A stretch of DNA of 64,000 nucleotides from a virus (lineage: Duplodnaviria; Caudoviricetes). Below the pieces are notes generated by a model, which worked only from the letters and a program-made list of their open reading frames with translations, did not search any database and was not told where the DNA came from. The translations under genes were made by a program, and so were the position numbers. The first letter of the stretch is position 1; every line of letters begins with the position of its first letter. Shown here piece after piece: positions 1 through 64,000 of the stretch. The stretch covers positions 6,857-70,856 of IMG/VR virus record IMGVR_UViG_2873180057_000001; one strand, written 5' to 3'.

Positions 1-82
1 GGTCGGAGGCGGACGACGGGTCGGCGGCGTTCTGGGCGCGCTGCCCGGAGAGGTCGACGCCGGTCAGGAACGGTACGGGCAT
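1..82 (-). CDS. 5' part of a probable tail fibre/structural protein (runs off the left edge)
   Basis: ATG at 82 preceded by GAAAGG; reads MPVPFLTGVDLSGQRAQNAADPSSASD, resembling fibre neck-type repeats. Confidence 0.5.
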   Translation of the reverse strand, partial: MPVPFLTGVDLSGQRAQNAADPSSASD

Positions 83-97
83 GGCGGGGTGTGCCTT

Positions 98-676
98 TCA
101 GGAGCAGACGGCGCGGCCTGTGTACGGAGTGGGGAAGGTGATCACTGCGAGGTCGGTGGAGCTGTGGTCGACGTCGGCGAAGACCTGCCGCCCGTCGGCC
201 GCGATGATCGACACGTTGGGGTGCTTGCCGAGGCTGTGCGGGACCTGCCACGTCGCGGCCGGGGCCGACTGCACGTGCTCGTAGCGGAACTCGGCTCCTG
301 GAGGGCCGGTGACGACGAGGTAGTCGCCGAGCGCCGGATCGGTTGGGGCCACGTCGGCCAGATCCACCAGCGGCGCAGCCAGCGGCAGCGCGAGCGGAAA
401 CGTCCGCCCCGCGCTGCCGGTCAGCACCTCGTCGACCCGGTACGTCCAGTCGACAGGGGTCACATCCGGATCATCCGTGGCCAGCAGCGCGACGGTGAAC
501 GCGCCGGTGGCATCCAGGACGGCGTCGACGGTGCCGAGGATCAGGGCGCCGTGCAGGGCGGACGTGAGCGTGCGCGGCTGAGTCGCGAACCGCACTGCCC
601 CAGCTCGGGGAGTCCCATCGGGGGCGAGGTACCGGCCGGTGACCGTGACCGTAGAGAGGCCTGCGGGTAGCGGCAT
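98..676 (-). CDS. phage structural/minor tail-like protein
   Basis: Beta-rich ORF MPLPAGLSTVTVTGRYLAPDG..., short GPPG linker, C-terminal small beta domain; SD upstream. Confidence 0.55.
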   Translation of the reverse strand: MPLPAGLSTVTVTGRYLAPDGTPRAGAVRFATQPRTLTSALHGALILGTVDAVLDATGAFTVALLATDDPDVTPVDWTYRVDEVLTGSAGRTFPLALPLAAPLVDLADVAPTDPALGDYLVVTGPPGAEFRYEHVQSAPAATWQVPHSLGKHPNVSIIAADGRQVFADVDHSSTDLAVITFPTPYTGRAVCS

Positions 677-715
677 CACAACCCCCTGGCTGTTGCGGTC
701 ATGGCGCTCCAGTTC

Positions 716-1048
716 TCACGCGTCGATGTGGTCGAGGTAGGGGCGGGCGCGGTCGGGGATCGGCCGCGCGAGCGGGGGCTCGAGACCGGCCTTGCGGATG
801 GTCCGGACGAGGCTGTGGCGGTCGTCGACGAGCCAGGCGATCGCGGCGCCCTGGCCGGTGATCTGGTCCTGCTGCTCCCGCTGGCGCTGCTCGAGACGCT
901 GGATCTCGGTGTCCATCCGGTTAGTGACGGTGGTGAAATCGTCACGGCGTTCCTGGCGTGGGGTCCTGCGCGCCGCGCGGGCTGCCCAGAGTCCGCAGAT
1001 GCCGGTGACGGCGGTGACCACCACTGACGCAAGTGTCTCAACGCCCAT
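716..1048 (-). CDS. membrane-anchored coiled-coil protein of lysis cassette
   Basis: N-terminal hydrophobic helix followed by Q/E/R-rich coiled coil; follows holin-like genes. Confidence 0.65.
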   Translation of the reverse strand: MGVETLASVVVTAVTGICGLWAARAARRTPRQERRDDFTTVTNRMDTEIQRLEQRQREQQDQITGQGAAIAWLVDDRHSLVRTIRKAGLEPPLARPIPDRARPYLDHIDA

Positions 1049-1472
1049 CTGCGGGCCCCAATCTCTTGGGCCGGGGCGGCTCGCGCCATCCGGCTACGAC
1101 TATCACCGGAACGGCGATCACCCCCCAGATCAGGGCAGCGACCCAGCCGCGATTGAACTCCCCCATCGCCCAGGAGGCGGCGTAGGAGCCCATCCACGGC
1201 AGCACGATCACGACCAGGGCGAGGAACCCGGTCCAGTCGCGGCCCTGAGGGAGCCACGCGGAGATGACCGCGAGGAGCCCGGCCGCGATCCACATCCAGG
1301 CCCACACGTCCAGCGGGATCCGGTCCAGGAGCAGCCGCAGGCCCCTCTGGTCCGGCTGCGGGGACACCAGCTGCCCGTATCCGTAGAGCGCCCACACCGT
1401 GCCGTAGGACAGGAGGATCGCGCCGCGGCGGCCGAGCATCCGCCCCAGCCGCCGCAGCGCGCGGCAGCGCAC
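1038..1472 (-). CDS. multi-pass membrane protein (holin-like)
   Basis: About four hydrophobic W-rich segments; position in lysis cassette. Confidence 0.65.
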   Translation of the reverse strand: MRCRALRRLGRMLGRRGAILLSYGTVWALYGYGQLVSPQPDQRGLRLLLDRIPLDVWAWMWIAAGLLAVISAWLPQGRDWTGFLALVVIVLPWMGSYAASWAMGEFNRGWVAALIWGVIAVPVIVVAGWREPPRPKRLGPADGR

Positions 1473-1820
1473 TCAGACTCCAGCCGGAGCATCAGGCCGC
1501 GAGGGGGTGACCTGGCTGCGGGTGACGAGAGCGAGAACCGCAAGTACGAGGGCGTTGACGGCGCCGACGGTCTCCTGGGAAACGTCCATGCCGTAAGCGG
1601 CGAGCAGTGCGAAACCCGCGGCAGCGAGACCGGTAAACGCCGACGGCGCGACGGGCCGGGTGATGGCCGCGGTGGCCGCGGCGAACACGGCGGAGATGAC
1701 GGCGACGATCGCGGCGGCCTGCTCGGCGGACAGTCCGTCGAAGCCGAAGCTGACCAGCAGCGACAGCCCGGCGCTGACCGTTGCGATTATGAGAGCCGGT
1801 TCACGGCCGAAGATCTTCAT
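1473..1820 (-). CDS. holin
   Basis: MKIFGREPAL... start typical of actinophage holins; four hydrophobic helices; ATGA overlap with upstream gene. Confidence 0.75.
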   Translation of the reverse strand: MKIFGREPALIIATVSAGLSLLVSFGFDGLSAEQAAAIVAVISAVFAAATAAITRPVAPSAFTGLAAAGFALLAAYGMDVSQETVGAVNALVLAVLALVTRSQVTPSRPDAPAGV

Positions 1821-2371
1821 GTCCTTCTCGCTTCCTGTTCGGCAAGCCACCGCCGGACGGTCTGGTTGTGTCGGGCGTCTGCGAGGGCGTTGTGCTCACC
1901 GCTGTCTTGCTTGGGCAGGTCGTCCCAGCTCAGGCCGAGCCGGGTGCGTTCCTGCTGGATGTCGTGCGTGAACATCGGGACACCCTCGGGCAGGTCGATC
2001 ATGCGGCCCCAGAGCTGGGCTAGGCAGACGTGGTCGTAGGCCCCGTAGTTGGCCCACAGCTGCACATCAGGTCCGGCTGCGCGGATGAACTCCATGACCT
2101 CGTCGGCGATTCGGTCCCGGCGCTTCACCGCTGGGTCGGCGTAGTGGAATAGCCATCGCTTCGGCATGTGAATCTTGGCGTCGCCATGCCCTTTGGGCAG
2201 GCCCGGGACGACGTTCTCCATGAGCCACTTGTGCTTGCGGATGCGGCGGACGGGCATGTCGCGGTTGACGGCGTAGTACTCGCGGCCGTCGTCGCACACC
2301 ATGCCGATGGAGATCAGCTCGATGGTGCGGCCATCCTCCAGGAACTCCAGGTCGTAGTCGATCGCCGTCAT
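1817..2371 (-). CDS. DEDDh 3'-5' exoribonuclease (RNase AS/Rv2179c-like)
   Basis: Motifs YDLEF..DG.TIELISIG, WA.YGAYD, HNALADA. Confidence 0.85.
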   Translation of the reverse strand: MTAIDYDLEFLEDGRTIELISIGMVCDDGREYYAVNRDMPVRRIRKHKWLMENVVPGLPKGHGDAKIHMPKRWLFHYADPAVKRRDRIADEVMEFIRAAGPDVQLWANYGAYDHVCLAQLWGRMIDLPEGVPMFTHDIQQERTRLGLSWDDLPKQDSGEHNALADARHNQTVRRWLAEQEARRT

Positions 2372-3298
2372 GAGGCGTCGGGGACGTCGAGGCGGATTTC
2401 GATGGACTCAATGGCGGCGCGGAGTTCGGCGACGATCGCGGCGGGATCGAGGTCTCCGAGGCCGGCGGCCAGCGTCGCGACGGTCTTCACGAGTTCGTTC
2501 ACGGTGGCGGCCTGCGCGGACTGCTGGGCCTGGAGGGTGCGCAGCCGCTTCCCCATGTCGATCAGGATTGAGGCGGGCTTCCATTCGGTGTTGCCGGGTG
2601 CACCCCAGCCGTCGGGTACGCCGACCACGCCGTCGGTCTCCCACACCGCCTCGCAGATGTCCTTGCTGCTTATGCCCGCCATCGGGTCCTCCTCAGGTGC
2701 AGTGTTGTTGTCGAGGCGCGCGGCGATCCGGCCGCGCATGGTCTGCATGGAGAAGCCCTTGGGATCGATTTTCCCGGGCTGCCATTCGAGGTGGCCGATG
2801 ACCGAGCCTGCGCCCCATCCGTGGTGGCGGCAGATCGCGGCGGAGACGCGCTCGATGGCCTGGAGCTGCGCGGCAGGCCAGGGGTCGGTGCCGTTGCCGA
2901 GGTTCTCGCACTCGAAGCCGTAGAAGTGGCGGTTGCCGTCGGTGTTGGCCTCGTTGTCGGCGGGGAGGGCCTTCTCGTTGATGACGGCCTGGAGGACGTC
3001 GTCGTCGCCGAGTCCGGCGTGGTTGGAGCGGCCGTAGCCGACGAGATGGACGCGGCCGTCCTTGGTGATGACGCCGTGGCAGAGCGGGCCCGGCAGGGTG
3101 GAGTGGCCGTCGCGGCAGATGCGCACGGTGGCGGCGCTGCCCGTCGTGACGGTGTGGTGGATCATCACACCGTGCACCGGGCCCCAGGGGCCGACGTGGT
3201 TGCGGTTGTGTTCGCGCCAGTTGCCGACCTCGACGACGGTCACGCCTTCCGCCTCGAGTGCGACGAGTAGCTGGGATGCGGTCATTGGCGGTGCCATG
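2368..3298 (-). CDS. endolysin, N-acetylmuramoyl-L-alanine amidase (Amidase_2); start approximate
   Basis: GVMIHHT, GPLCH, NHAG, GFECEN, IGHLEW..GKIDP zinc-amidase motifs; GAGGGAG SD before MAPPMT. Confidence 0.9.
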
Positions 3299-3484
3299 CG
3301 GGTCTCCCTCACAACAGGCGCTACCTTCAAATCGTAGCCCGGTTCCCCGCTTTCACCTACGAATCACAGGTATCGTTATGGGTGGGTTCTGCTCAGGGAC
3401 CCGTGGCGGGGATGTGGCCGTGCGGGTCCGCCTCCCCGCCACACCCAACCCGCGCCCACCCGCACACACCCGCACGGGAGTGAC

Positions 3485-3604
3485 ATGACGGCCCTCCTCG
3501 CAGCCCTCACCTTCCTCTTCGCCTACACGGCGCTGGCACCCCCGCCTGAGGTGCGCGTCGAATCCGTGCCTGCGCGGTCCGGCTGCCAATGGGAGGCGCG
3601 GTGA
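3485..3604 (+). CDS. small hydrophobic peptide (39 aa)
   Basis: GGGAG SD; MTALLAALTFLFAYTALAPP...; GTGA overlap with next ORF. Confidence 0.45.
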   Translation: MTALLAALTFLFAYTALAPPPEVRVESVPARSGCQWEAR

Positions 3605-3786
3605 ACACCTTCCAGATCATCCAGCTCGCCATGTGCGCGGTGTTCGCCCTCTGCTGCTCACTCGTCGCCGTGCAGGCGCAGCGCTTCGTCCGCCAGGCCC
3701 AGACTGCCGCAGCGCGCTCAGAAGCGTCGGCCCGGCGAGCAGAGGCCCTCGCAGAGTTGTCCACCAGCAAGGAGCTCGACGCATGA
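3601..3786 (+). CDS. small membrane protein
   Basis: GGAGG SD, N-terminal hydrophobic helix, ATGA overlap with epimerase. Confidence 0.6.
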   Translation: MNTFQIIQLAMCAVFALCCSLVAVQAQRFVRQAQTAAARSEASARRAEALAELSTSKELDA

Positions 3787-4736
3787 AGGTACTGATCACC
3801 GGAGGCTCAGGCTTCATCGCCTCGTGGGTTCGCCGTGAACTCCTGGCCCGAGGGCACGGCGTGCTGGTCATGGACCACCAGGACCGCCGCCAGCAACTCG
3901 CCGACGGTGAGGAGTTCTTCCTCGGCGACGTCCGCGACACCACCGCCGTCACCGAGGCCGCCGCACACGTCGACGGGATCATCCACCTCGCGGCCGTCCT
4001 CGGTACCCAGGAGACGATCAGCAACCCCCGGCCGTCCGCCGAGACCAACATCCTCGGCAGCCTGAACGTCTTCGAGGCGGCCGCCCAGTACAGCCTCCCC
4101 ACCGTCTATGCAGGCGTCGGCAACCACGCCTTCCGGCTGATCGGCACGGGCTGCTACACGATCACCAAGTCAGCGGCCGAAGACCTCGCCCGCATGTACA
4201 ACCTCTACCGCGACGGCGGGCAGATCACGATCGTCCGGCCGGTCAACGCCTACGGTCCGGGACAAAGCGTGGCTGCCCCCTACGGCACGAGCAAGGTTCG
4301 CAAAATCATGCCTGCCCTGAGTTGCCGTGCACTCACCGGCGCCCCCATCGAGGTGTACGGGGACGGCACTCAGGTCTCCGACTGCGTGTACGTCGAGGAC
4401 GTCGCTAAGGCGTTCGCTGCCGCGCTCGAGCACACCGTCGAGCACGGGCCGACGGAGCGACCGGTGGAGGTCGGGCCGCTCGAATCCCGCACCGTCAACG
4501 ACATCGCCCGCCTCGTCGCCGAGTACGCCGCCCAGCTCACCGGCCGGGAGCCCGTCGCGATCACCCATCTACCCATGCGGCCTGGCGAAGTCCCGAACGC
4601 GATCGTCTCCTCCGACACGGACACGCTGAAACAGATCGGCATGACCGCTGCCGACTTCGTGCCGCTCGAGGACGGCGTCCATCGCACCGTCGACTACTAC
4701 GCCACCACCTGGCTCCCCGACTACCTGGCGGCATGA
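3783..4736 (+). CDS. NAD-dependent nucleotide-sugar epimerase/dehydratase (extended SDR)
   Basis: KVLITGGSGFIAS, IIHLAA, YTITK (YxxxK), NAYGPGQ, YGDGTQ..D.VYV.D. Confidence 0.92.
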   Translation: MKVLITGGSGFIASWVRRELLARGHGVLVMDHQDRRQQLADGEEFFLGDVRDTTAVTEAAAHVDGIIHLAAVLGTQETISNPRPSAETNILGSLNVFEAAAQYSLPTVYAGVGNHAFRLIGTGCYTITKSAAEDLARMYNLYRDGGQITIVRPVNAYGPGQSVAAPYGTSKVRKIMPALSCRALTGAPIEVYGDGTQVSDCVYVEDVAKAFAAALEHTVEHGPTERPVEVGPLESRTVNDIARLVAEYAAQLTGREPVAITHLPMRPGEVPNAIVSSDTDTLKQIGMTAADFVPLEDGVHRTVDYYATTWLPDYLAA

Positions 4737-4737
4737 C

Positions 4738-5754
4738 GTGCGCGTGCACTTCTGGACAGCGGACACCGCAGGATCTGGCATGTACCGCGGGATCCTCCCA
4801 GCCATCTCCCTGGACTGGCTCGGCCACCAGGTATCGGCCGGCATGCAACTGCCGGAGAACTGGCGGGAACAAGGGCTCGACGTAGTCGTCGGCTGCCGGG
4901 TCGCGAAACCCGGCCCCTCGACGGTGTGGCGCCAGATGCGCGACGTGGGAGTCCGGCTCGTGCTGGATCTCGACGACGACTACTTTCACCTCGACCCGGC
5001 CAACACCATGGCCTATCGCCTGTGGTCCCATCCCCGGATGCGGCAGGGCCTCCTTGACAACATCGCGCTGGCTCACACGGTCACCTGCTGCTCAGAGCAG
5101 CTGGCTACGGTCCTGCGGGAACATCACGACGACGTGCGGGTGATCCCCAACGGTCTCCCGGCTCAGCACCTCGGATCGCCACGGGACTACGATCCCGAGC
5201 TGCTGTCGGTGGGATGGGCAGGCACGGCATCCACGATGCACGAGCTGCCCCAGGCGGTCCGGGCGCTGAACAGGATCGCGGAGTACCGGCGCCCCGGCGG
5301 GGTCGTCGTGAGACTCGTCGGAATCGACCAGTCCACTGCGGTCAGCCTGGGCCTGAAGGGCCGACGGCTTGGGGCGCTGGGCTGGGTGGAGGACTTCGGG
5401 CACTACCTGACGGCGGTAGAGGAGTTCGACGTCTGGGTCGCCCCGTACCGGGACATCGACTTCAACCGGGCGAAGTTCCCGACGAAGTATCTCGAAGCGA
5501 GCATGCTCGGCATCCCGCTGATCGCCTCCGACATCGAGCCGTACCGGCAGGTGATCCGCCACGGGGAGAACGGGTTCCTGGTGCGCCACGAGCACGAGTG
5601 GGGCCGCTACCTGAAGCGCCTCGTCGATGATCCGGGGCTGCGGCGGCGGATGGGCATGGCAGCGCGCGCCGGGGCCTCCGGGTCGATCCTGCAGGCCATC
5701 AACCAGCAGTGGGAAGCGGCGCTCGCGCCTGCCATGGAGAGGACACCGGCATGA
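4738..5754 (+). CDS. glycosyltransferase, GT-B fold (GT4-like)
   Basis: LDLDDDYF, VIPNG, VGWAG, K.LEASMLGIPLIASD..PY..VI.HGENGFLV. Confidence 0.88.
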   Translation: MRVHFWTADTAGSGMYRGILPAISLDWLGHQVSAGMQLPENWREQGLDVVVGCRVAKPGPSTVWRQMRDVGVRLVLDLDDDYFHLDPANTMAYRLWSHPRMRQGLLDNIALAHTVTCCSEQLATVLREHHDDVRVIPNGLPAQHLGSPRDYDPELLSVGWAGTASTMHELPQAVRALNRIAEYRRPGGVVVRLVGIDQSTAVSLGLKGRRLGALGWVEDFGHYLTAVEEFDVWVAPYRDIDFNRAKFPTKYLEASMLGIPLIASDIEPYRQVIRHGENGFLVRHEHEWGRYLKRLVDDPGLRRRMGMAARAGASGSILQAINQQWEAALAPAMERTPA

Positions 5755-6617
5755 TCGATGGGAAACGGGTCGTTGCGTGGACGCCCTATGGCAGGCGCCG
5801 GACCTACAGCATTCTGATCAAGTACCTGCAGCGGGACGTCGAGCGTGGCCTGGTCGACGAGGTATGGGCGTACATGAACACCGACCCTCGCGGCCAGGAG
5901 GACGACATCGCCTACGCGCACGAGCTCGCTGAGGAGCACGACTGGTTCCGGCTCGTGCACCGGCCGGAAGGCGTCAGCCTCGGGCGGCTGCCGAAGCAGC
6001 GCTACACCGGGCTCGCCTACCGGTACATGACCGATCCCGACACGGTGTACGTCCGCCTCGACGACGACGTCGTCTACATCCACGAGGACGCCATCGAGCA
6101 CCTGCTGCGGGCCCGCATCGAGATGCCCGCCCCGGTCGCCGTGTTCCCGATCATCATCAACAACGCGATCTGCAGCCACTTCCTGCAGTTGTGCGGGAAG
6201 ATCCCCATGGAGTGGGGCGAGGTGAAGCCGTACTGCATGGACCCCACCGGGTGGGCCAACGGCCCATTCGCTGTGCGCCTGCACGAGTTGCTGCTCAGCC
6301 ACATCGAGGCGGGCACGGTCGAGGATCTGTACCTGTACCAGGACTTCCCGCTGGCCCCGGGTACGCAGTTCTCCGTGTCCTGTTTTGCGTCCCGCGGCGA
6401 GGACTACGCGGCGCTCCCCCGGCCCGGCGTCCTTGTGCCCGACGAGGAAGAGTCGTGGCACACGATCCATCAGCCCGCGGCGAGGGGCGTGCCGAACATC
6501 TTGCGCGGCAACGTGGTGGTCAGCCACTGGTCGTTCTTCCCTCAGCATCCGTTCCTCAATGCGACCGACCTCCTGGACCGGTACCGGCAGGCCGCAGAGA
6601 AGGCGGTGACGGCATGA
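5751..6617 (+). CDS. putative glycosyltransferase, GT-A-like (DxD)
   Basis: N-terminal TPYGRR, YVRLDDDVVYI motif, late HWSF motif; coupled to GT4 by ATGA overlap. Confidence 0.65.
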   Translation: MIDGKRVVAWTPYGRRRTYSILIKYLQRDVERGLVDEVWAYMNTDPRGQEDDIAYAHELAEEHDWFRLVHRPEGVSLGRLPKQRYTGLAYRYMTDPDTVYVRLDDDVVYIHEDAIEHLLRARIEMPAPVAVFPIIINNAICSHFLQLCGKIPMEWGEVKPYCMDPTGWANGPFAVRLHELLLSHIEAGTVEDLYLYQDFPLAPGTQFSVSCFASRGEDYAALPRPGVLVPDEEESWHTIHQPAARGVPNILRGNVVVSHWSFFPQHPFLNATDLLDRYRQAAEKAVTA

Positions 6618-6802
6618 GCCAGCAGATCCCCATCGAGGACGCGCTGGACGCGTTCCGCAAGAAGTGCGGTGAACTCCTGGATGCGAACGTCCTCCTCGAG
6701 GCGCGCGCCATCAGCCTGGAGCGCCGCGTGGAGGAACTGGAAAGCGCAGGCGGCAGCCAGGCTGCCACGGGCGTGCCCGGAGGTCAGGACGCCGCCTCGT
6801 AG
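6614..6802 (+). CDS. small coiled-coil protein
   Basis: MSQQIPIEDALDAFRKKCGELLDANVLLEARA...; ATGA overlap; 3' end overlaps the convergent tail fibre gene. Confidence 0.6.
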   Translation: MSQQIPIEDALDAFRKKCGELLDANVLLEARAISLERRVEELESAGGSQAATGVPGGQDAAS

Positions 6803-7791
6803 ATGAAGGTGCCGCGGATGGCATCGTTCTGCGCCCACGTCCACGGGCTGACGGAGTCGATGATGCCCCAGTTCGGCGATGTCATCGCGACAGCATCCGC
6901 GCGGCCCGACGAGTTCTGCAGCTGGAACGTGCCGGTGGTGACGAGGTTGACGCGGCAGACGGCGACGGCGCCGATGGACGAGGCGTCGTTGATCTCTGCC
7001 ATGCCCGCGCACTCCGGGGTGTGCTCGGCCTCGACGGGGAGGGAGAACCTCCAATTGTCCGAGGTGCCGCCGCCCCCGAAGTTGGTGGTGCTGCCGAAGG
7101 TGATGCTGAAGCTCACGATGACGGTGCGGCCGATCTTCGTGTAGGACGCGGTGACCGTCGCGTTGCCCAGGCTGGGGGTGTTCGAGCCGGTCGAAGTCGT
7201 CCACGCCGGCGTGTACGTGGACCAGGCCCCGGCAGGAAAGTTGGAGGCCGCGAGCGCTCCTGATGCGGTCAGGGAGCCGGTGAGGGCCAGGGCTGCGGTG
7301 CCGCTGCGGGCGAGGACCGCGTCGGCGGCTGAGGACCCACCGGGGCCCCAGTTGAGGGTGCCGTCGGTGTCGACGAGGAACCGGCTCTGGGTGTCGCCGG
7401 TGACGCGGAGGCTGATCGCGTCGGTCGTGGTCGCAGCGTTGACGACGGCGAGGCTAGCCCCGCTGCTGCTGGCGCCGATGTTGACCTGGCGTCCGGACGT
7501 GAGGTCGAGGTCGGCATTGAAAGTCGAGCTGCTGTTGGGGATTTGCACCCATGAGGCGCTGGCCGGGCTCGTGCCGTTGGAGAAGTACGAGCGATACGAC
7601 GTGTCGGACTCCGCGATCGCCTTACCCGGGTACGGGGAGGACGGCCTCGTGCTGCTGGTGACGATCTGGAGGCCCGCAGCGAGATCGACCTTGTCCCAGT
7701 TCTGGTTGAGGTCGGTCTGGACGTTGACCAGCTCGGAGCCGTCGTTGAGGGGCTTGTAGAGGCCGAGCCTCGTGGTGGACGGTTCAGGCAC
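6784..7791 (-). CDS. tail fibre / receptor-binding protein
   Basis: N-terminal TTRLGLYKP..DLNQNWDKVD fibre-attachment motif; C-terminal WSTYTPAWT...GNAT...YTKIG..V head domain. Confidence 0.75.
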   Translation of the reverse strand: MPEPSTTRLGLYKPLNDGSELVNVQTDLNQNWDKVDLAAGLQIVTSSTRPSSPYPGKAIAESDTSYRSYFSNGTSPASASWVQIPNSSSTFNADLDLTSGRQVNIGASSSGASLAVVNAATTTDAISLRVTGDTQSRFLVDTDGTLNWGPGGSSAADAVLARSGTAALALTGSLTASGALAASNFPAGAWSTYTPAWTTSTGSNTPSLGNATVTASYTKIGRTVIVSFSITFGSTTNFGGGGTSDNWRFSLPVEAEHTPECAGMAEINDASSIGAVAVCRVNLVTTGTFQLQNSSGRADAVAMTSPNWGIIDSVSPWTWAQNDAIRGTFIYEAAS

Positions 7792-8407
7792 CGGAGGTCT
7801 CCTTCTTGTTCTGGCTGGCCTTCAGCTCGGCGTTGCGACGATCGGCTGCGGAGTCGAGGACGACGGGCGCCTCCGGCCGGGCCTGGACGCGGCGCCGGTT
7901 CGCCTCAACCTTCGACGCCCGCGCGGCCACATCAGCTGCATCGAGCGGTTGCCGGGTGATGACCGCGAGGGGGCTCGCCTTGCCCTTCGGCACGCTGACG
8001 CGGACCACGTGAGTCCTCGCGTGCGCAATGCGCATCAGATGCGCCTCCCGGGCCGCCTGAGCGGTCTCTGCGGTGTACAGCGTGGTCGGCACCGGATCGC
8101 CCGCGCGCACGGTGCCGCGGGAGACGTTGGCCGGGGACATCAGCCCGGCGGCGAGCACCGGGTCGTCCGCGGCGGTGATCGGGTCGTCGGGGTGCGGTGC
8201 GAACGGCTCGTGGAGCACGACGTCCAGCAGGGCGGCGGTGTCGGCCGGGTCGAGGCCGTACTCGGCGGCCCGCCAGGCGAGGGTGTCGGTGGGGAAGACG
8301 TGCCGGTACGTGCCGCCGTCCGGTTTGCGCATGTCCACGGCCCAGCACGGCGTGTCGGGGTTGGGCCAGTACTCGGTGACGGCGATGACCTCGTAGGTGT
8401 CGGGCAT
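7784..8407 (-). CDS. hypothetical tail-region protein
   Basis: GAGG SD before MPDTYEVIAV; between minor tail genes. Confidence 0.65.
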   Translation of the reverse strand: MPDTYEVIAVTEYWPNPDTPCWAVDMRKPDGGTYRHVFPTDTLAWRAAEYGLDPADTAALLDVVLHEPFAPHPDDPITAADDPVLAAGLMSPANVSRGTVRAGDPVPTTLYTAETAQAAREAHLMRIAHARTHVVRVSVPKGKASPLAVITRQPLDAADVAARASKVEANRRRVQARPEAPVVLDSAADRRNAELKASQNKKETSGA

Positions 8408-8414
8408 GGGGTCC

Positions 8415-11285
8415 TCAGATCCTGTAGCACCAGAAGTAGATCGACCAGGCCCCGTTGGCGGCGCCGGAGAGCTGGCAGGTGAAGCTGGTGGCGTCGCTGG
8501 CTGAGACCACGAAGCCGCGCGTGTTGGCCACGGAGGGGTTGTCGCGGACGGCGACGATGGGCAGGAGCTGGGTGTCCATCGTCGGCCCGAAGGACAGCGC
8601 GACGGCATCCCCGGAGCTGGGGCCCGCCAGGCTGCCGGTGAAGATCCCTTCGTTGGAGTCGACGGCCAGGAAGTCCGCCCACCGCCCGATGTGCCGGGTG
8701 CGGCCGGAGAAGAACTGCATGTGGTTGGCGGTGCTGCTGACCCCGCTGTCCCACCCGACCCAGCCCTGCGTGGAGGTGGCGAAGAACTTCCCGCCGTCGG
8801 TGCCGCCGGAGGAGTAGCCGACGAAAGCGCTGGAGGGCTGCACGAACGCGTACCCGCCGCGGCGCTGCTGGGTGTCTGCCCGCAGCACGGCGAACTCACT
8901 GGTCCCGCCGGTCAGGTAAAGGCGGGCGTAGCAGTCGACACCGGAGTCGTCGAACACGCCGCCGTTCACACCGAGGTTGACCTCGGCGCCCGTCGAGACG
9001 CCGTTGATGTAGCCGAAGTTGGAGCCGCTGGAGGCGTAGAAGCGGATCTCCGGCAGGTAGGTCGCCGTCGGATTGATCTCCAGGCGTCGGCCGCTGGTGC
9101 CAGAGATGATCTGCCCGAGGATCGTCACATCGCCGGTGGCGGAGTCGATGTTGACGGTCTGAGCGCCACCCGCGTTGTATGCCTGCAGCCCGGACGAGGC
9201 CAGCTCGACGCGGGCGCCGGTCTCCGCCGTGCGGATCGACGCGGCGAGCAGCCAGTTCGCGGACACCGTGCCCGCGGTGACCTTGCTGACGGTCAGGTCG
9301 GAGATGTGCGCGTCGTCGATCAGGAGCGCGGTCGCGGTCGCCGCGTCGGAGGGCCCGGACTTGTTGCCCGTCTTGTCGACCGCGACCACACGGACGTAGC
9401 GGGCGGACGTCTCCTCGACCTGCACCGTGAACACGACGGGGATCTGCGCCTGGATCATGCCCGCGTTCGCTGGGGCCTTGCCCTTCAGGGTGTTCTCGGT
9501 CGGCGTGAAGGTGGGCTCGTAGTCGACGTGGATCTCCAGATGATCCATGTCGGACTCCAGGTTGAAGGTGCCGCCAGAGCTCTTGCCCAGCTCGTGCGTG
9601 ACCTGCACCGCGATCCGCGACCCGGCCACCGCCGGAGCCGCCGGAGCCGACGGCGGGATGTTGTCCTGGGACGTCACGAACGTCGTGACCGGTCCCCATG
9701 CCCCGGTGTTGCCGACCTTGTCGACGGCGCGGATCTGCACGTCGTAGCCGACCCCAGGCGACAGGTCCTGCAACTGGGCGGTGGCCTCGCCCCAGGCGAC
9801 GAACATCGTCTGCCAGTCCCCGTCGGGCGCCGCGAACGGCTGTGCCCAGGTCTGCAGGTCCATCCAGCGGACCTGGGCGATCTGCGCCCACGTGGCCGGG
9901 TAGATCATGTCGGTGTCGATGGCGTACCGGATCTCGAAGTGGTCGCCGTCGAGGATGGTGGAGCCGTCGACGTTCAGCGGCGCGTTCCAGGAGATGATGA
10001 CGCACGCTCGGGTGAAGCCTCGCGCGTCCAAGTAGGCGGAGCCGACGAAGGGTTCGATCAGCGTCGGGATCCCGGGGACGCTGGTGTCGGCGTTGGGTCG
10101 GGACCCGACAGGTTCCGTGCCCGCCCCGCTCAGGGCGCGGCCGAACTCCCCGACAGTGATGCGCACCTCGGACGCGGCTTCAAACTCCGTGTAGTCCGTC
10201 AGGTCCGTCCAGACACCGGTGCCAGACCGGTAGGCGATGGTGTAGCCGCTGGTGACGGGCCACGTCGCCTCCGCGACCCGAAGCTTGATCGGGTTGATGC
10301 GCTCGCCGCGGAAGGTGACCTCGCTCGCGGTATCGATCAGTCCTTGATCGGGGTCGTACACCCACACGTAGTCGCCGACGTCGAAGCTTCCCTGCACGTC
10401 ATAGTCGGTGGTCGACAGTTCCAGGGCGTCGCGGGTACCGGTGTACTGGGAGAGTGCGACCGCGGCGCGGGTGTCGGCGTTGGTGATGGTGGTGTCGGAC
10501 TCCGAGACCAGGCGGGTCAGCCGCAGCGGGTTGCCGTGCAGGTCCTTGTAGCCGGTGGCCGGAGACAGGTCGGCGGTCCCCGTCGCGATCGATTCCCCCT
10601 CGCCCTCGGCGAGCAGCACGACGCGGGTGCTGTAGTCCTCTACGTCGCGAGCCACGCCGGTGGAGCCGGGCAGGGCGCGCAGCGTCATGTCCTCGCCCGC
10701 GCCGCGCTTGACGATGACGCAGCGGGGGCTGGTGACGTACAGGGCGCTCTCGGGGCCGGCGTCGAGGGTGCCGTCTCCGTTGACGCGCCAGCCGACGGGG
10801 ATCGCGGTGGTCGACATGGTGTCGCACACGTACTGGATGGCGGTGCGGGGCGTCTCGTAGATGTGACGTCCGGAATAGCTGCCGGTCACGGAGTAGATGG
10901 TGCCCGCCGTGACGGCCCCGGAGGCGGGCAACAGCATGTTGATCGTGCTGGCGAAGCTGGCGGAGGCGGGCATGATGGCGTTCTCGTAGATGTCGCCCTT
11001 GTTGTCTTCGTCGCCGAGCCAGAAGGCCATGCCCACCCCTGTGATGCGGGTGGCGTCCTCGGTGCGTTTGGTGCGCCGGTCGTCGTCGACGCGCCGGCCG
11101 CGGACGACGCCGACATAGCGGGCCGCGCCGAGCAGGCCGTCACCGGCGGCGGCCGGGTTGACGCGGCCGGGGATGATCGCGACGTGGCCGAAGTAGGTGA
11201 TCGTGTCGAGGACTTCGCGGGGGATGTCCGGGGTGAGGCTGATCTCGAAGCTGCCGAGGGCTTCGAGGACTTCGGTGACCGGCAT
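8415..11285 (-). CDS. large minor tail protein with fibronectin-III-like domains
   Basis: 956 aa; LSPGVGYDVQIRAVDKVGN and YVRVVAVDKTGNKS FN3-type motifs; downstream of tape measure. Confidence 0.8.
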   Translation of the reverse strand: MPVTEVLEALGSFEISLTPDIPREVLDTITYFGHVAIIPGRVNPAAAGDGLLGAARYVGVVRGRRVDDDRRTKRTEDATRITGVGMAFWLGDEDNKGDIYENAIMPASASFASTINMLLPASGAVTAGTIYSVTGSYSGRHIYETPRTAIQYVCDTMSTTAIPVGWRVNGDGTLDAGPESALYVTSPRCVIVKRGAGEDMTLRALPGSTGVARDVEDYSTRVVLLAEGEGESIATGTADLSPATGYKDLHGNPLRLTRLVSESDTTITNADTRAAVALSQYTGTRDALELSTTDYDVQGSFDVGDYVWVYDPDQGLIDTASEVTFRGERINPIKLRVAEATWPVTSGYTIAYRSGTGVWTDLTDYTEFEAASEVRITVGEFGRALSGAGTEPVGSRPNADTSVPGIPTLIEPFVGSAYLDARGFTRACVIISWNAPLNVDGSTILDGDHFEIRYAIDTDMIYPATWAQIAQVRWMDLQTWAQPFAAPDGDWQTMFVAWGEATAQLQDLSPGVGYDVQIRAVDKVGNTGAWGPVTTFVTSQDNIPPSAPAAPAVAGSRIAVQVTHELGKSSGGTFNLESDMDHLEIHVDYEPTFTPTENTLKGKAPANAGMIQAQIPVVFTVQVEETSARYVRVVAVDKTGNKSGPSDAATATALLIDDAHISDLTVSKVTAGTVSANWLLAASIRTAETGARVELASSGLQAYNAGGAQTVNIDSATGDVTILGQIISGTSGRRLEINPTATYLPEIRFYASSGSNFGYINGVSTGAEVNLGVNGGVFDDSGVDCYARLYLTGGTSEFAVLRADTQQRRGGYAFVQPSSAFVGYSSGGTDGGKFFATSTQGWVGWDSGVSSTANHMQFFSGRTRHIGRWADFLAVDSNEGIFTGSLAGPSSGDAVALSFGPTMDTQLLPIVAVRDNPSVANTRGFVVSASDATSFTCQLSGAANGAWSIYFWCYRI

Positions 11286-11288
11286 TCC

Positions 11289-12491
11289 TCACCGCCTCAC
11301 GCAGTAGGTCGATTCGGGCAGGCAGGCGATGTACTGGTTGCGCAGGTCGGCGGCCGCGTCGCCCGAGACCGCGGAGCTGCCGCCTGCCTCAACGCCGATC
11401 CAGAAGTCCAGAGCCGTGGCGGCGGCCTTCTGCACTCCGCCGTTGGCGTGCGTGGTGAAGGTGCGGGCGGACCCGAGGGTGAACCGGTTCCCGTCGGCGT
11501 CGTTGCTGGTGGCCCGGACGTACCCGGAAGCGGCGAACGACGTGTTCGTCTCCAGGGTGCTGCGGTAGGCGGCCAGCGTGGCCGAGGTGCCGACTTGCAG
11601 GTAGCCCTCGACGAACCGGCTACCGCGGCGCAGTGCCAGGTCCAGGGAGGCCCGGCCAGGGTTGAGCCCCTTGGTGAGCCGGACGACGACGTGCTCGGGT
11701 TCGTTGCGCAGCAGGGTCGCACCGTCCCAGGAGGTGATCGACGACGCTGATCCTGCCGCGCTGATATTCCACAGCCGGGATCGCCAGGCGCCGCCTGTGT
11801 AGGCCTGGACGTCGAGTGTGGCGGACGCAGACGGGGTCACGTTGACCAGGCCGTTCGTGAGGGCCCAGCCAGTAGGCGCCAGGGCCTGGTCGACGCCGCA
11901 GAGTTCCGTGCCGGACGAGGTGAGCCGTACCCGGCCGACCAGGTAGGCGGTGGCCGCGCAACCCCAGCGCGGCGAGACGCTGCTCGGGACGCTGCGGTAG
12001 ACGGTCATGGCCCCGTCGGCTCCGGTACGCGTCATGGTCGTGGGGTTGCTGCTCCCGGTGTAGTAGGCGTAATGGCCGATGGGCGGGGCGTGCCAGCGCT
12101 CCCCCGTGAGGCTGAAGTCGTTGGCCCGGACCACGCCGGTGAGCCGGGACTGCAGGTCGACCTCGGCGTCGCTGCCCTGGCGGGACAGGGACACCTTCCA
12201 GTCGCTGGTGACAACCTCATTGCGCCATTCCGTGTAGTCCGCCGAGACACTATTGATCTCGTAATAGCCGTTGCGTTCCGGCTTGTCGGTAAAGGTGGCG
12301 GGCACGATGGATCCCGGCTCCAGTGCGCACAGGTTGTCGTGGCGCCACACCAGTTCCGCCCGGGTGAGGGGCGGGCTGGATTCCTGCCCCTCCAGGGAGA
12401 GGTCGCGGCTGTCGCTGCTGGATTCGCCCACGTTGAAGGTCTCGCGCAGGAGTAGGCGGCCGAGCTGGAGGTCTCCGTAGTCGCCTTGCAT
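11289..12491 (-). CDS. minor tail protein (distal-tail position)
   Basis: 400 aa ORF immediately after tape measure gene. Confidence 0.7.
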   Translation of the reverse strand: MQGDYGDLQLGRLLLRETFNVGESSSDSRDLSLEGQESSPPLTRAELVWRHDNLCALEPGSIVPATFTDKPERNGYYEINSVSADYTEWRNEVVTSDWKVSLSRQGSDAEVDLQSRLTGVVRANDFSLTGERWHAPPIGHYAYYTGSSNPTTMTRTGADGAMTVYRSVPSSVSPRWGCAATAYLVGRVRLTSSGTELCGVDQALAPTGWALTNGLVNVTPSASATLDVQAYTGGAWRSRLWNISAAGSASSITSWDGATLLRNEPEHVVVRLTKGLNPGRASLDLALRRGSRFVEGYLQVGTSATLAAYRSTLETNTSFAASGYVRATSNDADGNRFTLGSARTFTTHANGGVQKAAATALDFWIGVEAGGSSAVSGDAAADLRNQYIACLPESTYCVRR

Positions 12492-15400
12492 CAGCGGCTC
12501 ACCATCCTCTGGCGCTGGTAGACGCGGAGTTCTTCGTTCATGTCCTTCACCAGCGCCCTGGCTGCGGCCCGCCGTTCAGCAGGAGACGCGAAGTCGAACG
12601 TCCCGCTCACGTGCACGGTCAGGTTGTGGATGACCATCCCGCCTCCGGCCGGGGCCCCGGTCTGCGGAAGACTGGGCAGTGCGGCGCGGGTTCTACTGGG
12701 GATGAGGGTGCGGCCTGCCGCCATGCGCTTAGCCCAGCCCTGCTCAACACCCTGAAAGGCGTAGGAGCCGATCGGTTCCATGACTTTCGACGGTGACCGA
12801 ATGCCGAGGGCCTTCTTGATGGCCTTCTCCATCGACTGGGCGATGCGCATCATGGTTGCTTCGATCTTGTTCTGCTGAGCCGTGAGGCCCTTCACCAGCC
12901 CCTCTGCAGCCTTCAGGCCCGCCCCGTACATAGCCTTCGCCGCCGTCGTCCCTGCGGCATCGGAAGACCGCTGAAGCTGCTTCTGCAGTTCATTGATCTT
13001 CTTGATCTGTTCCGGAGTGGCGCGCAGCAGGGACTGGGCCGTGGCCAGACCGCCGCCGGTGACCCCGGCCTGGGCGATGTCACCGAGGGCAGTGGCGTTC
13101 AGCCCGCGTGCCCGGAGCTGTTCGAGCATCTTCGAGAACTCGCTCGTGCGCGAGGTGTCGGACTGGAGCTGCTTGATCAGTGTCTCGGGCGACGTGCCGA
13201 ATTTACCGATCTTCGCGATGTTGCCGAAGGACACCAGGGACGACGACACCGACGTCTTGAGCTGATCGAACTTGCCCTTCAGGTCATCGAGTTTCGTCTT
13301 CGCCGACTCCAGGGACTTGTTGACCGACTCCAGCTTCTTCTGATTCGCCAGCAGCGTCTTCCCTGACGAGGTGAGCTGGGAGACCAGCCGTCTCTCGGTG
13401 GACCCGGTGAAGGCTTTCTTGATGTTCGACAGGTACGTGTTGATCGACGACACCAGGGTCGACACCGAGTCCGGCATGCCTAGATCGTGGACGGTCTCGG
13501 TGTGCTTGTAGCCCGCCAGACGCCCGCCAGTGGTGAAGGTGGTGTCGCTGCGCAGCGCGGACTTGCCCTCGGCCTGACGGCGCCGTTCCTCGGCCTCCCG
13601 CTGCTTCTTCTTCTCCAAGGCCGCGCGCTGCTTCGCGGTGAGCTTGCCGCCCTTCTTGAACCCGGCCGGACGGAACGTCCCCGTGTTGATCGCGTGCATG
13701 AACTCGTCGCCGTACTTGGCGACCGCCGCCGCCCGGATCACCCACTCGCCATTGGACAGCAGCGCCGGAATACTGTCCGAAGTGCTAGTGCCGGGGCCCT
13801 CGACACGACCGCCGACCGGGGTGCCGCCAGCGGCGAGCCGGACCGGGCCGCCCTTAGCACGGCGGAAGGACTCGGCTTGTCTGCGGACGGCGTCGGCGGT
13901 GGTCTTGATCTCGTAGCTGACGTGCTCCGAGATCGTGCGGCGCCGGGTCGTGATCGTGATGCTCTTGTCCGAGAGCCGGTCCCGCGCCGCCTGCACACCG
14001 CCGATATTGCTCAACGCCGTACCGGTCTTCGCGGTGACGCTCAGGCTCCCGTCCGGCAACCGCTTGACCTTGAATCCGACCGCCTCAAGTGCGTCGATCG
14101 CGCTCTTTGAGAGCGTCTTGACCGTGACGCTCTTTGATCCGGGCGTCGCCCTGATCTTCTTGATGACGGCGTCGAGCCCAGCGATCGCGTCCTCGCGCTT
14201 CATCTCGAGACGGGTCGACTTCTTGTCCGGGATTTTCAGCACCGAGCTGGCGAACGCCTCTGCCTGCGCCTTGGACAGGCCCATCTGCTGGGCGTACTGC
14301 ACGAGACTGGACCGGCCCCGGGTGTAGATCCCGTTGACCCTCTCCCACGAGGCGCCGGACTCCCGTGCCGCCGCTGCCGCGGCATCGGTGTTCTGCGCCA
14401 AGGCCCGCAGCGCAGATTCCGCCGCTCGCGCCTTGGCAGAGTTCAGATCCAGTTGCCCATTGACCATGGCCAGCGACCCGCGGTTCTCCTGAGCTGCCTT
14501 CGCCGCGTCATCGATGGACTGCTCGAACGCATTCATCGCCCCGAGCCCTCCGCGCTGCACATCGTTGAGGGCCTGAATGGCTTGCCGTAGTCCATCCGCA
14601 GACTGCTTCTGCTGGTCGAGCTTGGACTTCGTCGCGACCGCCTGCTGCCCGAAAAGGCCCATGCCCGCAGCCGCCAGCTGCTGCTCCGCCCGCAGCGAGG
14701 CAACGGCCCCCTTGTACTGCGGGAACAGCTTGTTGATGTCGTCGGTGGACTTACCGGCGTTCCGCAAAGCGGTCTTGATTTTGTTGAAGTCCTCGGCGGC
14801 GGCCTTGCCGCTGCCGCTGGACACCATTCCAGCTAGCGCTGCATCGAGGGACTTGAAGTCGTCCTTGAGTGCGTTGAGGGACTCGCCGCCCTTGGTGAAG
14901 TCATCGACTGCACTGGCGATCTTGTCTGCGGCGTCGTCGAGGCCGGGGATGCGGAAGCCGAAGGCGGTCTCCTTGGACTTCGCCGTGGCCGCGTCCAGCT
15001 TCCTGACCTTCGCCACCAGCCCGTCCAGGTCACCGAACGTTTTCTGGAGCTCGCCTGTGAACTTGCCGGTCGTGGCAAGGTTCTTCAGAGAGGTGGTCAG
15101 CCGGTCGACGTCGGGCGGAGCGCCGCGCGCCTTCTCCGCCAGCTTGCCGATCCCGATCGCCGCTATACCCAGCACGCCAAGGCCCACCGCAACCTTCTGC
15201 AGAGTGGACATGCGCTGCGCGACACCAGTGATAGCGGATCCCACGCCGCCGAACCGGGCAGCCCGCGAGAACGCGGCGAGATGTGCCGCGGCTGCCGAGC
15301 CGGTAACGGCAGTGAGAGCTGCTGCACCGACACTCAGCAGCTTCCACGCGGCATACAGCTGCAGGAACGTGCTGACCGCGCCGGTGGGAACCGAGTTGAA

Positions 15401-16195
15401 CACTTCTGCGAGAGCATTGGCGACGGTGAGCATGGACACTCCGAGGTCGCCGCCTGCGGCCATCAGCCGGATCACGGCCTCCGCGAGGTTCCCGAGTGTC
15501 TCGCCCGCGAGCGGCCCGACGCGCTGCGCGGTGTCCATGAAGCCGTCGAAGCCGCCGCCCTGTGCGAACCCGGCCACGGACCGGGACAGGTCCATCACAC
15601 CGTCGATGAGGAACCGCAGCGTGCCGGTGCTCGCTTCGGTGAGGTCGTCCATGAACCGGTCGAAGCCGGGTGAGGCGACCTCTCCCGCGATCAGGGTGAT
15701 CATGCGGTCGAGTTCGCCGCTCGTGCCCCGCACCAAGCCCTGGGTCTTCGGCAGGATCGCCGAGAACAGCTGGAAGCTCTTGGTGAACACCGGCATGGTG
15801 TCGTCGGCGAGAGCATCCGACCAGTCGTTGTAGGTGTCCTTGAGGGCGGAGAACGCGGCGGTGGCCTCGCGGGTGGAGCGCGGCATCTTCGACAGCGTCT
15901 GCTGGTAGGCCAGCTCGGCCTTGATCGCTTCCTGGGACGACTTGCCGGACTTCTCGACCGCGTCCTGGTACTTCGACTGCGCCTCGGATGCCTTCTTCAG
16001 ATCGCCGATCTGCTTGCCCGCAGCGGCACCGAACGCCGCCAGGCCGACGCCGGCCGCGCCGACTGCGGCGCCTGCCACACCTGCCGCGGGTCCGAGGGCG
16101 CCGATCGCCCCGACCAGTGCCGTGAGCTTGGACAGGGCCGCATCGGTCTTGGCTTCGACCTCGACGTGCCCGGAGGCGATGAGAAACGACATCAC
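12491..16195 (-). CDS. tape measure protein
   Basis: 1234 aa A/G/K-rich helical protein with GPGTSTSDSIPALLSNGEWVIRAAAV motif; follows tail assembly chaperones. Confidence 0.92.
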   Translation of the reverse strand: MMSFLIASGHVEVEAKTDAALSKLTALVGAIGALGPAAGVAGAAVGAAGVGLAAFGAAAGKQIGDLKKASEAQSKYQDAVEKSGKSSQEAIKAELAYQQTLSKMPRSTREATAAFSALKDTYNDWSDALADDTMPVFTKSFQLFSAILPKTQGLVRGTSGELDRMITLIAGEVASPGFDRFMDDLTEASTGTLRFLIDGVMDLSRSVAGFAQGGGFDGFMDTAQRVGPLAGETLGNLAEAVIRLMAAGGDLGVSMLTVANALAEVFNSVPTGAVSTFLQLYAAWKLLSVGAAALTAVTGSAAAAHLAAFSRAARFGGVGSAITGVAQRMSTLQKVAVGLGVLGIAAIGIGKLAEKARGAPPDVDRLTTSLKNLATTGKFTGELQKTFGDLDGLVAKVRKLDAATAKSKETAFGFRIPGLDDAADKIASAVDDFTKGGESLNALKDDFKSLDAALAGMVSSGSGKAAAEDFNKIKTALRNAGKSTDDINKLFPQYKGAVASLRAEQQLAAAGMGLFGQQAVATKSKLDQQKQSADGLRQAIQALNDVQRGGLGAMNAFEQSIDDAAKAAQENRGSLAMVNGQLDLNSAKARAAESALRALAQNTDAAAAAARESGASWERVNGIYTRGRSSLVQYAQQMGLSKAQAEAFASSVLKIPDKKSTRLEMKREDAIAGLDAVIKKIRATPGSKSVTVKTLSKSAIDALEAVGFKVKRLPDGSLSVTAKTGTALSNIGGVQAARDRLSDKSITITTRRRTISEHVSYEIKTTADAVRRQAESFRRAKGGPVRLAAGGTPVGGRVEGPGTSTSDSIPALLSNGEWVIRAAAVAKYGDEFMHAINTGTFRPAGFKKGGKLTAKQRAALEKKKQREAEERRRQAEGKSALRSDTTFTTGGRLAGYKHTETVHDLGMPDSVSTLVSSINTYLSNIKKAFTGSTERRLVSQLTSSGKTLLANQKKLESVNKSLESAKTKLDDLKGKFDQLKTSVSSSLVSFGNIAKIGKFGTSPETLIKQLQSDTSRTSEFSKMLEQLRARGLNATALGDIAQAGVTGGGLATAQSLLRATPEQIKKINELQKQLQRSSDAAGTTAAKAMYGAGLKAAEGLVKGLTAQQNKIEATMMRIAQSMEKAIKKALGIRSPSKVMEPIGSYAFQGVEQGWAKRMAAGRTLIPSRTRAALPSLPQTGAPAGGGMVIHNLTVHVSGTFDFASPAERRAAARALVKDMNEELRVYQRQRMVSR

Positions 16196-16503
16196 ACCTC
16201 CACGTGCTGGATGAGGCCGGGTATAAGCAGGTTCATGGCGTCGACGGGCACTTCCTGCGCGGCGTCAGGTCGGGGTGCAGGTGCGGCTGCCGGTGCGGGT
16301 TGCTGCTGGGTGATCGTGGCGGCGACCGCGCCGTTATAGATCGGGGCTCGGGCGGCCAGGGCGAGGAAGCGGCGGGCGCCGACGACGGTGGTGGCGAGGT
16401 CGATGCGGTACAGGACGAGGAAATCTGCGTCGAGGTCGTCTCGGCAGTCGGCGATCCACGCGTATCCGGCGAGGGCCGTTACGAGGCGGCAGTAGCTTTT
16501 CCC
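16192..16503 (-). CDS. C-terminal (-1 frame) extension of tail assembly chaperone
   Basis: Open -1 frame from slippery G GGA AAA (16503-16497) reading SYCRLVTALAGYAWIADCRDDLDADFLVLYRIDL... to TGA overlapping the tape measure start. Confidence 0.8.
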   Translation of the reverse strand, partial: GKSYCRLVTALAGYAWIADCRDDLDADFLVLYRIDLATTVVGARRFLALAARAPIYNGAVAATITQQQPAPAAAPAPRPDAAQEVPVDAMNLLIPGLIQHVEV

Positions 16504-16883
16504 GCCGCGTCCTCGTCGCTGTTCATGTGGTCGAAGAAGAGGTTGGACACGGTCCGGACGATGGCGTCGAAGTTCTCCTGGTTGATCTTCTTCTGCTCGT
16601 ACAGCGCAAGGAGGTCGCTGTACTGGGGCTTGCCGAGAAGCAGTTCGACCAGGCGCTGGCCGGAGAACACGGCGCCGTCGTTGCGCATCGATTCCACCGC
16701 CAGGTACACGAGCCGCTCGTCGATCACTTTGGGGACGGTGAACTCCTGGTCGTCGATGACGAACAGCACCCTGCGCGCCTCCTCCACCGGAGGCTGGGCG
16801 GCGGTGGTGATGCGTAGGATGCCGTCGTCTTCGGCGGGGGCGGGCACCGGAGCGGTGCGGGTCCTGGGCGCTCGGGTGGTCAC
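16479..16883 (-). CDS. tail assembly chaperone
   Basis: AGGAG SD plus GTG; between major tail and tape measure; ends ...AAGKATAAS with slippery site. Confidence 0.85.
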   Translation of the reverse strand: MTTRAPRTRTAPVPAPAEDDGILRITTAAQPPVEEARRVLFVIDDQEFTVPKVIDERLVYLAVESMRNDGAVFSGQRLVELLLGKPQYSDLLALYEQKKINQENFDAIVRTVSNLFFDHMNSDEDAAGKATAAS

Positions 16884-16891
16884 GGTGGCTC

Positions 16892-17452
16892 CTAGCTGGT
16901 GGCGTCGATGAGTTTGAACGGGGCGATGGAGGCGCTGACGTAGAAGCCCTGCCACTTGACGGTGAAGAGCGTCTGGCCGTCCTTCTTATAGGTGGATTCG
17001 ACCTTGTCGTTGGACAGGCAGCGGCGGATGATGAAGCGGCGGCGGATCTGGCCGGGCGCGTAGCCGTCGAGGATCACCGCGCGGTAGGTGGGCTGGGTCG
17101 CCGAGCTCGCGTAGATCGGCTCGAAGCTCTTGAAGCCAGACCCGCTCGCGGCGGTGCCGTCGTTGAGCAGGAACTTCAAGTTCTCCAGCGTCGGCTCGGC
17201 GAGGTTCGTCTCGATGGTGAACATGCGCTTTGTCAGGCGCGCTCCGGGCTCGTCGACGATCTGGTCGACCTCAAGGGGCGTGTATGTCTGGTCGATGTTG
17301 AGCTTCACTCCGTCCTGGGTGCCGCCGAGGTCGGTCCAGGAAGAGGCAGCCGGGGTGGTGTTGACGGCGGTGTCAGCCGGTTCGGTGGCTCCGTAGTTCC
17401 CGATGTACAGGTCCGCCGGACCCATGATCAGGTTGGTGGTGGTGACAGCCAT
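16892..17452 (-). CDS. major tail (tube) protein
   Basis: WTDLGGTQDGV, LEVDQ, TNLAEPTLENL motifs typical of actinophage tail tubes; synteny. Confidence 0.85.
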   Translation of the reverse strand: MAVTTTNLIMGPADLYIGNYGATEPADTAVNTTPAASSWTDLGGTQDGVKLNIDQTYTPLEVDQIVDEPGARLTKRMFTIETNLAEPTLENLKFLLNDGTAASGSGFKSFEPIYASSATQPTYRAVILDGYAPGQIRRRFIIRRCLSNDKVESTYKKDGQTLFTVKWQGFYVSASIAPFKLIDATS

Positions 17453-17455
17453 GGC

Positions 17456-17626
17456 CTAGGACTCCTTGCTGCTCTTCGCAACGGGGGTGGTCTTGGCCGG
17501 TGCGGCGGCAGGAGGGGCGGCGGGTGCGTCCTCGGCGAGAAGGCCTTGCCGCTGCAGGTCGAGGTACTCGGCGTCGTCGACCTCGAGGGTGACGTGTGGC
17601 TGGATGGTCGTGCGGACAGTCGGCAT
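17456..17626 (-). CDS. small virion-region protein
   Basis: AGGAG SD; MPTVRTTIQPHVTLEVDDAEYLDLQRQGLL... Confidence 0.65.
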   Translation of the reverse strand: MPTVRTTIQPHVTLEVDDAEYLDLQRQGLLAEDAPAAPPAAAPAKTTPVAKSSKES

Positions 17627-17635
17627 CGAGGGCTC

Positions 17636-18088
17636 CTAGAGAGTGATCCAGTGCAGGGCGAGGTCAGCGGAGTAGCGGGCGTAGGAGGAGTCATCGCCCG
17701 GCATGCGGCGCGGCTCCGACACGATGTGCGCGGTCAGCACCCGGGCCTGCGGATAGCCGGGCCGCAGCGTGAGGACCCGCTCGAGACCGGCCTCGTCGTA
17801 GACCGCAGCCACGATCAGTTCCATCAAGCTCGCTGCCTTGCCCCATGGCGGCTTCCCTGATGCCGAATTGACGGCATAGGCGTCGACCTGGACGACAGGC
17901 TCGCGCAGCGCGTAGTACAGCTGCGGTGCGCCGCCGACCGCGCCGACGACGTGCACGAAGCCGTTCGGTTGCCAGGCTGTACTGTCTGACGGCAGCGTGG
18001 TCGCCACCTGCCCGCCCTCGATACCGGCGGCCGACGATAGCCAGGCGACAGCGACCAGTTCGGTGTTCGCCTTCGGTGTGACGGCCAT
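17636..18088 (-). CDS. tail terminator
   Basis: Synteny before major tail; VVQVDAYA and RYSADL motifs. Confidence 0.7.
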   Translation of the reverse strand: MAVTPKANTELVAVAWLSSAAGIEGGQVATTLPSDSTAWQPNGFVHVVGAVGGAPQLYYALREPVVQVDAYAVNSASGKPPWGKAASLMELIVAAVYDEAGLERVLTLRPGYPQARVLTAHIVSEPRRMPGDDSSYARYSADLALHWITL

Positions 18089-18465
18089 CAGAGCATCCCC
18101 CGCCGCTTGTAGAGCGCCGGCCGGATGAACGGCTGCGCGGGGGTGCCAGGATGAAAGACGCGGTTGACGGGGTGGCGCGCCCCGGGCCAGTACAGGGCCT
18201 TCTTCGTGACGGGTCGGATCTCGTGCGGGCCGGACCCGAACTCGACGGTCGACCAGTACGGGACGTTCCGCACCCCAACACGGAGCTGACCGCGGTTCAC
18301 TTCGTGATAGAGGCCAGCTCGCAGGCGCCCGGTGCGCACCGGTGCCATGCGTTCCATGTCGCTCTGGATCTCGCGTCCGAGTTTGTGGAGGTATCGGGTG
18401 ACGGCGTTGCGGACCCAGCCCTGCCAGCCGTGGTTCACGGTGACCTGGTAGTTCGCGCTCAGCAT
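18088..18465 (-). CDS. HK97 gp10-like neck/tail completion protein
   Basis: APVRTGRLR and VEFGS.PH.I...HPGT.AQPFIRPAL motifs. Confidence 0.8.
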   Translation of the reverse strand: MLSANYQVTVNHGWQGWVRNAVTRYLHKLGREIQSDMERMAPVRTGRLRAGLYHEVNRGQLRVGVRNVPYWSTVEFGSGPHEIRPVTKKALYWPGARHPVNRVFHPGTPAQPFIRPALYKRRGML

Positions 18466-18560
18466 CGTCCTGCACCTCCTCTACGGTCGGCGGATCTGGC
18501 TGCCCTGCCAGCCGGCCGTCTACGGGCCGTGCTGCCGGCCGGGCCGGTGTGTCGGAGCCG

Positions 18561-18896
18561 TCAGGCGGCTCGTCCTGTGCGTTTCAGGTCCGCGCGCAGG
18601 GGCTGCGCGAGGAAGGGGTTCGCGTTGCGGGTGACGGCGACGACGATGTAGATCTCGCCCGTCACCTCGTCCTTGATCCGGTGTGATTCGTCGACTGCGG
18701 TTCCGGGCGGCAGGCGGCAGACGTGGGTGCGGACGATGCGGGGGGTACCGGTGACGGGCTCCATCGCGGTGCGCGTCGCCTCGACCAGGGCGGCCGGGAT
18801 GTCGGCGGCGAGCACAGTCGTGCCGTCCGTCTCGTCACCGAACTCGTCCTCGGTGGTGTCGCCGAGGACGCTGACGGTGGTCGTGGCCACATACAT
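18561..18896 (-). CDS. head-to-tail stopper
   Basis: DEFGDE motif, size and synteny. Confidence 0.7.
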   Translation of the reverse strand: MYVATTTVSVLGDTTEDEFGDETDGTTVLAADIPAALVEATRTAMEPVTGTPRIVRTHVCRLPPGTAVDESHRIKDEVTGEIYIVVAVTRNANPFLAQPLRADLKRTGRAA

Positions 18897-19339
18897 CAGC
18901 CGCCTCCCATAGGCGTCCAGGTGTGCTGCTCGTCGGACGCCTCGGCGAGGACGGAGCCGTAACCGCGCTGCCCGTCCTCGAAGGCGCTGCGCACGTGGAT
19001 GGTGCGCGAGCGCATCCAGGAGCAACGCTGCAACGCCTGCTTGGCGCGGGGTCCGAGCGTCATGGCCCGGGAGTCGAGGCTCGCGACGACGCCGTCCTGC
19101 TGCACCTGGGTGGCGTCCAGACGAGCGTTGAGGTCGAACTGGCTGACCTCCCAAGCCGCCTGGTAGGCCACGGCCATGCGCAGCCAGTACAGGTCACGGG
19201 CCCGGATCCTGGCCGTGTCGTCGTGGATGCGGTTGGAGAACATTTCGATCGACGCCTGGGCCTGGGTCAGCTGGACGTCCGTCACCGTGACACCGGTGAT
19301 GTCGATGACCTGCTGTGCGGTGGCCCAGGCGTCCGTCAT
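18896..19339 (-). CDS. head-to-tail adaptor
   Basis: MTDAWAT..V...TG, LRMAVAYQAAW; synteny after capsid. Confidence 0.7.
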   Translation of the reverse strand: MTDAWATAQQVIDITGVTVTDVQLTQAQASIEMFSNRIHDDTARIRARDLYWLRMAVAYQAAWEVSQFDLNARLDATQVQQDGVVASLDSRAMTLGPRAKQALQRCSWMRSRTIHVRSAFEDGQRGYGSVLAEASDEQHTWTPMGGG

Positions 19340-19340
19340 G

Positions 19341-19688
19341 TCAGTCCCCGCTCGCGAGAGCCTGGCGCGGCGTGCGGGTCCGCTCCGGAGCCTCGTCGGC
19401 CTCGGCGGGCACCACTTCGACGCTGTAGCGCAGCAGCCGCGACACGCCGTCGGGCTGCTCCTCGCAGCCGTCGAGGCGGACGTCGCCGCGCGGGTGCAGG
19501 CCTCGCTGGATGGCCTCCTGCAGCGTGGCGATCTTGTTGGGGTCCGGTTCGGACGCGTCCTCGGCAGGTGCGGCGCCGAGGACAACGAACTCCTTGACGT
19601 GCCGGATGCCGTCGGCCCCGTCCGGGGAGCGGTCGGCAACCGCTCCGACCGGGTCCTGCTTGGCGGTGGGCTTCTTCGCCGTGGCCAT
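19341..19688 (-). CDS. hypothetical head-region protein
   Basis: Tightly packed ORF after major capsid. Confidence 0.6.
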   Translation of the reverse strand: MATAKKPTAKQDPVGAVADRSPDGADGIRHVKEFVVLGAAPAEDASEPDPNKIATLQEAIQRGLHPRGDVRLDGCEEQPDGVSRLLRYSVEVVPAEADEAPERTRTPRQALASGD

Positions 19689-19690
19689 GG

Positions 19691-20608
19691 TCAGACTCCG
19701 ACGAGGACGGCGGCGGCCTTCGGGTGGCCGAGTGCGAAGGCGCGGCGAGCGCGCATCTTCAGGATCGACTCGTCGGTCAGGGCGGAGAGCCCGTCACGGC
19801 CGTCGATGAAGATGGACTCCGGGCCCGACCGTCGGCCGAGGCGCAGGTAGTCGGCGTTGGCGACGATCAGCAGTGGCTTGCCTGCCGGTGAGTCGGTGGC
19901 GGTGGCGGAGACCCGGCAGCCCAGCGACCAGCGCACGGGCAGGTCGAAGAGGGTGTCGGGGGATCCGGCGTCGCCCTGCTGGCCACGCACGAAGATCGGC
20001 TGGTTCTGGTCGTCCTTGATCGTGCGCAGTGTGCCGCGGTAGGACGGGTGGGCGATGACGACCATGCGGGACAGGTCGAAGTAGTCGCCGGCCTCGACGT
20101 CGCCGAGGACCAGGGACAGGTCGTCGTAGGTGACGCCGCCTGATGCGGCGACGGTGATGTTGTCGTTGGCGCCGTAGCCGACGCCGGAGTCGGCCTGGGT
20201 GAGCTGGTAGTAGACACTCGTGAACGGCACACCGGCGCCCGGGGCTGCGCTGACGGCGAGGGTGGCGTTGTCGATCAGCTTGGCGTAGCTGGTGGCCCAG
20301 TCGCGCTGCTTGGTCGCGATGATGTTGGCGAGGGAGTCGTCGATGTCCTCTTCGGCGATGCGGATCGCCCGGCCCAGCTTCTTCGCGGTCAGGACGATGT
20401 CGTCGTTGGTCGATGTGTCCTCGCCGTAGGCTCCGCCCTTGTCGACGACGCCGACGCCGACACCGGCGGAGCGGGGGATGCTCTTGGTGTTGGACGACAT
20501 GGGTTCCGGGGAGGCGTAGGCCTCGACGGCGGACATCTGGGCGACGCGCTGGATGACCTCGGAGGAGTCCTCTTCCGGGATCCAGGCCTCGTAGGTGTTG
20601 CGGGCCAC
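19691..20608 (-). CDS. major capsid protein (HK97 fold)
   Basis: WIPEE, LTAKKLG..IRIAEE.I.DS, IKDDQNQPIF, LKMRARRAF motifs; AGGAGG SD. Confidence 0.9.
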   Translation of the reverse strand: MARNTYEAWIPEEDSSEVIQRVAQMSAVEAYASPEPMSSNTKSIPRSAGVGVGVVDKGGAYGEDTSTNDDIVLTAKKLGRAIRIAEEDIDDSLANIIATKQRDWATSYAKLIDNATLAVSAAPGAGVPFTSVYYQLTQADSGVGYGANDNITVAASGGVTYDDLSLVLGDVEAGDYFDLSRMVVIAHPSYRGTLRTIKDDQNQPIFVRGQQGDAGSPDTLFDLPVRWSLGCRVSATATDSPAGKPLLIVANADYLRLGRRSGPESIFIDGRDGLSALTDESILKMRARRAFALGHPKAAAVLVGV

Positions 20609-20741
20609 GGTGCCCTCCTGCGGGCGTGTGATGGGGCTGCTGGGGGTTTGCGGGCCCCATCACGGGCGCCTTCGCATTCAAGGGCAACAACTGATCCGAT
20701 CCCCGAATCAGTTCACCTATCGGCAAATATACCTTCGATTG

Positions 20742-21479
20742 TCAACCCATGCGCCCTAGTACGCGCATGGCGTGCTGCTCCGCACTCGACTTCGGCTTCT
20801 CCTCCGCCGGCTTACGGTCCGCCGCCGTGGGCCGCACCTTCGGCCTGGGCTTGTCCGCCTGGAAAAACTCCGGGTACTCGTCCTTCACCCGGGCGATCTC
20901 GCCCTCCAGGCCGACCACTTCCCCGTCGTCATCGACGGTGAGCGCGTCCAGGTCAACGAGCCGCAGCCCGCGGTCTGTTGCCCCGCTCAGCCCGGCCTCC
21001 CGGAGCGCGACACGGGCCGCAGCCTTCACCAGGGGTGCGCGGAAGCGGGCCTCGCCCTGCTCGCGGGCCTCGCGGAGCGACTTCTCGTGATCCGTCTCGT
21101 TGGCGCGCGCGGCCTCCTCCAACTCCTTGTTGCGGAGCCGGTGCCGCTTGCCGTCCTCGTTGGCCTTCTTCAGCGCAGCCTGCGTCTTGCGCCACTCCGC
21201 CTCGCTCGGCGGCGTGAACGGATCCGGGTTCTTGCCGGCGGGCGGCTTGGGCTTGGGCGCCTCGTCCCGCCCGGCCTCCTCGTCGCCACCATCGGCCGCA
21301 TCACCCTGATCGGCGTCACCCTCAGCGTCTTCCGGTACATCTCCGGACTCGACCTCGACGGCGCCGTCATCAGAGCCTCCGGCGATGTTGAAGACGGGTC
21401 GGCCGGCGACGTAGCCGATGACCGTGCCGGGCGGCAGGCTGATCGGCGTCTCATCCATGGGGCCGCGTTCGGTGTTCAT
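20742..21479 (-). CDS. capsid scaffolding protein
   Basis: Acidic N-terminus, coiled coil, K..YPEFF motif; directly upstream of capsid. Confidence 0.8.
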   Translation of the reverse strand: MNTERGPMDETPISLPPGTVIGYVAGRPVFNIAGGSDDGAVEVESGDVPEDAEGDADQGDAADGGDEEAGRDEAPKPKPPAGKNPDPFTPPSEAEWRKTQAALKKANEDGKRHRLRNKELEEAARANETDHEKSLREAREQGEARFRAPLVKAAARVALREAGLSGATDRGLRLVDLDALTVDDDGEVVGLEGEIARVKDEYPEFFQADKPRPKVRPTAADRKPAEEKPKSSAEQHAMRVLGRMG

Positions 21480-21513
21480 CTGGTGCTCCCATCTCGGGGT
21501 TGCGGGTCGCCCA

Positions 21514-22554
21514 TCACGGGCCGGTCGGTACGGTGCGGTCGGTGAAGCGGCCGGCGCGCACGGCGAGCGCCGCGAACTCCTCGACGCTCTTCGGCAGTCC
21601 GGCGCCGGTGCGCAGGAGCTCCCGGGCGGCACGGATGCGGGCCGCACCGGACTCCGTGGGCAGCGACCAGCCGCGGGCGATGGAGCGCCGAGCCTCCCGG
21701 CGCAGCGAGTCGGGGAAAGAAGGCACCCCTTCGGGCGCCCAGCCTTCCTCCCAGGCGGTCACACGGCATCGGCAGTGCGGGTGCTTGGGCGGTGCTGCCA
21801 GCGCCTTGCCCCGGCCGCGCTGGTTCGGGTCCCAGGACAACCCCGCGGGAAAGTCGGCGTCCGCGGCGACGACCATTCCGGAGTAGGCGGCGCAGTTCAC
21901 GCAGGCATCCCGTTCGGCGATCCACAGCTTCTGGGCGCCCTGGTGGTCGATGGCCGTCAACGAGGCCTCGTTGACGGCCTCGTTGACGGTGGTGGCGATA
22001 TGGGCGCGGGTGGCGGGCAGGGCGCTCTGGGCGGCTCCGATGCCAGCCTGGACGTCGGACCAGCGGCGGGCGCGGCTGGGGCGCAGTATGGCCAGCGCCC
22101 TGTCGCGGCGATCGGCGATCGCGGCACCGATGGCTGCCGCACGGCGGCGCAGACCTCGGGACGGGCGCCCGCTCACAGGCCGCGTCGCGCGGCCTGTCGC
22201 CTCCTCGACGAACGCGGCGTGCTGGCGGGCCCCGAGCAGCACAGCATCCGTCAGCGCCTGATCGAGCTCCCGCTGCGCCCGCGGCCCGAGCGGGCCGAGG
22301 AGGCGGCGGACCGCACCACGGATGGTGGACAGGATGCGGCGCAGCGCCGCGGTGTCGCCGGACTCCGCCTGGACGCTGCCGAACGCGGCCACCCATGCAG
22401 TGATTGACCGCTGAGAGAGCACCGCGAAGCGGCTCTCGAGATCCCCCAGCACCCGCGCGGCGACGCGGTCCTCGAGCCTCCGGACGGCGTCGGTCTGCTC
22501 GCCCTGCACCAGGCCGGCGAGTTCCTCGTTGCTGGCGCGGCGTCGAGCCATCAT
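21514..22554 (-). CDS. MuF-like minor head / head morphogenesis protein
   Basis: W.AERDACVNC...PPKHPHCRC motif; between portal and scaffold. Confidence 0.8.
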   Translation of the reverse strand: MMARRRASNEELAGLVQGEQTDAVRRLEDRVAARVLGDLESRFAVLSQRSITAWVAAFGSVQAESGDTAALRRILSTIRGAVRRLLGPLGPRAQRELDQALTDAVLLGARQHAAFVEEATGRATRPVSGRPSRGLRRRAAAIGAAIADRRDRALAILRPSRARRWSDVQAGIGAAQSALPATRAHIATTVNEAVNEASLTAIDHQGAQKLWIAERDACVNCAAYSGMVVAADADFPAGLSWDPNQRGRGKALAAPPKHPHCRCRVTAWEEGWAPEGVPSFPDSLRREARRSIARGWSLPTESGAARIRAARELLRTGAGLPKSVEEFAALAVRAGRFTDRTVPTGP

Positions 22555-24098
22555 GTGCGGGCCTCGACTCCCGCGAGGGCCTCGATGTCGGAGAGTGCGC
22601 CGTTGAGGAGCTGCTGGGCCTGCTCGGACGTGACGACGCCGAGGGCTGTGGCCGCGCCGAGCTTCTGCGCGCTGTCGGCGACGGTGGCGAGGATGTTCAC
22701 GCGCCGGGCGAGTTCGGCGTCGTCCACGCCCTCCAGCCAGGCGTCGACCTGCTCCTCGCGGTAGCCGGCCTCCAGGAGCACCTGCTTCCTCGGCACCCCG
22801 TTCTTGACCTTCTCGGTGGCGGTCTGCCAGCCGGTCTGGTCTTCGACGGTGGCGGCCGGCACCCAGCGGACGTCGACCATGGCGGCGGGGATGCCGAGAA
22901 GGTCGAGGACGAACTGGAAGACGTCCCGCCAGGTGGCGCCCAGGAGGCGCTGCAAGTTGCGGATCTTCTTGACGAACGGTCCGTCCTTCGCCCGCAGCGA
23001 CTCCCCCGACGGGACGTCGCCCTGGGGGTCGAAGAGGTGGAGCGGGGTGGTGGTGATCTGCGCCATCGCCCGGACCTCGAACAGGATTGGGTCGAGAAAC
23101 ACCGACGGGTTCGCCGCATCCAGCTGTCCGACCGACTTGAAGCCGCGCAGCATCCACACCTCGCCCGGCCCCGCCTTCAAGCTGGAGTCGTCGCCGGTAT
23201 CGGTTGGGCCCGCGCCAGCGTCATCTGTCGGGAAGTCGTCGAAGTCGCCGGGCTCCAGGTCGGAGGTGTCGGTGGTGGCCGAGTCCGAGATGGCGAAGCG
23301 TTGCGGGAAGCCTTGGTAGTCGACGGTGCCCATGTGGGTGATGGACAGCTTGTTGATGGCGTTCTGGGGGCCGTAGGCGCCCAGGTGTTCGGGACGGCCG
23401 TAGGGCCGGTCGGTGCGGAAGTGGAAGACGGGCGGACGGCCGTAGTCGTGCGGGATGGTCCAGGATTCCTCGTCCGCGGCTTCACCCTCGTCGGGTTCGG
23501 CGAGCCAGTGCATCCAGTCGCCCGGCTGCTTGCCGTCGGATCCGGGCTTGGTCGTCCAGCGTTCGGTGCGGTCGGCGTAGTACAGCTCTGCGCGCTGGAT
23601 CTTCCCCAGTGTGCGGGTCTCGCACCACTGCTTGATGTAGTACCTGACCTCGCGCGGGTTCTCATCGCTATAGATCGCCCGGACGGTCTGTGGGGAGTTG
23701 TAGTGCATCTCGACGCCGGTGACGGTGCCCTTGTCGTCCTCGACGGGCAGGGCGATGAGGTAGGCGTCGCCGAGGGTGCAGGCGTGGCGGTGGATGTCGG
23801 GGGCTTCGAGGTCCATGGCGTTGGCGTCCCACACCTGAGCGATGACCTTGGTGTGGGCGTCCTCGGCGCCGGTGATGGCGGCGATCTCCAGGCGGTCGAG
23901 TACGGCATCGACCGGGGTCTTGGCGAAGTTCAGGCGGAAGTCGACTCCGGTGTCCTCGAGGGCGCGGCGCAGGCGGGCGGAGGCGAAGATCTCGGGGACG
24001 TCGCCGTCGTAGTAGGCCTGTGCTTCGCGGTAGCCGGGGCGCGCCTCGTCGAGCCGTTCGATGCCGTACATCAGGTCACTCGACGCCACAGCGGCCAC
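22551..24098 (-). CDS. portal protein (SPP1 gp6-like)
   Basis: YYDG, NFAKTPVDAVLDRL, GDAY, PSGESLR motifs; follows terminase. Confidence 0.9.
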   Translation of the reverse strand: MAAVASSDLMYGIERLDEARPGYREAQAYYDGDVPEIFASARLRRALEDTGVDFRLNFAKTPVDAVLDRLEIAAITGAEDAHTKVIAQVWDANAMDLEAPDIHRHACTLGDAYLIALPVEDDKGTVTGVEMHYNSPQTVRAIYSDENPREVRYYIKQWCETRTLGKIQRAELYYADRTERWTTKPGSDGKQPGDWMHWLAEPDEGEAADEESWTIPHDYGRPPVFHFRTDRPYGRPEHLGAYGPQNAINKLSITHMGTVDYQGFPQRFAISDSATTDTSDLEPGDFDDFPTDDAGAGPTDTGDDSSLKAGPGEVWMLRGFKSVGQLDAANPSVFLDPILFEVRAMAQITTTPLHLFDPQGDVPSGESLRAKDGPFVKKIRNLQRLLGATWRDVFQFVLDLLGIPAAMVDVRWVPAATVEDQTGWQTATEKVKNGVPRKQVLLEAGYREEQVDAWLEGVDDAELARRVNILATVADSAQKLGAATALGVVTSEQAQQLLNGALSDIEALAGVEART

Positions 24099-24134
24099 CC
24101 TTCATCAAGGCAAGCATACGCCGCCACCTTGGAA

Positions 24135-25709
24135 TCAAAGGTAGCTTGCGCTAGATGCCTTCGGGATGGCCTTCTTCTCAGGTCGCAGGAAGCGCAGGAC
24201 CGGGTTGCCGACCGCGTCGACTAGGTCGTCGTTGAGCCCGTTCGGGAACGCACACATCTGCTCCTCAAGGGCGGGCAGCTGACCCGCGTGAACCACCCGG
24301 GACGGCAGCAACTGGTACAGGTTCAGCAGCCTGCCGGCGCGGGACTCCTTCGGCTCCGAGTTGGAGAACGTCACGACACGGACTGGCAGCCCGTGCAGCA
24401 CTTCGTGCCAGAGGTCGCCCCCCTGGTTCGATTCGACGAGGATGGCGCCGATCTCCGGATAAGAGTCGAGCAGTTGCTGGACGCGATCCCGCAGCGCCTT
24501 GCCCTTCAGCTTCACTGCCTCGGCGTGCTCGACGAGGCAGCGGGCTGGTATCGCACGAGCGCCTTCATGCGCCGGGCGGGCGGGGGCGCAGCCGACGACT
24601 GCCAAGCCGGTGAAGTCCGACGTCTTCTTCGTGGTGACGGCGCCGTCGACAGACAGGTAGGTGCGGGCGACGGGGAAGCGCCCATAGGTGAAGTCATCCT
24701 CCGTCCAGTAGTCAGAGTCCGCACTGGAGGGCTGGTTCAGGAAGTTGAGCTTAAAGCTCCTGGTCGCCCTCACCTGCGCCATGTAGGTCATGGGCCACTT
24801 AGCGGGCCAGATCGAGCGCTCCCCCTCTTCGCTCTTGACGATCGGCTCGTAGTAGTGGACACGGAACCGCTCTTCCTTGATCCACGCGGCGGGCTCTTCC
24901 TTGGTCGTGACGCTCTTCACGCACTGATGGATGAGCCCGCCGGCCATCGTCGTCGTCCCGGCAACGACGACCCGCGCGAACTCTGACAAGGGAAGGATCA
25001 CGTTCTGCAGGGTGGAGAGTCGCTTCTTCGCCTGGTGGACCGAGTAGTTCGCCTCGCCGCTCTCGATATCGTCCGCGATCAGCACGTCCGGGCGCTGCCG
25101 CCCCACCTTGAGGCCAAGGTTTCCCGAATCGATCCCACGCGCCGCAAAGGTGAACCCGTTGGCCATCTGGATCTGCGACTGCCGATCGGCGACGACACTG
25201 CCCCGTGGTCGGGTGGCTGGTGACGTGAGTTCGGGGAAGTCCTCCCGAAGCAGCCGGTTGCCGTCCAGTTCGGCTTTGAACGTGGCCAGATGCGTCTCCG
25301 CCTGCGAGGCGCTGTCGCTGAACGCGGCCACGAAGTGCACGAACCCGTGAGCAGCGGCCCACATAGGAATGATCAGAAACCACCAGGTGCTCTTGGCGGA
25401 CTCTCGCGGACTGATGAACACGTCGCGCGCTGAACGCGGTTCGGCGACTGGCCGCACCCATCGGCGCGCCCTGCGGGCCCAGTCCAGATGACAGTCGGCG
25501 AATGTGACCTTCTCACCAGTCTGCTTGCCCTTCATATGATGCGGCAGGTACAGCAGCCCGAACATGAGCGGATCAAGGCGCGTCAGCACCTTCCGGCCTT
25601 CACTCGACGCAAGGAGGCGGACATCGACGTCTGCGAGGTATCGATGCAGGTCAAACGTTGCTGAGTTATGCGGTTCGCCCGTCGCCGGGTCATGGAGATA
25701 GGGGATCAC
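24135..25709 (-). CDS. terminase large subunit
   Basis: PRESAKST Walker A, RPDVLIADDIE Walker B, GTT motif, ESNQGG and DDLVDA nuclease motifs. Confidence 0.93.
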   Translation of the reverse strand: MIPYLHDPATGEPHNSATFDLHRYLADVDVRLLASSEGRKVLTRLDPLMFGLLYLPHHMKGKQTGEKVTFADCHLDWARRARRWVRPVAEPRSARDVFISPRESAKSTWWFLIIPMWAAAHGFVHFVAAFSDSASQAETHLATFKAELDGNRLLREDFPELTSPATRPRGSVVADRQSQIQMANGFTFAARGIDSGNLGLKVGRQRPDVLIADDIESGEANYSVHQAKKRLSTLQNVILPLSEFARVVVAGTTTMAGGLIHQCVKSVTTKEEPAAWIKEERFRVHYYEPIVKSEEGERSIWPAKWPMTYMAQVRATRSFKLNFLNQPSSADSDYWTEDDFTYGRFPVARTYLSVDGAVTTKKTSDFTGLAVVGCAPARPAHEGARAIPARCLVEHAEAVKLKGKALRDRVQQLLDSYPEIGAILVESNQGGDLWHEVLHGLPVRVVTFSNSEPKESRAGRLLNLYQLLPSRVVHAGQLPALEEQMCAFPNGLNDDLVDAVGNPVLRFLRPEKKAIPKASSASYL

Positions 25710-25873
25710 GCGGCCTCCGCGATGGATCCGGCAGTCCCTCTGCGCAGATACGCGATGGCCCGCTCAATCCGGGCTATGTCGTCATCGAAGTAGCCGATGC
25801 TACTGTCCGTCAATTGTCCCAGCTCAGACCGCCACTGGAGCGCCTTTCTGTGCCTGCAGACCGCGGTCGCCAT
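25706..25873 (-). pseudogene. remnant of endonuclease VII-type gene
   Basis: 55-codon ORF ending SSIGYFDDDIARIERAIAYLR, like the EndoVII C-terminal helix, but lacking the CxxC/DH..H core. Confidence 0.5.
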
Positions 25874-25874
25874 G

Positions 25875-26114
25875 TCAGCCCTCCCCCACCTCGATGTCGA
25901 ACTCGACGACCTCCGTCTCGGCGCGGAGCATCAGCATGCCGACCGGCGCAGACACGTCTCCGGTGACGGGTTTGATGCGGATGGGGGCGTCAACGTCGTA
26001 GCCGTGATGTTCGAGGCGGGCGCGAAGGTGCTGCGTGAGGGCGTGGCGGTATCCGCCGTCGTGGAGGAGCCAGGACGGGACGAGGGACTCGATCCAGTAC
26101 GTCGAGCGGGTCAC
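25875..26114 (-). CDS. hypothetical protein
   Basis: GTGA-coupled to terminase small subunit; VTRSTYWIESLVPSWLL... Confidence 0.55.
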   Translation of the reverse strand: MTRSTYWIESLVPSWLLHDGGYRHALTQHLRARLEHHGYDVDAPIRIKPVTGDVSAPVGMLMLRAETEVVEFDIEVGEG

Positions 26115-26719
26115 TCCGCACCACCGTCGACGATCTGCTGCTCCTCCAGCTGCACGCGGGCTCTGGCGTCGCGGATCATCTCCTGCAGTTCCAGGTCCTG
26201 CTGGGTGGTTTCGGTGACCTGCGCGTCGACCTTTACGGGCATGTCGAGGCCGAGGAGACGGCGGCGGGACTCGGAGTTGCGCTGGCGGGCGTCCTCGACC
26301 TTGATGAGGCGGTCGATGGCGGCGAGGACCGGGCTGTCGTCGGGCAGCGGTGCGCCGTCGTGCACGATGATCCGCCCGTTGTTCACGGTGATGTGCTCGC
26401 GCGCGAGGACTTCCCTTGCCGCGTCCTCGAGGCCTTTCAGCCGCTCGAGGGCGGCTTCGAGGCGGGCGAGTTCGATGGCCCGGTACTCGTCTACCTTCGG
26501 GTCGACGCGGCGTGCGGCTTCTTCGCGGATCATTTCCTTGGCGGTGGTGACGCTGACGCGGTGTCCGCCGGTGGGCCCGTCGGGCTTGCGGCTGAGGTCG
26601 TCGATCTCGCGAAGGCTGAGGCCCTGGATCTTCAGGTCGAAGACGACTGCGGCGTGTTCGGCGCGCAGGGCGGGGTTCCGCTTGTTGTAGGGGGTTGGTC
26701 CGAGGCCCATGCCGCTCAC
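26111..26719 (-). CDS. terminase small subunit (HTH)
   Basis: GLSLREI HTH, ELARLE, AIDRLIK..RRRLLGLDMP; first gene of the packaging operon. Confidence 0.75.
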   Translation of the reverse strand: MSGMGLGPTPYNKRNPALRAEHAAVVFDLKIQGLSLREIDDLSRKPDGPTGGHRVSVTTAKEMIREEAARRVDPKVDEYRAIELARLEAALERLKGLEDAAREVLAREHITVNNGRIIVHDGAPLPDDSPVLAAIDRLIKVEDARQRNSESRRRLLGLDMPVKVDAQVTETTQQDLELQEMIRDARARVQLEEQQIVDGGAE

Positions 26720-26858
26720 TCCTTGACCGACGATTCCGAAGAATCACACCGCCATCACCTTTGAATCGTAGGCCATCCTCGGTGAAGAGTCGCTTATCCC
26801 CTACCGATACAGCGACAGAGGGAGCACGATGGAAGACAACCGCACGCCAGGAGGACCC

Positions 26859-27023
26859 GTGGCGAAGATCGGATTCAAGAAGCTCAAGGCTCAACTCGCC
26901 GCCAAGGGCGCCCGCAGCCCCGGCGGCCTCGCCTACAAGATCGGTGTCAAGAAGTACGGCAAGAAGACCATGGCCAAGAAAGCCGCCGCAGGGCGCCGCC
27001 GAGCCGCGCGCAAAGGCCGCTGA
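26859..27023 (+). CDS. small highly basic protein (54 aa)
   Basis: AGGAGG SD plus GTG; K/R/A-rich with no acidic residues. Confidence 0.7.
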   Translation: MAKIGFKKLKAQLAAKGARSPGGLAYKIGVKKYGKKTMAKKAAAGRRRAARKGR

Positions 27024-27024
27024 C

Positions 27025-27225
27025 ATGGTGTCCGACCGCGGCGGACGCTACGGCTACCGCGCGCTACGCCGTCGCCCAAGCGGTGGTCGCGTCTTGCCGC
27101 ACCGTCCTGACGGCTCAGCCCCGGTCGTGCTCAGTCCCGGGGGCCCGATCACCGACCCCGACGAGGCAGAAGCGTTGGGCCTGACTGCTGACGCCAGACG
27201 GATGCGCGAGGAGCCCACCGCATGA
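27025..27225 (+). CDS. hypothetical protein
   Basis: ATG 1 nt after previous stop; ends at a hairpin. Confidence 0.45.
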   Translation: MVSDRGGRYGYRALRRRPSGGRVLPHRPDGSAPVVLSPGGPITDPDEAEALGLTADARRMREEPTA

Positions 27226-27229
27226 CGAA

Positions 27230-27258
27230 GGCCCCGCCCGGAATCACTAGGCGGGGCC
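27230..27258. terminator. hairpin between convergent genes
   Basis: GGCCCCGCC-N11-GGCGGGGCC. Confidence 0.6.
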
Positions 27259-27287
27259 GCTCCGCGCGTGCACAGGCGGACCTGGCC

Positions 27288-27833
27288 TCACTGCCCCTGA
27301 GCCGTAATGTCGGTGATTTTCACAGACACCTTCACTCCTGCCGACGCCGTACTGATCGTCGACTCGGTGTAGTTGAGACTCGTCCGATCCGACAACTCGG
27401 CCGTCTCAATGACGGGACCGGACTCGTCGCCAGAGATCTCGTAAGTGATCTCGTACACCGCGCCAGGATCAAGGTCCTCACTCAGCCCGTCATAACTCAA
27501 GCGCGGCTCCACCGTCACGTTGCAGCCTGCCGAGCCGAAGCACTGCCGCTCCGTTGTGCGCAGCGTCATGGTGAAGCTGCTGGTGTCCGGCACCGTGTAC
27601 GTCGGCTCCGAGTCCGGTTCTTCTGCGGCTGCTGTCACCGCGTCCTTACCCGGGGGGCTCGACGCGGGGGTGGTCGCCTTACTGTCGTCCCTGGATTCCA
27701 CGACGACGATCCCGGTCGCTACGACTGCGGCAATGACGGCTGCTGCGGCGGCGATGATGACCGTGTTAGTTCGGGTCCTTCGTGGTGCCGATGGAGGCCC
27801 GTCAGGCATGGGTGGTGGCGTGCCGTCTGTCAT
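27288..27833 (-). CDS. membrane-anchored extracytoplasmic protein
   Basis: P-rich N-terminus, one TM helix, S/T-rich domain with QCFGSAGC. Confidence 0.75.
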   Translation of the reverse strand: MTDGTPPPMPDGPPSAPRRTRTNTVIIAAAAAVIAAVVATGIVVVESRDDSKATTPASSPPGKDAVTAAAEEPDSEPTYTVPDTSSFTMTLRTTERQCFGSAGCNVTVEPRLSYDGLSEDLDPGAVYEITYEISGDESGPVIETAELSDRTSLNYTESTISTASAGVKVSVKITDITAQGQ

Positions 27834-27975
27834 GGTTTCCCCCCGGGGACGGTGTGAGCCCCGGAGCGTAGCGGCGCAGCCGGTGTGATCGGGCGGGAAT
27901 GCGAGAAGGCTTCACCGCAAGGAGTGCTGTGGTCCTCGGCTCCCCCGCCTCGCCGCGCCCTGTGCGGTCACAGAA

Positions 27976-28003
27976 GCGCCCCGGCACGGATCTGCCGGGG
28001 CGC
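27976..28003 (-). terminator. terminator closing the leftward transfer operon
   Basis: GCGCCCCGGCA/TGCCGGGGCGC 11-bp stem followed by TTCTGT on the minus strand. Confidence 0.65.
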
Positions 28004-28036
28004 GCTGACGTGAGGTTGGCGGGGGCCGCCAGGGCG

Positions 28037-28246
28037 TCAGTTCTCCGTTTCACGCGGGCGGGGCTGGCTGGTGGCGTAGGTGACGGCGGCGAGTCCGCCT
28101 CCGAGTGTGGCGGCCATGGCGAGGCCGGTGGCCGTGGTGTTGACGCCCGCGCTGGTCAGGCCGACAGCGACACCGGCGGTCGTGAGCGTGGCGAGCGCGC
28201 CCTTGGCGGCGGATGCTCGGGCGCGGCGGGCGAGGTCGTGGTTCAT
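28037..28246 (-). CDS. small membrane protein (Spd-like)
   Basis: AGGAG SD; two hydrophobic segments; last gene of the traB-like operon. Confidence 0.6.
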   Translation of the reverse strand: MNHDLARRARASAAKGALATLTTAGVAVGLTSAGVNTTATGLAMAATLGGGLAAVTYATSQPRPRETEN

Positions 28247-28256
28247 TGCGGGTCTC

Positions 28257-28778
28257 CTACGGGTTGTTGTTGGTTTTGGCCCACACGCCGCTGGTCTTGG
28301 TGTGGACGGTGCGCCGGTCCTGATAGACGGGGCCCTCGAAGTGGTTGTGGATCTCGCGCGGCGGGGCGGCTTTGACGACGCCCTTGATGAGCAGGGCGAG
28401 CCCGCCACCGGCGGCGCCCACGCAGCCGATCGCCACGGCGATCCACTTGAGGGCTTCCGGGTCGGCGTGGCCGGTCGACCACAGGCACAGGCTGGTGACG
28501 AGGCCCGGCGGGACGGTCGCGCAGCCGATGTACAGGCACAGGCGGCCGATCTGTGTGAGGTGCGGGTCCATGGGCGGGATGCCCGGCTGGGCCAGGGGCG
28601 GAGCGCTGCCGGTCTCGGGTACGGGGCTGGTGTCGCGGTAGCTGATCGCGGTCTTGGCGAGTTCCTCGCGGAGGGCGGCGTCGACCGCGTCACGAAGGGA
28701 CTGGCCGCCGGGGCTAGGCGTGGACCGCTGCCCGACCGCGAGGTCGAGCGGCGGCCGGTCAGGCAGCGGCTGGTACAT
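28257..28778 (-). CDS. two-TM membrane protein (Spd-like)
   Basis: P-rich N-terminus, two hydrophobic helices, HNHFEGPVYQD tail. Confidence 0.65.
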   Translation of the reverse strand: MYQPLPDRPPLDLAVGQRSTPSPGGQSLRDAVDAALREELAKTAISYRDTSPVPETGSAPPLAQPGIPPMDPHLTQIGRLCLYIGCATVPPGLVTSLCLWSTGHADPEALKWIAVAIGCVGAAGGGLALLIKGVVKAAPPREIHNHFEGPVYQDRRTVHTKTSGVWAKTNNNP

Positions 28779-28787
28779 GGGGGTCTC

Positions 28788-28988
28788 CTAAGCGGCGTGG
28801 TTGGTGAGGCTTCGGGTGACGGCGTCGATGGCGGCCTGCTTGGTGGCGTGCCCGCCGGAGCGGACCGTGGCGCCGTCGACACGCAGCACCTGGCCGTTTC
28901 CGTCGCGGGCGACAGCCGCCCACACCAGGCTGTCCGCGCCACCGGACGTGACGGGGATCTGGAAGGGCTCGATCGTGCGGTCAGGCAT
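28788..28988 (-). CDS. hypothetical protein
   Basis: GAGG SD; HATKQAAID motif. Confidence 0.6.
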   Translation of the reverse strand: MPDRTIEPFQIPVTSGGADSLVWAAVARDGNGQVLRVDGATVRSGGHATKQAAIDAVTRSLTNHAA

Positions 28989-29078
28989 GAGGGTTTCCTC
29001 TCGGGTGGTGGGTTGTTCGGGGGTGGGGCCGGGGCTGTTCCGGCTCCGTGAGTGCAGTGCTCCTTAAGGGCCGGGGCG

Positions 29079-29294
29079 CTACCGTCCGTGCGCCCTGGAG
29101 GTGAGCTTGAGATCGTCGATGCTGCCGACGATCTCGTTGTCGCAGAGTTGGTGACAGCCTCCGCATTCACCGGTGACGGTCATGACCATCAGCCCCTGGT
29201 TGCGCTTGCCTTTCAGTGACTGGAAGGTGTTGGTGACGGATACGAACCCGGATCCGCAGCCCCGCGGGCAGACGAGCGCTGGCTGCACGGCCAT
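29079..29294 (-). CDS. small zinc-ribbon protein
   Basis: CPRGC and CGGC pairs; TGATG coupling. Confidence 0.6.
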   Translation of the reverse strand: MAVQPALVCPRGCGSGFVSVTNTFQSLKGKRNQGLMVMTVTGECGGCHQLCDNEIVGSIDDLKLTSRAHGR

Positions 29295-30073
29295 CAGTTG
29301 GCCGCCCTCGCATCCGTCTTGGCTTTGCCGGTGCCATTACAGATGCCGCAGACGACGGTTCTCTGCTCGCCGCCGAACGCGGAGTACAAGGCGCCGTCTG
29401 TGCACCAGCGGCACAGGCCGAGGCGGGTGGCTTTGGCTGGTGAGGGCGGCTTGTTCTGCTTCTCCCAGGCGGTGTCGCTCATCGCCTTGCTGGTGTTGGT
29501 CTTGGTGACAGGTGCCGCCGCGGGCGTGGACTTAGTGGCTGTTCCGGCGGTGGGTTTAGCGACTTGGGCGTACCAGGTGCCGCCGACCGTCTTCCCGCCG
29601 TGCTTCTGCTTTTCGTGGCCGCGCAGGGCCTTGGTGGCCTCCTTCGCGTCACGGAAGCGCGGCTTCTGCTTCCAGCCGCAGGGGCAGGAGCAGCCGACGA
29701 GGCCGGATCGTTTCTCGGCGCCGAACCGGGATGCCTTGTACACGGCCCACTTGGAGACGCGGGCCTTGGTGGGGGTGGCGGGGCAGGGCTTGGAGCCGGA
29801 GAAGCTGCCGTCCTTGCGCTTGGTGAAGATCTGTCCGTTGCCGCCGCAGGTGGTGCAGCCTTGGTGGGTGGCTCGGAGGATCGCGGCGTCCTTGCGGGAG
29901 CGGACCCCGTCCTTGTGGAGGTCGAGGTGGTCGACGGCCCGGATCAGGGCCCAGGCGGTGAACCGGGCGTGCAGGGGGCCGTTGCGGGGGACGCGGGGGC
30001 GGCGGGCGCGGGTGACGGCCTTACGGCGGCGCGCGGTGGTGCGTTTCCGGGTGGTCGGCTTCCTGGTGGCCAT
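29294..30073 (-). CDS. basic multi-zinc-finger protein (DnaJ-type CxxCxGxG)
   Basis: CTTCGGNG, CPCGW..H...H, CRWC..G, CGICNGTG; AGGAG SD. Confidence 0.75.
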   Translation of the reverse strand: MATRKPTTRKRTTARRRKAVTRARRPRVPRNGPLHARFTAWALIRAVDHLDLHKDGVRSRKDAAILRATHQGCTTCGGNGQIFTKRKDGSFSGSKPCPATPTKARVSKWAVYKASRFGAEKRSGLVGCSCPCGWKQKPRFRDAKEATKALRGHEKQKHGGKTVGGTWYAQVAKPTAGTATKSTPAAAPVTKTNTSKAMSDTAWEKQNKPPSPAKATRLGLCRWCTDGALYSAFGGEQRTVVCGICNGTGKAKTDARAAN

Positions 30074-30118
30074 GGTCTGGGTCTCCTGGTCGGTCGATCA
30101 TTTTGCGACGGTTTGCGA

Positions 30119-30275
30119 GGTGCTCGGCAGGTGCTCGCGGGTGCTCCGCTGCAGGTCAGAGCTGCTCGGGGCGCTGCTCGGCGGGTGCTCGGCGATCTTG
30201 GCGAGCAGTGGGGCGAGCACTTGGTCGAGCGGCTCTGAGCTGCGGGCGAGCAGCACCGAGCACCTTGCGAGCAGT
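30119..30275. repeat. clt-like array of 8-bp repeats (candidate TraB recognition sequences)
   Basis: G(G/C)TGCTC(G/C) at 30119, 30130, 30140, 30161, 30173, 30184; inverted CGAGCA(C/G)N at 30202, 30214, 30247, 30257, 30268 plus degenerate copies at 30226 and 30236; intergenic, directly downstream of traB. Confidence 0.8.
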
Positions 30276-30282
30276 TCACTTT

Positions 30283-32313
30283 TCAGGTCAAAGCGGTCAG
30301 CGCTTCGAGCTTGTAGCCGCGAGGGTTCCTCAACCCGTCGATGTCACCGATGGGGACCGGCGCCCCCACGCCGACGTCCCGGAAGGTCTTGCGCAGCGCG
30401 GCCACCGTCAGTCCGCCGTAGGCGTCGGGGTCGAACCTGGCGAGAGCTTCGGTCAGCGGCTCGGGCCGGATGCGCTCCACGCCGGCGTCGGCCATCACCT
30501 CGATGGCGTCGGCCACGATCTGCTGGTCTCCCGAGAGCGCGGCACTCCCGCCGTCCGCAAGGTGCAGCAGGCCAGCTGCGGCGAGGGTGTCGCGGTCGAA
30601 CCAGGGGCGGCCCGCGGCCTGCCGGTCGGCGACGGCCTGCTTGATGCCGTCCCGGCTGTGCTCGTTCCACCCGTACAGCAGGGGCCGCTCCAGGCCGGGG
30701 CCCTTGATGTAGGACTGGCCGGCGTCGTTCTTGATCTGCTTGTTCTGTGCGGGCACGAGCCGGTCGGGGCGGAAGCCCTTCGCTGCAGCGCCCTGTCCGA
30801 GGACGATGCGGATGTCATCCCACCGCGACGCGAGCATGATCCGCAGGGTGAAGGAATCCGCGATCGCGTCACCCATGGCGTCCGAGGTGGCGTCCTGCCC
30901 GGCGGCGACCGGGTAGATCCCGGACTGCTTCGCCAGCCGCAGCAGCTCGATGAACAACTCCTTCGCCCGGAGGCTGAGGTAGATGAACTCGTCGATGAAC
31001 GGGAAGATCGCCGGGTGCTTGCGGGTCGCAACCCAGGTGTCGCCCATGTTCAGCCGGTTCCGCACAATATTGCGGCCCTTGGCCATCTTCACCAGGTGCT
31101 CGAGCCACTGCTCACACGCCTTGTTCCCGCGGATCGGTGGCACCGCCATCACGCCTTCGAACTCGCGCAGCCCGTCCTTGACCGGGTCCATGTCGAGCGC
31201 AATGGCGTTGTGGCAGGCCGTGACGACCTCGGCGAGGTCGCGCAGCACACCGGTCGTCTTCGCGGCGCCGGACACGCCGATCACCAGGATCCGCAGGCCC
31301 TCGAGGACGAGGTCGAGCGAGGTGGCGTCCATGCAGCGGCCGAAGTTGTGCGCGTCGGTGATGTCCAGGCTGTCCGGGGCGTGCACGACCGGCCTGGCCA
31401 TGTCCTCGAACGGGTTCCCGGTGACCAGGCGCAGCGCCAGGTGCGCGGACGCCGACGGGTCGGGGTCGATGAGGGTGCCGCCCTGCTTGATGTCGAAGTG
31501 CGCGTCCAGTTGGTCGGCGGCGGCGTTGACCTTGCCGACGGTGGCGCCCTTGAGGACGACGTCGATCTCCCAGAACTTGCCGCGGAATCCGAGCGCCCGC
31601 ACCGCGCGGGTACCGATGCCCTCCGCGGCCAGCGCCCGGGAGACGCACTCCTCGACCTGGCCGTGCGACTGGCACATGGCCAGCGGGAACGGCTCATCCG
31701 AATCGGGATCGTCCTGTTCGGCGATGTATGCCTCAGGGGCGATGTCGGGCCGGTTGAGCCGGTAGCGGCCGTAGGCGGTGACTGCGGTCCCGGCGATGAG
31801 GCCGGTGCCGGTGGGCGGGATCGCCATGGACACTCCGGTCGGGTCCATGCCTCCGGCGGTGGTCAGCGCGATCCAGCCGCTGAGGTTCAGCGCGCCAGTA
31901 ATGCCGGCCGCCCAGCCGAGGAGCTTCCACCGGCGGTGGCGCAGGTCGTCGTTGCGGCGCCAGTCCGCCGAGGAGGTGATGCCGCCGATGTTCTCCTGGT
32001 AGTCGTGCGAGCGCACATACCGCCAGCCGAGGTAGGCGACGGCTTTGGCGCCGTGCCCGAACCAGCGGCCGAGCGTGCCGCTGGTTCGGGCGGTCAGGCC
32101 GACGGCCCGGCCCGTGACGGCCGCGGCCACCATGGCGGCGGAGCCGACCTTGTGCAGCGCCGGGGTGCCGGGCTCGTACACCTCGACGACACCGGGCGCG
32201 ATGTCGTCCTCGTCGTCGTAGCCTTCGAGGCTGTCGGGCACGACAACCTCCCCCGGCACGATCTTGTCCAGGTCCCAGTCCGCGGGCAGCCCGCGGTTCA
32301 TCTCGGTCGTCAT
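30283..32313 (-). CDS. traB: FtsK/SpoIIIE-family conjugative DNA translocase (TraB-like)
   Basis: Two N-terminal TM segments, Walker A GVSGAAKT, DPVK, Walker B FPFIDE, AGQ motif, C-terminal wHTH-like domain ending NPRGY. Confidence 0.8.
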   Translation of the reverse strand: MTTEMNRGLPADWDLDKIVPGEVVVPDSLEGYDDEDDIAPGVVEVYEPGTPALHKVGSAAMVAAAVTGRAVGLTARTSGTLGRWFGHGAKAVAYLGWRYVRSHDYQENIGGITSSADWRRNDDLRHRRWKLLGWAAGITGALNLSGWIALTTAGGMDPTGVSMAIPPTGTGLIAGTAVTAYGRYRLNRPDIAPEAYIAEQDDPDSDEPFPLAMCQSHGQVEECVSRALAAEGIGTRAVRALGFRGKFWEIDVVLKGATVGKVNAAADQLDAHFDIKQGGTLIDPDPSASAHLALRLVTGNPFEDMARPVVHAPDSLDITDAHNFGRCMDATSLDLVLEGLRILVIGVSGAAKTTGVLRDLAEVVTACHNAIALDMDPVKDGLREFEGVMAVPPIRGNKACEQWLEHLVKMAKGRNIVRNRLNMGDTWVATRKHPAIFPFIDEFIYLSLRAKELFIELLRLAKQSGIYPVAAGQDATSDAMGDAIADSFTLRIMLASRWDDIRIVLGQGAAAKGFRPDRLVPAQNKQIKNDAGQSYIKGPGLERPLLYGWNEHSRDGIKQAVADRQAAGRPWFDRDTLAAAGLLHLADGGSAALSGDQQIVADAIEVMADAGVERIRPEPLTEALARFDPDAYGGLTVAALRKTFRDVGVGAPVPIGDIDGLRNPRGYKLEALTALT

Positions 32314-33653
32314 CACTGGTCCTTCTTGCGCGAGTTGCGGGCGGCGATGGAGGCCTGCTTGCGAGCCCCGGAAACGTAGGGCGCGGTGTCGCCCTTGGCG
32401 CGCACACCGCGACGAGCGGGCGGGTTGTAGACGCGCGGCTTGTTGGGCCCGAGCACTTGCGATGCCGCCTGCGCGGATGATCCGGTTACGGGTCGCTTCT
32501 CGCGGGCTGCTGAGACCCTCGCTTCGGCGGCGTTGCGCATGCGGAGAACGTCTGCTGATTCGCCGGGCGGGGCGCCCTCGACGTCGAGCTTGGCGCGCTT
32601 CCAGATCGCCTCGGTGACTGTCGTCTCGCCGAGGTCCGCAGCCAGTCGGAGTGCGTGAGCCCACACCTTCGGGAACTGCGTCGCGCGCGTATCGGCGAGC
32701 TGCGCTACAGCCTCCTTGGCTGCCTCGTCCGCGGCTTCCTTCTCGGCCCGGCGGCGGGCGTCCTCGTCGGCCTTGCGCTTCGCCTCAGCCTTCGCGGCCT
32801 TCTCCTGCGCCTTCCGTTCGCGGCGGGTGAGGGCACCGTCGCGCTTGCGGATCCGGCCGTGCTCGTGCAGATCCCACACACCGGGGCCGGCGACGGACGC
32901 GAACGCGGTCGCGATGGCGGTGCCCGGGTCGAACGCGTGGAGGCCGTGGTACAGGTTGACGCCCGCGGCGACGAAGGCGAGGAACCAAACGATGGTGCGG
33001 TAGTGCCACACTGGCCGCTTGCTCACGGCAGCGGCGCGGGCCCCGCGGTGCACGACCCAGGCCGCGCCTTCGAGCATCACCGGTGTGGCCGCCATCCACG
33101 GGGCGCGCGGGTTCCAGAAGAACGACATCTGCACGGGCAGTGACACGATGCCGCACACAATCGCGAACTTGATCGCATAGGACCGCCACTTGTCGTCAGC
33201 TTCGCTGACCTCTGCGGCAGTCCTGGCTTCCGACGCCTTCTGCTCCTGCGCCTGACGGTCGGCTTCCAGCCGGGCGCGTTCAATTTCGTCGCGCTTGCGG
33301 TTGAGTTCGGCGACGCGCGCCCGACTGGCGGCCTGGTCTTCGGCGGCTCGCCGCTCGGCCTTGTCGTTGGCCAGTCGCAGCTTGCGGGCTTCCTCTGCGG
33401 CCTTGATCTCTGCGGCCTTCGCTTCTGCTTCAGCTGTGATCCGCTTTGCTTCGGCGTCGGCCCAGGCCTTGGCTCGGATCGCTTCGGCCTGCGCTTCGGC
33501 CACCGCATCCGGGATGTCGACGGCGGCCGGTTCAGGGGTGCGCTGCTCCTCGACGAGCTCGGGATCGCGCTGGTCCGTGATGGGCCGCCAGTCCCCGAAC
33601 ACGGGCATGGTCGGCCTCCGGTGGCCGTTCATCAGGGGCGGGCTGGCGGTCAT
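32313..33653 (-). CDS. coiled-coil multi-TM protein (SpdB/DUF2637-like)
   Basis: Long A/E/K/R coiled coil, four TM helices, second coiled coil; TGATG-coupled to traB. Confidence 0.7.
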   Translation of the reverse strand: MTASPPLMNGHRRPTMPVFGDWRPITDQRDPELVEEQRTPEPAAVDIPDAVAEAQAEAIRAKAWADAEAKRITAEAEAKAAEIKAAEEARKLRLANDKAERRAAEDQAASRARVAELNRKRDEIERARLEADRQAQEQKASEARTAAEVSEADDKWRSYAIKFAIVCGIVSLPVQMSFFWNPRAPWMAATPVMLEGAAWVVHRGARAAAVSKRPVWHYRTIVWFLAFVAAGVNLYHGLHAFDPGTAIATAFASVAGPGVWDLHEHGRIRKRDGALTRRERKAQEKAAKAEAKRKADEDARRRAEKEAADEAAKEAVAQLADTRATQFPKVWAHALRLAADLGETTVTEAIWKRAKLDVEGAPPGESADVLRMRNAAEARVSAAREKRPVTGSSAQAASQVLGPNKPRVYNPPARRGVRAKGDTAPYVSGARKQASIAARNSRKKDQ

Positions 33654-33674
33654 GACGGGCAGGTCCTTTCAGGG

Positions 33675-33749
33675 TCAGTGAGTGATCAGGTAGGCGATGA
33701 GGGTCAGCGGGAGCGGCAGGAGAATCCCGGCCGCGTAGACCAGACGCAT
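33675..33749 (-). CDS. 24-aa hydrophobic peptide
   Basis: GGAGG SD; MRLVYAAGILLPLPLTLIAYLITH. Confidence 0.5.
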   Translation of the reverse strand: MRLVYAAGILLPLPLTLIAYLITH

Positions 33750-33750
33750 G

Positions 33751-33993
33751 TCACGCCTCCGGCTTCGGCATGGCCCGGCAGTGGGTGGCGTGGTCGTTGG
33801 CCTTGTCACGGGCATCCCAGTCGTATCGACCGATGACGTTGTCCGTGTCGTCGCAGCCGAGGCACTTCCAGTGGTTGTCCTCCAGGCCGTAGAGGCCTGA
33901 GCCGGTGACGACGACGATCGCGCCGCCCTGGGTGAGGAACCGCATTAGGACGTTCGGGCCGGTCTTGTCGGGCTCGACGGTGGTCTCGGGCAT
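33751..33993 (-). CDS. small zinc-binding protein
   Basis: AAGGAGG SD; WKCLGC...ANDHATHCRAMP. Confidence 0.7.
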   Translation of the reverse strand: MPETTVEPDKTGPNVLMRFLTQGGAIVVVTGSGLYGLEDNHWKCLGCDDTDNVIGRYDWDARDKANDHATHCRAMPKPEA

Positions 33994-34043
33994 GGCGGCC
34001 TCCTTGCGTCGGGTCAGGAACGGGGGAAGGGCGAGCAGGGGCA

Positions 34044-34250
34044 TCAGCTATCTCCTCGGCTGCGTCGGGTGCCGGTCTTGCGCCACCCAAACCCGCCGGG
34101 CAGGTCCATGGAGGTGGTGGTGCGGCCGGTGCTGGACCAGGTGCGCTTCGGTCCGTTGCGCGGGCCGACGGTGATCGACCACGACTTGCGGTTGATGTTG
34201 AGCCGCACTCCGGGGAGGATCCGGTAGCTCTTGCGGAACGTGATCGGCAT
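34044..34250 (-). CDS. DUF4236-like protein
   Basis: FRKS.RI.PGVRLN.....S...G...G......LPGG motif. Confidence 0.8.
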   Translation of the reverse strand: MPITFRKSYRILPGVRLNINRKSWSITVGPRNGPKRTWSSTGRTTTSMDLPGGFGWRKTGTRRSRGDS

Positions 34251-34263
34251 GGCGTTCTCCTCT

Positions 34264-34560
34264 CTAGGCGTGCGCGCCGGTGCGCGCCTTGTGGAATTCG
34301 CGGACGAACTCGTCAGTCAGGCCGGAGCCGACAGCGGCACCCACCGGGCCGATCCCAGTGACGGACGCCGCCCACAGCTCCAGCCAGGCCGCCCTCGTCG
34401 CCAAGTAGTTGATGACCGGCCGCAGGCAGCGGACCGTGAGGACGACCGTGCCGAGCAGGGTCATGACGGTCAGGGCAAGGAGCCGCAGCGCCCACACCCG
34501 CAGCACCACGACGGCGCGGCGGAACTGGCCCGGCTTCGCGGTTATCAGGTACGGGCGCAT
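34264..34560 (-). CDS. small membrane protein
   Basis: AGGAGG SD; hydrophobic central segment. Confidence 0.6.
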   Translation of the reverse strand: MRPYLITAKPGQFRRAVVVLRVWALRLLALTVMTLLGTVVLTVRCLRPVINYLATRAAWLELWAASVTGIGPVGAAVGSGLTDEFVREFHKARTGAHA

Positions 34561-34656
34561 CGGAGCCTCCTCTCGGTGGGTTGGTGTGGGGTGGGGGTTC
34601 TGATCGGATGTCCAGGGCGCACGTGCCGGGGTGGGACGTGCGCCGAGGACGACCGG

Positions 34657-34833
34657 TCAGTGGTCGTTGTTGGCTGCGTCCATCGCCTGGTTGAGGCGCT
34701 CGGCCTCGTCCTTGGCGGCGGCCTTGGTGGCGTGCCACGAGCTGACGTTTCCGTGCGGGTCGACGACGGGGTATCCGCCGCCTTCCGGGGGCTCGAATGC
34801 CTCGTTGGCGCGGGAACGGGAGAACAGGCCCAT
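34657..34833 (-). CDS. hypothetical protein
   Basis: AGGAG SD; MGLFSRSRANEAFEPPEGGGYPVVDPHG...HATKAAAKD. Confidence 0.6.
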   Translation of the reverse strand: MGLFSRSRANEAFEPPEGGGYPVVDPHGNVSSWHATKAAAKDEAERLNQAMDAANNDH

Positions 34834-34850
34834 CAGGGCTCCTCTCGGGG

Positions 34851-35006
34851 CTACTGCTCGTCGGGGACGGACGCCCTGAGGTGCGCGTCCATCAGGGCCG
34901 CCTCAACGTCGAGCTCTTCACCGGCGTTGATGCGGGCGAGGACCTGCTCGTCCTCCTCGAACTGGCGCTGATGGAACTCGCGCTGGTCGAATCCGGGGTT
35001 GGACAT
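34851..35006 (-). CDS. small acidic protein
   Basis: MSNPGFDQREFHQRQFEEDEQVLARINAGEE... Confidence 0.5.
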   Translation of the reverse strand: MSNPGFDQREFHQRQFEEDEQVLARINAGEELDVEAALMDAHLRASVPDEQ

Positions 35007-35012
35007 GGCCGG

Positions 35013-35234
35013 TCAGCCGCGCTGGACGGTGTTGCCCTGGCCCATGACGACGCCCGGACCGACCGTGATCGTGCTGTCGCCGGACGCCTGGATGCCGTTG
35101 TTCACCGGCCCGCCAGACGCCGCCTTCATGTCGTCCGCGACCTTCGCGCTGGTCCCGTCGCCGGACACACTCATATCGACGCCGGCGAGAGTGATGTCCT
35201 CGCCGCCAGTCACGTGAATACCGCTGCCCCTCAT
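35013..35234 (-). CDS. small G/S/T/V-rich beta protein
   Basis: AAGGAG SD; MRGSGIHVTGGEDITLAG... Confidence 0.6.
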   Translation of the reverse strand: MRGSGIHVTGGEDITLAGVDMSVSGDGTSAKVADDMKAASGGPVNNGIQASGDSTITVGPGVVMGQGNTVQRG

Positions 35235-35271
35235 GGATCTCCTTCGCTGGATGGGTGTTGGTGGTGGTGCG

Positions 35272-35321
35272 TGCCCCGGGCCCGCTTCGAACGGACGCCC
35301 TCGCGGCAGGGATGCCGGGGC
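35272..35321 (-). ncRNA. tRNA-like mini structure (acceptor stem plus T arm)
   Basis: GCCCCGG-CAT-CCCT(GCCGCG)AGGG-C-GTCCG(TTCGAAG)CGGGC-CCGGGGC-A; intergenic. Confidence 0.5.
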
Positions 35322-35379
35322 TGGAAGCCGTGGCGGCGGAGGGGGAACACCCGCCACCACGGCGGTACAAGAGCGGCGC

Positions 35380-35550
35380 TCAGGCCGCGGCGGGATAGTC
35401 GAAACCGAGGAACTCGTCGACCAGCCCGAGGCTGATCTCGTAGGCGACGTCGAGGAGTTCGGCCTGCCGGGCGACGTCGCCCGCCTCACGCGCCGCCGCG
35501 AACTCGGCGAACAGACCAGCGATCGCAGCATCGTCCAGGAAGACAGTCAC
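35380..35550 (-). CDS. small acidic protein
   Basis: GTGA coupling; VTVFLDDAAIAGLFAEF... Confidence 0.6.
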   Translation of the reverse strand: MTVFLDDAAIAGLFAEFAAAREAGDVARQAELLDVAYEISLGLVDEFLGFDYPAAA

Positions 35551-35930
35551 CGCTGCTCACCCCCCGACTCCAGCTCGGGCCGGGCCTCCGCCGGGCGGCT
35601 GTTCTGCTGCAGCCACGCCACCGCCGCCGGATGCAGGCCCGGATAGTCCGAAGCCAGCGGCGCCACATCGACGTCCCGCATGCACTCCCCGGCGGGCAGC
35701 GGACGCAGGTACTCCGGCAGCACGCACTCGTCACGGCCCGTCCGCAGATCACGGACCCGGACCCGCTTCGGGTAGTGGTAGTCGAGGCAGCCCGCCCGGA
35801 CCACACCCACCGACGTGTGACCGGGCTCCCCCAGCCAGAACCTCGCCGGATCCCGGACCAGCACATACGAGCCGGACTCGAACGCGGGCACAGGCAGAGG
35901 CTCATGCAGGTTGATGTGGATGAACGTCAC
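35547..35930 (-). CDS. hypothetical protein (SH3/KOW-like beta barrel)
   Basis: Coupled ORF; FESGSYVLVRD...VGVV...VRVRD...EYLRPL. Confidence 0.6.
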   Translation of the reverse strand: MTFIHINLHEPLPVPAFESGSYVLVRDPARFWLGEPGHTSVGVVRAGCLDYHYPKRVRVRDLRTGRDECVLPEYLRPLPAGECMRDVDVAPLASDYPGLHPAAVAWLQQNSRPAEARPELESGGEQR

Positions 35931-36157
35931 GACTCGTCACCACCCTCAACGACCACGAGGAACGCGTCCTCACGCATCGACATCACGACACGGGCCGGGA
36001 CGCCCTCCGCGCGACGCTCAGCAGCGAACTGGTCCGCGGGCCAGGAGCCGTGCGGGTTACCCGCCGGGACACGATGCAGAACCGTGCGGGGGCGGCGGAC
36101 GTAGGAGGCGGCAGCGTGAGCCGCGACATCGGCCGGGGACATGGTGTTGGTGTTCAT
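35927..36157 (-). CDS. hypothetical protein
   Basis: Coupled at both ends by 4-nt overlaps. Confidence 0.65.
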   Translation of the reverse strand: MNTNTMSPADVAAHAAASYVRRPRTVLHRVPAGNPHGSWPADQFAAERRAEGVPARVVMSMREDAFLVVVEGGDES

Positions 36158-36717
36158 GCCGCTCCCCCGTTCCGGACTCGGCGCAGCGCCTCGTCGGCCT
36201 GCGAGGGGACGGCGGCCAGGGAGTCGTCGGGCAGTGTCTCCACCAAGCGGCGGACGTCCTCGCCGAACGCGGCGATCTGATCAGCCAGGGCCAGTCCCGC
36301 GGTGCGGCCGTAGACGGCGACCTCGCAGTCGACATCGACGGCCAGGCACGGCCGGGCGGCAGGGTTGTCCGCATCAGCGGCGGGCCACCACGACAGATAC
36401 ACCTCAGTCGGCGCGTTCACGCTCTGGTCCGCCGCCAGATTCAAGGCCGCAGACGCGCCCTGGTGGTTGACGTCCTCCAGGGAGAAAACGCGATCCGCGA
36501 TGTGGCTGACGGTGCACCATGTCGGGCATTCCACGTAGGCGACGGTGCCCGGCTCAGTCGACCGACCGACCCGCACGGGGACCAGGCGATAGCCGGGCTG
36601 GACAGAGGGCGCAGCGGCGGCGCGCTCGCCAGTGTCGGTCAGCGCGAACGGGACCGGGGCGTCGGCCTCGGCCGACGCAGGCTGCACAGGGGCAGCGGTA
36701 AAGTACGACGTAGCCAT
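36154..36717 (-). CDS. DUF6907-like protein
   Basis: ECPTWCTVSH...H motif; first gene after leftward promoter. Confidence 0.7.
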   Translation of the reverse strand: MATSYFTAAPVQPASAEADAPVPFALTDTGERAAAAPSVQPGYRLVPVRVGRSTEPGTVAYVECPTWCTVSHIADRVFSLEDVNHQGASAALNLAADQSVNAPTEVYLSWWPAADADNPAARPCLAVDVDCEVAVYGRTAGLALADQIAAFGEDVRRLVETLPDDSLAAVPSQADEALRRVRNGGAA

Positions 36718-36870
36718 CAGGGGACCCTTCAGAGATTCCTGGTGGTGAGGCGGTCCTGGCTTGGGAGTGGAGTCCCGGCGCCGGGGCCGCCGTTTTCGTT
36801 TATGGGGGCAGCCGGTGGAGCGACTGCCAACGAAGTTCCGGGCGGTGGAGCGCCCTCGGCTTCAACACCC

Positions 36871-36935
36871 ATATTGAGGATCGCTTGGGGCGATGTCAAC
36901 ACCCCATTGAAGACTGGCGTGTTGACTTCTACCCT
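36871..36935. promoter_or_regulatory. back-to-back sigma70/HrdB-type promoters with operator-like repeats
   Basis: Minus: TTGACA(36899-36894)-17-CAATAT(36876-36871). Plus: TTGAAG(36907)-17-TACCCT(36930) with ATG 6 nt later. TCAACAC repeats overlap both. Confidence 0.7.
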
Positions 36936-36941
36936 GATCTC

Positions 36942-37187
36942 ATGACCGACGCCCTCGACGAGGCCATTGAGGCCGCCACCCAAGACGTGACAGCCATCAG
37001 TGACCCCGTAGCCAGCTTTCGGGCGACACGAGAGGTGCGAGCCCAGCTCAACGCCGGCGACCGCCGACTGATCGAGCACGAGAAGCGCATGGTCTGGCTT
37101 CTCCGTGAAGGGCGGACCTGGGAGGAGGTCGGAGAAATGCTCGGCTTCAGCGGCTCGCGAGCAGAGGCGATCGCGCGAGGCAGGTGA
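36942..37187 (+). CDS. small HTH regulator (probably leaderless)
   Basis: GRTWEEVGEMLGFSGSRAEAIA HTH. Confidence 0.75.
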   Translation: MTDALDEAIEAATQDVTAISDPVASFRATREVRAQLNAGDRRLIEHEKRMVWLLREGRTWEEVGEMLGFSGSRAEAIARGR

Positions 37188-37338
37188 ACGTTGCTTCATG
37201 TAGGCGAGTCAATGCCGTCACGGCCAGGCTCACCATGAAGCAGCCACGCAGTCACATGCAGTGATCATGCAGTGGAACTGCAGGCGCTCTGCAGGTCCAC
37301 CGAAATAGCCCCCACGATCTTCGGGCGGGGAGCCGATA

Positions 37339-37974
37339 GTGGATGTCACCCAGTGGACCGGACGGCACGCGTGCTGGCTGCAGGACGCGTTCGAGGACAG
37401 CCAGGAGGAGTTCGCTGCGCGCCTCGGTGTCTCCGTGCGCAGCGTCGCCTCCTGGCACCAGTCGCCGGACATGGTCCCCAAACTGGAGACGCGACGGATC
37501 TTGAACACGGCTTACGGGAGGGCAGGTGATGCGGTGCGGCGACTGTTCATCCACCACGCGCGCAGGCACAGCGAGCAAGTCCAGGCGCAGGCTCTACGCG
37601 TGGCGATCGCTGTCGTCCGCCGTAACGACGAGGTGCTCCTGGTCTGCCGCCAGGACGGCGACGAGATCAGCTGGCAGTTCCCGGCTGGCATCGTGAAGCC
37701 GGGCGGCTCGCCCGCGAAGGTCGCGGTCCGCGAGACGCTCGACGAAACAGGCGTCCACTGCTCCGTCCGCGAGCACCTGGGTGAGCGCCTACATCCTGTG
37801 ACCAGGGCCTATTGCGACTACTACGCCTGCGACTGGTTGCACGGCGAGGCAGTCAACGGCGATGAATCAGAGAACGCCGCTGTGGCCTGGGCCCCGATAA
37901 AGGATCTTGCCCGCTACATCCCGACCGGCCGCATCTACCCACCGATCCTGAACGCCTTGGAGGCAACCGTATGA
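37339..37974 (+). CDS. XRE-HTH fused to Nudix domain
   Basis: SQEEFAARLGVSVRSVASW HTH; degenerate Nudix box GIVKPGGSPAKVAVRETLDETGV. Confidence 0.85.
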   Translation: MDVTQWTGRHACWLQDAFEDSQEEFAARLGVSVRSVASWHQSPDMVPKLETRRILNTAYGRAGDAVRRLFIHHARRHSEQVQAQALRVAIAVVRRNDEVLLVCRQDGDEISWQFPAGIVKPGGSPAKVAVRETLDETGVHCSVREHLGERLHPVTRAYCDYYACDWLHGEAVNGDESENAAVAWAPIKDLARYIPTGRIYPPILNALEATV

Positions 37975-38387
37975 GCGAGACGATCACTGAGAAGCCGGGC
38001 ATCTCCGCCGCGATCATCGTCCAGGACGGCAAGGTGCTCATGGTCCGCCGGGCCGTAAAGGAGGGCGAGCTGATGTGGCAGTTCCCCGCGGGCGCCATCG
38101 AGGACGGCGAGACCGCCGAGCAGGCCGCCGTGCGAGAGGCGCAGGAAGAGACCGGACTGACCGTTAAGTCGATCACGCTGCTCGGTGAGCGCATTCACCC
38201 GAAGACCGGTCGGCTCATGTCGTACACGGCGGCCAAGGTGCTCTCCGGCGAGGCGCACGTGGCCGACGACGAAGAGCTAGATGCGGTCGCCTGGGTATCG
38301 CATCACGAGATCAGCAAGTACGTACCCTACGGGCTATTCGAGCCCGTGCAGGAGTACCTCGACGATGTCCTGCCACAGGGGGCTTAG
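37971..38387 (+). CDS. Nudix hydrolase
   Basis: Intact Nudix box GAIEDGETAEQAAVREAQEETGL. Confidence 0.9.
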   Translation: MSETITEKPGISAAIIVQDGKVLMVRRAVKEGELMWQFPAGAIEDGETAEQAAVREAQEETGLTVKSITLLGERIHPKTGRLMSYTAAKVLSGEAHVADDEELDAVAWVSHHEISKYVPYGLFEPVQEYLDDVLPQGA

Positions 38388-39224
38388 GTGACAGAACGGA
38401 CCGACAGGAAGGTGCCCGAAACGAAGCGCTGCAGTAGCTGCGCCAGAGAAAAACCACTCTCGGAGTTCTACAGCAACAGGAGTAGAACTTCTGGCTTCTC
38501 TGTGCACTGCAAGCCATGCGCCATCGAGTACGGGAAGCAGTGGCGGGTCCGCAATCGCGACAGAGCGCGCGCAGTTCAGCGTCGAAAGCGACTCGAGAAG
38601 AAGTACGGGATCACTCACGAGCAGTACGAAGCGCTCCTCGATCACCAGGGCGAAGCGTGTGCCGTCTGCGCGCAGGCTTGCGAGTCCGGAAACGCCCTCG
38701 CAGTGGATCATGACCACGTCACGAGTCAGGTACGGGGGCTCCTGTGCGTCCGCTGCAACACAGCCCTCGGGCTCGTGCGCGACAACGTGGAGACCCTAGC
38801 GCGCTTGGCCGATTACCTCACAAGAGACCGGACAGCAATGCTGGAGATTCTGCGGGCATCTGCCGAGCAGATGCCCGCAGCACCCCCTCCCCTATCTGCT
38901 GTATCTCCAAAAGGAAAACCTCGGATTCGAGACGGAGTAACCTGGGGAATCTGCGACTGGCCTGACGGGTGTACCAACAGGGCGCTGGGCAATCACCTAC
39001 GGAATCAGTACTGCGGGCAGGAAGACCCGAAATCGCTCTACGTCCATGACAGGCGCAATGCCTGGAAATTCAAAGCGGGCAGACTCAAGCAACAGCGCAG
39101 GACAACGTCGAAGCGGGAAGACACCGCCTCGGTGGTGCCACCCCAGCGGAGTGATCCGCTGGCACTCCAAACGCGTAGTGACGGACACAAAACGGCAAAG
39201 CGACCGCAAAGCCGCAGGTCGTGA
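38388..39224 (+). CDS. endonuclease VII-domain (His-Me finger) protein
   Basis: KRCSSC..KPLSEF, KYGIT..QYE.L...Q...CAVC, LAVDHDH....VRGLLC..CN..LG; lower GC than flanks. Confidence 0.85.
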   Translation: MTERTDRKVPETKRCSSCAREKPLSEFYSNRSRTSGFSVHCKPCAIEYGKQWRVRNRDRARAVQRRKRLEKKYGITHEQYEALLDHQGEACAVCAQACESGNALAVDHDHVTSQVRGLLCVRCNTALGLVRDNVETLARLADYLTRDRTAMLEILRASAEQMPAAPPPLSAVSPKGKPRIRDGVTWGICDWPDGCTNRALGNHLRNQYCGQEDPKSLYVHDRRNAWKFKAGRLKQQRRTTSKREDTASVVPPQRSDPLALQTRSDGHKTAKRPQSRRS

Positions 39225-39262
39225 AGTGTCCGTCCCTGGCATGCACGGAGTGATCGCGCGCC

Positions 39263-39913
39263 ATGGCTAGCGCCCGCAACGAGGGCTTGGACGTCGACCA
39301 GGTTTTCCTGCGATCCCAGGAAAACCCCTCCGGGCTCGGCGGACGGCCGCGCGAGGACTTCCGCATGACGCGGCATGGCGCATATCTGCTAGCAATGAAC
39401 GGCGATCCCAACAAACCCGAGGTCGCTGCGGCGCAGACGTACTTCGCGCGGATGACCCGGGAGGCGGAGGTGCGCACCAAGACCCCCGCCCTCCCCTCAA
39501 ACCGCGACCTGGCCCTGATGGTGATCGCGGAGGCTGACCGTGCGGACGCCGCGGAGGCCCGAGCTCGCGAGCTAGAGCCGTCAGCGCAGGCTTGGGATGT
39601 GCTGGCGTCGGCGGACGGTGACTACAGCCTGCGCGATGCGGCGCACATCCTGAACCGGGACCGCGGGATCGCGACGGGCCAGAACCGCCTGCTCCGGTCA
39701 ATCCGCGAGTTCGAGATGGTGGACCGCAACGGTGTGCCGTACTCGAAGCACTCCGCGCACCTGGTGGAGCGTGCGACGTCGTATCAGCACCCACATACAG
39801 GCGAGGCGGTGCTGTCGCGGCAGATCCGGGTCACGGTGCAGGGCCTGCGGTACCTGCACCGGCGGCTGGGCGGCGAGGGACCGCTGAGGTTGCCTCTGCC
39901 GCAGGCTGGCTGA
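39263..39913 (+). CDS. antirepressor (DinD-like N part plus KilAC), probably 5'-truncated
   Basis: GGRPREDFRMTRHGAYLLAMNGDPNKPEVAAAQTYFA; GDYSLRDAAHIL, TGQNRL, VTVQGL. Confidence 0.8.
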   Translation: MASARNEGLDVDQVFLRSQENPSGLGGRPREDFRMTRHGAYLLAMNGDPNKPEVAAAQTYFARMTREAEVRTKTPALPSNRDLALMVIAEADRADAAEARARELEPSAQAWDVLASADGDYSLRDAAHILNRDRGIATGQNRLLRSIREFEMVDRNGVPYSKHSAHLVERATSYQHPHTGEAVLSRQIRVTVQGLRYLHRRLGGEGPLRLPLPQAG

Positions 39914-39922
39914 CCACCCCAT

Positions 39923-39957
39923 ACAGCACCCCCGCCCTTCTGGGTCGGGGGTGCTGT
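39923..39957. terminator. hairpin terminator
   Basis: ACAGCACCCCCG/CGGGGGTGCTGT 12-bp stem. Confidence 0.65.
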
Positions 39958-40047
39958 CGTGTGCGCCCCGTCTGCGCCCTTGTGGCTGTCTGCTGTGCGG
40001 CTGACGGTGGGTGGCAGGCGGGGTGGCGAATACCGGCAGGGGGTTGC

Positions 40048-40293
40048 ATGCGGACGCGGTTGGATGACGTGGCGGGCTGGGTGTTGTTGCAGGTGGCGGC
40101 TGTGCTGCAGCGGTGGGTGGCGGGGAAGCTGGCGCGCAGGCGGTGGGTGGCGCGGCGGAATGCGGCGGTGCGGGCGGCGTCGCGGCGTGGGGTGCCGGTG
40201 TCGGTGCTGGCGGCGCGGTTGCGGTGGTCGCCGAGCTGGGTGCGGCAGGTGTTGAACGGGAAGGCGGAGCCGGACGCGGAGGAGGCCGCGTAG
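40048..40293 (+). CDS. small HTH protein
   Basis: GVPVSVLAARLRWSPSWVRQVLNG. Confidence 0.6.
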   Translation: MRTRLDDVAGWVLLQVAAVLQRWVAGKLARRRWVARRNAAVRAASRRGVPVSVLAARLRWSPSWVRQVLNGKAEPDAEEAA

Positions 40294-40306
40294 GGGCATG
40301 ACGGAG

Positions 40307-40335
40307 CGCCCCCGCAGCTCTACGCTGCGGGGGCG
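40307..40335. terminator. hairpin between convergent genes
   Basis: CGCCCCCGCAGC/GCTGCGGGGGCG 12-bp stem. Confidence 0.65.
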
Positions 40336-40347
40336 TCGTCGTGCGGG

Positions 40348-40611
40348 TCAGGGCTGGGCGCTCGGGTTGATGACGGCGACGAGGTTGATGCGTCTGGTGT
40401 TGTCGCTGATCAGCAGGATGGTGATGGCGCCGGGGAGAGTGGCGGACCGCATGCGGACGGGGCCTTCGACGTCGAGCCCGTGGGGCTGGGTGACGGCGTC
40501 GGGGTCTTCCTCAAGGCGTGGGATGAGGTTGAAGAAGGCGAACTGCGCTTCGAGGGGCAGGCTGGCAATGAGGTCGAGGGCGAGTTGATCGCGTTCGAAG
40601 TGCCAGGTCAC
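40348..40611 (-). CDS. putative RelE/ParE-fold toxin
   Basis: 87 aa; A...IASLP.EAQ....L...L.EDP then beta strands ending RRINLVAVI; GTGA-coupled to upstream gene. Confidence 0.5.
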   Translation of the reverse strand: MTWHFERDQLALDLIASLPLEAQFAFFNLIPRLEEDPDAVTQPHGLDVEGPVRMRSATLPGAITILLISDNTRRINLVAVINPSAQP

Positions 40612-40916
40612 GCTGCGGTGTGTCCTTGGTGTTGCCGCATGCTCTGCTCCCACTGGTCCCAGCCGGTCCGCGATTCGGGTGTCTCACGGTACTCGGCAGG
40701 TAGCTCTCCGTTGTGGGCTTTGGCGTATTCGAGGGCGTCCTGCACGCGCGGGGCGTCCTCGCTCTGCCACTTCTCGACGACGTGCTGCCAGCGGGCTAGG
40801 ACGTCGGGGAGGTCTGGGAGCGGTGTGAGGTTGACTTCGCGGAGGAATGCCTGCCGGGTCTCTGCGACGGGGATGGCGTGGGCGATGGAGTCGATGGTCC
40901 ACGGCTCGCTGCTCAT
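40608..40916 (-). CDS. putative antitoxin (DUF6247-like)
   Basis: GGAGG SD; WTIDSIAHAI....RQAFLREV......L..VLARW. Confidence 0.5.
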   Translation of the reverse strand: MSSEPWTIDSIAHAIPVAETRQAFLREVNLTPLPDLPDVLARWQHVVEKWQSEDAPRVQDALEYAKAHNGELPAEYRETPESRTGWDQWEQSMRQHQGHTAA

Positions 40917-41099
40917 CGCTTCCTCCGGCTGGCTGTGGGGGTCCCGGATTCGAGCGTACCGATACTGCTCCCGGCCTGATACCGCTCTTGGTGTTCTTGC
41001 AGGTCGGGCCATGTCACTGAGGGTGCCCTCATCGTCGTCCCGATTGGCGACCTCCGCCGCGCCCCGTGACCGCCGCCCCTCCCCCGCCGTTGCCCGGTC

Positions 41100-41255
41100 A
41101 TGGATGACGAGACGCTGCTGCCCCTGCTCACGCTGTCGGAGGCGCAGGATGTGGTGGAGGTGCTGGCCCGGGTCGCGGCCGGGGAGGTCGTGGACCGCGG
41201 GTGGGTGGGTGATCTCGCGTCGCTGCTCGCGGCCCGGGTGCCGTCACGGGATTGA
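41100..41255 (+). CDS. small hypothetical protein
   Basis: MDDETLLPLLTLSEAQDVVEVL...LAARVPSRD. Confidence 0.5.
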   Translation: MDDETLLPLLTLSEAQDVVEVLARVAAGEVVDRGWVGDLASLLAARVPSRD

Positions 41256-41392
41256 CGGCCGGCGGGTGTGTGCGATGGCCCGCAGCAGGCCGGCCACCGT
41301 GTCGCAGCCGAGGTAGGCCTGCCCGTCGCGGCCGGTGTGGAGGGGCAGGCCGGACGTGACGGGCCGGACAGGGCCGTCGTCGGGGTCGTCAG

Positions 41393-42697
41393 TCACGGTT
41401 CGCGGCTCTCGGCCGGGCAAGCGTTTCCTTCACGCATAGCCCGGAAGAGGTCTGCGGCGTCGGCGGCGGCTTGCTCCAGTCGCGGGGCTGCGGTCTCGAA
41501 GGCGCGGTGGAGTTCGCTGAAAGCTCGGCCTGCCTGTTCCAGGGCTTGGCGCGCGGCCTCTCGCGATTCGTAGGTCAGGGCGAGGACGGGCGGCCGTGGG
41601 GTTGCTGACCGGGGCCTGCTGCGCATGGCGTCGGGGCTGACGGTGGTGTCGTGGAGGGCGGTGTCGATCTGGTCGAGGATGTCGTCGGCGGTGCTCATCG
41701 TGGCTCCTGGCTGGTGGTGAGCGGCGGCTGGGTGTCGGCGAGTGGGCATGGGTTGTCGTTGGGGCACGGTTCATCCCGTGCCCCAATGCACAGTTCGAGG
41801 GCGCGGCGGCCTGAGGTGAACGAGGGCCCGGCCCATGTGGTGTCGGGGTCGCGGGCGACGATCCAGTCCGGGCCGACGGCCTCGATGCGGACGCAGTCGT
41901 AGTGGTCTCGGCCGAACGCGCCGTGGGCGAATCCGTGGATGACGTCGCCGACGGCCAGGGGGCGGGCGGTCATGATTCGTCCGAGATGTCGAGGAGTTCG
42001 AGCTGCTGCTCGCCGGGGAGTTCGTCGAGGAACCGGGCGTTGCCGAACCGCTGTTTCTTGGCCGCCTGTGCCTCGTCTTCCGTTGCGCCGTCGATCCAGG
42101 TCCAGGTGGCGGTGCACCACGGCTCGGGGCCGTCCGCGAACCTGTGGAGGAGGCCGTGGCTGAAGCACCACGCGTAGCGCATCACTCGCCGCCCTTCTCG
42201 ACGTCCCAGTTGCGGTCGTTGGCGACTGCTTCGCGGACGCTGGGCCCGTCCCACCCGCCGACGGTCTGCACGCCGAGGATGTTCAGGGCTTCGCGGAGTC
42301 CGGAGGCGCGGCTGCTGTGGACGATCCGGCACTCCTCCCGGCCGAGCGGGGTGTCGCGGGCGGCTCGTTCTTCGAGTTCGGCGGTGGCGGTGATTTCACG
42401 GAGGGCCCGCTGCACGGTGTCGAGTTGGGGCTCCATAGCGTCGAGGGCGGCGTGGACGGCGCGCCAGATCATGGCGTTGCGGTGGACGCGGTCGGCGGGC
42501 ATGTGATCGCCGAGGGCTGACAAGTGGGCGTACACGGCGTCATAGGCGGGCTGACGCGGGTCCGCGCCTCTGGAGCCCCGCACGGGCCCCTGGGGCCCCT
42601 CTGTGCCCTCCTGTGGCTGTCCGGCGTCGTCTCGGGGCTGCGGGACGCTCCTGGCGCCGCCTGGGGCTGTCTGCGGGGGCGTGGGGGTGTCGGTCAT
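41393..42697 (-). CDS. four coupled small hypothetical phage genes (41393-41698, 41695-41973, 41970-42182, 42182-42697)
   Basis: Consecutive ATGA/TGATG overlaps with SD sequences. Confidence 0.6.
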
Positions 42698-42936
42698 GCG
42701 GCTGCCTCTCGTTGCTGGTCGGGGATGTGGATCTGGTGGATGCCCAACTCGCCGACGGCGAGGGCGATGGCGACGGCCTGGGCGCGGTCGTGGGCGCCGA
42801 GCCTGCGGTAGGCGGCGGTGAGGATCTCGGCGACGGAGTGCGGTGTGACGCCACGCCAGGCGGCGATCTGTGCGTTGGTGTTGCCGTTCGCGGCGAGCGC
42901 GAGGACCTGACGCTGCCGGACAGTCAGAGGTCTCAC
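42694..42936 (-). CDS. LuxR-type HTH protein
   Basis: LTVRQRQVLALAANGNTNAQIA......SV......AYRRLG..DRAQAV. Confidence 0.85.
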   Translation of the reverse strand: MRPLTVRQRQVLALAANGNTNAQIAAWRGVTPHSVAEILTAAYRRLGAHDRAQAVAIALAVGELGIHQIHIPDQQREAAA

Positions 42937-43256
42937 GGCCGCTGGCCTCCATTGATCGCGCGGGCGACGGCGTGGGCGTGAGGGCTCACGGCCTCCTGCC
43001 AGCCGGGATGCGTCGTGGCGACCAGGCGGCGGGCTTCTGATCGCAGCCAGCGGGATAGTTCGAGGGCTGCGGCGGGCGGCATGGCTCCGGCGAGGTCGCC
43101 GCTCGCTCCGCCCATGCCGTTAGTGAGGCCGTCCCACCAGGCGGTCTCGGGGTTGTAGCTCTTCCAGTAGTCGTCGCAGTCCAGATCCTTCTGCGCGGCT
43201 TCGGCGAGCTGACCGAGTCGGTCCGCTGCTGCGGTGATCTCTTCGGCGGGTGTCAC
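42933..43256 (-). CDS. hypothetical phage protein
   Basis: AGGAG SD; coupled ORF. Confidence 0.6.
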   Translation of the reverse strand: MTPAEEITAAADRLGQLAEAAQKDLDCDDYWKSYNPETAWWDGLTNGMGGASGDLAGAMPPAAALELSRWLRSEARRLVATTHPGWQEAVSPHAHAVARAINGGQRP

Positions 43257-43314
43257 GGTGCTGCTCCTGTCGGTTGGTGCGGGGCGGCGGTTGGTGCCGC
43301 CGCCCCAGGGGCGG

Positions 43315-43854
43315 TCAGTTGGCGGGCCTGCTCCAGGGCTGCGGGGTGAGATCGGCTTTCAGGTACAGCGGATGCTTCGGCTGCCCGGCCTTCGTCACAG
43401 CGAGCGCCGTCAGCCGGTCCATGCCGGGCAGAGCGAGCACGGCGGCTATCCGATCCGGGCGGGCATTGGCGCCCCACGCGCCGACCAGCGGGCCGCCCGA
43501 CTCGGCAGCGATCGCTGCGGCGGCGTACAGGTGCGCATCGTTCTCCGGGCCTACCGGGTCGTCGGCCAGCCATAGGTCGGCCGGTTCGGTGGCCCGCCAG
43601 GCGTAGAGATTGGCGACCATCAGCGCGCCGCAGCCCCAGTCCTGGGCGTAGCGCAGGCAGCGTCGGATTGTGGGGTCGTCACGCAGAGCGTCGGCGGTTG
43701 AGGGGTTGAGCATCACGAACACTGCGGTGGGCCCGACGGCCCACTCGCGGCCGAGCAGGTACCGGTAGCGCTCGCAGTCGGACAGGATCGCGGACCCGAG
43801 AGGTCGCTGCGCGGGCAGCTTCTCTTCCGGGGTGAGCAGTTGCGGGTACGACAT
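43315..43854 (-). CDS. DUF1643-family protein
   Basis: YRY.L.R.W, FVMLNPSTAD...DDPTIRRC, NLYA.RAT.P, G.PKHPLY. Confidence 0.88.
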   Translation of the reverse strand: MSYPQLLTPEEKLPAQRPLGSAILSDCERYRYLLGREWAVGPTAVFVMLNPSTADALRDDPTIRRCLRYAQDWGCGALMVANLYAWRATEPADLWLADDPVGPENDAHLYAAAAIAAESGGPLVGAWGANARPDRIAAVLALPGMDRLTALAVTKAGQPKHPLYLKADLTPQPWSRPAN

Positions 43855-43875
43855 GGGATTCCTCCTGGTGGTGGG

Positions 43876-44115
43876 CTAGTTGGCGGGGGTTTCGGTGGTG
43901 AATTCGATGACGATCTGGTCGTCGCGGGTGTGGAAGCGCAGGGCATCGTCGTGGAGGCTCTGGTCGGCGGGGATCCCGTGGTGTTGCCGGTAGGCGCGTT
44001 CGGCGACCGCTCACGCCTTACCGATCTCGGCTGCCGCAGCGCCCCAGGGTTCGGCGGCGGGGACGATCCAGCGGCGGATCGTGCGGGTGACCGTCTCAGA
44101 GGTGAAGTCAGCCAC
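43876..44115 (-). pseudogene. small phage gene with one in-frame TGA
   Basis: ...EIGKA*AVAERAYRQHHG...; TGA at 44013-44011, frame otherwise open to TAG at 43876. Confidence 0.6.
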
Positions 44116-44293
44116 GGCGCCGCTCCTCGCCGTCCAGGAGTCGCAGCCCCGCGACGGCGGTGAGGCCGACGAAGACCGCAATGCCGGTACCGACCGCAAG
44201 TTCCCCGAGCTGCCCGGCGAGGACCGCGAGGGTGATGAACACGGCCGGGGTCAGCGACAGCAGCGCCCACCCGGCGGCACGACGGGCGGTCAC
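44108..44293 (-). CDS. small two-TM membrane protein
   Basis: GGAGG SD; two hydrophobic helices. Confidence 0.6.
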   Translation of the reverse strand: MTARRAAGWALLSLTPAVFITLAVLAGQLGELAVGTGIAVFVGLTAVAGLRLLDGEERRRG

Positions 44294-45390
44294 CGGACCT
44301 CCCCCGCCTGCTGCGCCTCGTCGGGGCTGGTGAGGCTGTCGCGGAGGGCGGCGGCCCGGTCCGGGTCGAGCTCCAGCCAGTACGGCTCACCGGCCGGGCC
44401 AGACATCAGGACCGTGGTCGTGTCGTCGTCGCCGTACAGGACGTCACCCAGGCCCCAGCGGAGCTGCGTCGGGTCGTCAGCGTCGGCCACGGACGGTGTC
44501 GCCTGCTGCGCCTCGTCGGCCATGCGGCGGAGGTGGATCGCGAGGCAGGCGGCGACGAAGGTCGGCCGGACCGGGTCCGGGGCGAAGGTGATCCCCTCGA
44601 TCGCGTCGGCGGCTTCTCGCAGTACGGCGGCCCGGTCGGCGGGCGCGGGGAGGGCGGCCAGCACCGCGTCGGCCTCGCCGTAGTGGTGCTCACTCGGAGT
44701 GTCACGACCGGACAGTCCGGCGTTCCAGTCGTACCGAACGAGGGCCTGAGCGATGCGGCCGCGGAGGTCCCGGTCGGCGGGCGGCTGCGCGGCGGCGGCC
44801 TGCCGTTCCAGCACGGTGGACGCGGCGTCCGGCTCCGGGCACTCGCGCACCGAGCACGTCACGTACCCGCCGTCGCCGAGGAACAGGCCCGCCGTGCCGC
44901 AGGCGGGGCAGCGGCCCTGTACGAGCGGCAGGCGGGCGGCGAGCGGGGCCGGGGAGGCGGGCGCGGACGGCGCGGCGCCCTGCTGCTCGCCGTGCAGCGG
45001 GTGCCCGTCGAGCGCGGCCCGGATCCGCACCACCGCCTCCTGCTGCATCGCGGCGCGCAGGGTGTCGGGCTCGGTGCGCATCTCCGTGTCGATCGCGTCG
45101 GCCACCGCGCGGACGCGGGCCAGCTGGGTGCGGAGGTCAGCCTGCTCGGCGTCCGCCACCGTCATCACGGCAAGCGCGTCCTCCTCGGGGTCAGCCCGCC
45201 ACGAATGCTCGCAGTCGGCGTATCGGCGGCCGGGGTTCTGTCGCTCCCAGATCGCTGCCGCGTACCGGTCGCGGCGCTCGGCGCGTTGGGCGAGTTCGGT
45301 CCTGACCGCCTCGACGACGGCGCGGTCGCCTTCGGTGAGCGGGTAGTTCGGGTTGTTGCCGCAGGCGGGGCCGGTCGGCTTCTCGGTCAT
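44290..45390 (-). CDS. mosaic hypothetical protein with zinc-binding segment
   Basis: VQGRCPACG...LFLGDGGYVTC....CPEP; VLREAAD; EAQQA twice. Confidence 0.65.
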   Translation of the reverse strand: MTEKPTGPACGNNPNYPLTEGDRAVVEAVRTELAQRAERRDRYAAAIWERQNPGRRYADCEHSWRADPEEDALAVMTVADAEQADLRTQLARVRAVADAIDTEMRTEPDTLRAAMQQEAVVRIRAALDGHPLHGEQQGAAPSAPASPAPLAARLPLVQGRCPACGTAGLFLGDGGYVTCSVRECPEPDAASTVLERQAAAAQPPADRDLRGRIAQALVRYDWNAGLSGRDTPSEHHYGEADAVLAALPAPADRAAVLREAADAIEGITFAPDPVRPTFVAACLAIHLRRMADEAQQATPSVADADDPTQLRWGLGDVLYGDDDTTTVLMSGPAGEPYWLELDPDRAAALRDSLTSPDEAQQAGEVR

Positions 45391-45467
45391 GGTCTTCCTC
45401 AGGTGATCGTGATGGACTTGGTGGAGACGGCGGCCCGTGGCTCCAACACGGGCCGCCGTCCTGCTGC

Positions 45468-47221
45468 TCACTGCGGTTCGTCGACCGGCACCCAGCGCGT
45501 CACGGTGACGGGGCGTTCCTCGACCTCGACGGCCTCGACGGTGTCGCCCCACCAGCCGTAGTCGTCCGGGCCGTGGCCGACTTCGAAATCACCTACGTCG
45601 ATGGGCGCCTCGTAGGTGACGGCGTAGGTCTTGCCGTCGTCCGGCGCCTCGAAGATCACGCGCCGCTGCTGGCTGTACTTGAGGTTCGTGACGTGCTCGT
45701 CGGCGAGGAGGACGTCGCTGTACTCGACGTCGTCGGGCTGGTCGGGCGGGATGCCGAGGGTGGCGAGCTGCTCGCGGGTGAACTGACGGGTGGCCATGGT
45801 CAACTCCATGAGTGGTGGTCGTGTTGGGCTCAGAGGCCGTGGGTGAGAATCCGGTCGAGGCGGGCGACCAGCTCGATGCGCGTGTCCTCGGGCATGTCAG
45901 GCCCGAACGCGAAGTGCAGGCGGGCGCTCGGCCGCTCGGTGGGGCCGAGGGTGACGATGTAGCCGCTGGGTTCGAGTCCGTCGGCGCCGAGGTTGATCGC
46001 CCACTCGGACACGTCGGCCGCGCCGTCCAGTAGGCGCCTGATCCCGCGCTGCGCCTCCTGGAAGTCGTGCGAGGTCAGCTGGTCCCACGTGGTTCCAGTA
46101 ACCGGCTCCGTGCCCGTCTCCGGGTCGGGGTCGACGACGGTGGATTCGATGAACGCCTGGTCCATCTGCTCGCCGATGCCCATGTAGTCGGGGTCCTCGG
46201 TGGCGGTGAGGTACTGGCGTGCGGCTTCGGTGCGGAGGTCGGCGTCGGTGTACGGGCGGTCAGGCATGGTCATCTCCTGGTCTTCCTGGTTGGCTGTGGC
46301 GAGCAGCGCCCGGCTAGACCCCGGGCGCTGCGTGCGTGCGGTCACGGGGTGGGGTGGGTACGCCGCCAGGCGTCGACGGCGGTCTCTCCGTTGCAGCGGA
46401 TGCCGGGCGCCGCGTCGGTCGCAAGCTTGAGCGCGGTCTGGAAGTCGAATCGGTGCGTGGCCAGCCACTCGTCCTCGCGCTCCGACGGCCGCAGCTCGTA
46501 GTCCCAGTTGCCGTCGCTGCCGAGACACTCCCCATGACGGATCACAGCCCACTGGTCGTCGCCGCGATAGGCGACGGTGATCGTGAACACGAGCCGGTTG
46601 ATGTCGCCCTCGGGCAGGACGGACACCTCGACCTCGGTGGTCTGGACGAAGACCTCGTGCGGGTGGGTCATGACTGCGCCTCCTCTGCTTCGGTGCGCGA
46701 CGCGTCGGCGATCGACTGCAGTTGGGCGATCAGCCGGGGCAGGTCGTCGACCGGCAGGCTCGACCCGTTGTGGTCGGTGCGGAAGTAGATGCCTGGCTTG
46801 TTGTCCGCCAGCAGTGCCGTGGCAATCAGCAGCCGGTCGCCGTCCTCGTCGGTGTGCTTGAACGCGGACTCGTGGGGCACAGCTCCGGCGGGCGGCAGGA
46901 TGGTGACGATCTCGGTGCGGGGCATGTGCTGCTCCTTCGGGTCGGGTTGGGGATCACGGGGCGGGGTGGTCATTCGTAGATGCGGCTGAAGGCGTCGGCA
47001 TTGCGGCGGGCGTGGATCTCGTCACGGGTGAGCTTCCGCATCCGGGCCCGGCTGCGGTCGTCGACCTCGAAGCGGTCGATCACCCAGATCCCGGGAGCGA
47101 GCGGCCCGGTCTGCTTCTCGATCTCGACGGGGTCGCCAACGGACAGCTCCTGGAGCATCACGTCGCCTCCCTCGAGTTCGATCTGGGTGGCGTCGATGAC
47201 GGCGTAGCGGTCGGTGGTCAT
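45468..47221 (-). CDS. five small hypothetical phage genes (45468-45797, 45830-46273, 46342-46671, 46668-46973, 46970-47221)
   Basis: Consecutive ORFs with SD sequences and overlaps, some separated by hairpins. Confidence 0.6.
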
Positions 47222-47421
47222 GTGCTGCTCCTTGATGGTGAGTTGGGTTTGTCCCGTGTTGTGCTGGTCTTGAGGTTCAAGCAAGGGCGGGAGGCGCTGT
47301 GCGGCCCTCAGAAGCTCTGAACGGGCCCGGGAGGAACTGGGGAACCCTGAGCGCCCCCGAAGCCCTCCACGGCGAACGAGGGGTGCGGGAAACGGCGCTT
47401 ATGAAGCAGAGGTAAGCGCCA

Positions 47422-48099
47422 CTACTCCCGGAGGGCCCGCGCCTCGCCCTCTCCGGGTGAGCGAAGAAGTCCGCGCTGCCGAGCGACCGCCACCGCGTCC
47501 TCCCGAGAGGACACACCGAGAAGCCGGTACAACCTGCCCGCAGTCGACGCGACCCCGCCGATCGAGAGACCCATGCGTTCGGCGACCTCGCGACGCGTGA
47601 TGTCTTCGGTGAAGAGCTCCAGCATCGTTAGGAGCGGGGGTGTTAGGTTCCGGGGCCTGCAAGCTGACACTCGGCAGGCGGCCCGGCGGCACGCCTTGCA
47701 CTGCCGACAGCCGTCTGGGGTCACATAGAGGTTGTCTCCGGCATAGGTATGCCCCTTGGGGCAGTGCGTTCGGGTGGCGTTGACCGCCCCCACGCTAGTT
47801 CCACGCAGGGTGTTCATGCGGGCAGTGACCTGCTCGAGGTGGCTCGCACGGACACACGCCCGGGTGCGGCACAGGTGATCTATCTGCAAGCCGTCCACGA
47901 GCTCGGCCGTCAACGAGTAGGCGAATCGGTGGGCGCGGTAGGACTTCGTCCGTATGGTGAAAACGCCGTAACCGTTCCGCTGGAGCTGCCCCTCCCAGAT
48001 CCAGCAGGATCCCAGCTCCGGGCGACAGATAGGCAGGGGCCCGTTCCTGTTGACCTTCTCCCAGAAGCGCTCTTCCGGGTCTCGCATCTCAGGCGGCAT
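47422..48099 (-). CDS. HNH endonuclease with C-terminal zinc finger and HTH
   Basis: RFWEKV, CWIWEG..GYG, AHRFAY, IDHLCR...CV...HLE.VT...N, THCPKGH, RQCKAC. Confidence 0.88.
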   Translation of the reverse strand: MPPEMRDPEERFWEKVNRNGPLPICRPELGSCWIWEGQLQRNGYGVFTIRTKSYRAHRFAYSLTAELVDGLQIDHLCRTRACVRASHLEQVTARMNTLRGTSVGAVNATRTHCPKGHTYAGDNLYVTPDGCRQCKACRRAACRVSACRPRNLTPPLLTMLELFTEDITRREVAERMGLSIGGVASTAGRLYRLLGVSSREDAVAVARQRGLLRSPGEGEARALRE

Positions 48100-48553
48100 C
48101 ACACTCACTCCAATCCAGGTAGTCCCCCGTGGCGATCCATCGGTCATGCAGCGCCCAGATGCCCTCCTTGCCGACGCGTTCGCCGATCGGCCGCACGGCA
48201 TCGCGCTCGATGCAAACGGTCAGCGGAACGTGCACGAGGCTGTGCATCACAATCTGGGCGTGAGGAGCCAACCGCTTGAGACGGCGGATGCCCTCCGGAT
48301 TCAGGGAGGTCCGGTCGGCCACCACATCCCGGCCCGCCGCCAACCCGGCGACCACCGCAGCCTCGAACGCCACCTGCACCGCCAGGCCCTCGCCCGAGTA
48401 CGGATCCCACGACGGCGGACACCCCGGCCACACCCGGCGCCGGACCACATCCAGCTCCACATGCACCACACCGGATCCGGCCAGACGGCGGGCCAGCGTC
48501 GACTTCCCCGAACCCGGCAGACCGCGTGGCATATGCACGCGAGGCCGCCTCAC
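48089..48553 (-). CDS. P-loop kinase (AAA_33/polynucleotide kinase-like)
   Basis: GLPGSGKSTLA, DVVAD.T, C.ERD..R. Confidence 0.8.
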   Translation of the reverse strand: MRRPRVHMPRGLPGSGKSTLARRLAGSGVVHVELDVVRRRVWPGCPPSWDPYSGEGLAVQVAFEAAVVAGLAAGRDVVADRTSLNPEGIRRLKRLAPHAQIVMHSLVHVPLTVCIERDAVRPIGERVGKEGIWALHDRWIATGDYLDWSECDAA

Positions 48554-48920
48554 AGCACACCCCCCGTCGGCACATCCACCACGACCGCGCCCTCCGGCAC
48601 CTGCACGTAGGCATCCCGGCCGATCCGCCGCAACAGCTCGCCCGCCGACAACTCCGCCTCCGACAGCGGCCCCTCGACGTCCAGCCACAGCGGGTCACAC
48701 ACCGCATCCACCTGCAGCCGGGCATCAACGTGCGACATCACGCGGCCTCCCCGTCGTCGGACTGGGCGCTCCAGCCACAGGTCCAGATCGCGGTACAGGT
48801 GGGGCACTTGTAGGTGGCGAGGACGCCGCCGTTGCCGTCAGGCGCGACGGACGTCGGGGCTATGGGGATGCTGCTCTCGGTGAGGCAGCGGTCGCAGTTG
48901 TCGAGGTAGCGCGTACTCAC
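48550..48920 (-). CDS. two small ORFs (48550-48738; 48738-48920 zinc ribbon)
   Basis: CDRC...YKCPTC in the upstream ORF; coupled overlaps. Confidence 0.55.
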
Positions 48921-48945
48921 GGGCGTGTCCTTTCGAGGCAGGTGG

Positions 48946-50301
48946 TCAGGTCTGGGCCATATCGACGAATCGGGCAAAGTGCCCCTGAAAAGCGACGGTG
49001 ATCGTCGCGGTGGGGCCGTTGCGGTGCTTGGCGACGATGAAGTCGGCCTCGCCGGCCCGCGGCGATTCCCTCTCGTAGGCGTCTTCGCGGTGCAGGAGGA
49101 TCGCGATGTCGGCGTCCTGCTCGAGGGATCCGGATTCGCGGAGGTCGGCGAGCATCGGCTTCTTGTCCTGGCGCTGTTCGGGTCCGCGGTTGAGCTGAGA
49201 GAGGGCGACGACGGGGATCTCGAGGTCCATGGCGAGCTTCTTGAGGCCGCGGCTGATCCGGCTGACTTCCTGCTGTCGGTTGTCGTTGCGACCCATGGAT
49301 TCGCCGCTCATCAGCTGCAGGTAGTCGATGACGACGAGGCCGAGTCCGCGCTGGCGCTGGATGCGGCGGCAGTGTGCGCGGATCTTGGCGAGGGTGATGC
49401 CGGTGTCGGCGACGATATGCAGCGGTGAGGACTGCATGTCCTTGCCCGCGGTGGCGAGGTCCAGGAGCTTGGCGTCTTCGAGGGGGCCCTTGGTCTTCAT
49501 CCAGTGCAGCGGGTAGCTGGCCTGCGCGGACAGGAACCGTTTCTGGAGTTCTTTGCGGCCCATCTCGAGGGAGAAGAACAGGGTCGGAATGTCGTTGCGG
49601 ATGGCGGCGTAGCGGGCGAAGTCGCTGGCGAGGACGGACTTGCCCATGGCGGGACGCGCCGCGATGATCACGAACTGGCCCGCTTGGAGCCCGCCGGTGA
49701 GGGCGTCGAAGTCGAGGAAGCCGGTAAGGAGGCCGACCTTGGGGCCGTTCTCGCGGATGTCGACGACTTCGGCGACGGTGTCCATGATGTCCACGCCGAT
49801 GGACAGGTCGGTGTCGCCGGTGTCGGTGAGCGTGCTCAGGCCCTCGAGGGTGTCGTAGGCGCCCTGGATGATCTCGTCGGGGCTGTGTTCGCGGCGGTGG
49901 ACGCTCTGCGTCATGCCGATGCCAGCGAAGAGGATCTTCCGGAGGACGGCTTTCTCACGGACGATCTCGGCGTGCGCGCGGGTGCCGCCGACGCTGTTGT
50001 AGGCGTTGGGGAGATCGAAGACGTAGATCCTGCCGCCGCACCGTTCGAGGTCACCGGCCTTCTCGAGCCGGTCGCTGAGGGAGATCGGGTCGTGCGCGGC
50101 GCCTTCGGTGTGGAGCTCGACGAGAGCGCGGTAGATCGTCTCGTGCTGGGGGCGGTAGAAATGTTTGGGCTCGACGACTTCGACGGCTTCGTCGATCGCG
50201 TTACTGGATTGGATCATGGCGCTGAGCAGGGCGCGCTCGGCGGCAAGATCGAACGGCGGCAGCTTCTCGCCGTCAGCAGGGTCCTCGTCGTAGTCGTTCA
50301 T
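48946..50301 (-). CDS. dnaB: replicative DNA helicase
   Basis: AARPAMGKS, FSLEM, IDYLQLM, LSQLNR, DLRESGSLEQDAD, AKHRNGPT. Confidence 0.96.
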   Translation of the reverse strand: MNDYDEDPADGEKLPPFDLAAERALLSAMIQSSNAIDEAVEVVEPKHFYRPQHETIYRALVELHTEGAAHDPISLSDRLEKAGDLERCGGRIYVFDLPNAYNSVGGTRAHAEIVREKAVLRKILFAGIGMTQSVHRREHSPDEIIQGAYDTLEGLSTLTDTGDTDLSIGVDIMDTVAEVVDIRENGPKVGLLTGFLDFDALTGGLQAGQFVIIAARPAMGKSVLASDFARYAAIRNDIPTLFFSLEMGRKELQKRFLSAQASYPLHWMKTKGPLEDAKLLDLATAGKDMQSSPLHIVADTGITLAKIRAHCRRIQRQRGLGLVVIDYLQLMSGESMGRNDNRQQEVSRISRGLKKLAMDLEIPVVALSQLNRGPEQRQDKKPMLADLRESGSLEQDADIAILLHREDAYERESPRAGEADFIVAKHRNGPTATITVAFQGHFARFVDMAQT

Positions 50302-50882
50302 GCGTTCTTCCTGAAGTCGGCGCCGGTGAAGGGCACGAACATGGAGCCGCCATCGGCGAAGCGGGACTGGGTGCGGGCGCCGAGCGGTTCGAGCGTCGGC
50401 AGGTTGGTGGAGATCAGCGTGGGCAGCTGGTTCTGCCAGCGGATGTCGATGACCTGGGCGATGGCGTCGACGGTCCACGGGTACAGCTGGGTGGCGCCGA
50501 GGTCGTCCAGGGCGAGCAGGTCCGCGTCGCGCCAGGCCTGCAGCTTGTCGAGATCGACAGGCCGGTCGGCGGCGGCTTTGAACTCGAAGTCGGAGACGAG
50601 GTAGTAGCGGCCGAACCAGCCACGGCGGATCAGCAGTTCGCCGATCTTCCACAGGTGCCAGGTCTTGCCGGTGCCGGGTTCGCCGAGCAGCAGCAGCGAG
50701 GCGCGGGAGCCGGCGAGGAAGCCGCTGATCCACTGGTCGACTTCCGGGCGGACCTCGCCGCCGACGGCGAATGCCCTGGGGCGGCGGGCGAGGTAGCGGT
50801 CGAGGGTCTGGGTGCGGATCTCGGCGCGCGCTGCGGCGCGTTCGGCGTCGTAGCGGGCACGCCGGTCGGCGGCGTTGGTCAT
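50298..50882 (-). CDS. DnaC/IstB-like helicase loader ATPase
   Basis: GEPGTGKT, LALDDLG, R.....PTLISTNL. Confidence 0.88.
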   Translation of the reverse strand: MTNAADRRARYDAERAAARAEIRTQTLDRYLARRPRAFAVGGEVRPEVDQWISGFLAGSRASLLLLGEPGTGKTWHLWKIGELLIRRGWFGRYYLVSDFEFKAAADRPVDLDKLQAWRDADLLALDDLGATQLYPWTVDAIAQVIDIRWQNQLPTLISTNLPTLEPLGARTQSRFADGGSMFVPFTGADFRKNA

Positions 50883-51838
50883 CCGAAGGGCCTCGCGTTC
50901 TTGTAGTCCTCGGTGGACGGCTGGGGTGCACCGGCGCCGGTGGCGGGGTGCGGGCGGTTGGGGCCTCCGGCGCCTGGCACGGAGCGGAGGTGGGGCCGGC
51001 CGCCGGCAGGGGTCTGAGGTTCGGGGTGGAGCTTTTCCCAGCGGCCGATCCAGGCGGTGACGCTGTCGGGCTCGCCGCGTGCGTGGGCGGCGTTGGCGGC
51101 GGAGCGGACCATGAGGTCGATTCCGAGGCGGTCGACCTGGATGCGGATGCGTTCCCAGTCGCTGTGCTTCTTGATGTCCCAGGCGACTGCTCCGAGGCCT
51201 GCTGTGGCGAGCGCTGCGGCGAGCGGCTGGAGTTTGTCGGGGAATCCGTCGGTGCGTGCTGCCTTGCCAGCAGCAGTACCTACGTAAGTAGGTACTGCTG
51301 GGGCGGGCTGGGACGCGCGCGCGCGTGTAGTCTCCGAGGAGTCCCCGGGGGACACAGCGTTTTGAGCTGGGTTTTTACCTGAAACTGGCGAAGAAAAACT
51401 GCCGAAAAACTTCTCTTTTTCTTCAGTTTTTCGCGCGGAATCCGAGCGTTTTTCTCCCCCGTTTCCCGGAGGAGGGCCTCCGGAAGGGCCTCCTCCGGCC
51501 CGCTGCTGACGCTTCTTCTCGGCCTCCCGCTCACGCTCGGCGAGGACCTTGGAGCGGCTCGGGTTGTAGAGCAGATAGTCGTGCATCACGTAGTCGCCGG
51601 GCCGCGGCTGCGGGCACTTCCGGCAGCCATGGCCCTGCTCGTGCCACAGGCCGACCTTCACCAGCTTGGCGATCTGCGTTTCGGTGCCATCAGCCGCGGT
51701 CTCGGCCGGGATGATCCCGTCGGTGAGATAGGCGGCCGCGTAGGAGCCACACATCACCCACAAGCCCACGGCGGCCTTGCCCGCACGACGCATCTTGGGA
51801 TGCGCGTGAGCGCTGTCATCGACCTTGAACCATGGCAT
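50879..51838 (-). CDS. replication initiator protein
   Basis: MPWFKVDD....HPK, GLW, TDG, LVKVGLW, HDYL.YNP; upstream of loader and helicase. Confidence 0.75.
   Translation of the reverse strand: MPWFKVDDSAHAHPKMRRAGKAAVGLWVMCGSYAAAYLTDGIIPAETAADGTETQIAKLVKVGLWHEQGHGCRKCPQPRPGDYVMHDYLLYNPSRSKVLAEREREAEKKRQQRAGGGPSGGPPPGNGGEKRSDSARKTEEKEKFFGSFSSPVSGKNPAQNAVSPGDSSETTRARASQPAPAVPTYVGTAAGKAARTDGFPDKLQPLAAALATAGLGAVAWDIKKHSDWERIRIQVDRLGIDLMVRSAANAAHARGEPDSVTAWIGRWEKLHPEPQTPAGGRPHLRSVPGAGGPNRPHPATGAGAPQPSTEDYKNARPFG
51271..51498. other. putative replication origin inside initiator gene
   Basis: Perfect 13-bp inverted repeat at 51271-51300, A/T tracts at about 51359-51453, second imperfect inverted repeat at 51466-51498. 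Confidence 0.55.
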
Positions 51839-51920
51839 CGAGAGCTTCTTCCTGGCGTTGCGGATGGGGGCTTTGGGTGGCGGCCGGGTCAGGGTCCGGC
51901 GCGGGCCGGGTGGCGGGCGC

Positions 51921-52400
51921 TCACGCGGCGGCCTTGAGACGGCGGCGGGCGCGTTTGACTGTCTTGGGGTGGCAGCGGAGCCGGGCGGCGATGAGGGTGA
52001 CGCTGAGCCCGCCGTCGGTGAGCTGCCGGACGGCTTCGGTGCGTTCGCGCGGGGTGAGGCGCTGGGGTGGGTCGCCGTGGACGGCGCGGAGGATGGCGAC
52101 CGTGTCGGGTTGGGCGGGCATCGGGTTGCGGTCGCGCCAGCGTTTGGCCTTGGCGCGGCGGCATTGGGTGCAGTAGTGCCAGCCGTTGCTGTCGGTGCGC
52201 AGGTTGTCGGGGTAGGAGTGGCCGTTGCGGCACTGGGTGTTGTCGGCGGTGGTGTGGGGTGGAGGCGGGGTGTAGCCACGGCGGTAGCGGGCGATGGTGA
52301 CGCGGGAGATGCCGGTGATTCGGTGGATGCTGCTGTCGCTGTGTCCGGCCGCGGCGAGGGCGAGGATCTGCTGCCGCGCGGCGTCGGTGATCTTGTTCAT
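51921..52400 (-). CDS. HTH/zinc-finger protein
   Basis: N- and C-terminal HTH; CRNGH...CTQC. Confidence 0.7.
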   Translation of the reverse strand: MNKITDAARQQILALAAAGHSDSSIHRITGISRVTIARYRRGYTPPPPHTTADNTQCRNGHSYPDNLRTDSNGWHYCTQCRRAKAKRWRDRNPMPAQPDTVAILRAVHGDPPQRLTPRERTEAVRQLTDGGLSVTLIAARLRCHPKTVKRARRRLKAAA

Positions 52401-53209
52401 GCGGCTGCCGCCAGTTCTTCGGCCTTGCGTCGTGCGCGGACGACGGTGCGTTTGTGGCAGCCGAGCCGCTCGGCGATCTGGGCGGCGCTGAGCCCTTCGC
52501 CGGCGAGGTGGACGACGCGGCGGGGGTCGACGTCGGGCCGCGCCAGGCCGGGCCGTTCGCGTCCGGTCGCGGTCTCGGGCTTGCAGTCCGGGTTGTCGAT
52601 GTCGTCCCAGGCGAGCGGTCCGTGCCAGCCTTCGTTGCGGGCTCGGCGGATGGTGTGGGGGTTGTCGCTCCGGAAGGTCGACAGGTGCCGGTATACCTGG
52701 GTGATCTTGTCGGCGGTGGCGGAGTCGATCGTCGGGCGGGTTCCGGTGATGATGCGGCCGAGGCGCCATCGGCTCACCCCGGTCTGTGCGCCGATGGCGT
52801 CGAGGGTGTGCCCCAGGCAGGCGAGGGCGCGCAGCCGGCGGACGCTGCCGGCGGAGTCGACGACGTCAGGGTCGGGCGGCGGTGGCCCGATCGGGATGCC
52901 GAGGACTGCTGCGGCCCGGTCGCGGCGGATCAGGGGCTTGCCGTTGAGGACGCAGCGGACGGTGGACATGGACACGCCGCTGGCCTCGGAGATCTGGCGG
53001 ACGGTCCAGTCGTTGGCGAGGAGCCGCTGGAGGTGCTCGAAGGCGGGTGCGGCGTCGCGGAGCCGGTGGACGCCACGGCTGTGGTCGAGCCGGAGGGCGC
53101 ACATGTACCGGTAGTTGGCGAGTTCGCAGTCCGGGCTGGTGCATCCCTGCATGTAGCAGGCCCGGGACGGGGTGTGGTCGGCGTGCGCGGCTTCGATGCG
53201 GTGCATCAC
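52397..53209 (-). CDS. multi-HTH DNA-binding protein
   Basis: CYMQGC...C, three HTH-like segments, RRLRALA..G, PLAWDDID. Confidence 0.75.
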   Translation of the reverse strand: MMHRIEAAHADHTPSRACYMQGCTSPDCELANYRYMCALRLDHSRGVHRLRDAAPAFEHLQRLLANDWTVRQISEASGVSMSTVRCVLNGKPLIRRDRAAAVLGIPIGPPPPDPDVVDSAGSVRRLRALACLGHTLDAIGAQTGVSRWRLGRIITGTRPTIDSATADKITQVYRHLSTFRSDNPHTIRRARNEGWHGPLAWDDIDNPDCKPETATGRERPGLARPDVDPRRVVHLAGEGLSAAQIAERLGCHKRTVVRARRKAEELAAAA

Positions 53210-53294
53210 GTCCGCCTCCCGCGGGTGTGGGTGACGGCGGTGGTGACGGCGGTGATGCCGAGGAGGAGGACTGTGAGGGCGGCGAGGAGCAGCA

Positions 53295-54438
53295 TCAGGC
53301 GGCCCTCCGCTGCTGTGCGCGGGCGTTGCGGCGCTGGCGTGCGATGCGCCTTCCGTCGGCGGTCAGGCGCCACACGGCGATCACATGGGCGTGGGTGCTG
53401 GGGCTGGTCGAGGGCACGTACTGCCCGGTGCGTTCGATGATTCCGCCGGTGCGCAGCGAGTTGATGGCGGCGCCGAGGAAGCCTCGCCCGAGGTCGGGAA
53501 GGACTTCCCGGATCTGGTTGCACGACCATTCGGCGTGGGTCTCGCCGAAGTGGAGGACGGCCTGCTCGACCAGGAACCGGTCCCATTCGGAGTGGCTGGC
53601 GATGTCGTCGAGGAGGGCGTCCTTCTCGGTGGACGCCAGACGCTCGGCGACAGTCAGAGTTCGGGTCACGACAGGGCTCCGATCTGCTCGAGCAGCGGGG
53701 TGGAGTCGAGGCGGCCGTCTTCGTCCTCGAGGGCGGACAAGCTGTGGCAGCGGGCGCACAGCCGGATCTCCTTGAACTCGGCCCAGCCGTCTGGGACCCA
53801 CGAGAACGGGAACAGCGGGCGGGTCTGGCGGCAGCGTCCGCACGGCCCGGATGGCGGAGGTGTCGGCTTGCTCGCCTCGGCCTGCTCGCGGGCGAGTTCG
53901 GCGACGGTGACGGCGAGCCGGTTGAGCATGCCGACGTGGTGGGCGGCGTGGCCGACGCACGAGTGGCACCAGTCGAGACCGGTCGGGGGCTGCTCGGGCA
54001 TCGGGTCGAGGATGATGGGCGGGGACTGGGTGACGCCCCAGCCCGGCGCCCCGCACAGGCCCTGCTGGCCCGCGAACTTGCCGTCCTCGCGCATGACGTG
54101 CAGGCGGCGGACCTGCTTGGCGCGGCGGCCGGTGGCGGCGTTGTAGCCGCGGTAGAAAGCCCTCACGACGCCCTCCGGTCTGCCTCGACGTAGCACTCGC
54201 ATTCGCCGATGGCTCGGCAGGTGCAGATGTGCTCGTTCAGCGGCGTGCCCGTGTCGGCGTGGAGCCGGTACGTGTCGAGCAGGCCGTCGATGACGTGCCA
54301 GGCGACGGGGTCGGCCTTCTCCCGCTGGTCGCGGAGCCAGTGGTCGAACGTGTCGCTACGGCGCGGAAGCGGAGTGGTGTCGTGGCTGAGGCCGCGGTGA
54401 AGGATGGCGTTGAGCCAGCGGCGGAGCGTGGTCGTCAT
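53295..54438 (-). CDS. three hypothetical genes (53295-53669, 53666-54166, 54163-54438)
   Basis: 4-nt overlaps; Cys/His clusters in two of them. Confidence 0.6.
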
Positions 54439-54515
54439 GGCGGTGTCCTTCCGGGTGGGATGCTGGGTGGGGAGCCGCCCGCGCTAGGCCCGCGGGCGGC
54501 TCAGGCGTGTGCGGG

Positions 54516-55325
54516 CTAGTCGACGAGTTCGGCTTCGACCGGGCCCTCTTCCGCGGGGTCGTAGTCGTCGAGCGCGTTGGCCGTCGGCGGCAGGGGCGGG
54601 GCGTCAGTGAGGCTCGGCGGCTCGGAGGCGACTTCGGCCTGGGCGCGGAGTTGCTCGCGCATGTACTCGGCGGAGGTCGGAACCCACTTGGCGAGCTGCC
54701 GGACCGCGGACTTGAGCCACATGGATTCCTCGTTGGTGTTCCACGGGCTGTACTCGGAGTTCTTGGAGTCCGACTTGGCCTTGATCTCCATGACGCGGGT
54801 CCGGTTGAGGACAACGACCTTGGAGACGGCGCCGTCCTTCATGACGGCGTAGGCGTACACGCCGACGAGGGGGCCTCGGTCGGCGCCGAACCAGTCGATT
54901 TCGTGGACGGGCTTGGCGTCGCGGCCGGGCACGTAGCGGAAGGTGTCGTTGGCGCGGACCGACTCGACGATGACCGTGGAGGCGGCACCGGCCCGGTAGA
55001 TGAGCTCGACGATCCCCTGATAGCCGACGATCCCCTGGATGACCTTGCGGCCGCCCTTCTTGCGGGGGGTGAGGTAGAACTGCTCGGTTCCGGGCTCCAG
55101 TCCGAGGCGGGCCGCGGTCTTCAGCTCGCGCAGGAAGACACCGACGTCGTTCGCGGCGGCCTGCTCAAGGTCCTTGTTGCCGCGGATGGCGCCGACGGCA
55201 AGTCGGATCCACTGGTCGGCGTTGACGTGGGAGGGGACCAGGGCGGCGTACTCGCCGCGGTAGGTCTCGATCTGGGCAGCGGGGCCTTGGTCGCGGGTGG
55301 CAATGGCGTTGCTGATCTGGTTCAC
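54516..55325 (-). CDS. recT: RecT-family single-strand annealing protein
   Basis: ARLGLEPG...YL.P, IVGYQG.VEL.YR, SPW......MW.K...R.L.KW.P.SAE. Confidence 0.9.
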   Translation of the reverse strand: MNQISNAIATRDQGPAAQIETYRGEYAALVPSHVNADQWIRLAVGAIRGNKDLEQAAANDVGVFLRELKTAARLGLEPGTEQFYLTPRKKGGRKVIQGIVGYQGIVELIYRAGAASTVIVESVRANDTFRYVPGRDAKPVHEIDWFGADRGPLVGVYAYAVMKDGAVSKVVVLNRTRVMEIKAKSDSKNSEYSPWNTNEESMWLKSAVRQLAKWVPTSAEYMREQLRAQAEVASEPPSLTDAPPLPPTANALDDYDPAEEGPVEAELVD

Positions 55326-56275
55326 GCGGCTTCCTTCTGCTTGTAGGGGTTGAGGGAGCGGGTGGTGCCGTCCGGGCGGGCGGTGCGGTAGGCGATGCGG
55401 CGTTCGCCGACGACGGCGCGCCGTCCGGTGCCGATGTGGTCGAGGACGACGCCCTTGGCGGTGGTGAGCTCTTCTGCGGCGGCCTTGGCGGCGGTCTGCG
55501 CGGTCTCGTACCGGGCGGCGTCGGCGGCGGGGATCTGCACGTCGATGTCGTCGTAGTGGTCGGGCTGGACGCGGATGGTCTGGTAGGTGTCGTCGGCGCC
55601 GTCGATCGGCGGGCGGTTGCCGTGCTCGACGTCGTGGAGGAAGGTCTCCGCGGCGTCGCGGAGCATCCGGGCCTCGGCTTCGTCGTAGTCGACGGTGTAT
55701 TCGCGGTAGTCGAAGCCGGAGATGAGGACGGCGAAGCGGGTGCGGCGCAGGCCGGTGACGTCCATCTGCCACATGGCCTGGCAGCGGTACCAGATGGGCA
55801 CGCCGTCGTCGGTGCCGTCCGGACCCCATTCGTCGCCGAACGGGCTGGTCTTCACCTCCAGGAGCTCCTCGGCGTGCTCGGGGATGTCGAACTCGCCTGC
55901 GGGCTGGCGGTAGATGAGCCGGTCGGGAGTGGCGCGCTGCCAGTCGCGAGTGCGGTGCCGCCACGTCCCGGCCGGGGCGGTGATGTAGCCGGGGTGTTCG
56001 TCCTGCCACTTCGCGGCGACCGCGTCCTCGAGTCGGATGCCCCACTCGATCGCCGGTGTCCGCTCGAACGGGGCGACGGACAGGCCGGACTTCTTGTGCC
56101 AGAGCGTGAACCGCGACATCCACGGCGACAGGCCGACGACTGCGGCGATCTCGGTGGCGGTGATCGTGAGGCCGGTGCGGGCCTCGTCCCACTCCGGTGT
56201 GCCGGGCGTGAGGTGCCCGATCAGGACCCCGTCAGGCACGTGATTCGGGTGGCTTGTGGTGCTTTCAGTGCTCAT
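55322..56275 (-). CDS. YqaJ-like viral recombinase exonuclease (RecE partner)
   Basis: W...R..L.I.A.E...V.GLSPW, G..LE, ATPDR, LEVKT, Y..Q..WQM.V.G. Confidence 0.9.
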   Translation of the reverse strand: MSTESTTSHPNHVPDGVLIGHLTPGTPEWDEARTGLTITATEIAAVVGLSPWMSRFTLWHKKSGLSVAPFERTPAIEWGIRLEDAVAAKWQDEHPGYITAPAGTWRHRTRDWQRATPDRLIYRQPAGEFDIPEHAEELLEVKTSPFGDEWGPDGTDDGVPIWYRCQAMWQMDVTGLRRTRFAVLISGFDYREYTVDYDEAEARMLRDAAETFLHDVEHGNRPPIDGADDTYQTIRVQPDHYDDIDVQIPAADAARYETAQTAAKAAAEELTTAKGVVLDHIGTGRRAVVGERRIAYRTARPDGTTRSLNPYKQKEAA

Positions 56276-56440
56276 GTGGTCTCCAATTGGGTGTGACGGG
56301 GTGACCGCCGCCCCACGAACGGGGGGGTGGGGCGGCGGTCGTGCGGGCGGAGCTGGAGGGGTGCTCGACGCCCGCGCCTATGGGGGATGTGGCTGGTGGC
56401 CGGGCTCGCCGGCCGCGGGTCATCCGGCGGGCCCGGCGGT

Positions 56441-59400
56441 CTATGCGGCGCCCACGTCGGCCTGCTTGGTGCTGGCCGGGGCGACGTAGAACTCGGCGGC
56501 ATCGAAGAGGCCGTCGCCCTGCGGCGCGAGCTTCTTCTCTGCGGCCTTGATCTTGCGGCGGACCGCGTCATAGCAGGGCGGGCACATCGCCGCCAGGCGC
56601 CGAGCCGGCAGCTGGGCGGCCGTCACGAAGCTGCTTTCGTTGACCGGGTCGCGCGGCATCGCGATGAGGACGATCTCGCCGCGCTTGCTGACGTGCTTGC
56701 CGTTCTCCAGCGGGCACCGGTGCTGCGCACCGCGCCGGTTCGGGTCATGCTTGCTGCCGCACGCTCCCCGGCACTCGCAGCGGTGACCGGCGTTCCTCAT
56801 CACCGCCGTCCACAGAGCGGCGCCGACTATCGGCGGGCGGACGGTCATGACGCCGCCCCCTCGGCCGTGTCACGTGCGGCGCCCCAGCTGGTCTGCCCGG
56901 GGTTGAGGACCGGTCCGATGCCGGGCATGTGCCACAGCGGACGGCCGGGGCCAGCCTGGCTGGCCGGAGCGCTGGTGTCCCGGAGTAGCGGAATGGGCGT
57001 CTCGACCGTGGCCTCGCCCGACGCTTCGACGCGACGCTCGAGCTCGGCGATGCGGGCGGCCCGGGAGTCCAGGGCTTCCCGTTGCGTGGCGATCAGCCCT
57101 TCGGCGAGTTCGGCGCGGGCGAGGAGTGTCCGGTTCAGTTCGCCGACCGTCCGCAGGTGGCTGCGGTACCAGGCGATACGCCCTTCGAGAAGCCGGTTCT
57201 CCTGCCGTAGCCGGGTGTTGTCGGGTCCGGCGCGGCGCTTGCCCTTGGCGAACATCACGTCTCCTTTCCGCTGCTGGGGTCGATGCGGTCGAGGTCGGTG
57301 CCGCGGGCTGCCGCGAGAGCGATGCGGAGGTCGTCGCGGCTGGTGCGGGCGTCCGCGGCCTGGACGGGGTCCTGGATGAACAGGCCCGGGGCGAACGCCA
57401 GGCGAAGGTGCGCGAGTTCGGCGAGGGTCACGACGCCCCCTTCCTCGCGTGGCGCCGGATCGCAATGCGCTCACCGATCAGGAGGAGGAACACCGTCCCA
57501 GCGGCGAGGACCGGACCGATGTAGATCACGGCGTGTCCCCCTCATGCCGACCCAGCTGCAGGCGGCTGAAGAGGGACCGCTCGAAGCCTTCGTCGAGCGC
57601 CCGGCTGATGCCGAGGAGCGTGCCTTGCAGGCCGAGGGCCTGCCGCAGATCCGCAGTGCGCTGCCGTTCGGCGGTGAGGTCGTCCATCAGCCCGGCCACG
57701 ACCCGCTCCAACTCGTCGATCTTCCGCAGCAGGTGCTCGTCGCTCATGACGTGGCCTCCTGTGTGCTGGTGCGGAGGGTGTAGTCGGTGAGGGATTCGAT
57801 GTATCCGGCGTCTGCGGTCTCCCGGAATGCGCGGGAGGCCTGCCCCCAGGTGGTGAGACGGTTGGTGTCTGCGTGCCACGTCTGCGGGGTGTTCCAGTCC
57901 GCTCGCGGGAACGCGCCCTGCATGAGGGCCGCGAGGTGGCGGCTCCCGCCGACCGGCAGTTTCAGTGCTGTCCCGTCGGCGGTGCGGGCGGTGACGACGT
58001 ACACGCGCTCCATCGGCCCGTGCGTATCGGTCCATACCGGCGTGAGGAGGACGGTGACGGCGCCGGGTGCGATGCGGCGGATGCGGTAGGCGAGCTGGGT
58101 GCGGTGCCGTCGCCGCCGGGACGCGGAGCACCTCTTGGGGCGCACCGGGTGGGTTTCGCGGTCCATGGTGCGGCGGGCCCGCAGGATCTCCAGGAACTCG
58201 CCGCGCACCCCCCTCGACCAGTTGTTGAGGTTCGGCCCGTAGACGGTCACGTAGGCACAGTCGAGGGTGATCAGATCTGCCTCGATGGCGTTCGCGGCGC
58301 CGAGGTCGATGTCGGTCGTCATCACGCCACCTGCTTCACGGGAGTGGTGAGGGACTGGCGCCGCACCCATGCGGCGAGGCGGGCGACCTGCTCGGCGAGG
58401 TCGTCGAGGGTGTCGGCGGGGCTGTCGGTGACGCAGATCGCGACCGCGCCCACGCCCTCGCCGATGATCAGGCGGGCGGTAGGGGTGCCGTCGTAGAGGG
58501 TGGGCCCGTACTCGACGCGTACCGGGCCGTCAGCCAGCTCGACGGTCACACCGCCGATGATGCGCGCGGTCATGACGCCACCTCCCCCGCGTGCTTGCAG
58601 GGCCAGCGGTTGCCGCACGCACACCAGTGGCATCCGTCCACCGGGTCCGGCACCTTGTCGTAGTGCTGCGAGAAGGGGGCCTGCCCGGTCTCGATGACGT
58701 CGGTCCATACGCGGACCTGGTACTGGCGCTCGCTGAACGCGGCGTGCCGCCAGACGCCGTTCTTACCGAACCAGCCCCAGGCGGAGATCCGCCCGCTGGT
58801 GGGGTGCATGGTCAGGTACTCGCAGGCGAATCGATACTCGCCATGCGCGTAGGTACGTCCGGCCTCGAAGAACCCGGGGGCGGGCAGCTTCCGCAGGTTG
58901 TCCGGACGCACCGCCCCGCGCGCCACCTTCGACGCGAGGAGCGCCGCCGCGTCCGCATGCTGCGACTGTCCGCTGGCTCGGAACTCGCGGGCCTTCTTCG
59001 TCAGCCAGGCGACGACCTCCGCCTTGGGCAAGAGGCCGGCCTCGGAGAGGACCTCGTCCCGGCAGGCGTCGAGGTCGGTGCGCAGGTCTTCGCTGCTCGG
59101 GCGGTAGATGTTCGTGAGCTTGTCGCGAGCGTTCACTTCGTCACCTCGGATCCCTCGGCGGCCTGGTCGGCGCGCTTCTCCAAGGCTTCGGACGCGTCGT
59201 CCAAGGCGGCCAAGTAGCCGTCGCGGTACGCCTGCGGGCGCTCGCCGTCTTCGTCCGACGCGGGAACGTCCATCTCCTCGACAGCCTTCGCAGCCTCGGA
59301 GAAGACGCTGGAGCGGAAGGCGCGCGGCTGGGCGAACGGGTCGTCCGCGTGCGGCATCGCCTGGTGGTAGAGCCACTGGGCGCCCAGGGCGTCAGCGCCG

Positions 59401-61533
59401 GGATCGTCCGAGTCGAAGATGAACGACGACAGCGATCGGCCAGCAGCCGCCAGGGCGTTGTCCAGCTCGGCCACGCGGCACCAGGGACAGCCGCGGTCGT
59501 CGTCCGGGGCGCGAAGCCACGTCGGGTGCTCAGGGTTGCTGCAGGATGCGGAGACGCGGCCGTCGGGGTCACCGAGTTCGAGGGCGCGGTACGCGGCCAG
59601 CTCGGCGGCCTGCTTCTGCTGCGCCGTCTCGGCCTGGTGCAGCGGGGTGAAGACCTGCGTGCCGTACTTGATGGCGGTGGCGCACGGCCACCCGACGACC
59701 ACGCCTTCCTCCCAGCACACGGCGCACAGCCAGGAGTTCGGCACACCGCAGTCGTCGAACACCGGGACGTGGAAGCGGGCGGGAAGCTGCTCGTTCTCTT
59801 CCAGGGAGAACCCGGCGAGGATCTCGTAATCGGGGTGGTCGGGAGCCGGCAGCAGGGTGGCGCGCTGGGCGCACTCCGCGTGCTTCACCGGCTGGCCGGC
59901 CTTGGCGTTGCTACGGCAGGTGCCACACGCGGACGGGTCAGCGCTCGTGCTCATCGCGACGAGGAACTGGGCTCGCTGCTCGACCCAGAACGGATCCATG
60001 TCCGTGTCGCGCGGGGAAGCGATTTCCGGGTAGTCGCTCATGTCGCCCTCCCGGGCTGCTTGGTGAGGTCCACGCGCAGCGGCGGGACGGTGGAGTCGGG
60101 GTCTGCGTCGTGCAGCAGATGCCGGTACTCGGCGAGGACACCCTCAGGGGCGGGCTGCGCGAACCGGTCGGGGTGGCCCAGGACGTCGCGGAGCTTCTGC
60201 GCGGACTCCTCGACCTTGCGGCGGGCCGCCAGCCGCTGCGCCTCCGCCGCCACCTCGGCAGCAGGCCGGTCCCACTCCCCCGCAGGGCGTGGCGGGACAC
60301 CGATCGTCGTCATCACCAGCACCTGCCGATCTCACGGATCGATCCGGTGCGTTCACGGACCGAGTCGGTGGTCTCGTCACCGTCGAGGGCGCCAGCGAGA
60401 CGGCCGATGTAGCAGACGCCGTTCTCGTGGCTGAGGGACAGCCACGCCTCACCCGTGCCGTCGATGTAGATGCGGCGGCGACGGTCGTTCGAATCTTCGG
60501 CCCGCACCCCGTCTGCGGCCTCACGGACGACAGCCACCCACTCGGGTACGGGCGGCGGGTTCTCCCAGCGCAGCGACGGCTCCTCCGCCGCATCACACAC
60601 CTCGTGCACGGCCTCGACACAACGGCTGAGGAAGGCGATCCCCTCGGCGATAGTCGGCTCGCTGCCGACGTACTTCGCCAGCTCGACGCGGACCTGCTCC
60701 AGTTCCGCCGTCAGCCCGCCGATCTCGTGGTCGCGCTCGGCGACCTGGTCGCAGGCCTCCCGCAACGTCGCGCGCGCCTCGTCGCGTTCGGCGCGGACCG
60801 CAGCCAACTCGGCCAGGAGCGCGGACACGTCGTCGCGGGCGTGGGCAACGAACTTCGCATCGGCCTCGACCTGCGCCCAGTCCTCCTCGGCTGTCCACTC
60901 GTCGTGAGCCGGGTCGTTGTCGAGGGGCTCCTCGTCGAGGCGGGCGATGCCGCGACGGGCCTTGTAGCCGTGGCCGGTCTCCTCCAGATCGGCAGCGATC
61001 TCGATGAGGCTTCCCCCGCCGAATTCGTACACGCCCCACGGGCCGGGTGTTGCGGCCTCGGCGCGCTCACAGATCTCGGCTTCGCGCTGCGGCGACAGGC
61101 GGTCAGGCATCGTCGCCACCACCCTCAGAGTCGTCGGAGGGGATGTGCGAGCCGCCATCACGCCAGGCATACGCGGCAAGCGCACCGACCGTGTACGGCT
61201 GACGCACAATGTCCATGACCGCGTCATCCCAGAAGCCAAGGAAGGACTCCTCGACGTCAGCGATCAGTTCCGGGGTCAAAGCGCTCATGACACACCCCCG
61301 AACTGCACGATCAAGCCCGGGTTGTATGCGGCCAGCACCTTGTTCGCGCGGGCCAGCGACTGCAGGTTGTAGGCCACCGCGTCGCGGTACCGCGGGCCGA
61401 TGCAGAGCGTCAGGCTGGCAGCCGCTTCAGTCGCCGCCTTCTCCGCCTCAAGTACCCGCTCCGGGATCTGCTTGCCGATTCGCTCAGCCACCCGGTCCGG
61501 CATCGGCACGTCAGGGAAAGTCATCGAGATCAC
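56441..61533 (-). CDS. cluster of early hypothetical phage genes (e.g. 56441-56848, 56845-57255, 57744-58322, 58322-58573, 58570-59136, 59133-60041, 60038-60313, 60313-61110, 61103-61288, 61285-61533)
   Basis: Continuous chain of overlapping ORFs with SD sequences; functions not recognisable; some starts approximate. Confidence 0.55.
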
Positions 61534-62330
61534 GACGCACCGCCCTGGGCCGGCGCCGCCGGGATCTGCACCGCGGCCGTACCGCCGAGCCGCTTGTGCA
61601 GTTCATGCAGGCCCTTCGTAGTCACCCGCAACTGCGGGGCGCCGAGCGTCAGCTCGCCGGTCCGAGGGTGTGAGTACGACTGCGGCAGCTCCGACAGCCA
61701 GCGGCGCTCGACCGCGTACTGCTTTGCCCGGTACCGGTGGTCGGCGTTCTGGACGTAGGCCCAGTCCAGCTCGTGGAGGATCCCGAACAGCCGGTTCCTG
61801 CCCGTCTCGATCGACGGGTCGCGGGACAGGATCTTCGCCGCATCCGCGACCGAGAAGTCACCCTCGGCGGACGCCAGCGTCTGCCACGAGTTGGCGGCCG
61901 GCTCCAGCTCCTTCACCCTGGCCTCGGCTGCGAGACGCCCCTGCTCCGACTCGATCGCCGCCTGGAGGGCCTCCAGCTTCGTCATCTCGACCGGCTGCAC
62001 CGAGTACGAGCCGGTCGTGCGAAGGGAGGGGATAACCTCTTCGGCGAGCCAGTCCTGGAAGCGCTCGGCGGCCGGGAGGTTGCTCCGCATGATCAGGCGA
62101 TACACGCCCGACTCGCGGACCAGGGTCTTGTTGGGGTTGCCGGGGGTTCCGTCGGAAATAACGACGGAACTCCTCATACGCTCCGGCAGGCGTCCGACGG
62201 CATCGCGACCGTTGGCGAGACCCAGGACGTCAGTCACGTCCTTGGCGACGAACCAGGGCTCGCCGTCGATCATCACGGACCGCACGTGTTGCGCGGTCTC
62301 CGGGAAGGTGAAGACGAGAGGCGTCGTCAT
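61530..62330 (-). CDS. BRO-N plus KilAC antirepressor
   Basis: VRSVMIDGEPWFVAKDV, ESGVYRLIMRS, EVIPSLR.TGSY; GDFSVADAAKIL, VTTKGL. Confidence 0.92.
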   Translation of the reverse strand: MTTPLVFTFPETAQHVRSVMIDGEPWFVAKDVTDVLGLANGRDAVGRLPERMRSSVVISDGTPGNPNKTLVRESGVYRLIMRSNLPAAERFQDWLAEEVIPSLRTTGSYSVQPVEMTKLEALQAAIESEQGRLAAEARVKELEPAANSWQTLASAEGDFSVADAAKILSRDPSIETGRNRLFGILHELDWAYVQNADHRYRAKQYAVERRWLSELPQSYSHPRTGELTLGAPQLRVTTKGLHELHKRLGGTAAVQIPAAPAQGGAS

Positions 62331-62641
62331 GCCGCACCGCCCTCGATGGTGTCGGCCTTGCGGCGCAGCAGCAGATCTGCACGCTTCATACCGACCGCGT
62401 ACTGGCCGGACGCGTCACCGCCCTGCCGTTCCAGGTCCGCCAGCAGGCCTTCGCCCGCCTCGCGGAGCGTCTTGACGCGGGCGTCGTCCGAGGTGTACTC
62501 GACGATCGCCGTGAGCAGGTCGTACATGCGGTTCCGGGACTCCGCCGGGACCATGTCGCGCAACTCGTTCAGCGCTTCCATGTAGTCGCGCATCGTCTTC
62601 AGCTTCGGGACGTTCGGGTCCCGGCCTGCGGATGAGACCAT
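62327..62641 (-). CDS. hypothetical protein
   Basis: GAGGT SD; ATGA-coupled to antirepressor. Confidence 0.6.
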   Translation of the reverse strand: MVSSAGRDPNVPKLKTMRDYMEALNELRDMVPAESRNRMYDLLTAIVEYTSDDARVKTLREAGEGLLADLERQGGDASGQYAVGMKRADLLLRRKADTIEGGAA

Positions 62642-62754
62642 GATGTTGGTCCACCTCTCTTGTCATGGATGGTGTGGGTGGATCTCGCGGCTCACGGGCC
62701 GCGGTGGCCCCGGCTGCCGGGCTTAGGCCCCCGGCGGTTGGGGCCGCATCGCCG

Positions 62755-63075
62755 TCAAGCGGCGGACTCACTGCGGCGCGGTATGCGCGGCTCGGGCGGC
62801 CTGCTGTCGTGCCCGGCGTCCGGGGCGGGCTTGTCCTGCTCTTCGAGCCAGGCGTCGATCTCGTCGATGGGGTAGGCGAGCTTGCGGCCTCGAACGACTG
62901 CCTTGGGCCCCTTGTCGAGGGACCGGTAGTTCCAGAGCGTCTTGACGGTGACGCCCATGCGGTGGGCGGCTTCGGGGGTCCAGACGTGGCCGGGCGGGGG
63001 CGGTGTGGGGACCTTGGCGGGCCTGGGCAACGGTGACTCCTTCCTGTTCCGAGGGTCTTCTTGTCGGGCTGTCAT
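62755..63075 (-). CDS. AlpA/excisionase-like HTH protein
   Basis: WTPEAAHRMGVTVKTLWNYR....GP......K.AY....IDAWL. Confidence 0.8.
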   Translation of the reverse strand: MTARQEDPRNRKESPLPRPAKVPTPPPPGHVWTPEAAHRMGVTVKTLWNYRSLDKGPKAVVRGRKLAYPIDEIDAWLEEQDKPAPDAGHDSRPPEPRIPRRSESAA

Positions 63076-63317
63076 GATTCTGGTGACACTGGAGGCACGA
63101 AAAGCACCAGCACGGCGACACCAAGTGCCTCCGAAACGCGGTGGGCTTCCATGACATCCAGATCGGCGAGGTCGCCGCTGACGAGGCGACCGATCTGTGA
63201 GCGCGTGACTCTGCTTGCTTCAGCGAGGGAGCGGACTGTGTGAGGTACGCCCCGACCTGGGGTTTTCATGACCTTCTTGAGGAGTTCGAGGTCCCTCAGG
63301 GCGTAGCGCACTCTCAA
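63072..63317 (-). CDS. Cro-like XRE HTH regulator
   Basis: TVRSLAEASRVTRSQIGRLVSG....A.....ALGV....LF; divergent from repressor. Confidence 0.75.
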   Translation of the reverse strand: MRVRYALRDLELLKKVMKTPGRGVPHTVRSLAEASRVTRSQIGRLVSGDLADLDVMEAHRVSEALGVAVLVLFVPPVSPES

Positions 63318-63565
63318 TGATTCCCCCCAAGTTCAGAGGTGCCTTTCAATGCCCTTGAGTTAAGCGCCCCCATGTCACGGTGTCAATAGATTCATGACAA
63401 CAGGGGGGCGAGTATCGGCAAAGTTCGTGGCTAGATAGCATTGATCTATAGACGATCTGTCCCAGATCCGTGATGGTTGTAGGGACTGACCTGCTAGTTT
63501 TCCCACGCACGCATCCCCGGATAGAGACAGTCGGTGTGAAAGTGCCACGAGAGGAAGACGAGGAC
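63318..63565. promoter_or_regulatory. divergent immunity switch region
   Basis: Lower-GC gap between divergent regulators; TTGACA on minus strand (63386-63381) inside inverted repeat TGTCA-N9-TGACA. Confidence 0.55.
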
Positions 63566-64000
63566 ATGACGGCTGCTGCCACGGCCCGCGAATCCGGCGC
63601 AGCCGACCCCTCCCCCGCCCGCGCCCTCTCCCGGCTCATCCAAGAGGTCAACCAGTCCGGCACCACCTTCCAGGAGATGGAAGACCGCGGCCTCGACAAC
63701 GAGACCGGCACCAGGCTGCCGCGGCAGTGGTACCAGAAGCTGACGAAGAGCCCGCCCGTCAATCCCCCGTCACCAGCCCAGATGCGCGCCATCGCAGCGG
63801 CTACCGGCAAGTCGCTGCGGCTCATCAAGGAAGCCGTGGCGGAGCAGTGGCTGGAGTACGAGGCCACCGAGCTGGCCGGCTACGACGAGGAGGTTCGGAT
63901 CATCGTCGGACACCTCGCGGGCAAGTCGAAGGCCGAGGCGCGGCGCTGGCGCATGATGATCGAAGCCGACGAACGGGCCCGCCGCGAGACCGACAGCTAG
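63566..64000 (+). CDS. putative immunity repressor (CI-like)
   Basis: GAGGA SD before MTAAATA; divergent from Cro-like gene; P.P....AIAAATG.....I..A.A.QW pattern. Confidence 0.65.
   Translation: MTAAATARESGAADPSPARALSRLIQEVNQSGTTFQEMEDRGLDNETGTRLPRQWYQKLTKSPPVNPPSPAQMRAIAAATGKSLRLIKEAVAEQWLEYEATELAGYDEEVRIIVGHLAGKSKAEARRWRMMIEADERARRETDS

What the first reader, a model, noticed from the sequence alone, without database searches (positions are those of the whole stretch)
30119..30275. Helically phased, mirror-symmetric 8-mer array downstream of traB
Seen: six copies of G(G/C)TGCTC(G/C), then five good and two degenerate copies in inverted orientation, mostly 10-12 bp apart (one 21-bp gap), switching polarity near 30196 in non-coding DNA. 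Known: TraB wHTH domains bind 8-bp TRS repeats at clt loci next to traB, and FtsK uses polar KOPS 8-mers. Inference: this is the cognate loading site; the two-armed layout could load two oppositely oriented motors or extrude a cruciform.
Basis: partly seen in the sequence, partly recalled or inferred. Interest (0 to 1): 0.82.

Follow-up and report, generated by a model that had tools for sequence, protein, structure and literature searches.

The report
Prophage DNA-pump loading array
A prophage of a Streptomyces-like host carries, just behind its own FtsK-like DNA pump gene, twelve short repeats in two mirrored arms whose spelling changes together with the pump's DNA-binding tail, so they are most likely the site where that pump grips the phage DNA.

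Summary
Window 30119-30275 has 6 + 6 copies of (G/C)TGCTCG / CGAGCA(G/C) at 10-12 bp steps, in a 209-bp non-coding gap. That is 10 six-letter cores in 160 bp, against at most 4 in 200 simulations.

The context is a tyrosine-integrase provirus with TerL, portal, HK97 capsid and tail genes, not a plasmid. The "traB" gene is a 677-aa protein with no Pfam hit. Its predicted fold is an FtsK motor plus a C-terminal winged helix.

All 39 homologous phage-type loci with enough downstream sequence have a two-armed array at the same place. The word differs between loci (TGCTCG, TGCTCA, CCCTCG, TGCTA, CCGTCT, CCGTCC, CCCGGCG) and changes in nearly all copies at once.

The word tracks only the last ~77 residues of the translocase. 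It needs 3 changes on the tail tree (the minimum), 8 on the motor tree and 9 on the downstream-gene tree. AU tests reject one clade for the TGCTCA group on the motor and on the downstream gene.

pFP1-type Streptomyces plasmids carry the same module.

Best reading, about 0.75: a clt/KOPS-like recognition array for the phage's own translocase. Binding, and whether the pump moves the phage genome between hyphae, were not tested. I class it as a new variant of a known kind.

The parts
30283..32316 (-). FtsK/TraB-like dsDNA translocase gene, 677 aa counted from the M of MTTEMNR. Two moderately hydrophobic N-terminal segments (residues 57-75 and 132-150). Walker A GVSGAAKT at residue 347 and Walker B FIDEF at 440. 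C-terminal winged helix at residues ~596-676.
   Evidence: phrog_12531 'FtsK/SpoIIIE-like' E 2.7e-64. No Pfam or NCBIfam hit. AF2 pLDDT 92.8, and the Foldseek top hits are FtsK motor domains 2iut/2ius/6t8b at E~1e-17. Hydrophobicity and Walker motifs.
30283..30516 (-). [quoted passage not shown] This is the only part of the syntenic block that covaries with the repeat word. The discriminating residues are 616, 655 and 656.
30202..30275 (-). Arm proximal to the translocase gene: six words that read (C/G)(T/C)GCTCG in the direction of the gene (sites 1-6). On the + strand they appear as CGAGCA/CGAGCG at 30202, 30214, 30226, 30247, 30257 and 30268.
30119..30191 (-). Arm distal to the translocase gene: six inverted words (sites 7-12 in gene direction). 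On the + strand they appear as G(G/C)TGCTC(G/C) at 30119, 30130, 30140, 30161, 30173 and 30184. The copy at 30140 (site 10, GGAGCAC in gene direction) does not change in the TGCTCA and CCCTCG groups.
30151..30158 (+). GCAGGTCA, a second conserved element inside the 21-bp gap of the distal arm. Its columns are 97% identical over 26 loci. It is also present next to the arrays of distant phage homologues and of pFP1-type plasmids.
30236..30243 (+). TGAGCTGC, the inverted partner of the GCAGGTCA element. It has one mismatch in this window; relatives have TGACCTGC.
30096..30118 (-). Conserved tail of the intergenic region: two direct TCGCAAA copies in gene direction (consensus of relatives CACAAACCnnCACAAACCGATCA), followed by the GGAG ribosome-binding site of the next gene.
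29294..30073 (-). Downstream gene, 259 aa, with a very basic N-terminus and CxxCxGxG zinc-ribbon-like motifs. It is conserved behind the array in all homologous loci with a complete flank but does not covary with the word.

Best explanation
The array is the cognate cis-acting recognition (loading) site of the prophage's own FtsK/TraB-like dsDNA translocase. Each 7-8-bp word would be bound by the winged-helix tail at the C-terminus of one translocase subunit. Phasing at about 11 bp puts successive words on one face of the helix, so several tails of an oligomer can bind together. The two inverted arms present the sites in opposite polarity, so motors could be loaded in both orientations. A second, invariant element (GCAGGTCA / TGACCTGC) marks each arm.

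Shown here: the array itself, its conservation, the concerted change of the word, its exclusive covariation with the tail, the FtsK-motor fold, and the same module in Streptomyces plasmids.

Inferred, not tested: binding itself, oligomer loading, direction of pumping, and the biological role. Candidate roles are movement of excised or replicating phage dsDNA between hyphae or compartments, as TraB does for plasmids, or segregation of that DNA.
For: (1) All 39 phage-type homologous loci with at least 200 bp downstream have a two-armed, roughly 11-bp phased array that starts within about 10 bp of the stop codon. These are 27 close loci and 12 distant ones; L006 is cut by the contig end after 75 bp and L049 is a fragment.

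(2) Within the 16 TGCTCG loci, word columns are 96.3% identical and spacer columns 81.1%.

(3) The word changes in concert. 11 of 12 sites read TGCTCA in all 6 loci of that group, and 11 of 12 read C/TCCTC in L012.

(4) Columns that split the TGCTCG loci (16) from the TGCTCA loci (6) without exception: 0 of 102 in the upstream 98-aa protein, 0 of 510 in the upstream 446-aa protein, 0 of 333 in the downstream protein, and 3 of 696 in the translocase. All three lie in the last 62 residues: 616 I/M; 655 P or S versus T (Q in the TGCTA group); 656 I/L.

(5) The four word groups need 3 changes, the minimum, on the tree of residues 601-677 (0 of 200 label shuffles as low). They need 8 on residues 1-600 (28 of 200) and 9 on the downstream protein (114 of 200). 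The AU test rejects the TGCTCA group as one clade on residues 1-600 (p 0.008) and on the downstream protein (p 1e-12).

(6) Distant relatives follow the same rule. Tails with QVRGW or QQRGW go with CCGTCT/AGACG (L032, L034, L047, L048, L067, L068). RVRGW goes with CCGTCC/GGACG (L052, L069). YLRGW goes with CCCGGCG (L050, L051, L054, L070).

(7) In plasmid CP042280.1 only the tail is homologous (residues 589-675, 50% identity, P-type). It is followed by a CTGCTCG/CGAGCA array with GCAGGTCA.

(8) The tail model (pLDDT 88) has winged-helix topology. Residues 616, 655 and 656 lie in strand beta1 and the wing strand. All the best structural matches are winged-helix DNA-binding domains, though weak: Foldseek E 0.1, VIA Z 5-6.2.

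(9) The motor matches solved FtsK motors at E~1e-17.

(10) Precedent in print, passages read. clt loci hold direct 8-bp repeats recognised by the cognate TraB (PMC4447253, introduction). The pWTY27 clt overlaps the 3' end of traA, and TraA footprints on its 7-bp repeats (PMC3583192).
Against: No binding or transfer experiment exists for this family.

The tail and the array are only 8 bp apart, so linkage alone favours their co-inheritance. The downstream gene starts about 45 bp from the other end of the array and does not covary, but linkage is not formally excluded.

Only 3 independent sister pairs rest on well-supported branches (3 of 3 in the same direction, sign test p 0.25).

The winged-helix assignment rests on weak structural scores.

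Site 10 does not covary, and neither does the GCAGGTCA element, so at least one other factor or function is involved.

Streptomyces phage Jay2Jay has a homologue at 31% identity with no array behind the gene. Two of 8 plasmid homologues have none either.

There is no genome-wide polarity of the word that switches at the array: 18 forward / 18 reverse on the left, 35 / 21 on the right.
Confidence: 0.75

Rival explanations
1. The array is an operator or promoter region for the downstream gene, possibly the start of the late region. It would be bound by a transcription regulator encoded elsewhere in the phage, or by the translocase tail acting as an autoregulator. The repeats would then control expression rather than load a motor.
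For: The array fills the gap directly upstream of the 259-aa gene and its ribosome-binding site. Phased direct and inverted repeats are typical of cooperative repressors. Site 10 and the GCAGGTCA element stay constant while the word changes, as parts of a promoter might.
Against: No sigma-70-like promoter or terminator is found in 29900-30500. The word covaries with the translocase tail and with none of the three other proteins tested in the block. Regulators encoded further away were not tested. Twelve sites over 155 bp is large for an operator.
Confidence: 0.1
2. The array acts as a nucleic-acid structure. It would be either a long interrupted hairpin in the mRNA (a processing, stability or termination signal) or a cruciform in DNA. 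The concerted changes in both arms would then be compensatory changes that keep the pairing.
For: The RNA fold gives -90.3 kcal/mol, z -6.1 against shuffles. RNAalifold finds 44 pairs, 19 of them with double changes. The central C/G of the GGTCASAGC element agrees between the arms in 20 of 26 loci. Mirror sites 4 and 9 switch together in L007 and L009.
Against: Pairing does not require the six words of one arm to be the same word or to change together, yet they do. Mirror-partner spacers are complementary at only 103 of 442 positions (23%), below the 43% of non-mirror controls. So only 6-7-bp helices separated by internal loops would form. There is no T-tract terminator and no Rfam family. The 10-12-bp phasing has no role in a hairpin.
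Confidence: 0.06
3. The array is a set of iterons at a replication origin, or the terminase recognition site (pac/cosB) of the phage.
For: Phased short repeats in two orientations occur at origins and at small-terminase sites. The locus lies between the replication genes (DnaB at 48946-50931) and the packaging genes (TerL at 24135-25709).
Against: The array is 19 kb from DnaB and 4.4 kb, with several genes, upstream of TerL. The same module occurs in pFP1-type plasmids, which have no terminase. The covariation is with the translocase tail.
Confidence: 0.05

Closest known systems
clt loci and TraB (Tra) translocases of Streptomyces conjugative plasmids and AICEs (pSVH1, pJV1, pIJ101, pWTY27)
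   Same: In both cases a membrane-associated FtsK-like dsDNA pump has a C-terminal winged helix. A cis site of repeated 7-9-bp words with inverted repeats lies at or just behind the 3' end of the gene. Specificity differs between elements. These points come from passages read in PMC4447253, PMC3583192 and PMC3218068. The G(C/A)AAC direct repeats reported for the pIJ101 clt (PMC3583192, discussion) recall the CAAAC pair at the end of this array.
   Different: Here the host element is a tailed temperate phage. The protein has no PF01580 hit, and the classical small plasmids are not among the tblastn hits. The array is a regular mirror of 6 + 6 phased sites with an extra invariant GCAGGTCA element. 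The covarying residues lie in the wing and strand beta1, whereas helix alpha3 is named for pSVH1 TraB (PMC3583192, discussion passage). The supplements of these papers were closed and may hold sequence detail on clt sites that I could not compare.
FtsK gamma domain and KOPS; SpoIIIE and SRS
   Same: An FtsK-type motor (Foldseek E~1e-17) is guided by a winged-helix domain that reads polar 8-bp words. That KOPS and SRS work this way is recalled from general knowledge, not from a call.
   Different: KOPS are scattered over a chromosome with skewed polarity. Here the words are packed into one array, with no polarity switch across the genome. The tail does not match the FtsK_gamma Pfam model. Some distant family members carry an FtsK_gamma domain at the N-terminus instead (P0025 and P0100).
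pFP1-type Streptomyces plasmids (NC_006912.1, NZ_CP108056.1, CP108398.1)
   Same: The translocase is homologous (33% identity over the motor). It is followed by a 220-bp gap holding 4 + 4 inverted CTCTAC/GTAGAG words bracketed by GCAGGTCAGCGGC / GCCGCTGACCTGC. Then comes a basic protein with the same HxGCxxCxGxG motif.
   Different: The word and the number of sites differ, and the GCAGGTCA elements lie outside the arms. The context is a plasmid with DUF2637 (Spd-like) neighbours. I found no paper describing this array, but I ran no search aimed at pFP1 transfer.
Streptomyces plasmid-phage pZL12
   Same: It is a Streptomyces element that is both phage and plasmid and needs a tra gene for conjugal transfer. 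This is as cited in PMC3583192 and PMC4487206. The original paper, PMC2897331, is not held, so I know it only through these citations.
   Different: pZL12 is an extrachromosomal ParAB plasmid-prophage, whereas this element is an integrated provirus with a tyrosine integrase. I could not compare sequences.
FtsK-like DNA translocases of lytic Streptomyces phages (Jay2Jay, Samisti12 and relatives)
   Same: They are homologous over residues 86-577 at 30-32% identity in 89 phage records.
   Different: In Jay2Jay, the only one of the 89 records inspected, there is no array behind the gene: the next gene overlaps the stop and no 7-mer occurs more than 3 times in any 250-bp window.

Membership tests
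[quoted passage not shown] | Lies next to or overlapping the 3' end of the translocase gene of the same element | tested here: met
   The first word starts 8 bp after the stop codon in the window and in 26 colinear loci.
[quoted passage not shown] | Several copies of a 7-9-bp word, with direct and inverted repeats | tested here: met
   12 sites in the window, and arrays in 39 of 39 phage-type loci.
[quoted passage not shown] | The word is specifically bound by the C-terminal winged helix of the cognate translocase | not testable with these tools
   The support is indirect: the word covaries only with residues 601-677.
[quoted passage not shown] | Required in cis for conjugal transfer or mobilisation | not testable with these tools
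   This needs a mating assay.
TraB/Tra translocases of Streptomyces plasmids and AICEs | FtsK/SpoIIIE-type motor domain | tested here: met
   The AF2 model has pLDDT 92.8. Foldseek hits 2iut, 2ius and 6t8b at E 2e-17 to 1e-15, TM 0.60-0.70 normalised to the target. Walker A and B motifs are present.
TraB/Tra translocases of Streptomyces plasmids and AICEs | Match to Pfam FtsK_SpoIIIE (PF01580), the criterion used in AICE surveys (PMC3218068) | tested here: not met
   No Pfam family even at E<=5. Only distant family members reach it: P0100 at 26.3 bits, above the cut-off, and P0025 below it.
TraB/Tra translocases of Streptomyces plasmids and AICEs | Sequence homology to an experimentally characterised TraB | tested here: inconclusive
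   None of the 50 plasmid records hit at E<=10 has the size of the classical small plasmids, except weak hits in an 11.3-kb record (E 2e-3) and an 18-kb record (E 0.05). pWTY27 is not in the collection. No characterised TraB sequence was at hand.
TraB/Tra translocases of Streptomyces plasmids and AICEs | [quoted passage not shown] | tested here: met
   The topology is H-beta-H-H-wing at pLDDT 88. The top structural matches are all winged-helix domains, but weak: Foldseek E 0.1 and Z 5-6.2.
TraB/Tra translocases of Streptomyces plasmids and AICEs | N-terminal membrane association | tested here: inconclusive
   There are two moderately hydrophobic 19-residue windows, at 57-75 and 132-150, with Kyte-Doolittle scores of 1.2-1.3. 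No dedicated predictor was run.
FtsK gamma / KOPS system | FtsK_gamma domain (PF09397) at the C-terminus | tested here: not met
   The 115-aa tail has no Pfam hit at E<=5.
FtsK gamma / KOPS system | Words dispersed over the replicon with polarity that switches at a defined point | tested here: not met
   Left of the array there are 18 forward and 18 reverse cores, right of it 35 and 21. In three host genomes phased triplets occur at background level outside the prophage.

The most novel reading that the evidence does not exclude
A family of temperate tailed phages of Streptomyces has taken up a plasmid-type dsDNA transfer module: translocase, mirror-symmetric clt and a basic zinc-ribbon protein. 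The excised or replicating phage genome could then be pumped from hypha to hypha, or across cross-walls, without virions. The two inverted arms would each load one hexamer, so both sides of the circular DNA are pumped in parallel from one entry point. The interchangeable tail-plus-array cassettes would form a natural specificity code (655 P/T/Q with ...TCG/...TCA/...TA; R or Q before VRGW with GGACG/AGACG) that keeps co-resident elements from using each other's pumps.
Probability: 0.3. Interest if true: 0.85.

Novelty: new variant of a known kind. Interest (0 to 1): 0.68.

Why it matters
How a ring-shaped pump recognises and threads a circular double-stranded plasmid during Streptomyces conjugation is still unsolved. 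This family offers a regular, mirror-symmetric loading site and a natural series of matched tail and word variants. At least seven words were seen, and they were exchanged repeatedly between lineages. That makes the recognition code and the two-motor idea testable with simple binding and swap experiments.

It also places a conjugation-type module inside integrated tailed phages. About 1.5% of sampled Streptomyces species genomes carry a close homologue (6 of 401). This blurs the line between phage and AICE.

The translocase escapes PF01580, the Pfam model used to find AICEs (PMC3218068), so such modules are probably under-counted.

Tried and rejected
Pfam and NCBIfam on the translocase and its neighbours gave nothing useful.

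phmmer against PDB sequences gave no hit at E<=1.

DNA similarity to plasmids and phages was negligible, apart from a 229-bp match to CP042280.1 that turned out to be the tail plus half the array.

The promoter and terminator scan found nothing. Rfam gave only chance-level rows.

There is no KOPS-like polarity.

Host-chromosome clt-like clusters are at background. Besides the prophage arrays there is 1 phased triplet in G002, 2 overlapping ones in G001 and 0 in G003, against 0-3 for the reversed-pattern control.

A one-to-one match of six sites to a hexamer is rejected as a general rule, because relatives have 2 to 6 sites per arm.

A long perfect cruciform is rejected on the spacer test.

Foldseek and VIA searches with the tail gave only generic winged-helix matches, and no FtsK gamma row was listed.

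The pZL12 paper is not held, and pWTY27 is not in the plasmid collection. Complex prediction was not used, because it scores protein-protein pairs only. Supplements of papers were closed, so clt sequence tables that may sit there were not seen.

The phrase 'TraB recognition sequence' found 0 papers. The search for Streptomyces + prophage + TraB + FtsK found 10 papers. Judging from titles and abstract starts, plus the passages of PMC3218068 that I read, none describes a prophage-borne array.

Full report
**1. The observation**

The + strand of window 30119-30275 holds six forward copies of G(G/C)TGCTC(G/C), at 30119, 30130, 30140, 30161, 30173 and 30184. It also holds six inverted copies, at 30202, 30214, 30226, 30247, 30257 and 30268.
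- Start-to-start spacing is 11, 10, 21, 12, 11, then 18 across the centre, then 12, 12, 21, 10, 11.
- Exact GSTGCTCG occurs 7 times here and 26 times in the other 63.8 kb.
- The 6-mer core occurs 10 times in 160 bp. The maximum was 4 in 200 Markov simulations and 3 anywhere else in the window.
- The stretch is a 209-bp non-coding gap on the - strand. It lies between the stop of a 677-aa gene (30283-32316) and the ATG (30073) of a 259-aa gene.

**2. The context is a phage**

The window is bases 6857-70856 of a 70,856-bp IMG/VR record classed as a provirus, with CheckV completeness 76%. It has no terminal repeats. The genes recognised are:
- a tyrosine integrase outside the window, at G000:C1:2205-2693;
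- an amidase endolysin, an epimerase and a glycosyltransferase, DnaB, a YqaJ exonuclease and HTH regulators;
- terminase large subunit (24135-25709), portal, scaffold, HK97 capsid, tape measure and minor tail;
- NUDIX and Ant-like proteins.

Nearly all genes run on the - strand, from the replication genes (40-64 kb) through the translocase region (30-36 kb) to the head and tail genes (8-26 kb). In 4 of 5 other IMG/VR records that carry the module, an HK97 capsid gene lies on the same record.

**3. The 'traB' gene**

The 677-aa protein has no Pfam or NCBIfam match, even at E<=5, and no sequence match in the PDB.
- It matches phrog_12531, 'FtsK/SpoIIIE-like', at E 2.7e-64.
- It matches the 'FtsK-like DNA translocase' of 89 lytic Streptomyces phage records at 30-32% identity.
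- It matches ORFs of 45 Streptomyces or Kitasatospora plasmids at 26-36% identity.
- The family is small: 167 cluster representatives at E<=1e-3 among 1.84 billion. Two distant members carry an N-terminal FtsK_gamma domain and weak PF01580 matches.
- An AF2 model of residues 190-677 (72-row alignment, pLDDT 92.8) matches solved FtsK motor domains first (2iut, 2ius, 6t8b; E 2e-17 to 1e-15), then TcpA and EccC.
- Walker A (GVSGAAKT, residue 347) and Walker B (FIDEF, residue 440) are present. Two N-terminal segments are moderately hydrophobic.
- Residues ~596-676 fold as helix, strand, helix, helix, wing, helix (pLDDT 88). The best structural matches are all winged-helix DNA-binding domains but weak: Foldseek E 0.1 and VIA Z 5-6.2.

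So the protein works like a TraB/FtsK-type pump by fold and architecture. By the sequence tests run here it is not a demonstrable member of the classical TraB family.

**4. Relatives**

I fetched homologous loci from genome contigs, IMG/VR, metagenomes and a 401-genome sample of Streptomyces species.
- I dropped duplicates: L011, L013, the L017-L028 copies of the loci already fetched as L007-L016 (L023 and L027 are new and were kept), L033, L038, L040, L042, L043, L046, L053 and L065.
- I also dropped the fragment L049 and the cut locus L006.
- That leaves 27 close loci (67-77% identity) and 12 distant loci (46-63%), each with at least 200 bp downstream.
- All 39 have a two-armed array that begins within about 10 bp of the stop codon and precedes a homologue of the basic 259-aa gene.
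- Six of the 401 sampled species genomes have a close homologue.

**5. Anatomy from the alignment of 26 close loci**

There are twelve sites at fixed offsets after the stop: 8, 19, 29, 50, 62, 74, then 90, 101, 113, 134, 144, 155.
- Within the 16 TGCTCG loci, word columns are 96.3% identical and spacers 81.1%.
- A second element occupies the long gap of each arm: GCAGGTCA(C/G)AGC and its inverse. Its columns are 97.1% identical over all 26 loci.
- The array ends in a conserved CACAAACCnnCACAAACCGATCA and the ribosome-binding site.
- The distant loci have 2-6 words per arm at a strict 11-bp period, and a single CGCAGG(T/C) at the switch of polarity.

**6. Concerted change of the word**

| Word (gene direction) | Loci |
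|---|---|
| (C/G)TGCTCG | 16 loci including the window |
| (C/G)TGCTCA | L005, L008, L010, L014, L029, L031, plus L066 |
| C(C/T)CCTCG | L012 |
| CTGCTA | L015, L041, L045 |
| CCGTCT(A) | L032, L034, L047, L048, L067, L068 |
| CCGTCC | L052, L069 |
| CCCGGCG | L050, L051, L054, L070 |

In the TGCTCA loci and in L012, 11 of 12 sites carry the new word. Site 10 (GGAGCAC) stays unchanged.

**7. Which protein follows the word?**

I looked for alignment columns that separate the 16 TGCTCG loci from the 6 TGCTCA loci without exception.

| Protein | Separating columns |
|---|---|
| Upstream 98-aa protein | 0 of 102 |
| Upstream 446-aa protein | 0 of 510 |
| Downstream 259-aa protein | 0 of 333 |
| Translocase | 3 of 696 |

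The three translocase columns are residues 616 (I/M), 655 (P or S versus T; Q in the TGCTA group) and 656 (I/L). L012 has N in place of the R of NPRGY.

The four word groups were named from the DNA before any tree was built. Their fit to the trees:

| Tree | Changes needed | Label shuffles as low |
|---|---|---|
| Translocase residues 601-677 | 3 (the minimum) | 0 of 200 |
| Translocase residues 1-600 | 8 | 28 of 200 |
| Downstream protein | 9 | 114 of 200 |

- On the motor tree, L002 (TGCTCG) and L010 (TGCTCA) are sisters at 98% support. L029 (TGCTCA) and L041 (TGCTA) are also sisters at 98%.
- The AU test rejects the TGCTCA group as one clade on residues 1-600 (p 0.008) and on the downstream protein (p 1e-12).
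- Only three independent pairs rest on starred branches. All three go the same way, but three pairs cannot reach significance.
- In the model, residues 616 and 655/656 lie in strand beta1 and the first wing strand, which form one sheet.
- In the distant loci, the residue two positions before RGW is Q where the word reads AGACG on the other strand, and R where it reads GGACG. YLRGW tails go with CCCGGCG.
- In plasmid CP042280.1 only the tail is homologous (50% identity over residues 589-675, PVPLGEIDGM type). The ORF upstream is in another frame and has no Walker A by my pattern. The tail is followed by a CTGCTCG/CGAGCA array with GCAGGTCA/TGACCTGC.

Tail and array thus travel as one cassette of about 400 bp that has been exchanged repeatedly.

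Caveat: the tail and the array are adjacent, so linkage contributes to this pattern. The downstream gene is almost as close to the array and is uncoupled from the word.

**8. The same module in plasmids**

In pFP1 (NC_006912.1), NZ_CP108056.1 and CP108398.1 the 'DNA translocase FtsK' gene is followed by a 220-bp gap. The gap holds GCAGGTCAGCGGC, four CTCTAC words, four GTAGAG words and GCCGCTGACCTGC. A basic protein follows that shares an HxGCxxCxGxG...C motif with the phage's 259-aa protein (28 residues, 39% identity). Upstream lie a DUF2637 protein and a zinc-binding protein.

Of the 8 plasmid loci inspected out of 45 hits:
- NZ_CP107962.1 has a GATCGGC/GCCGATC array followed by TGACCAGC.
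- Two further plasmids have irregular repeats with GGTGACCTGCG.
- Two have no array.

Phage Jay2Jay has no array behind its gene.

**9. Rival explanations**

- Structure. The RNA fold is strong (-90.3 kcal/mol, z -6.1), and RNAalifold pairs the words of the two arms. But pairing does not explain why all words of one arm are alike. Mirror-partner spacers are complementary at only 103 of 442 positions, against 487 of 1144 for non-mirror controls. Hints that the arms are kept alike remain unexplained: the C/G of the GGTCASAGC element agrees between arms in 20 of 26 loci, and sites 4 and 9 switch together in 2 of the 3 loci (L007, L009, not L039) where site 4 carries the variant.
- Operator. No promoter-like or terminator-like site was found. 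Regulators encoded elsewhere in the phage were not tested.
- Origin or pac site. The position and the plasmid occurrences speak against this.
- KOPS-like guidance over the whole genome. No polarity switch was found, and there is no excess of phased triplets in three host genomes.

**10. Comparison with what is in print**

- clt loci of Streptomyces plasmids hold direct 8-bp repeats recognised by the cognate TraB, a hexameric FtsK-like pump whose C-terminus reads clt (PMC4447253, passages).
- The 175-bp clt of pWTY27 overlaps the last 16 bp of traA, holds 7-bp direct repeats and inverted repeats, and is footprinted by TraA (PMC3583192, passages).
- pJV1 has nine 9-bp repeats, and pIJ101 has an inverted repeat plus G(C/A)AAC repeats (PMC3583192, passages).
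- pSVH1 TraB reads its 8-bp motif through helix alpha3 (PMC3583192, passages).
- AICE surveys find Tra by PF01580 (PMC3218068, passages). That criterion would miss this family.
- pZL12 is cited as a plasmid-phage whose transfer needs a tra gene. The paper itself is not held.
- My searches found no description of a prophage-borne, mirror-symmetric array or of its covariation with the tail. These searches cover open-access papers only, and supplements were closed.

**11. Verdict**

The feature is real, conserved and under selection. It is best read as the recognition array of the phage's own FtsK/TraB-like translocase (confidence about 0.75). It works like a clt, but membership in the classical TraB/clt family cannot be shown by sequence. 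I class it as a new variant of a known kind. The biological role in a tailed phage is open.

Noticed in passing
window 30151-30158 and 30236-30243; L057-L059, L063, L064, L071, L032-L070: GCAGGTCA / TGACCTGC stays invariant while the repeat word changes. It recurs beside the arrays of distant phage homologues (as a single CGCAGG(T/C) at the polarity switch) and of plasmids at about 33% protein identity. What reads it is unknown. In the window the 8-mer occurs 7 times, against 2.7 expected.
   Followed up: partly
L071 (CP042280.1 36806-42027), locus positions 642-2737: A winged-helix tail 50% identical to the window's, with a matching TGCTCG array, lies behind a 564-aa ORF in a different reading frame. 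That ORF has no Walker A by my pattern. This is either a frameshifted gene, a stand-alone tail protein, or a fusion to another motor.
   Followed up: partly
P0025, P0100: Distant members of the translocase family carry an FtsK_gamma domain at the N-terminus instead of the C-terminus.
   Followed up: no
P0094, P0109, P0133: These proteins of 691-795 aa match the query only over its last ~80-90 residues (39-52% identity). This suggests the tail domain is shuffled between different proteins.
   Followed up: no
window 26700-28250: About 1.5 kb between the 202-aa ORF upstream of TerL and the phrog_19266 gene shows weak third-position GC signal in every frame. It may be a non-coding or AT-richer stretch, and so a candidate place for cos/pac.
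   Followed up: no
window 3633-6617 (+ strand): An NAD-dependent epimerase, a group-1 glycosyltransferase and a third ORF lie on the opposite strand to the phage genes, between the lysis and tail genes. They look like a moron that could modify the host surface.
   Followed up: no
loci L048, L050, L052 versus the window: The translocase is only 47-58% identical, while the flanking 98-aa protein is 74-77% identical and the downstream protein 56-65%. The translocase evolves faster than its neighbours or is replaced more often.
   Followed up: partly
array spacers, 26 loci: Mirror-partner spacers are less complementary (23%) than non-mirror controls (43%), as if perfect palindromy were avoided.
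   Followed up: partly
G007:C1:27103-28140: The HK97 capsid match in one related IMG/VR record contains 2 in-frame TGA codons.
   Followed up: no
window 37339-38387 (+ strand): Two adjacent NUDIX hydrolase genes lie on the + strand, in the region between the translocase block and the replication genes.
   Followed up: no
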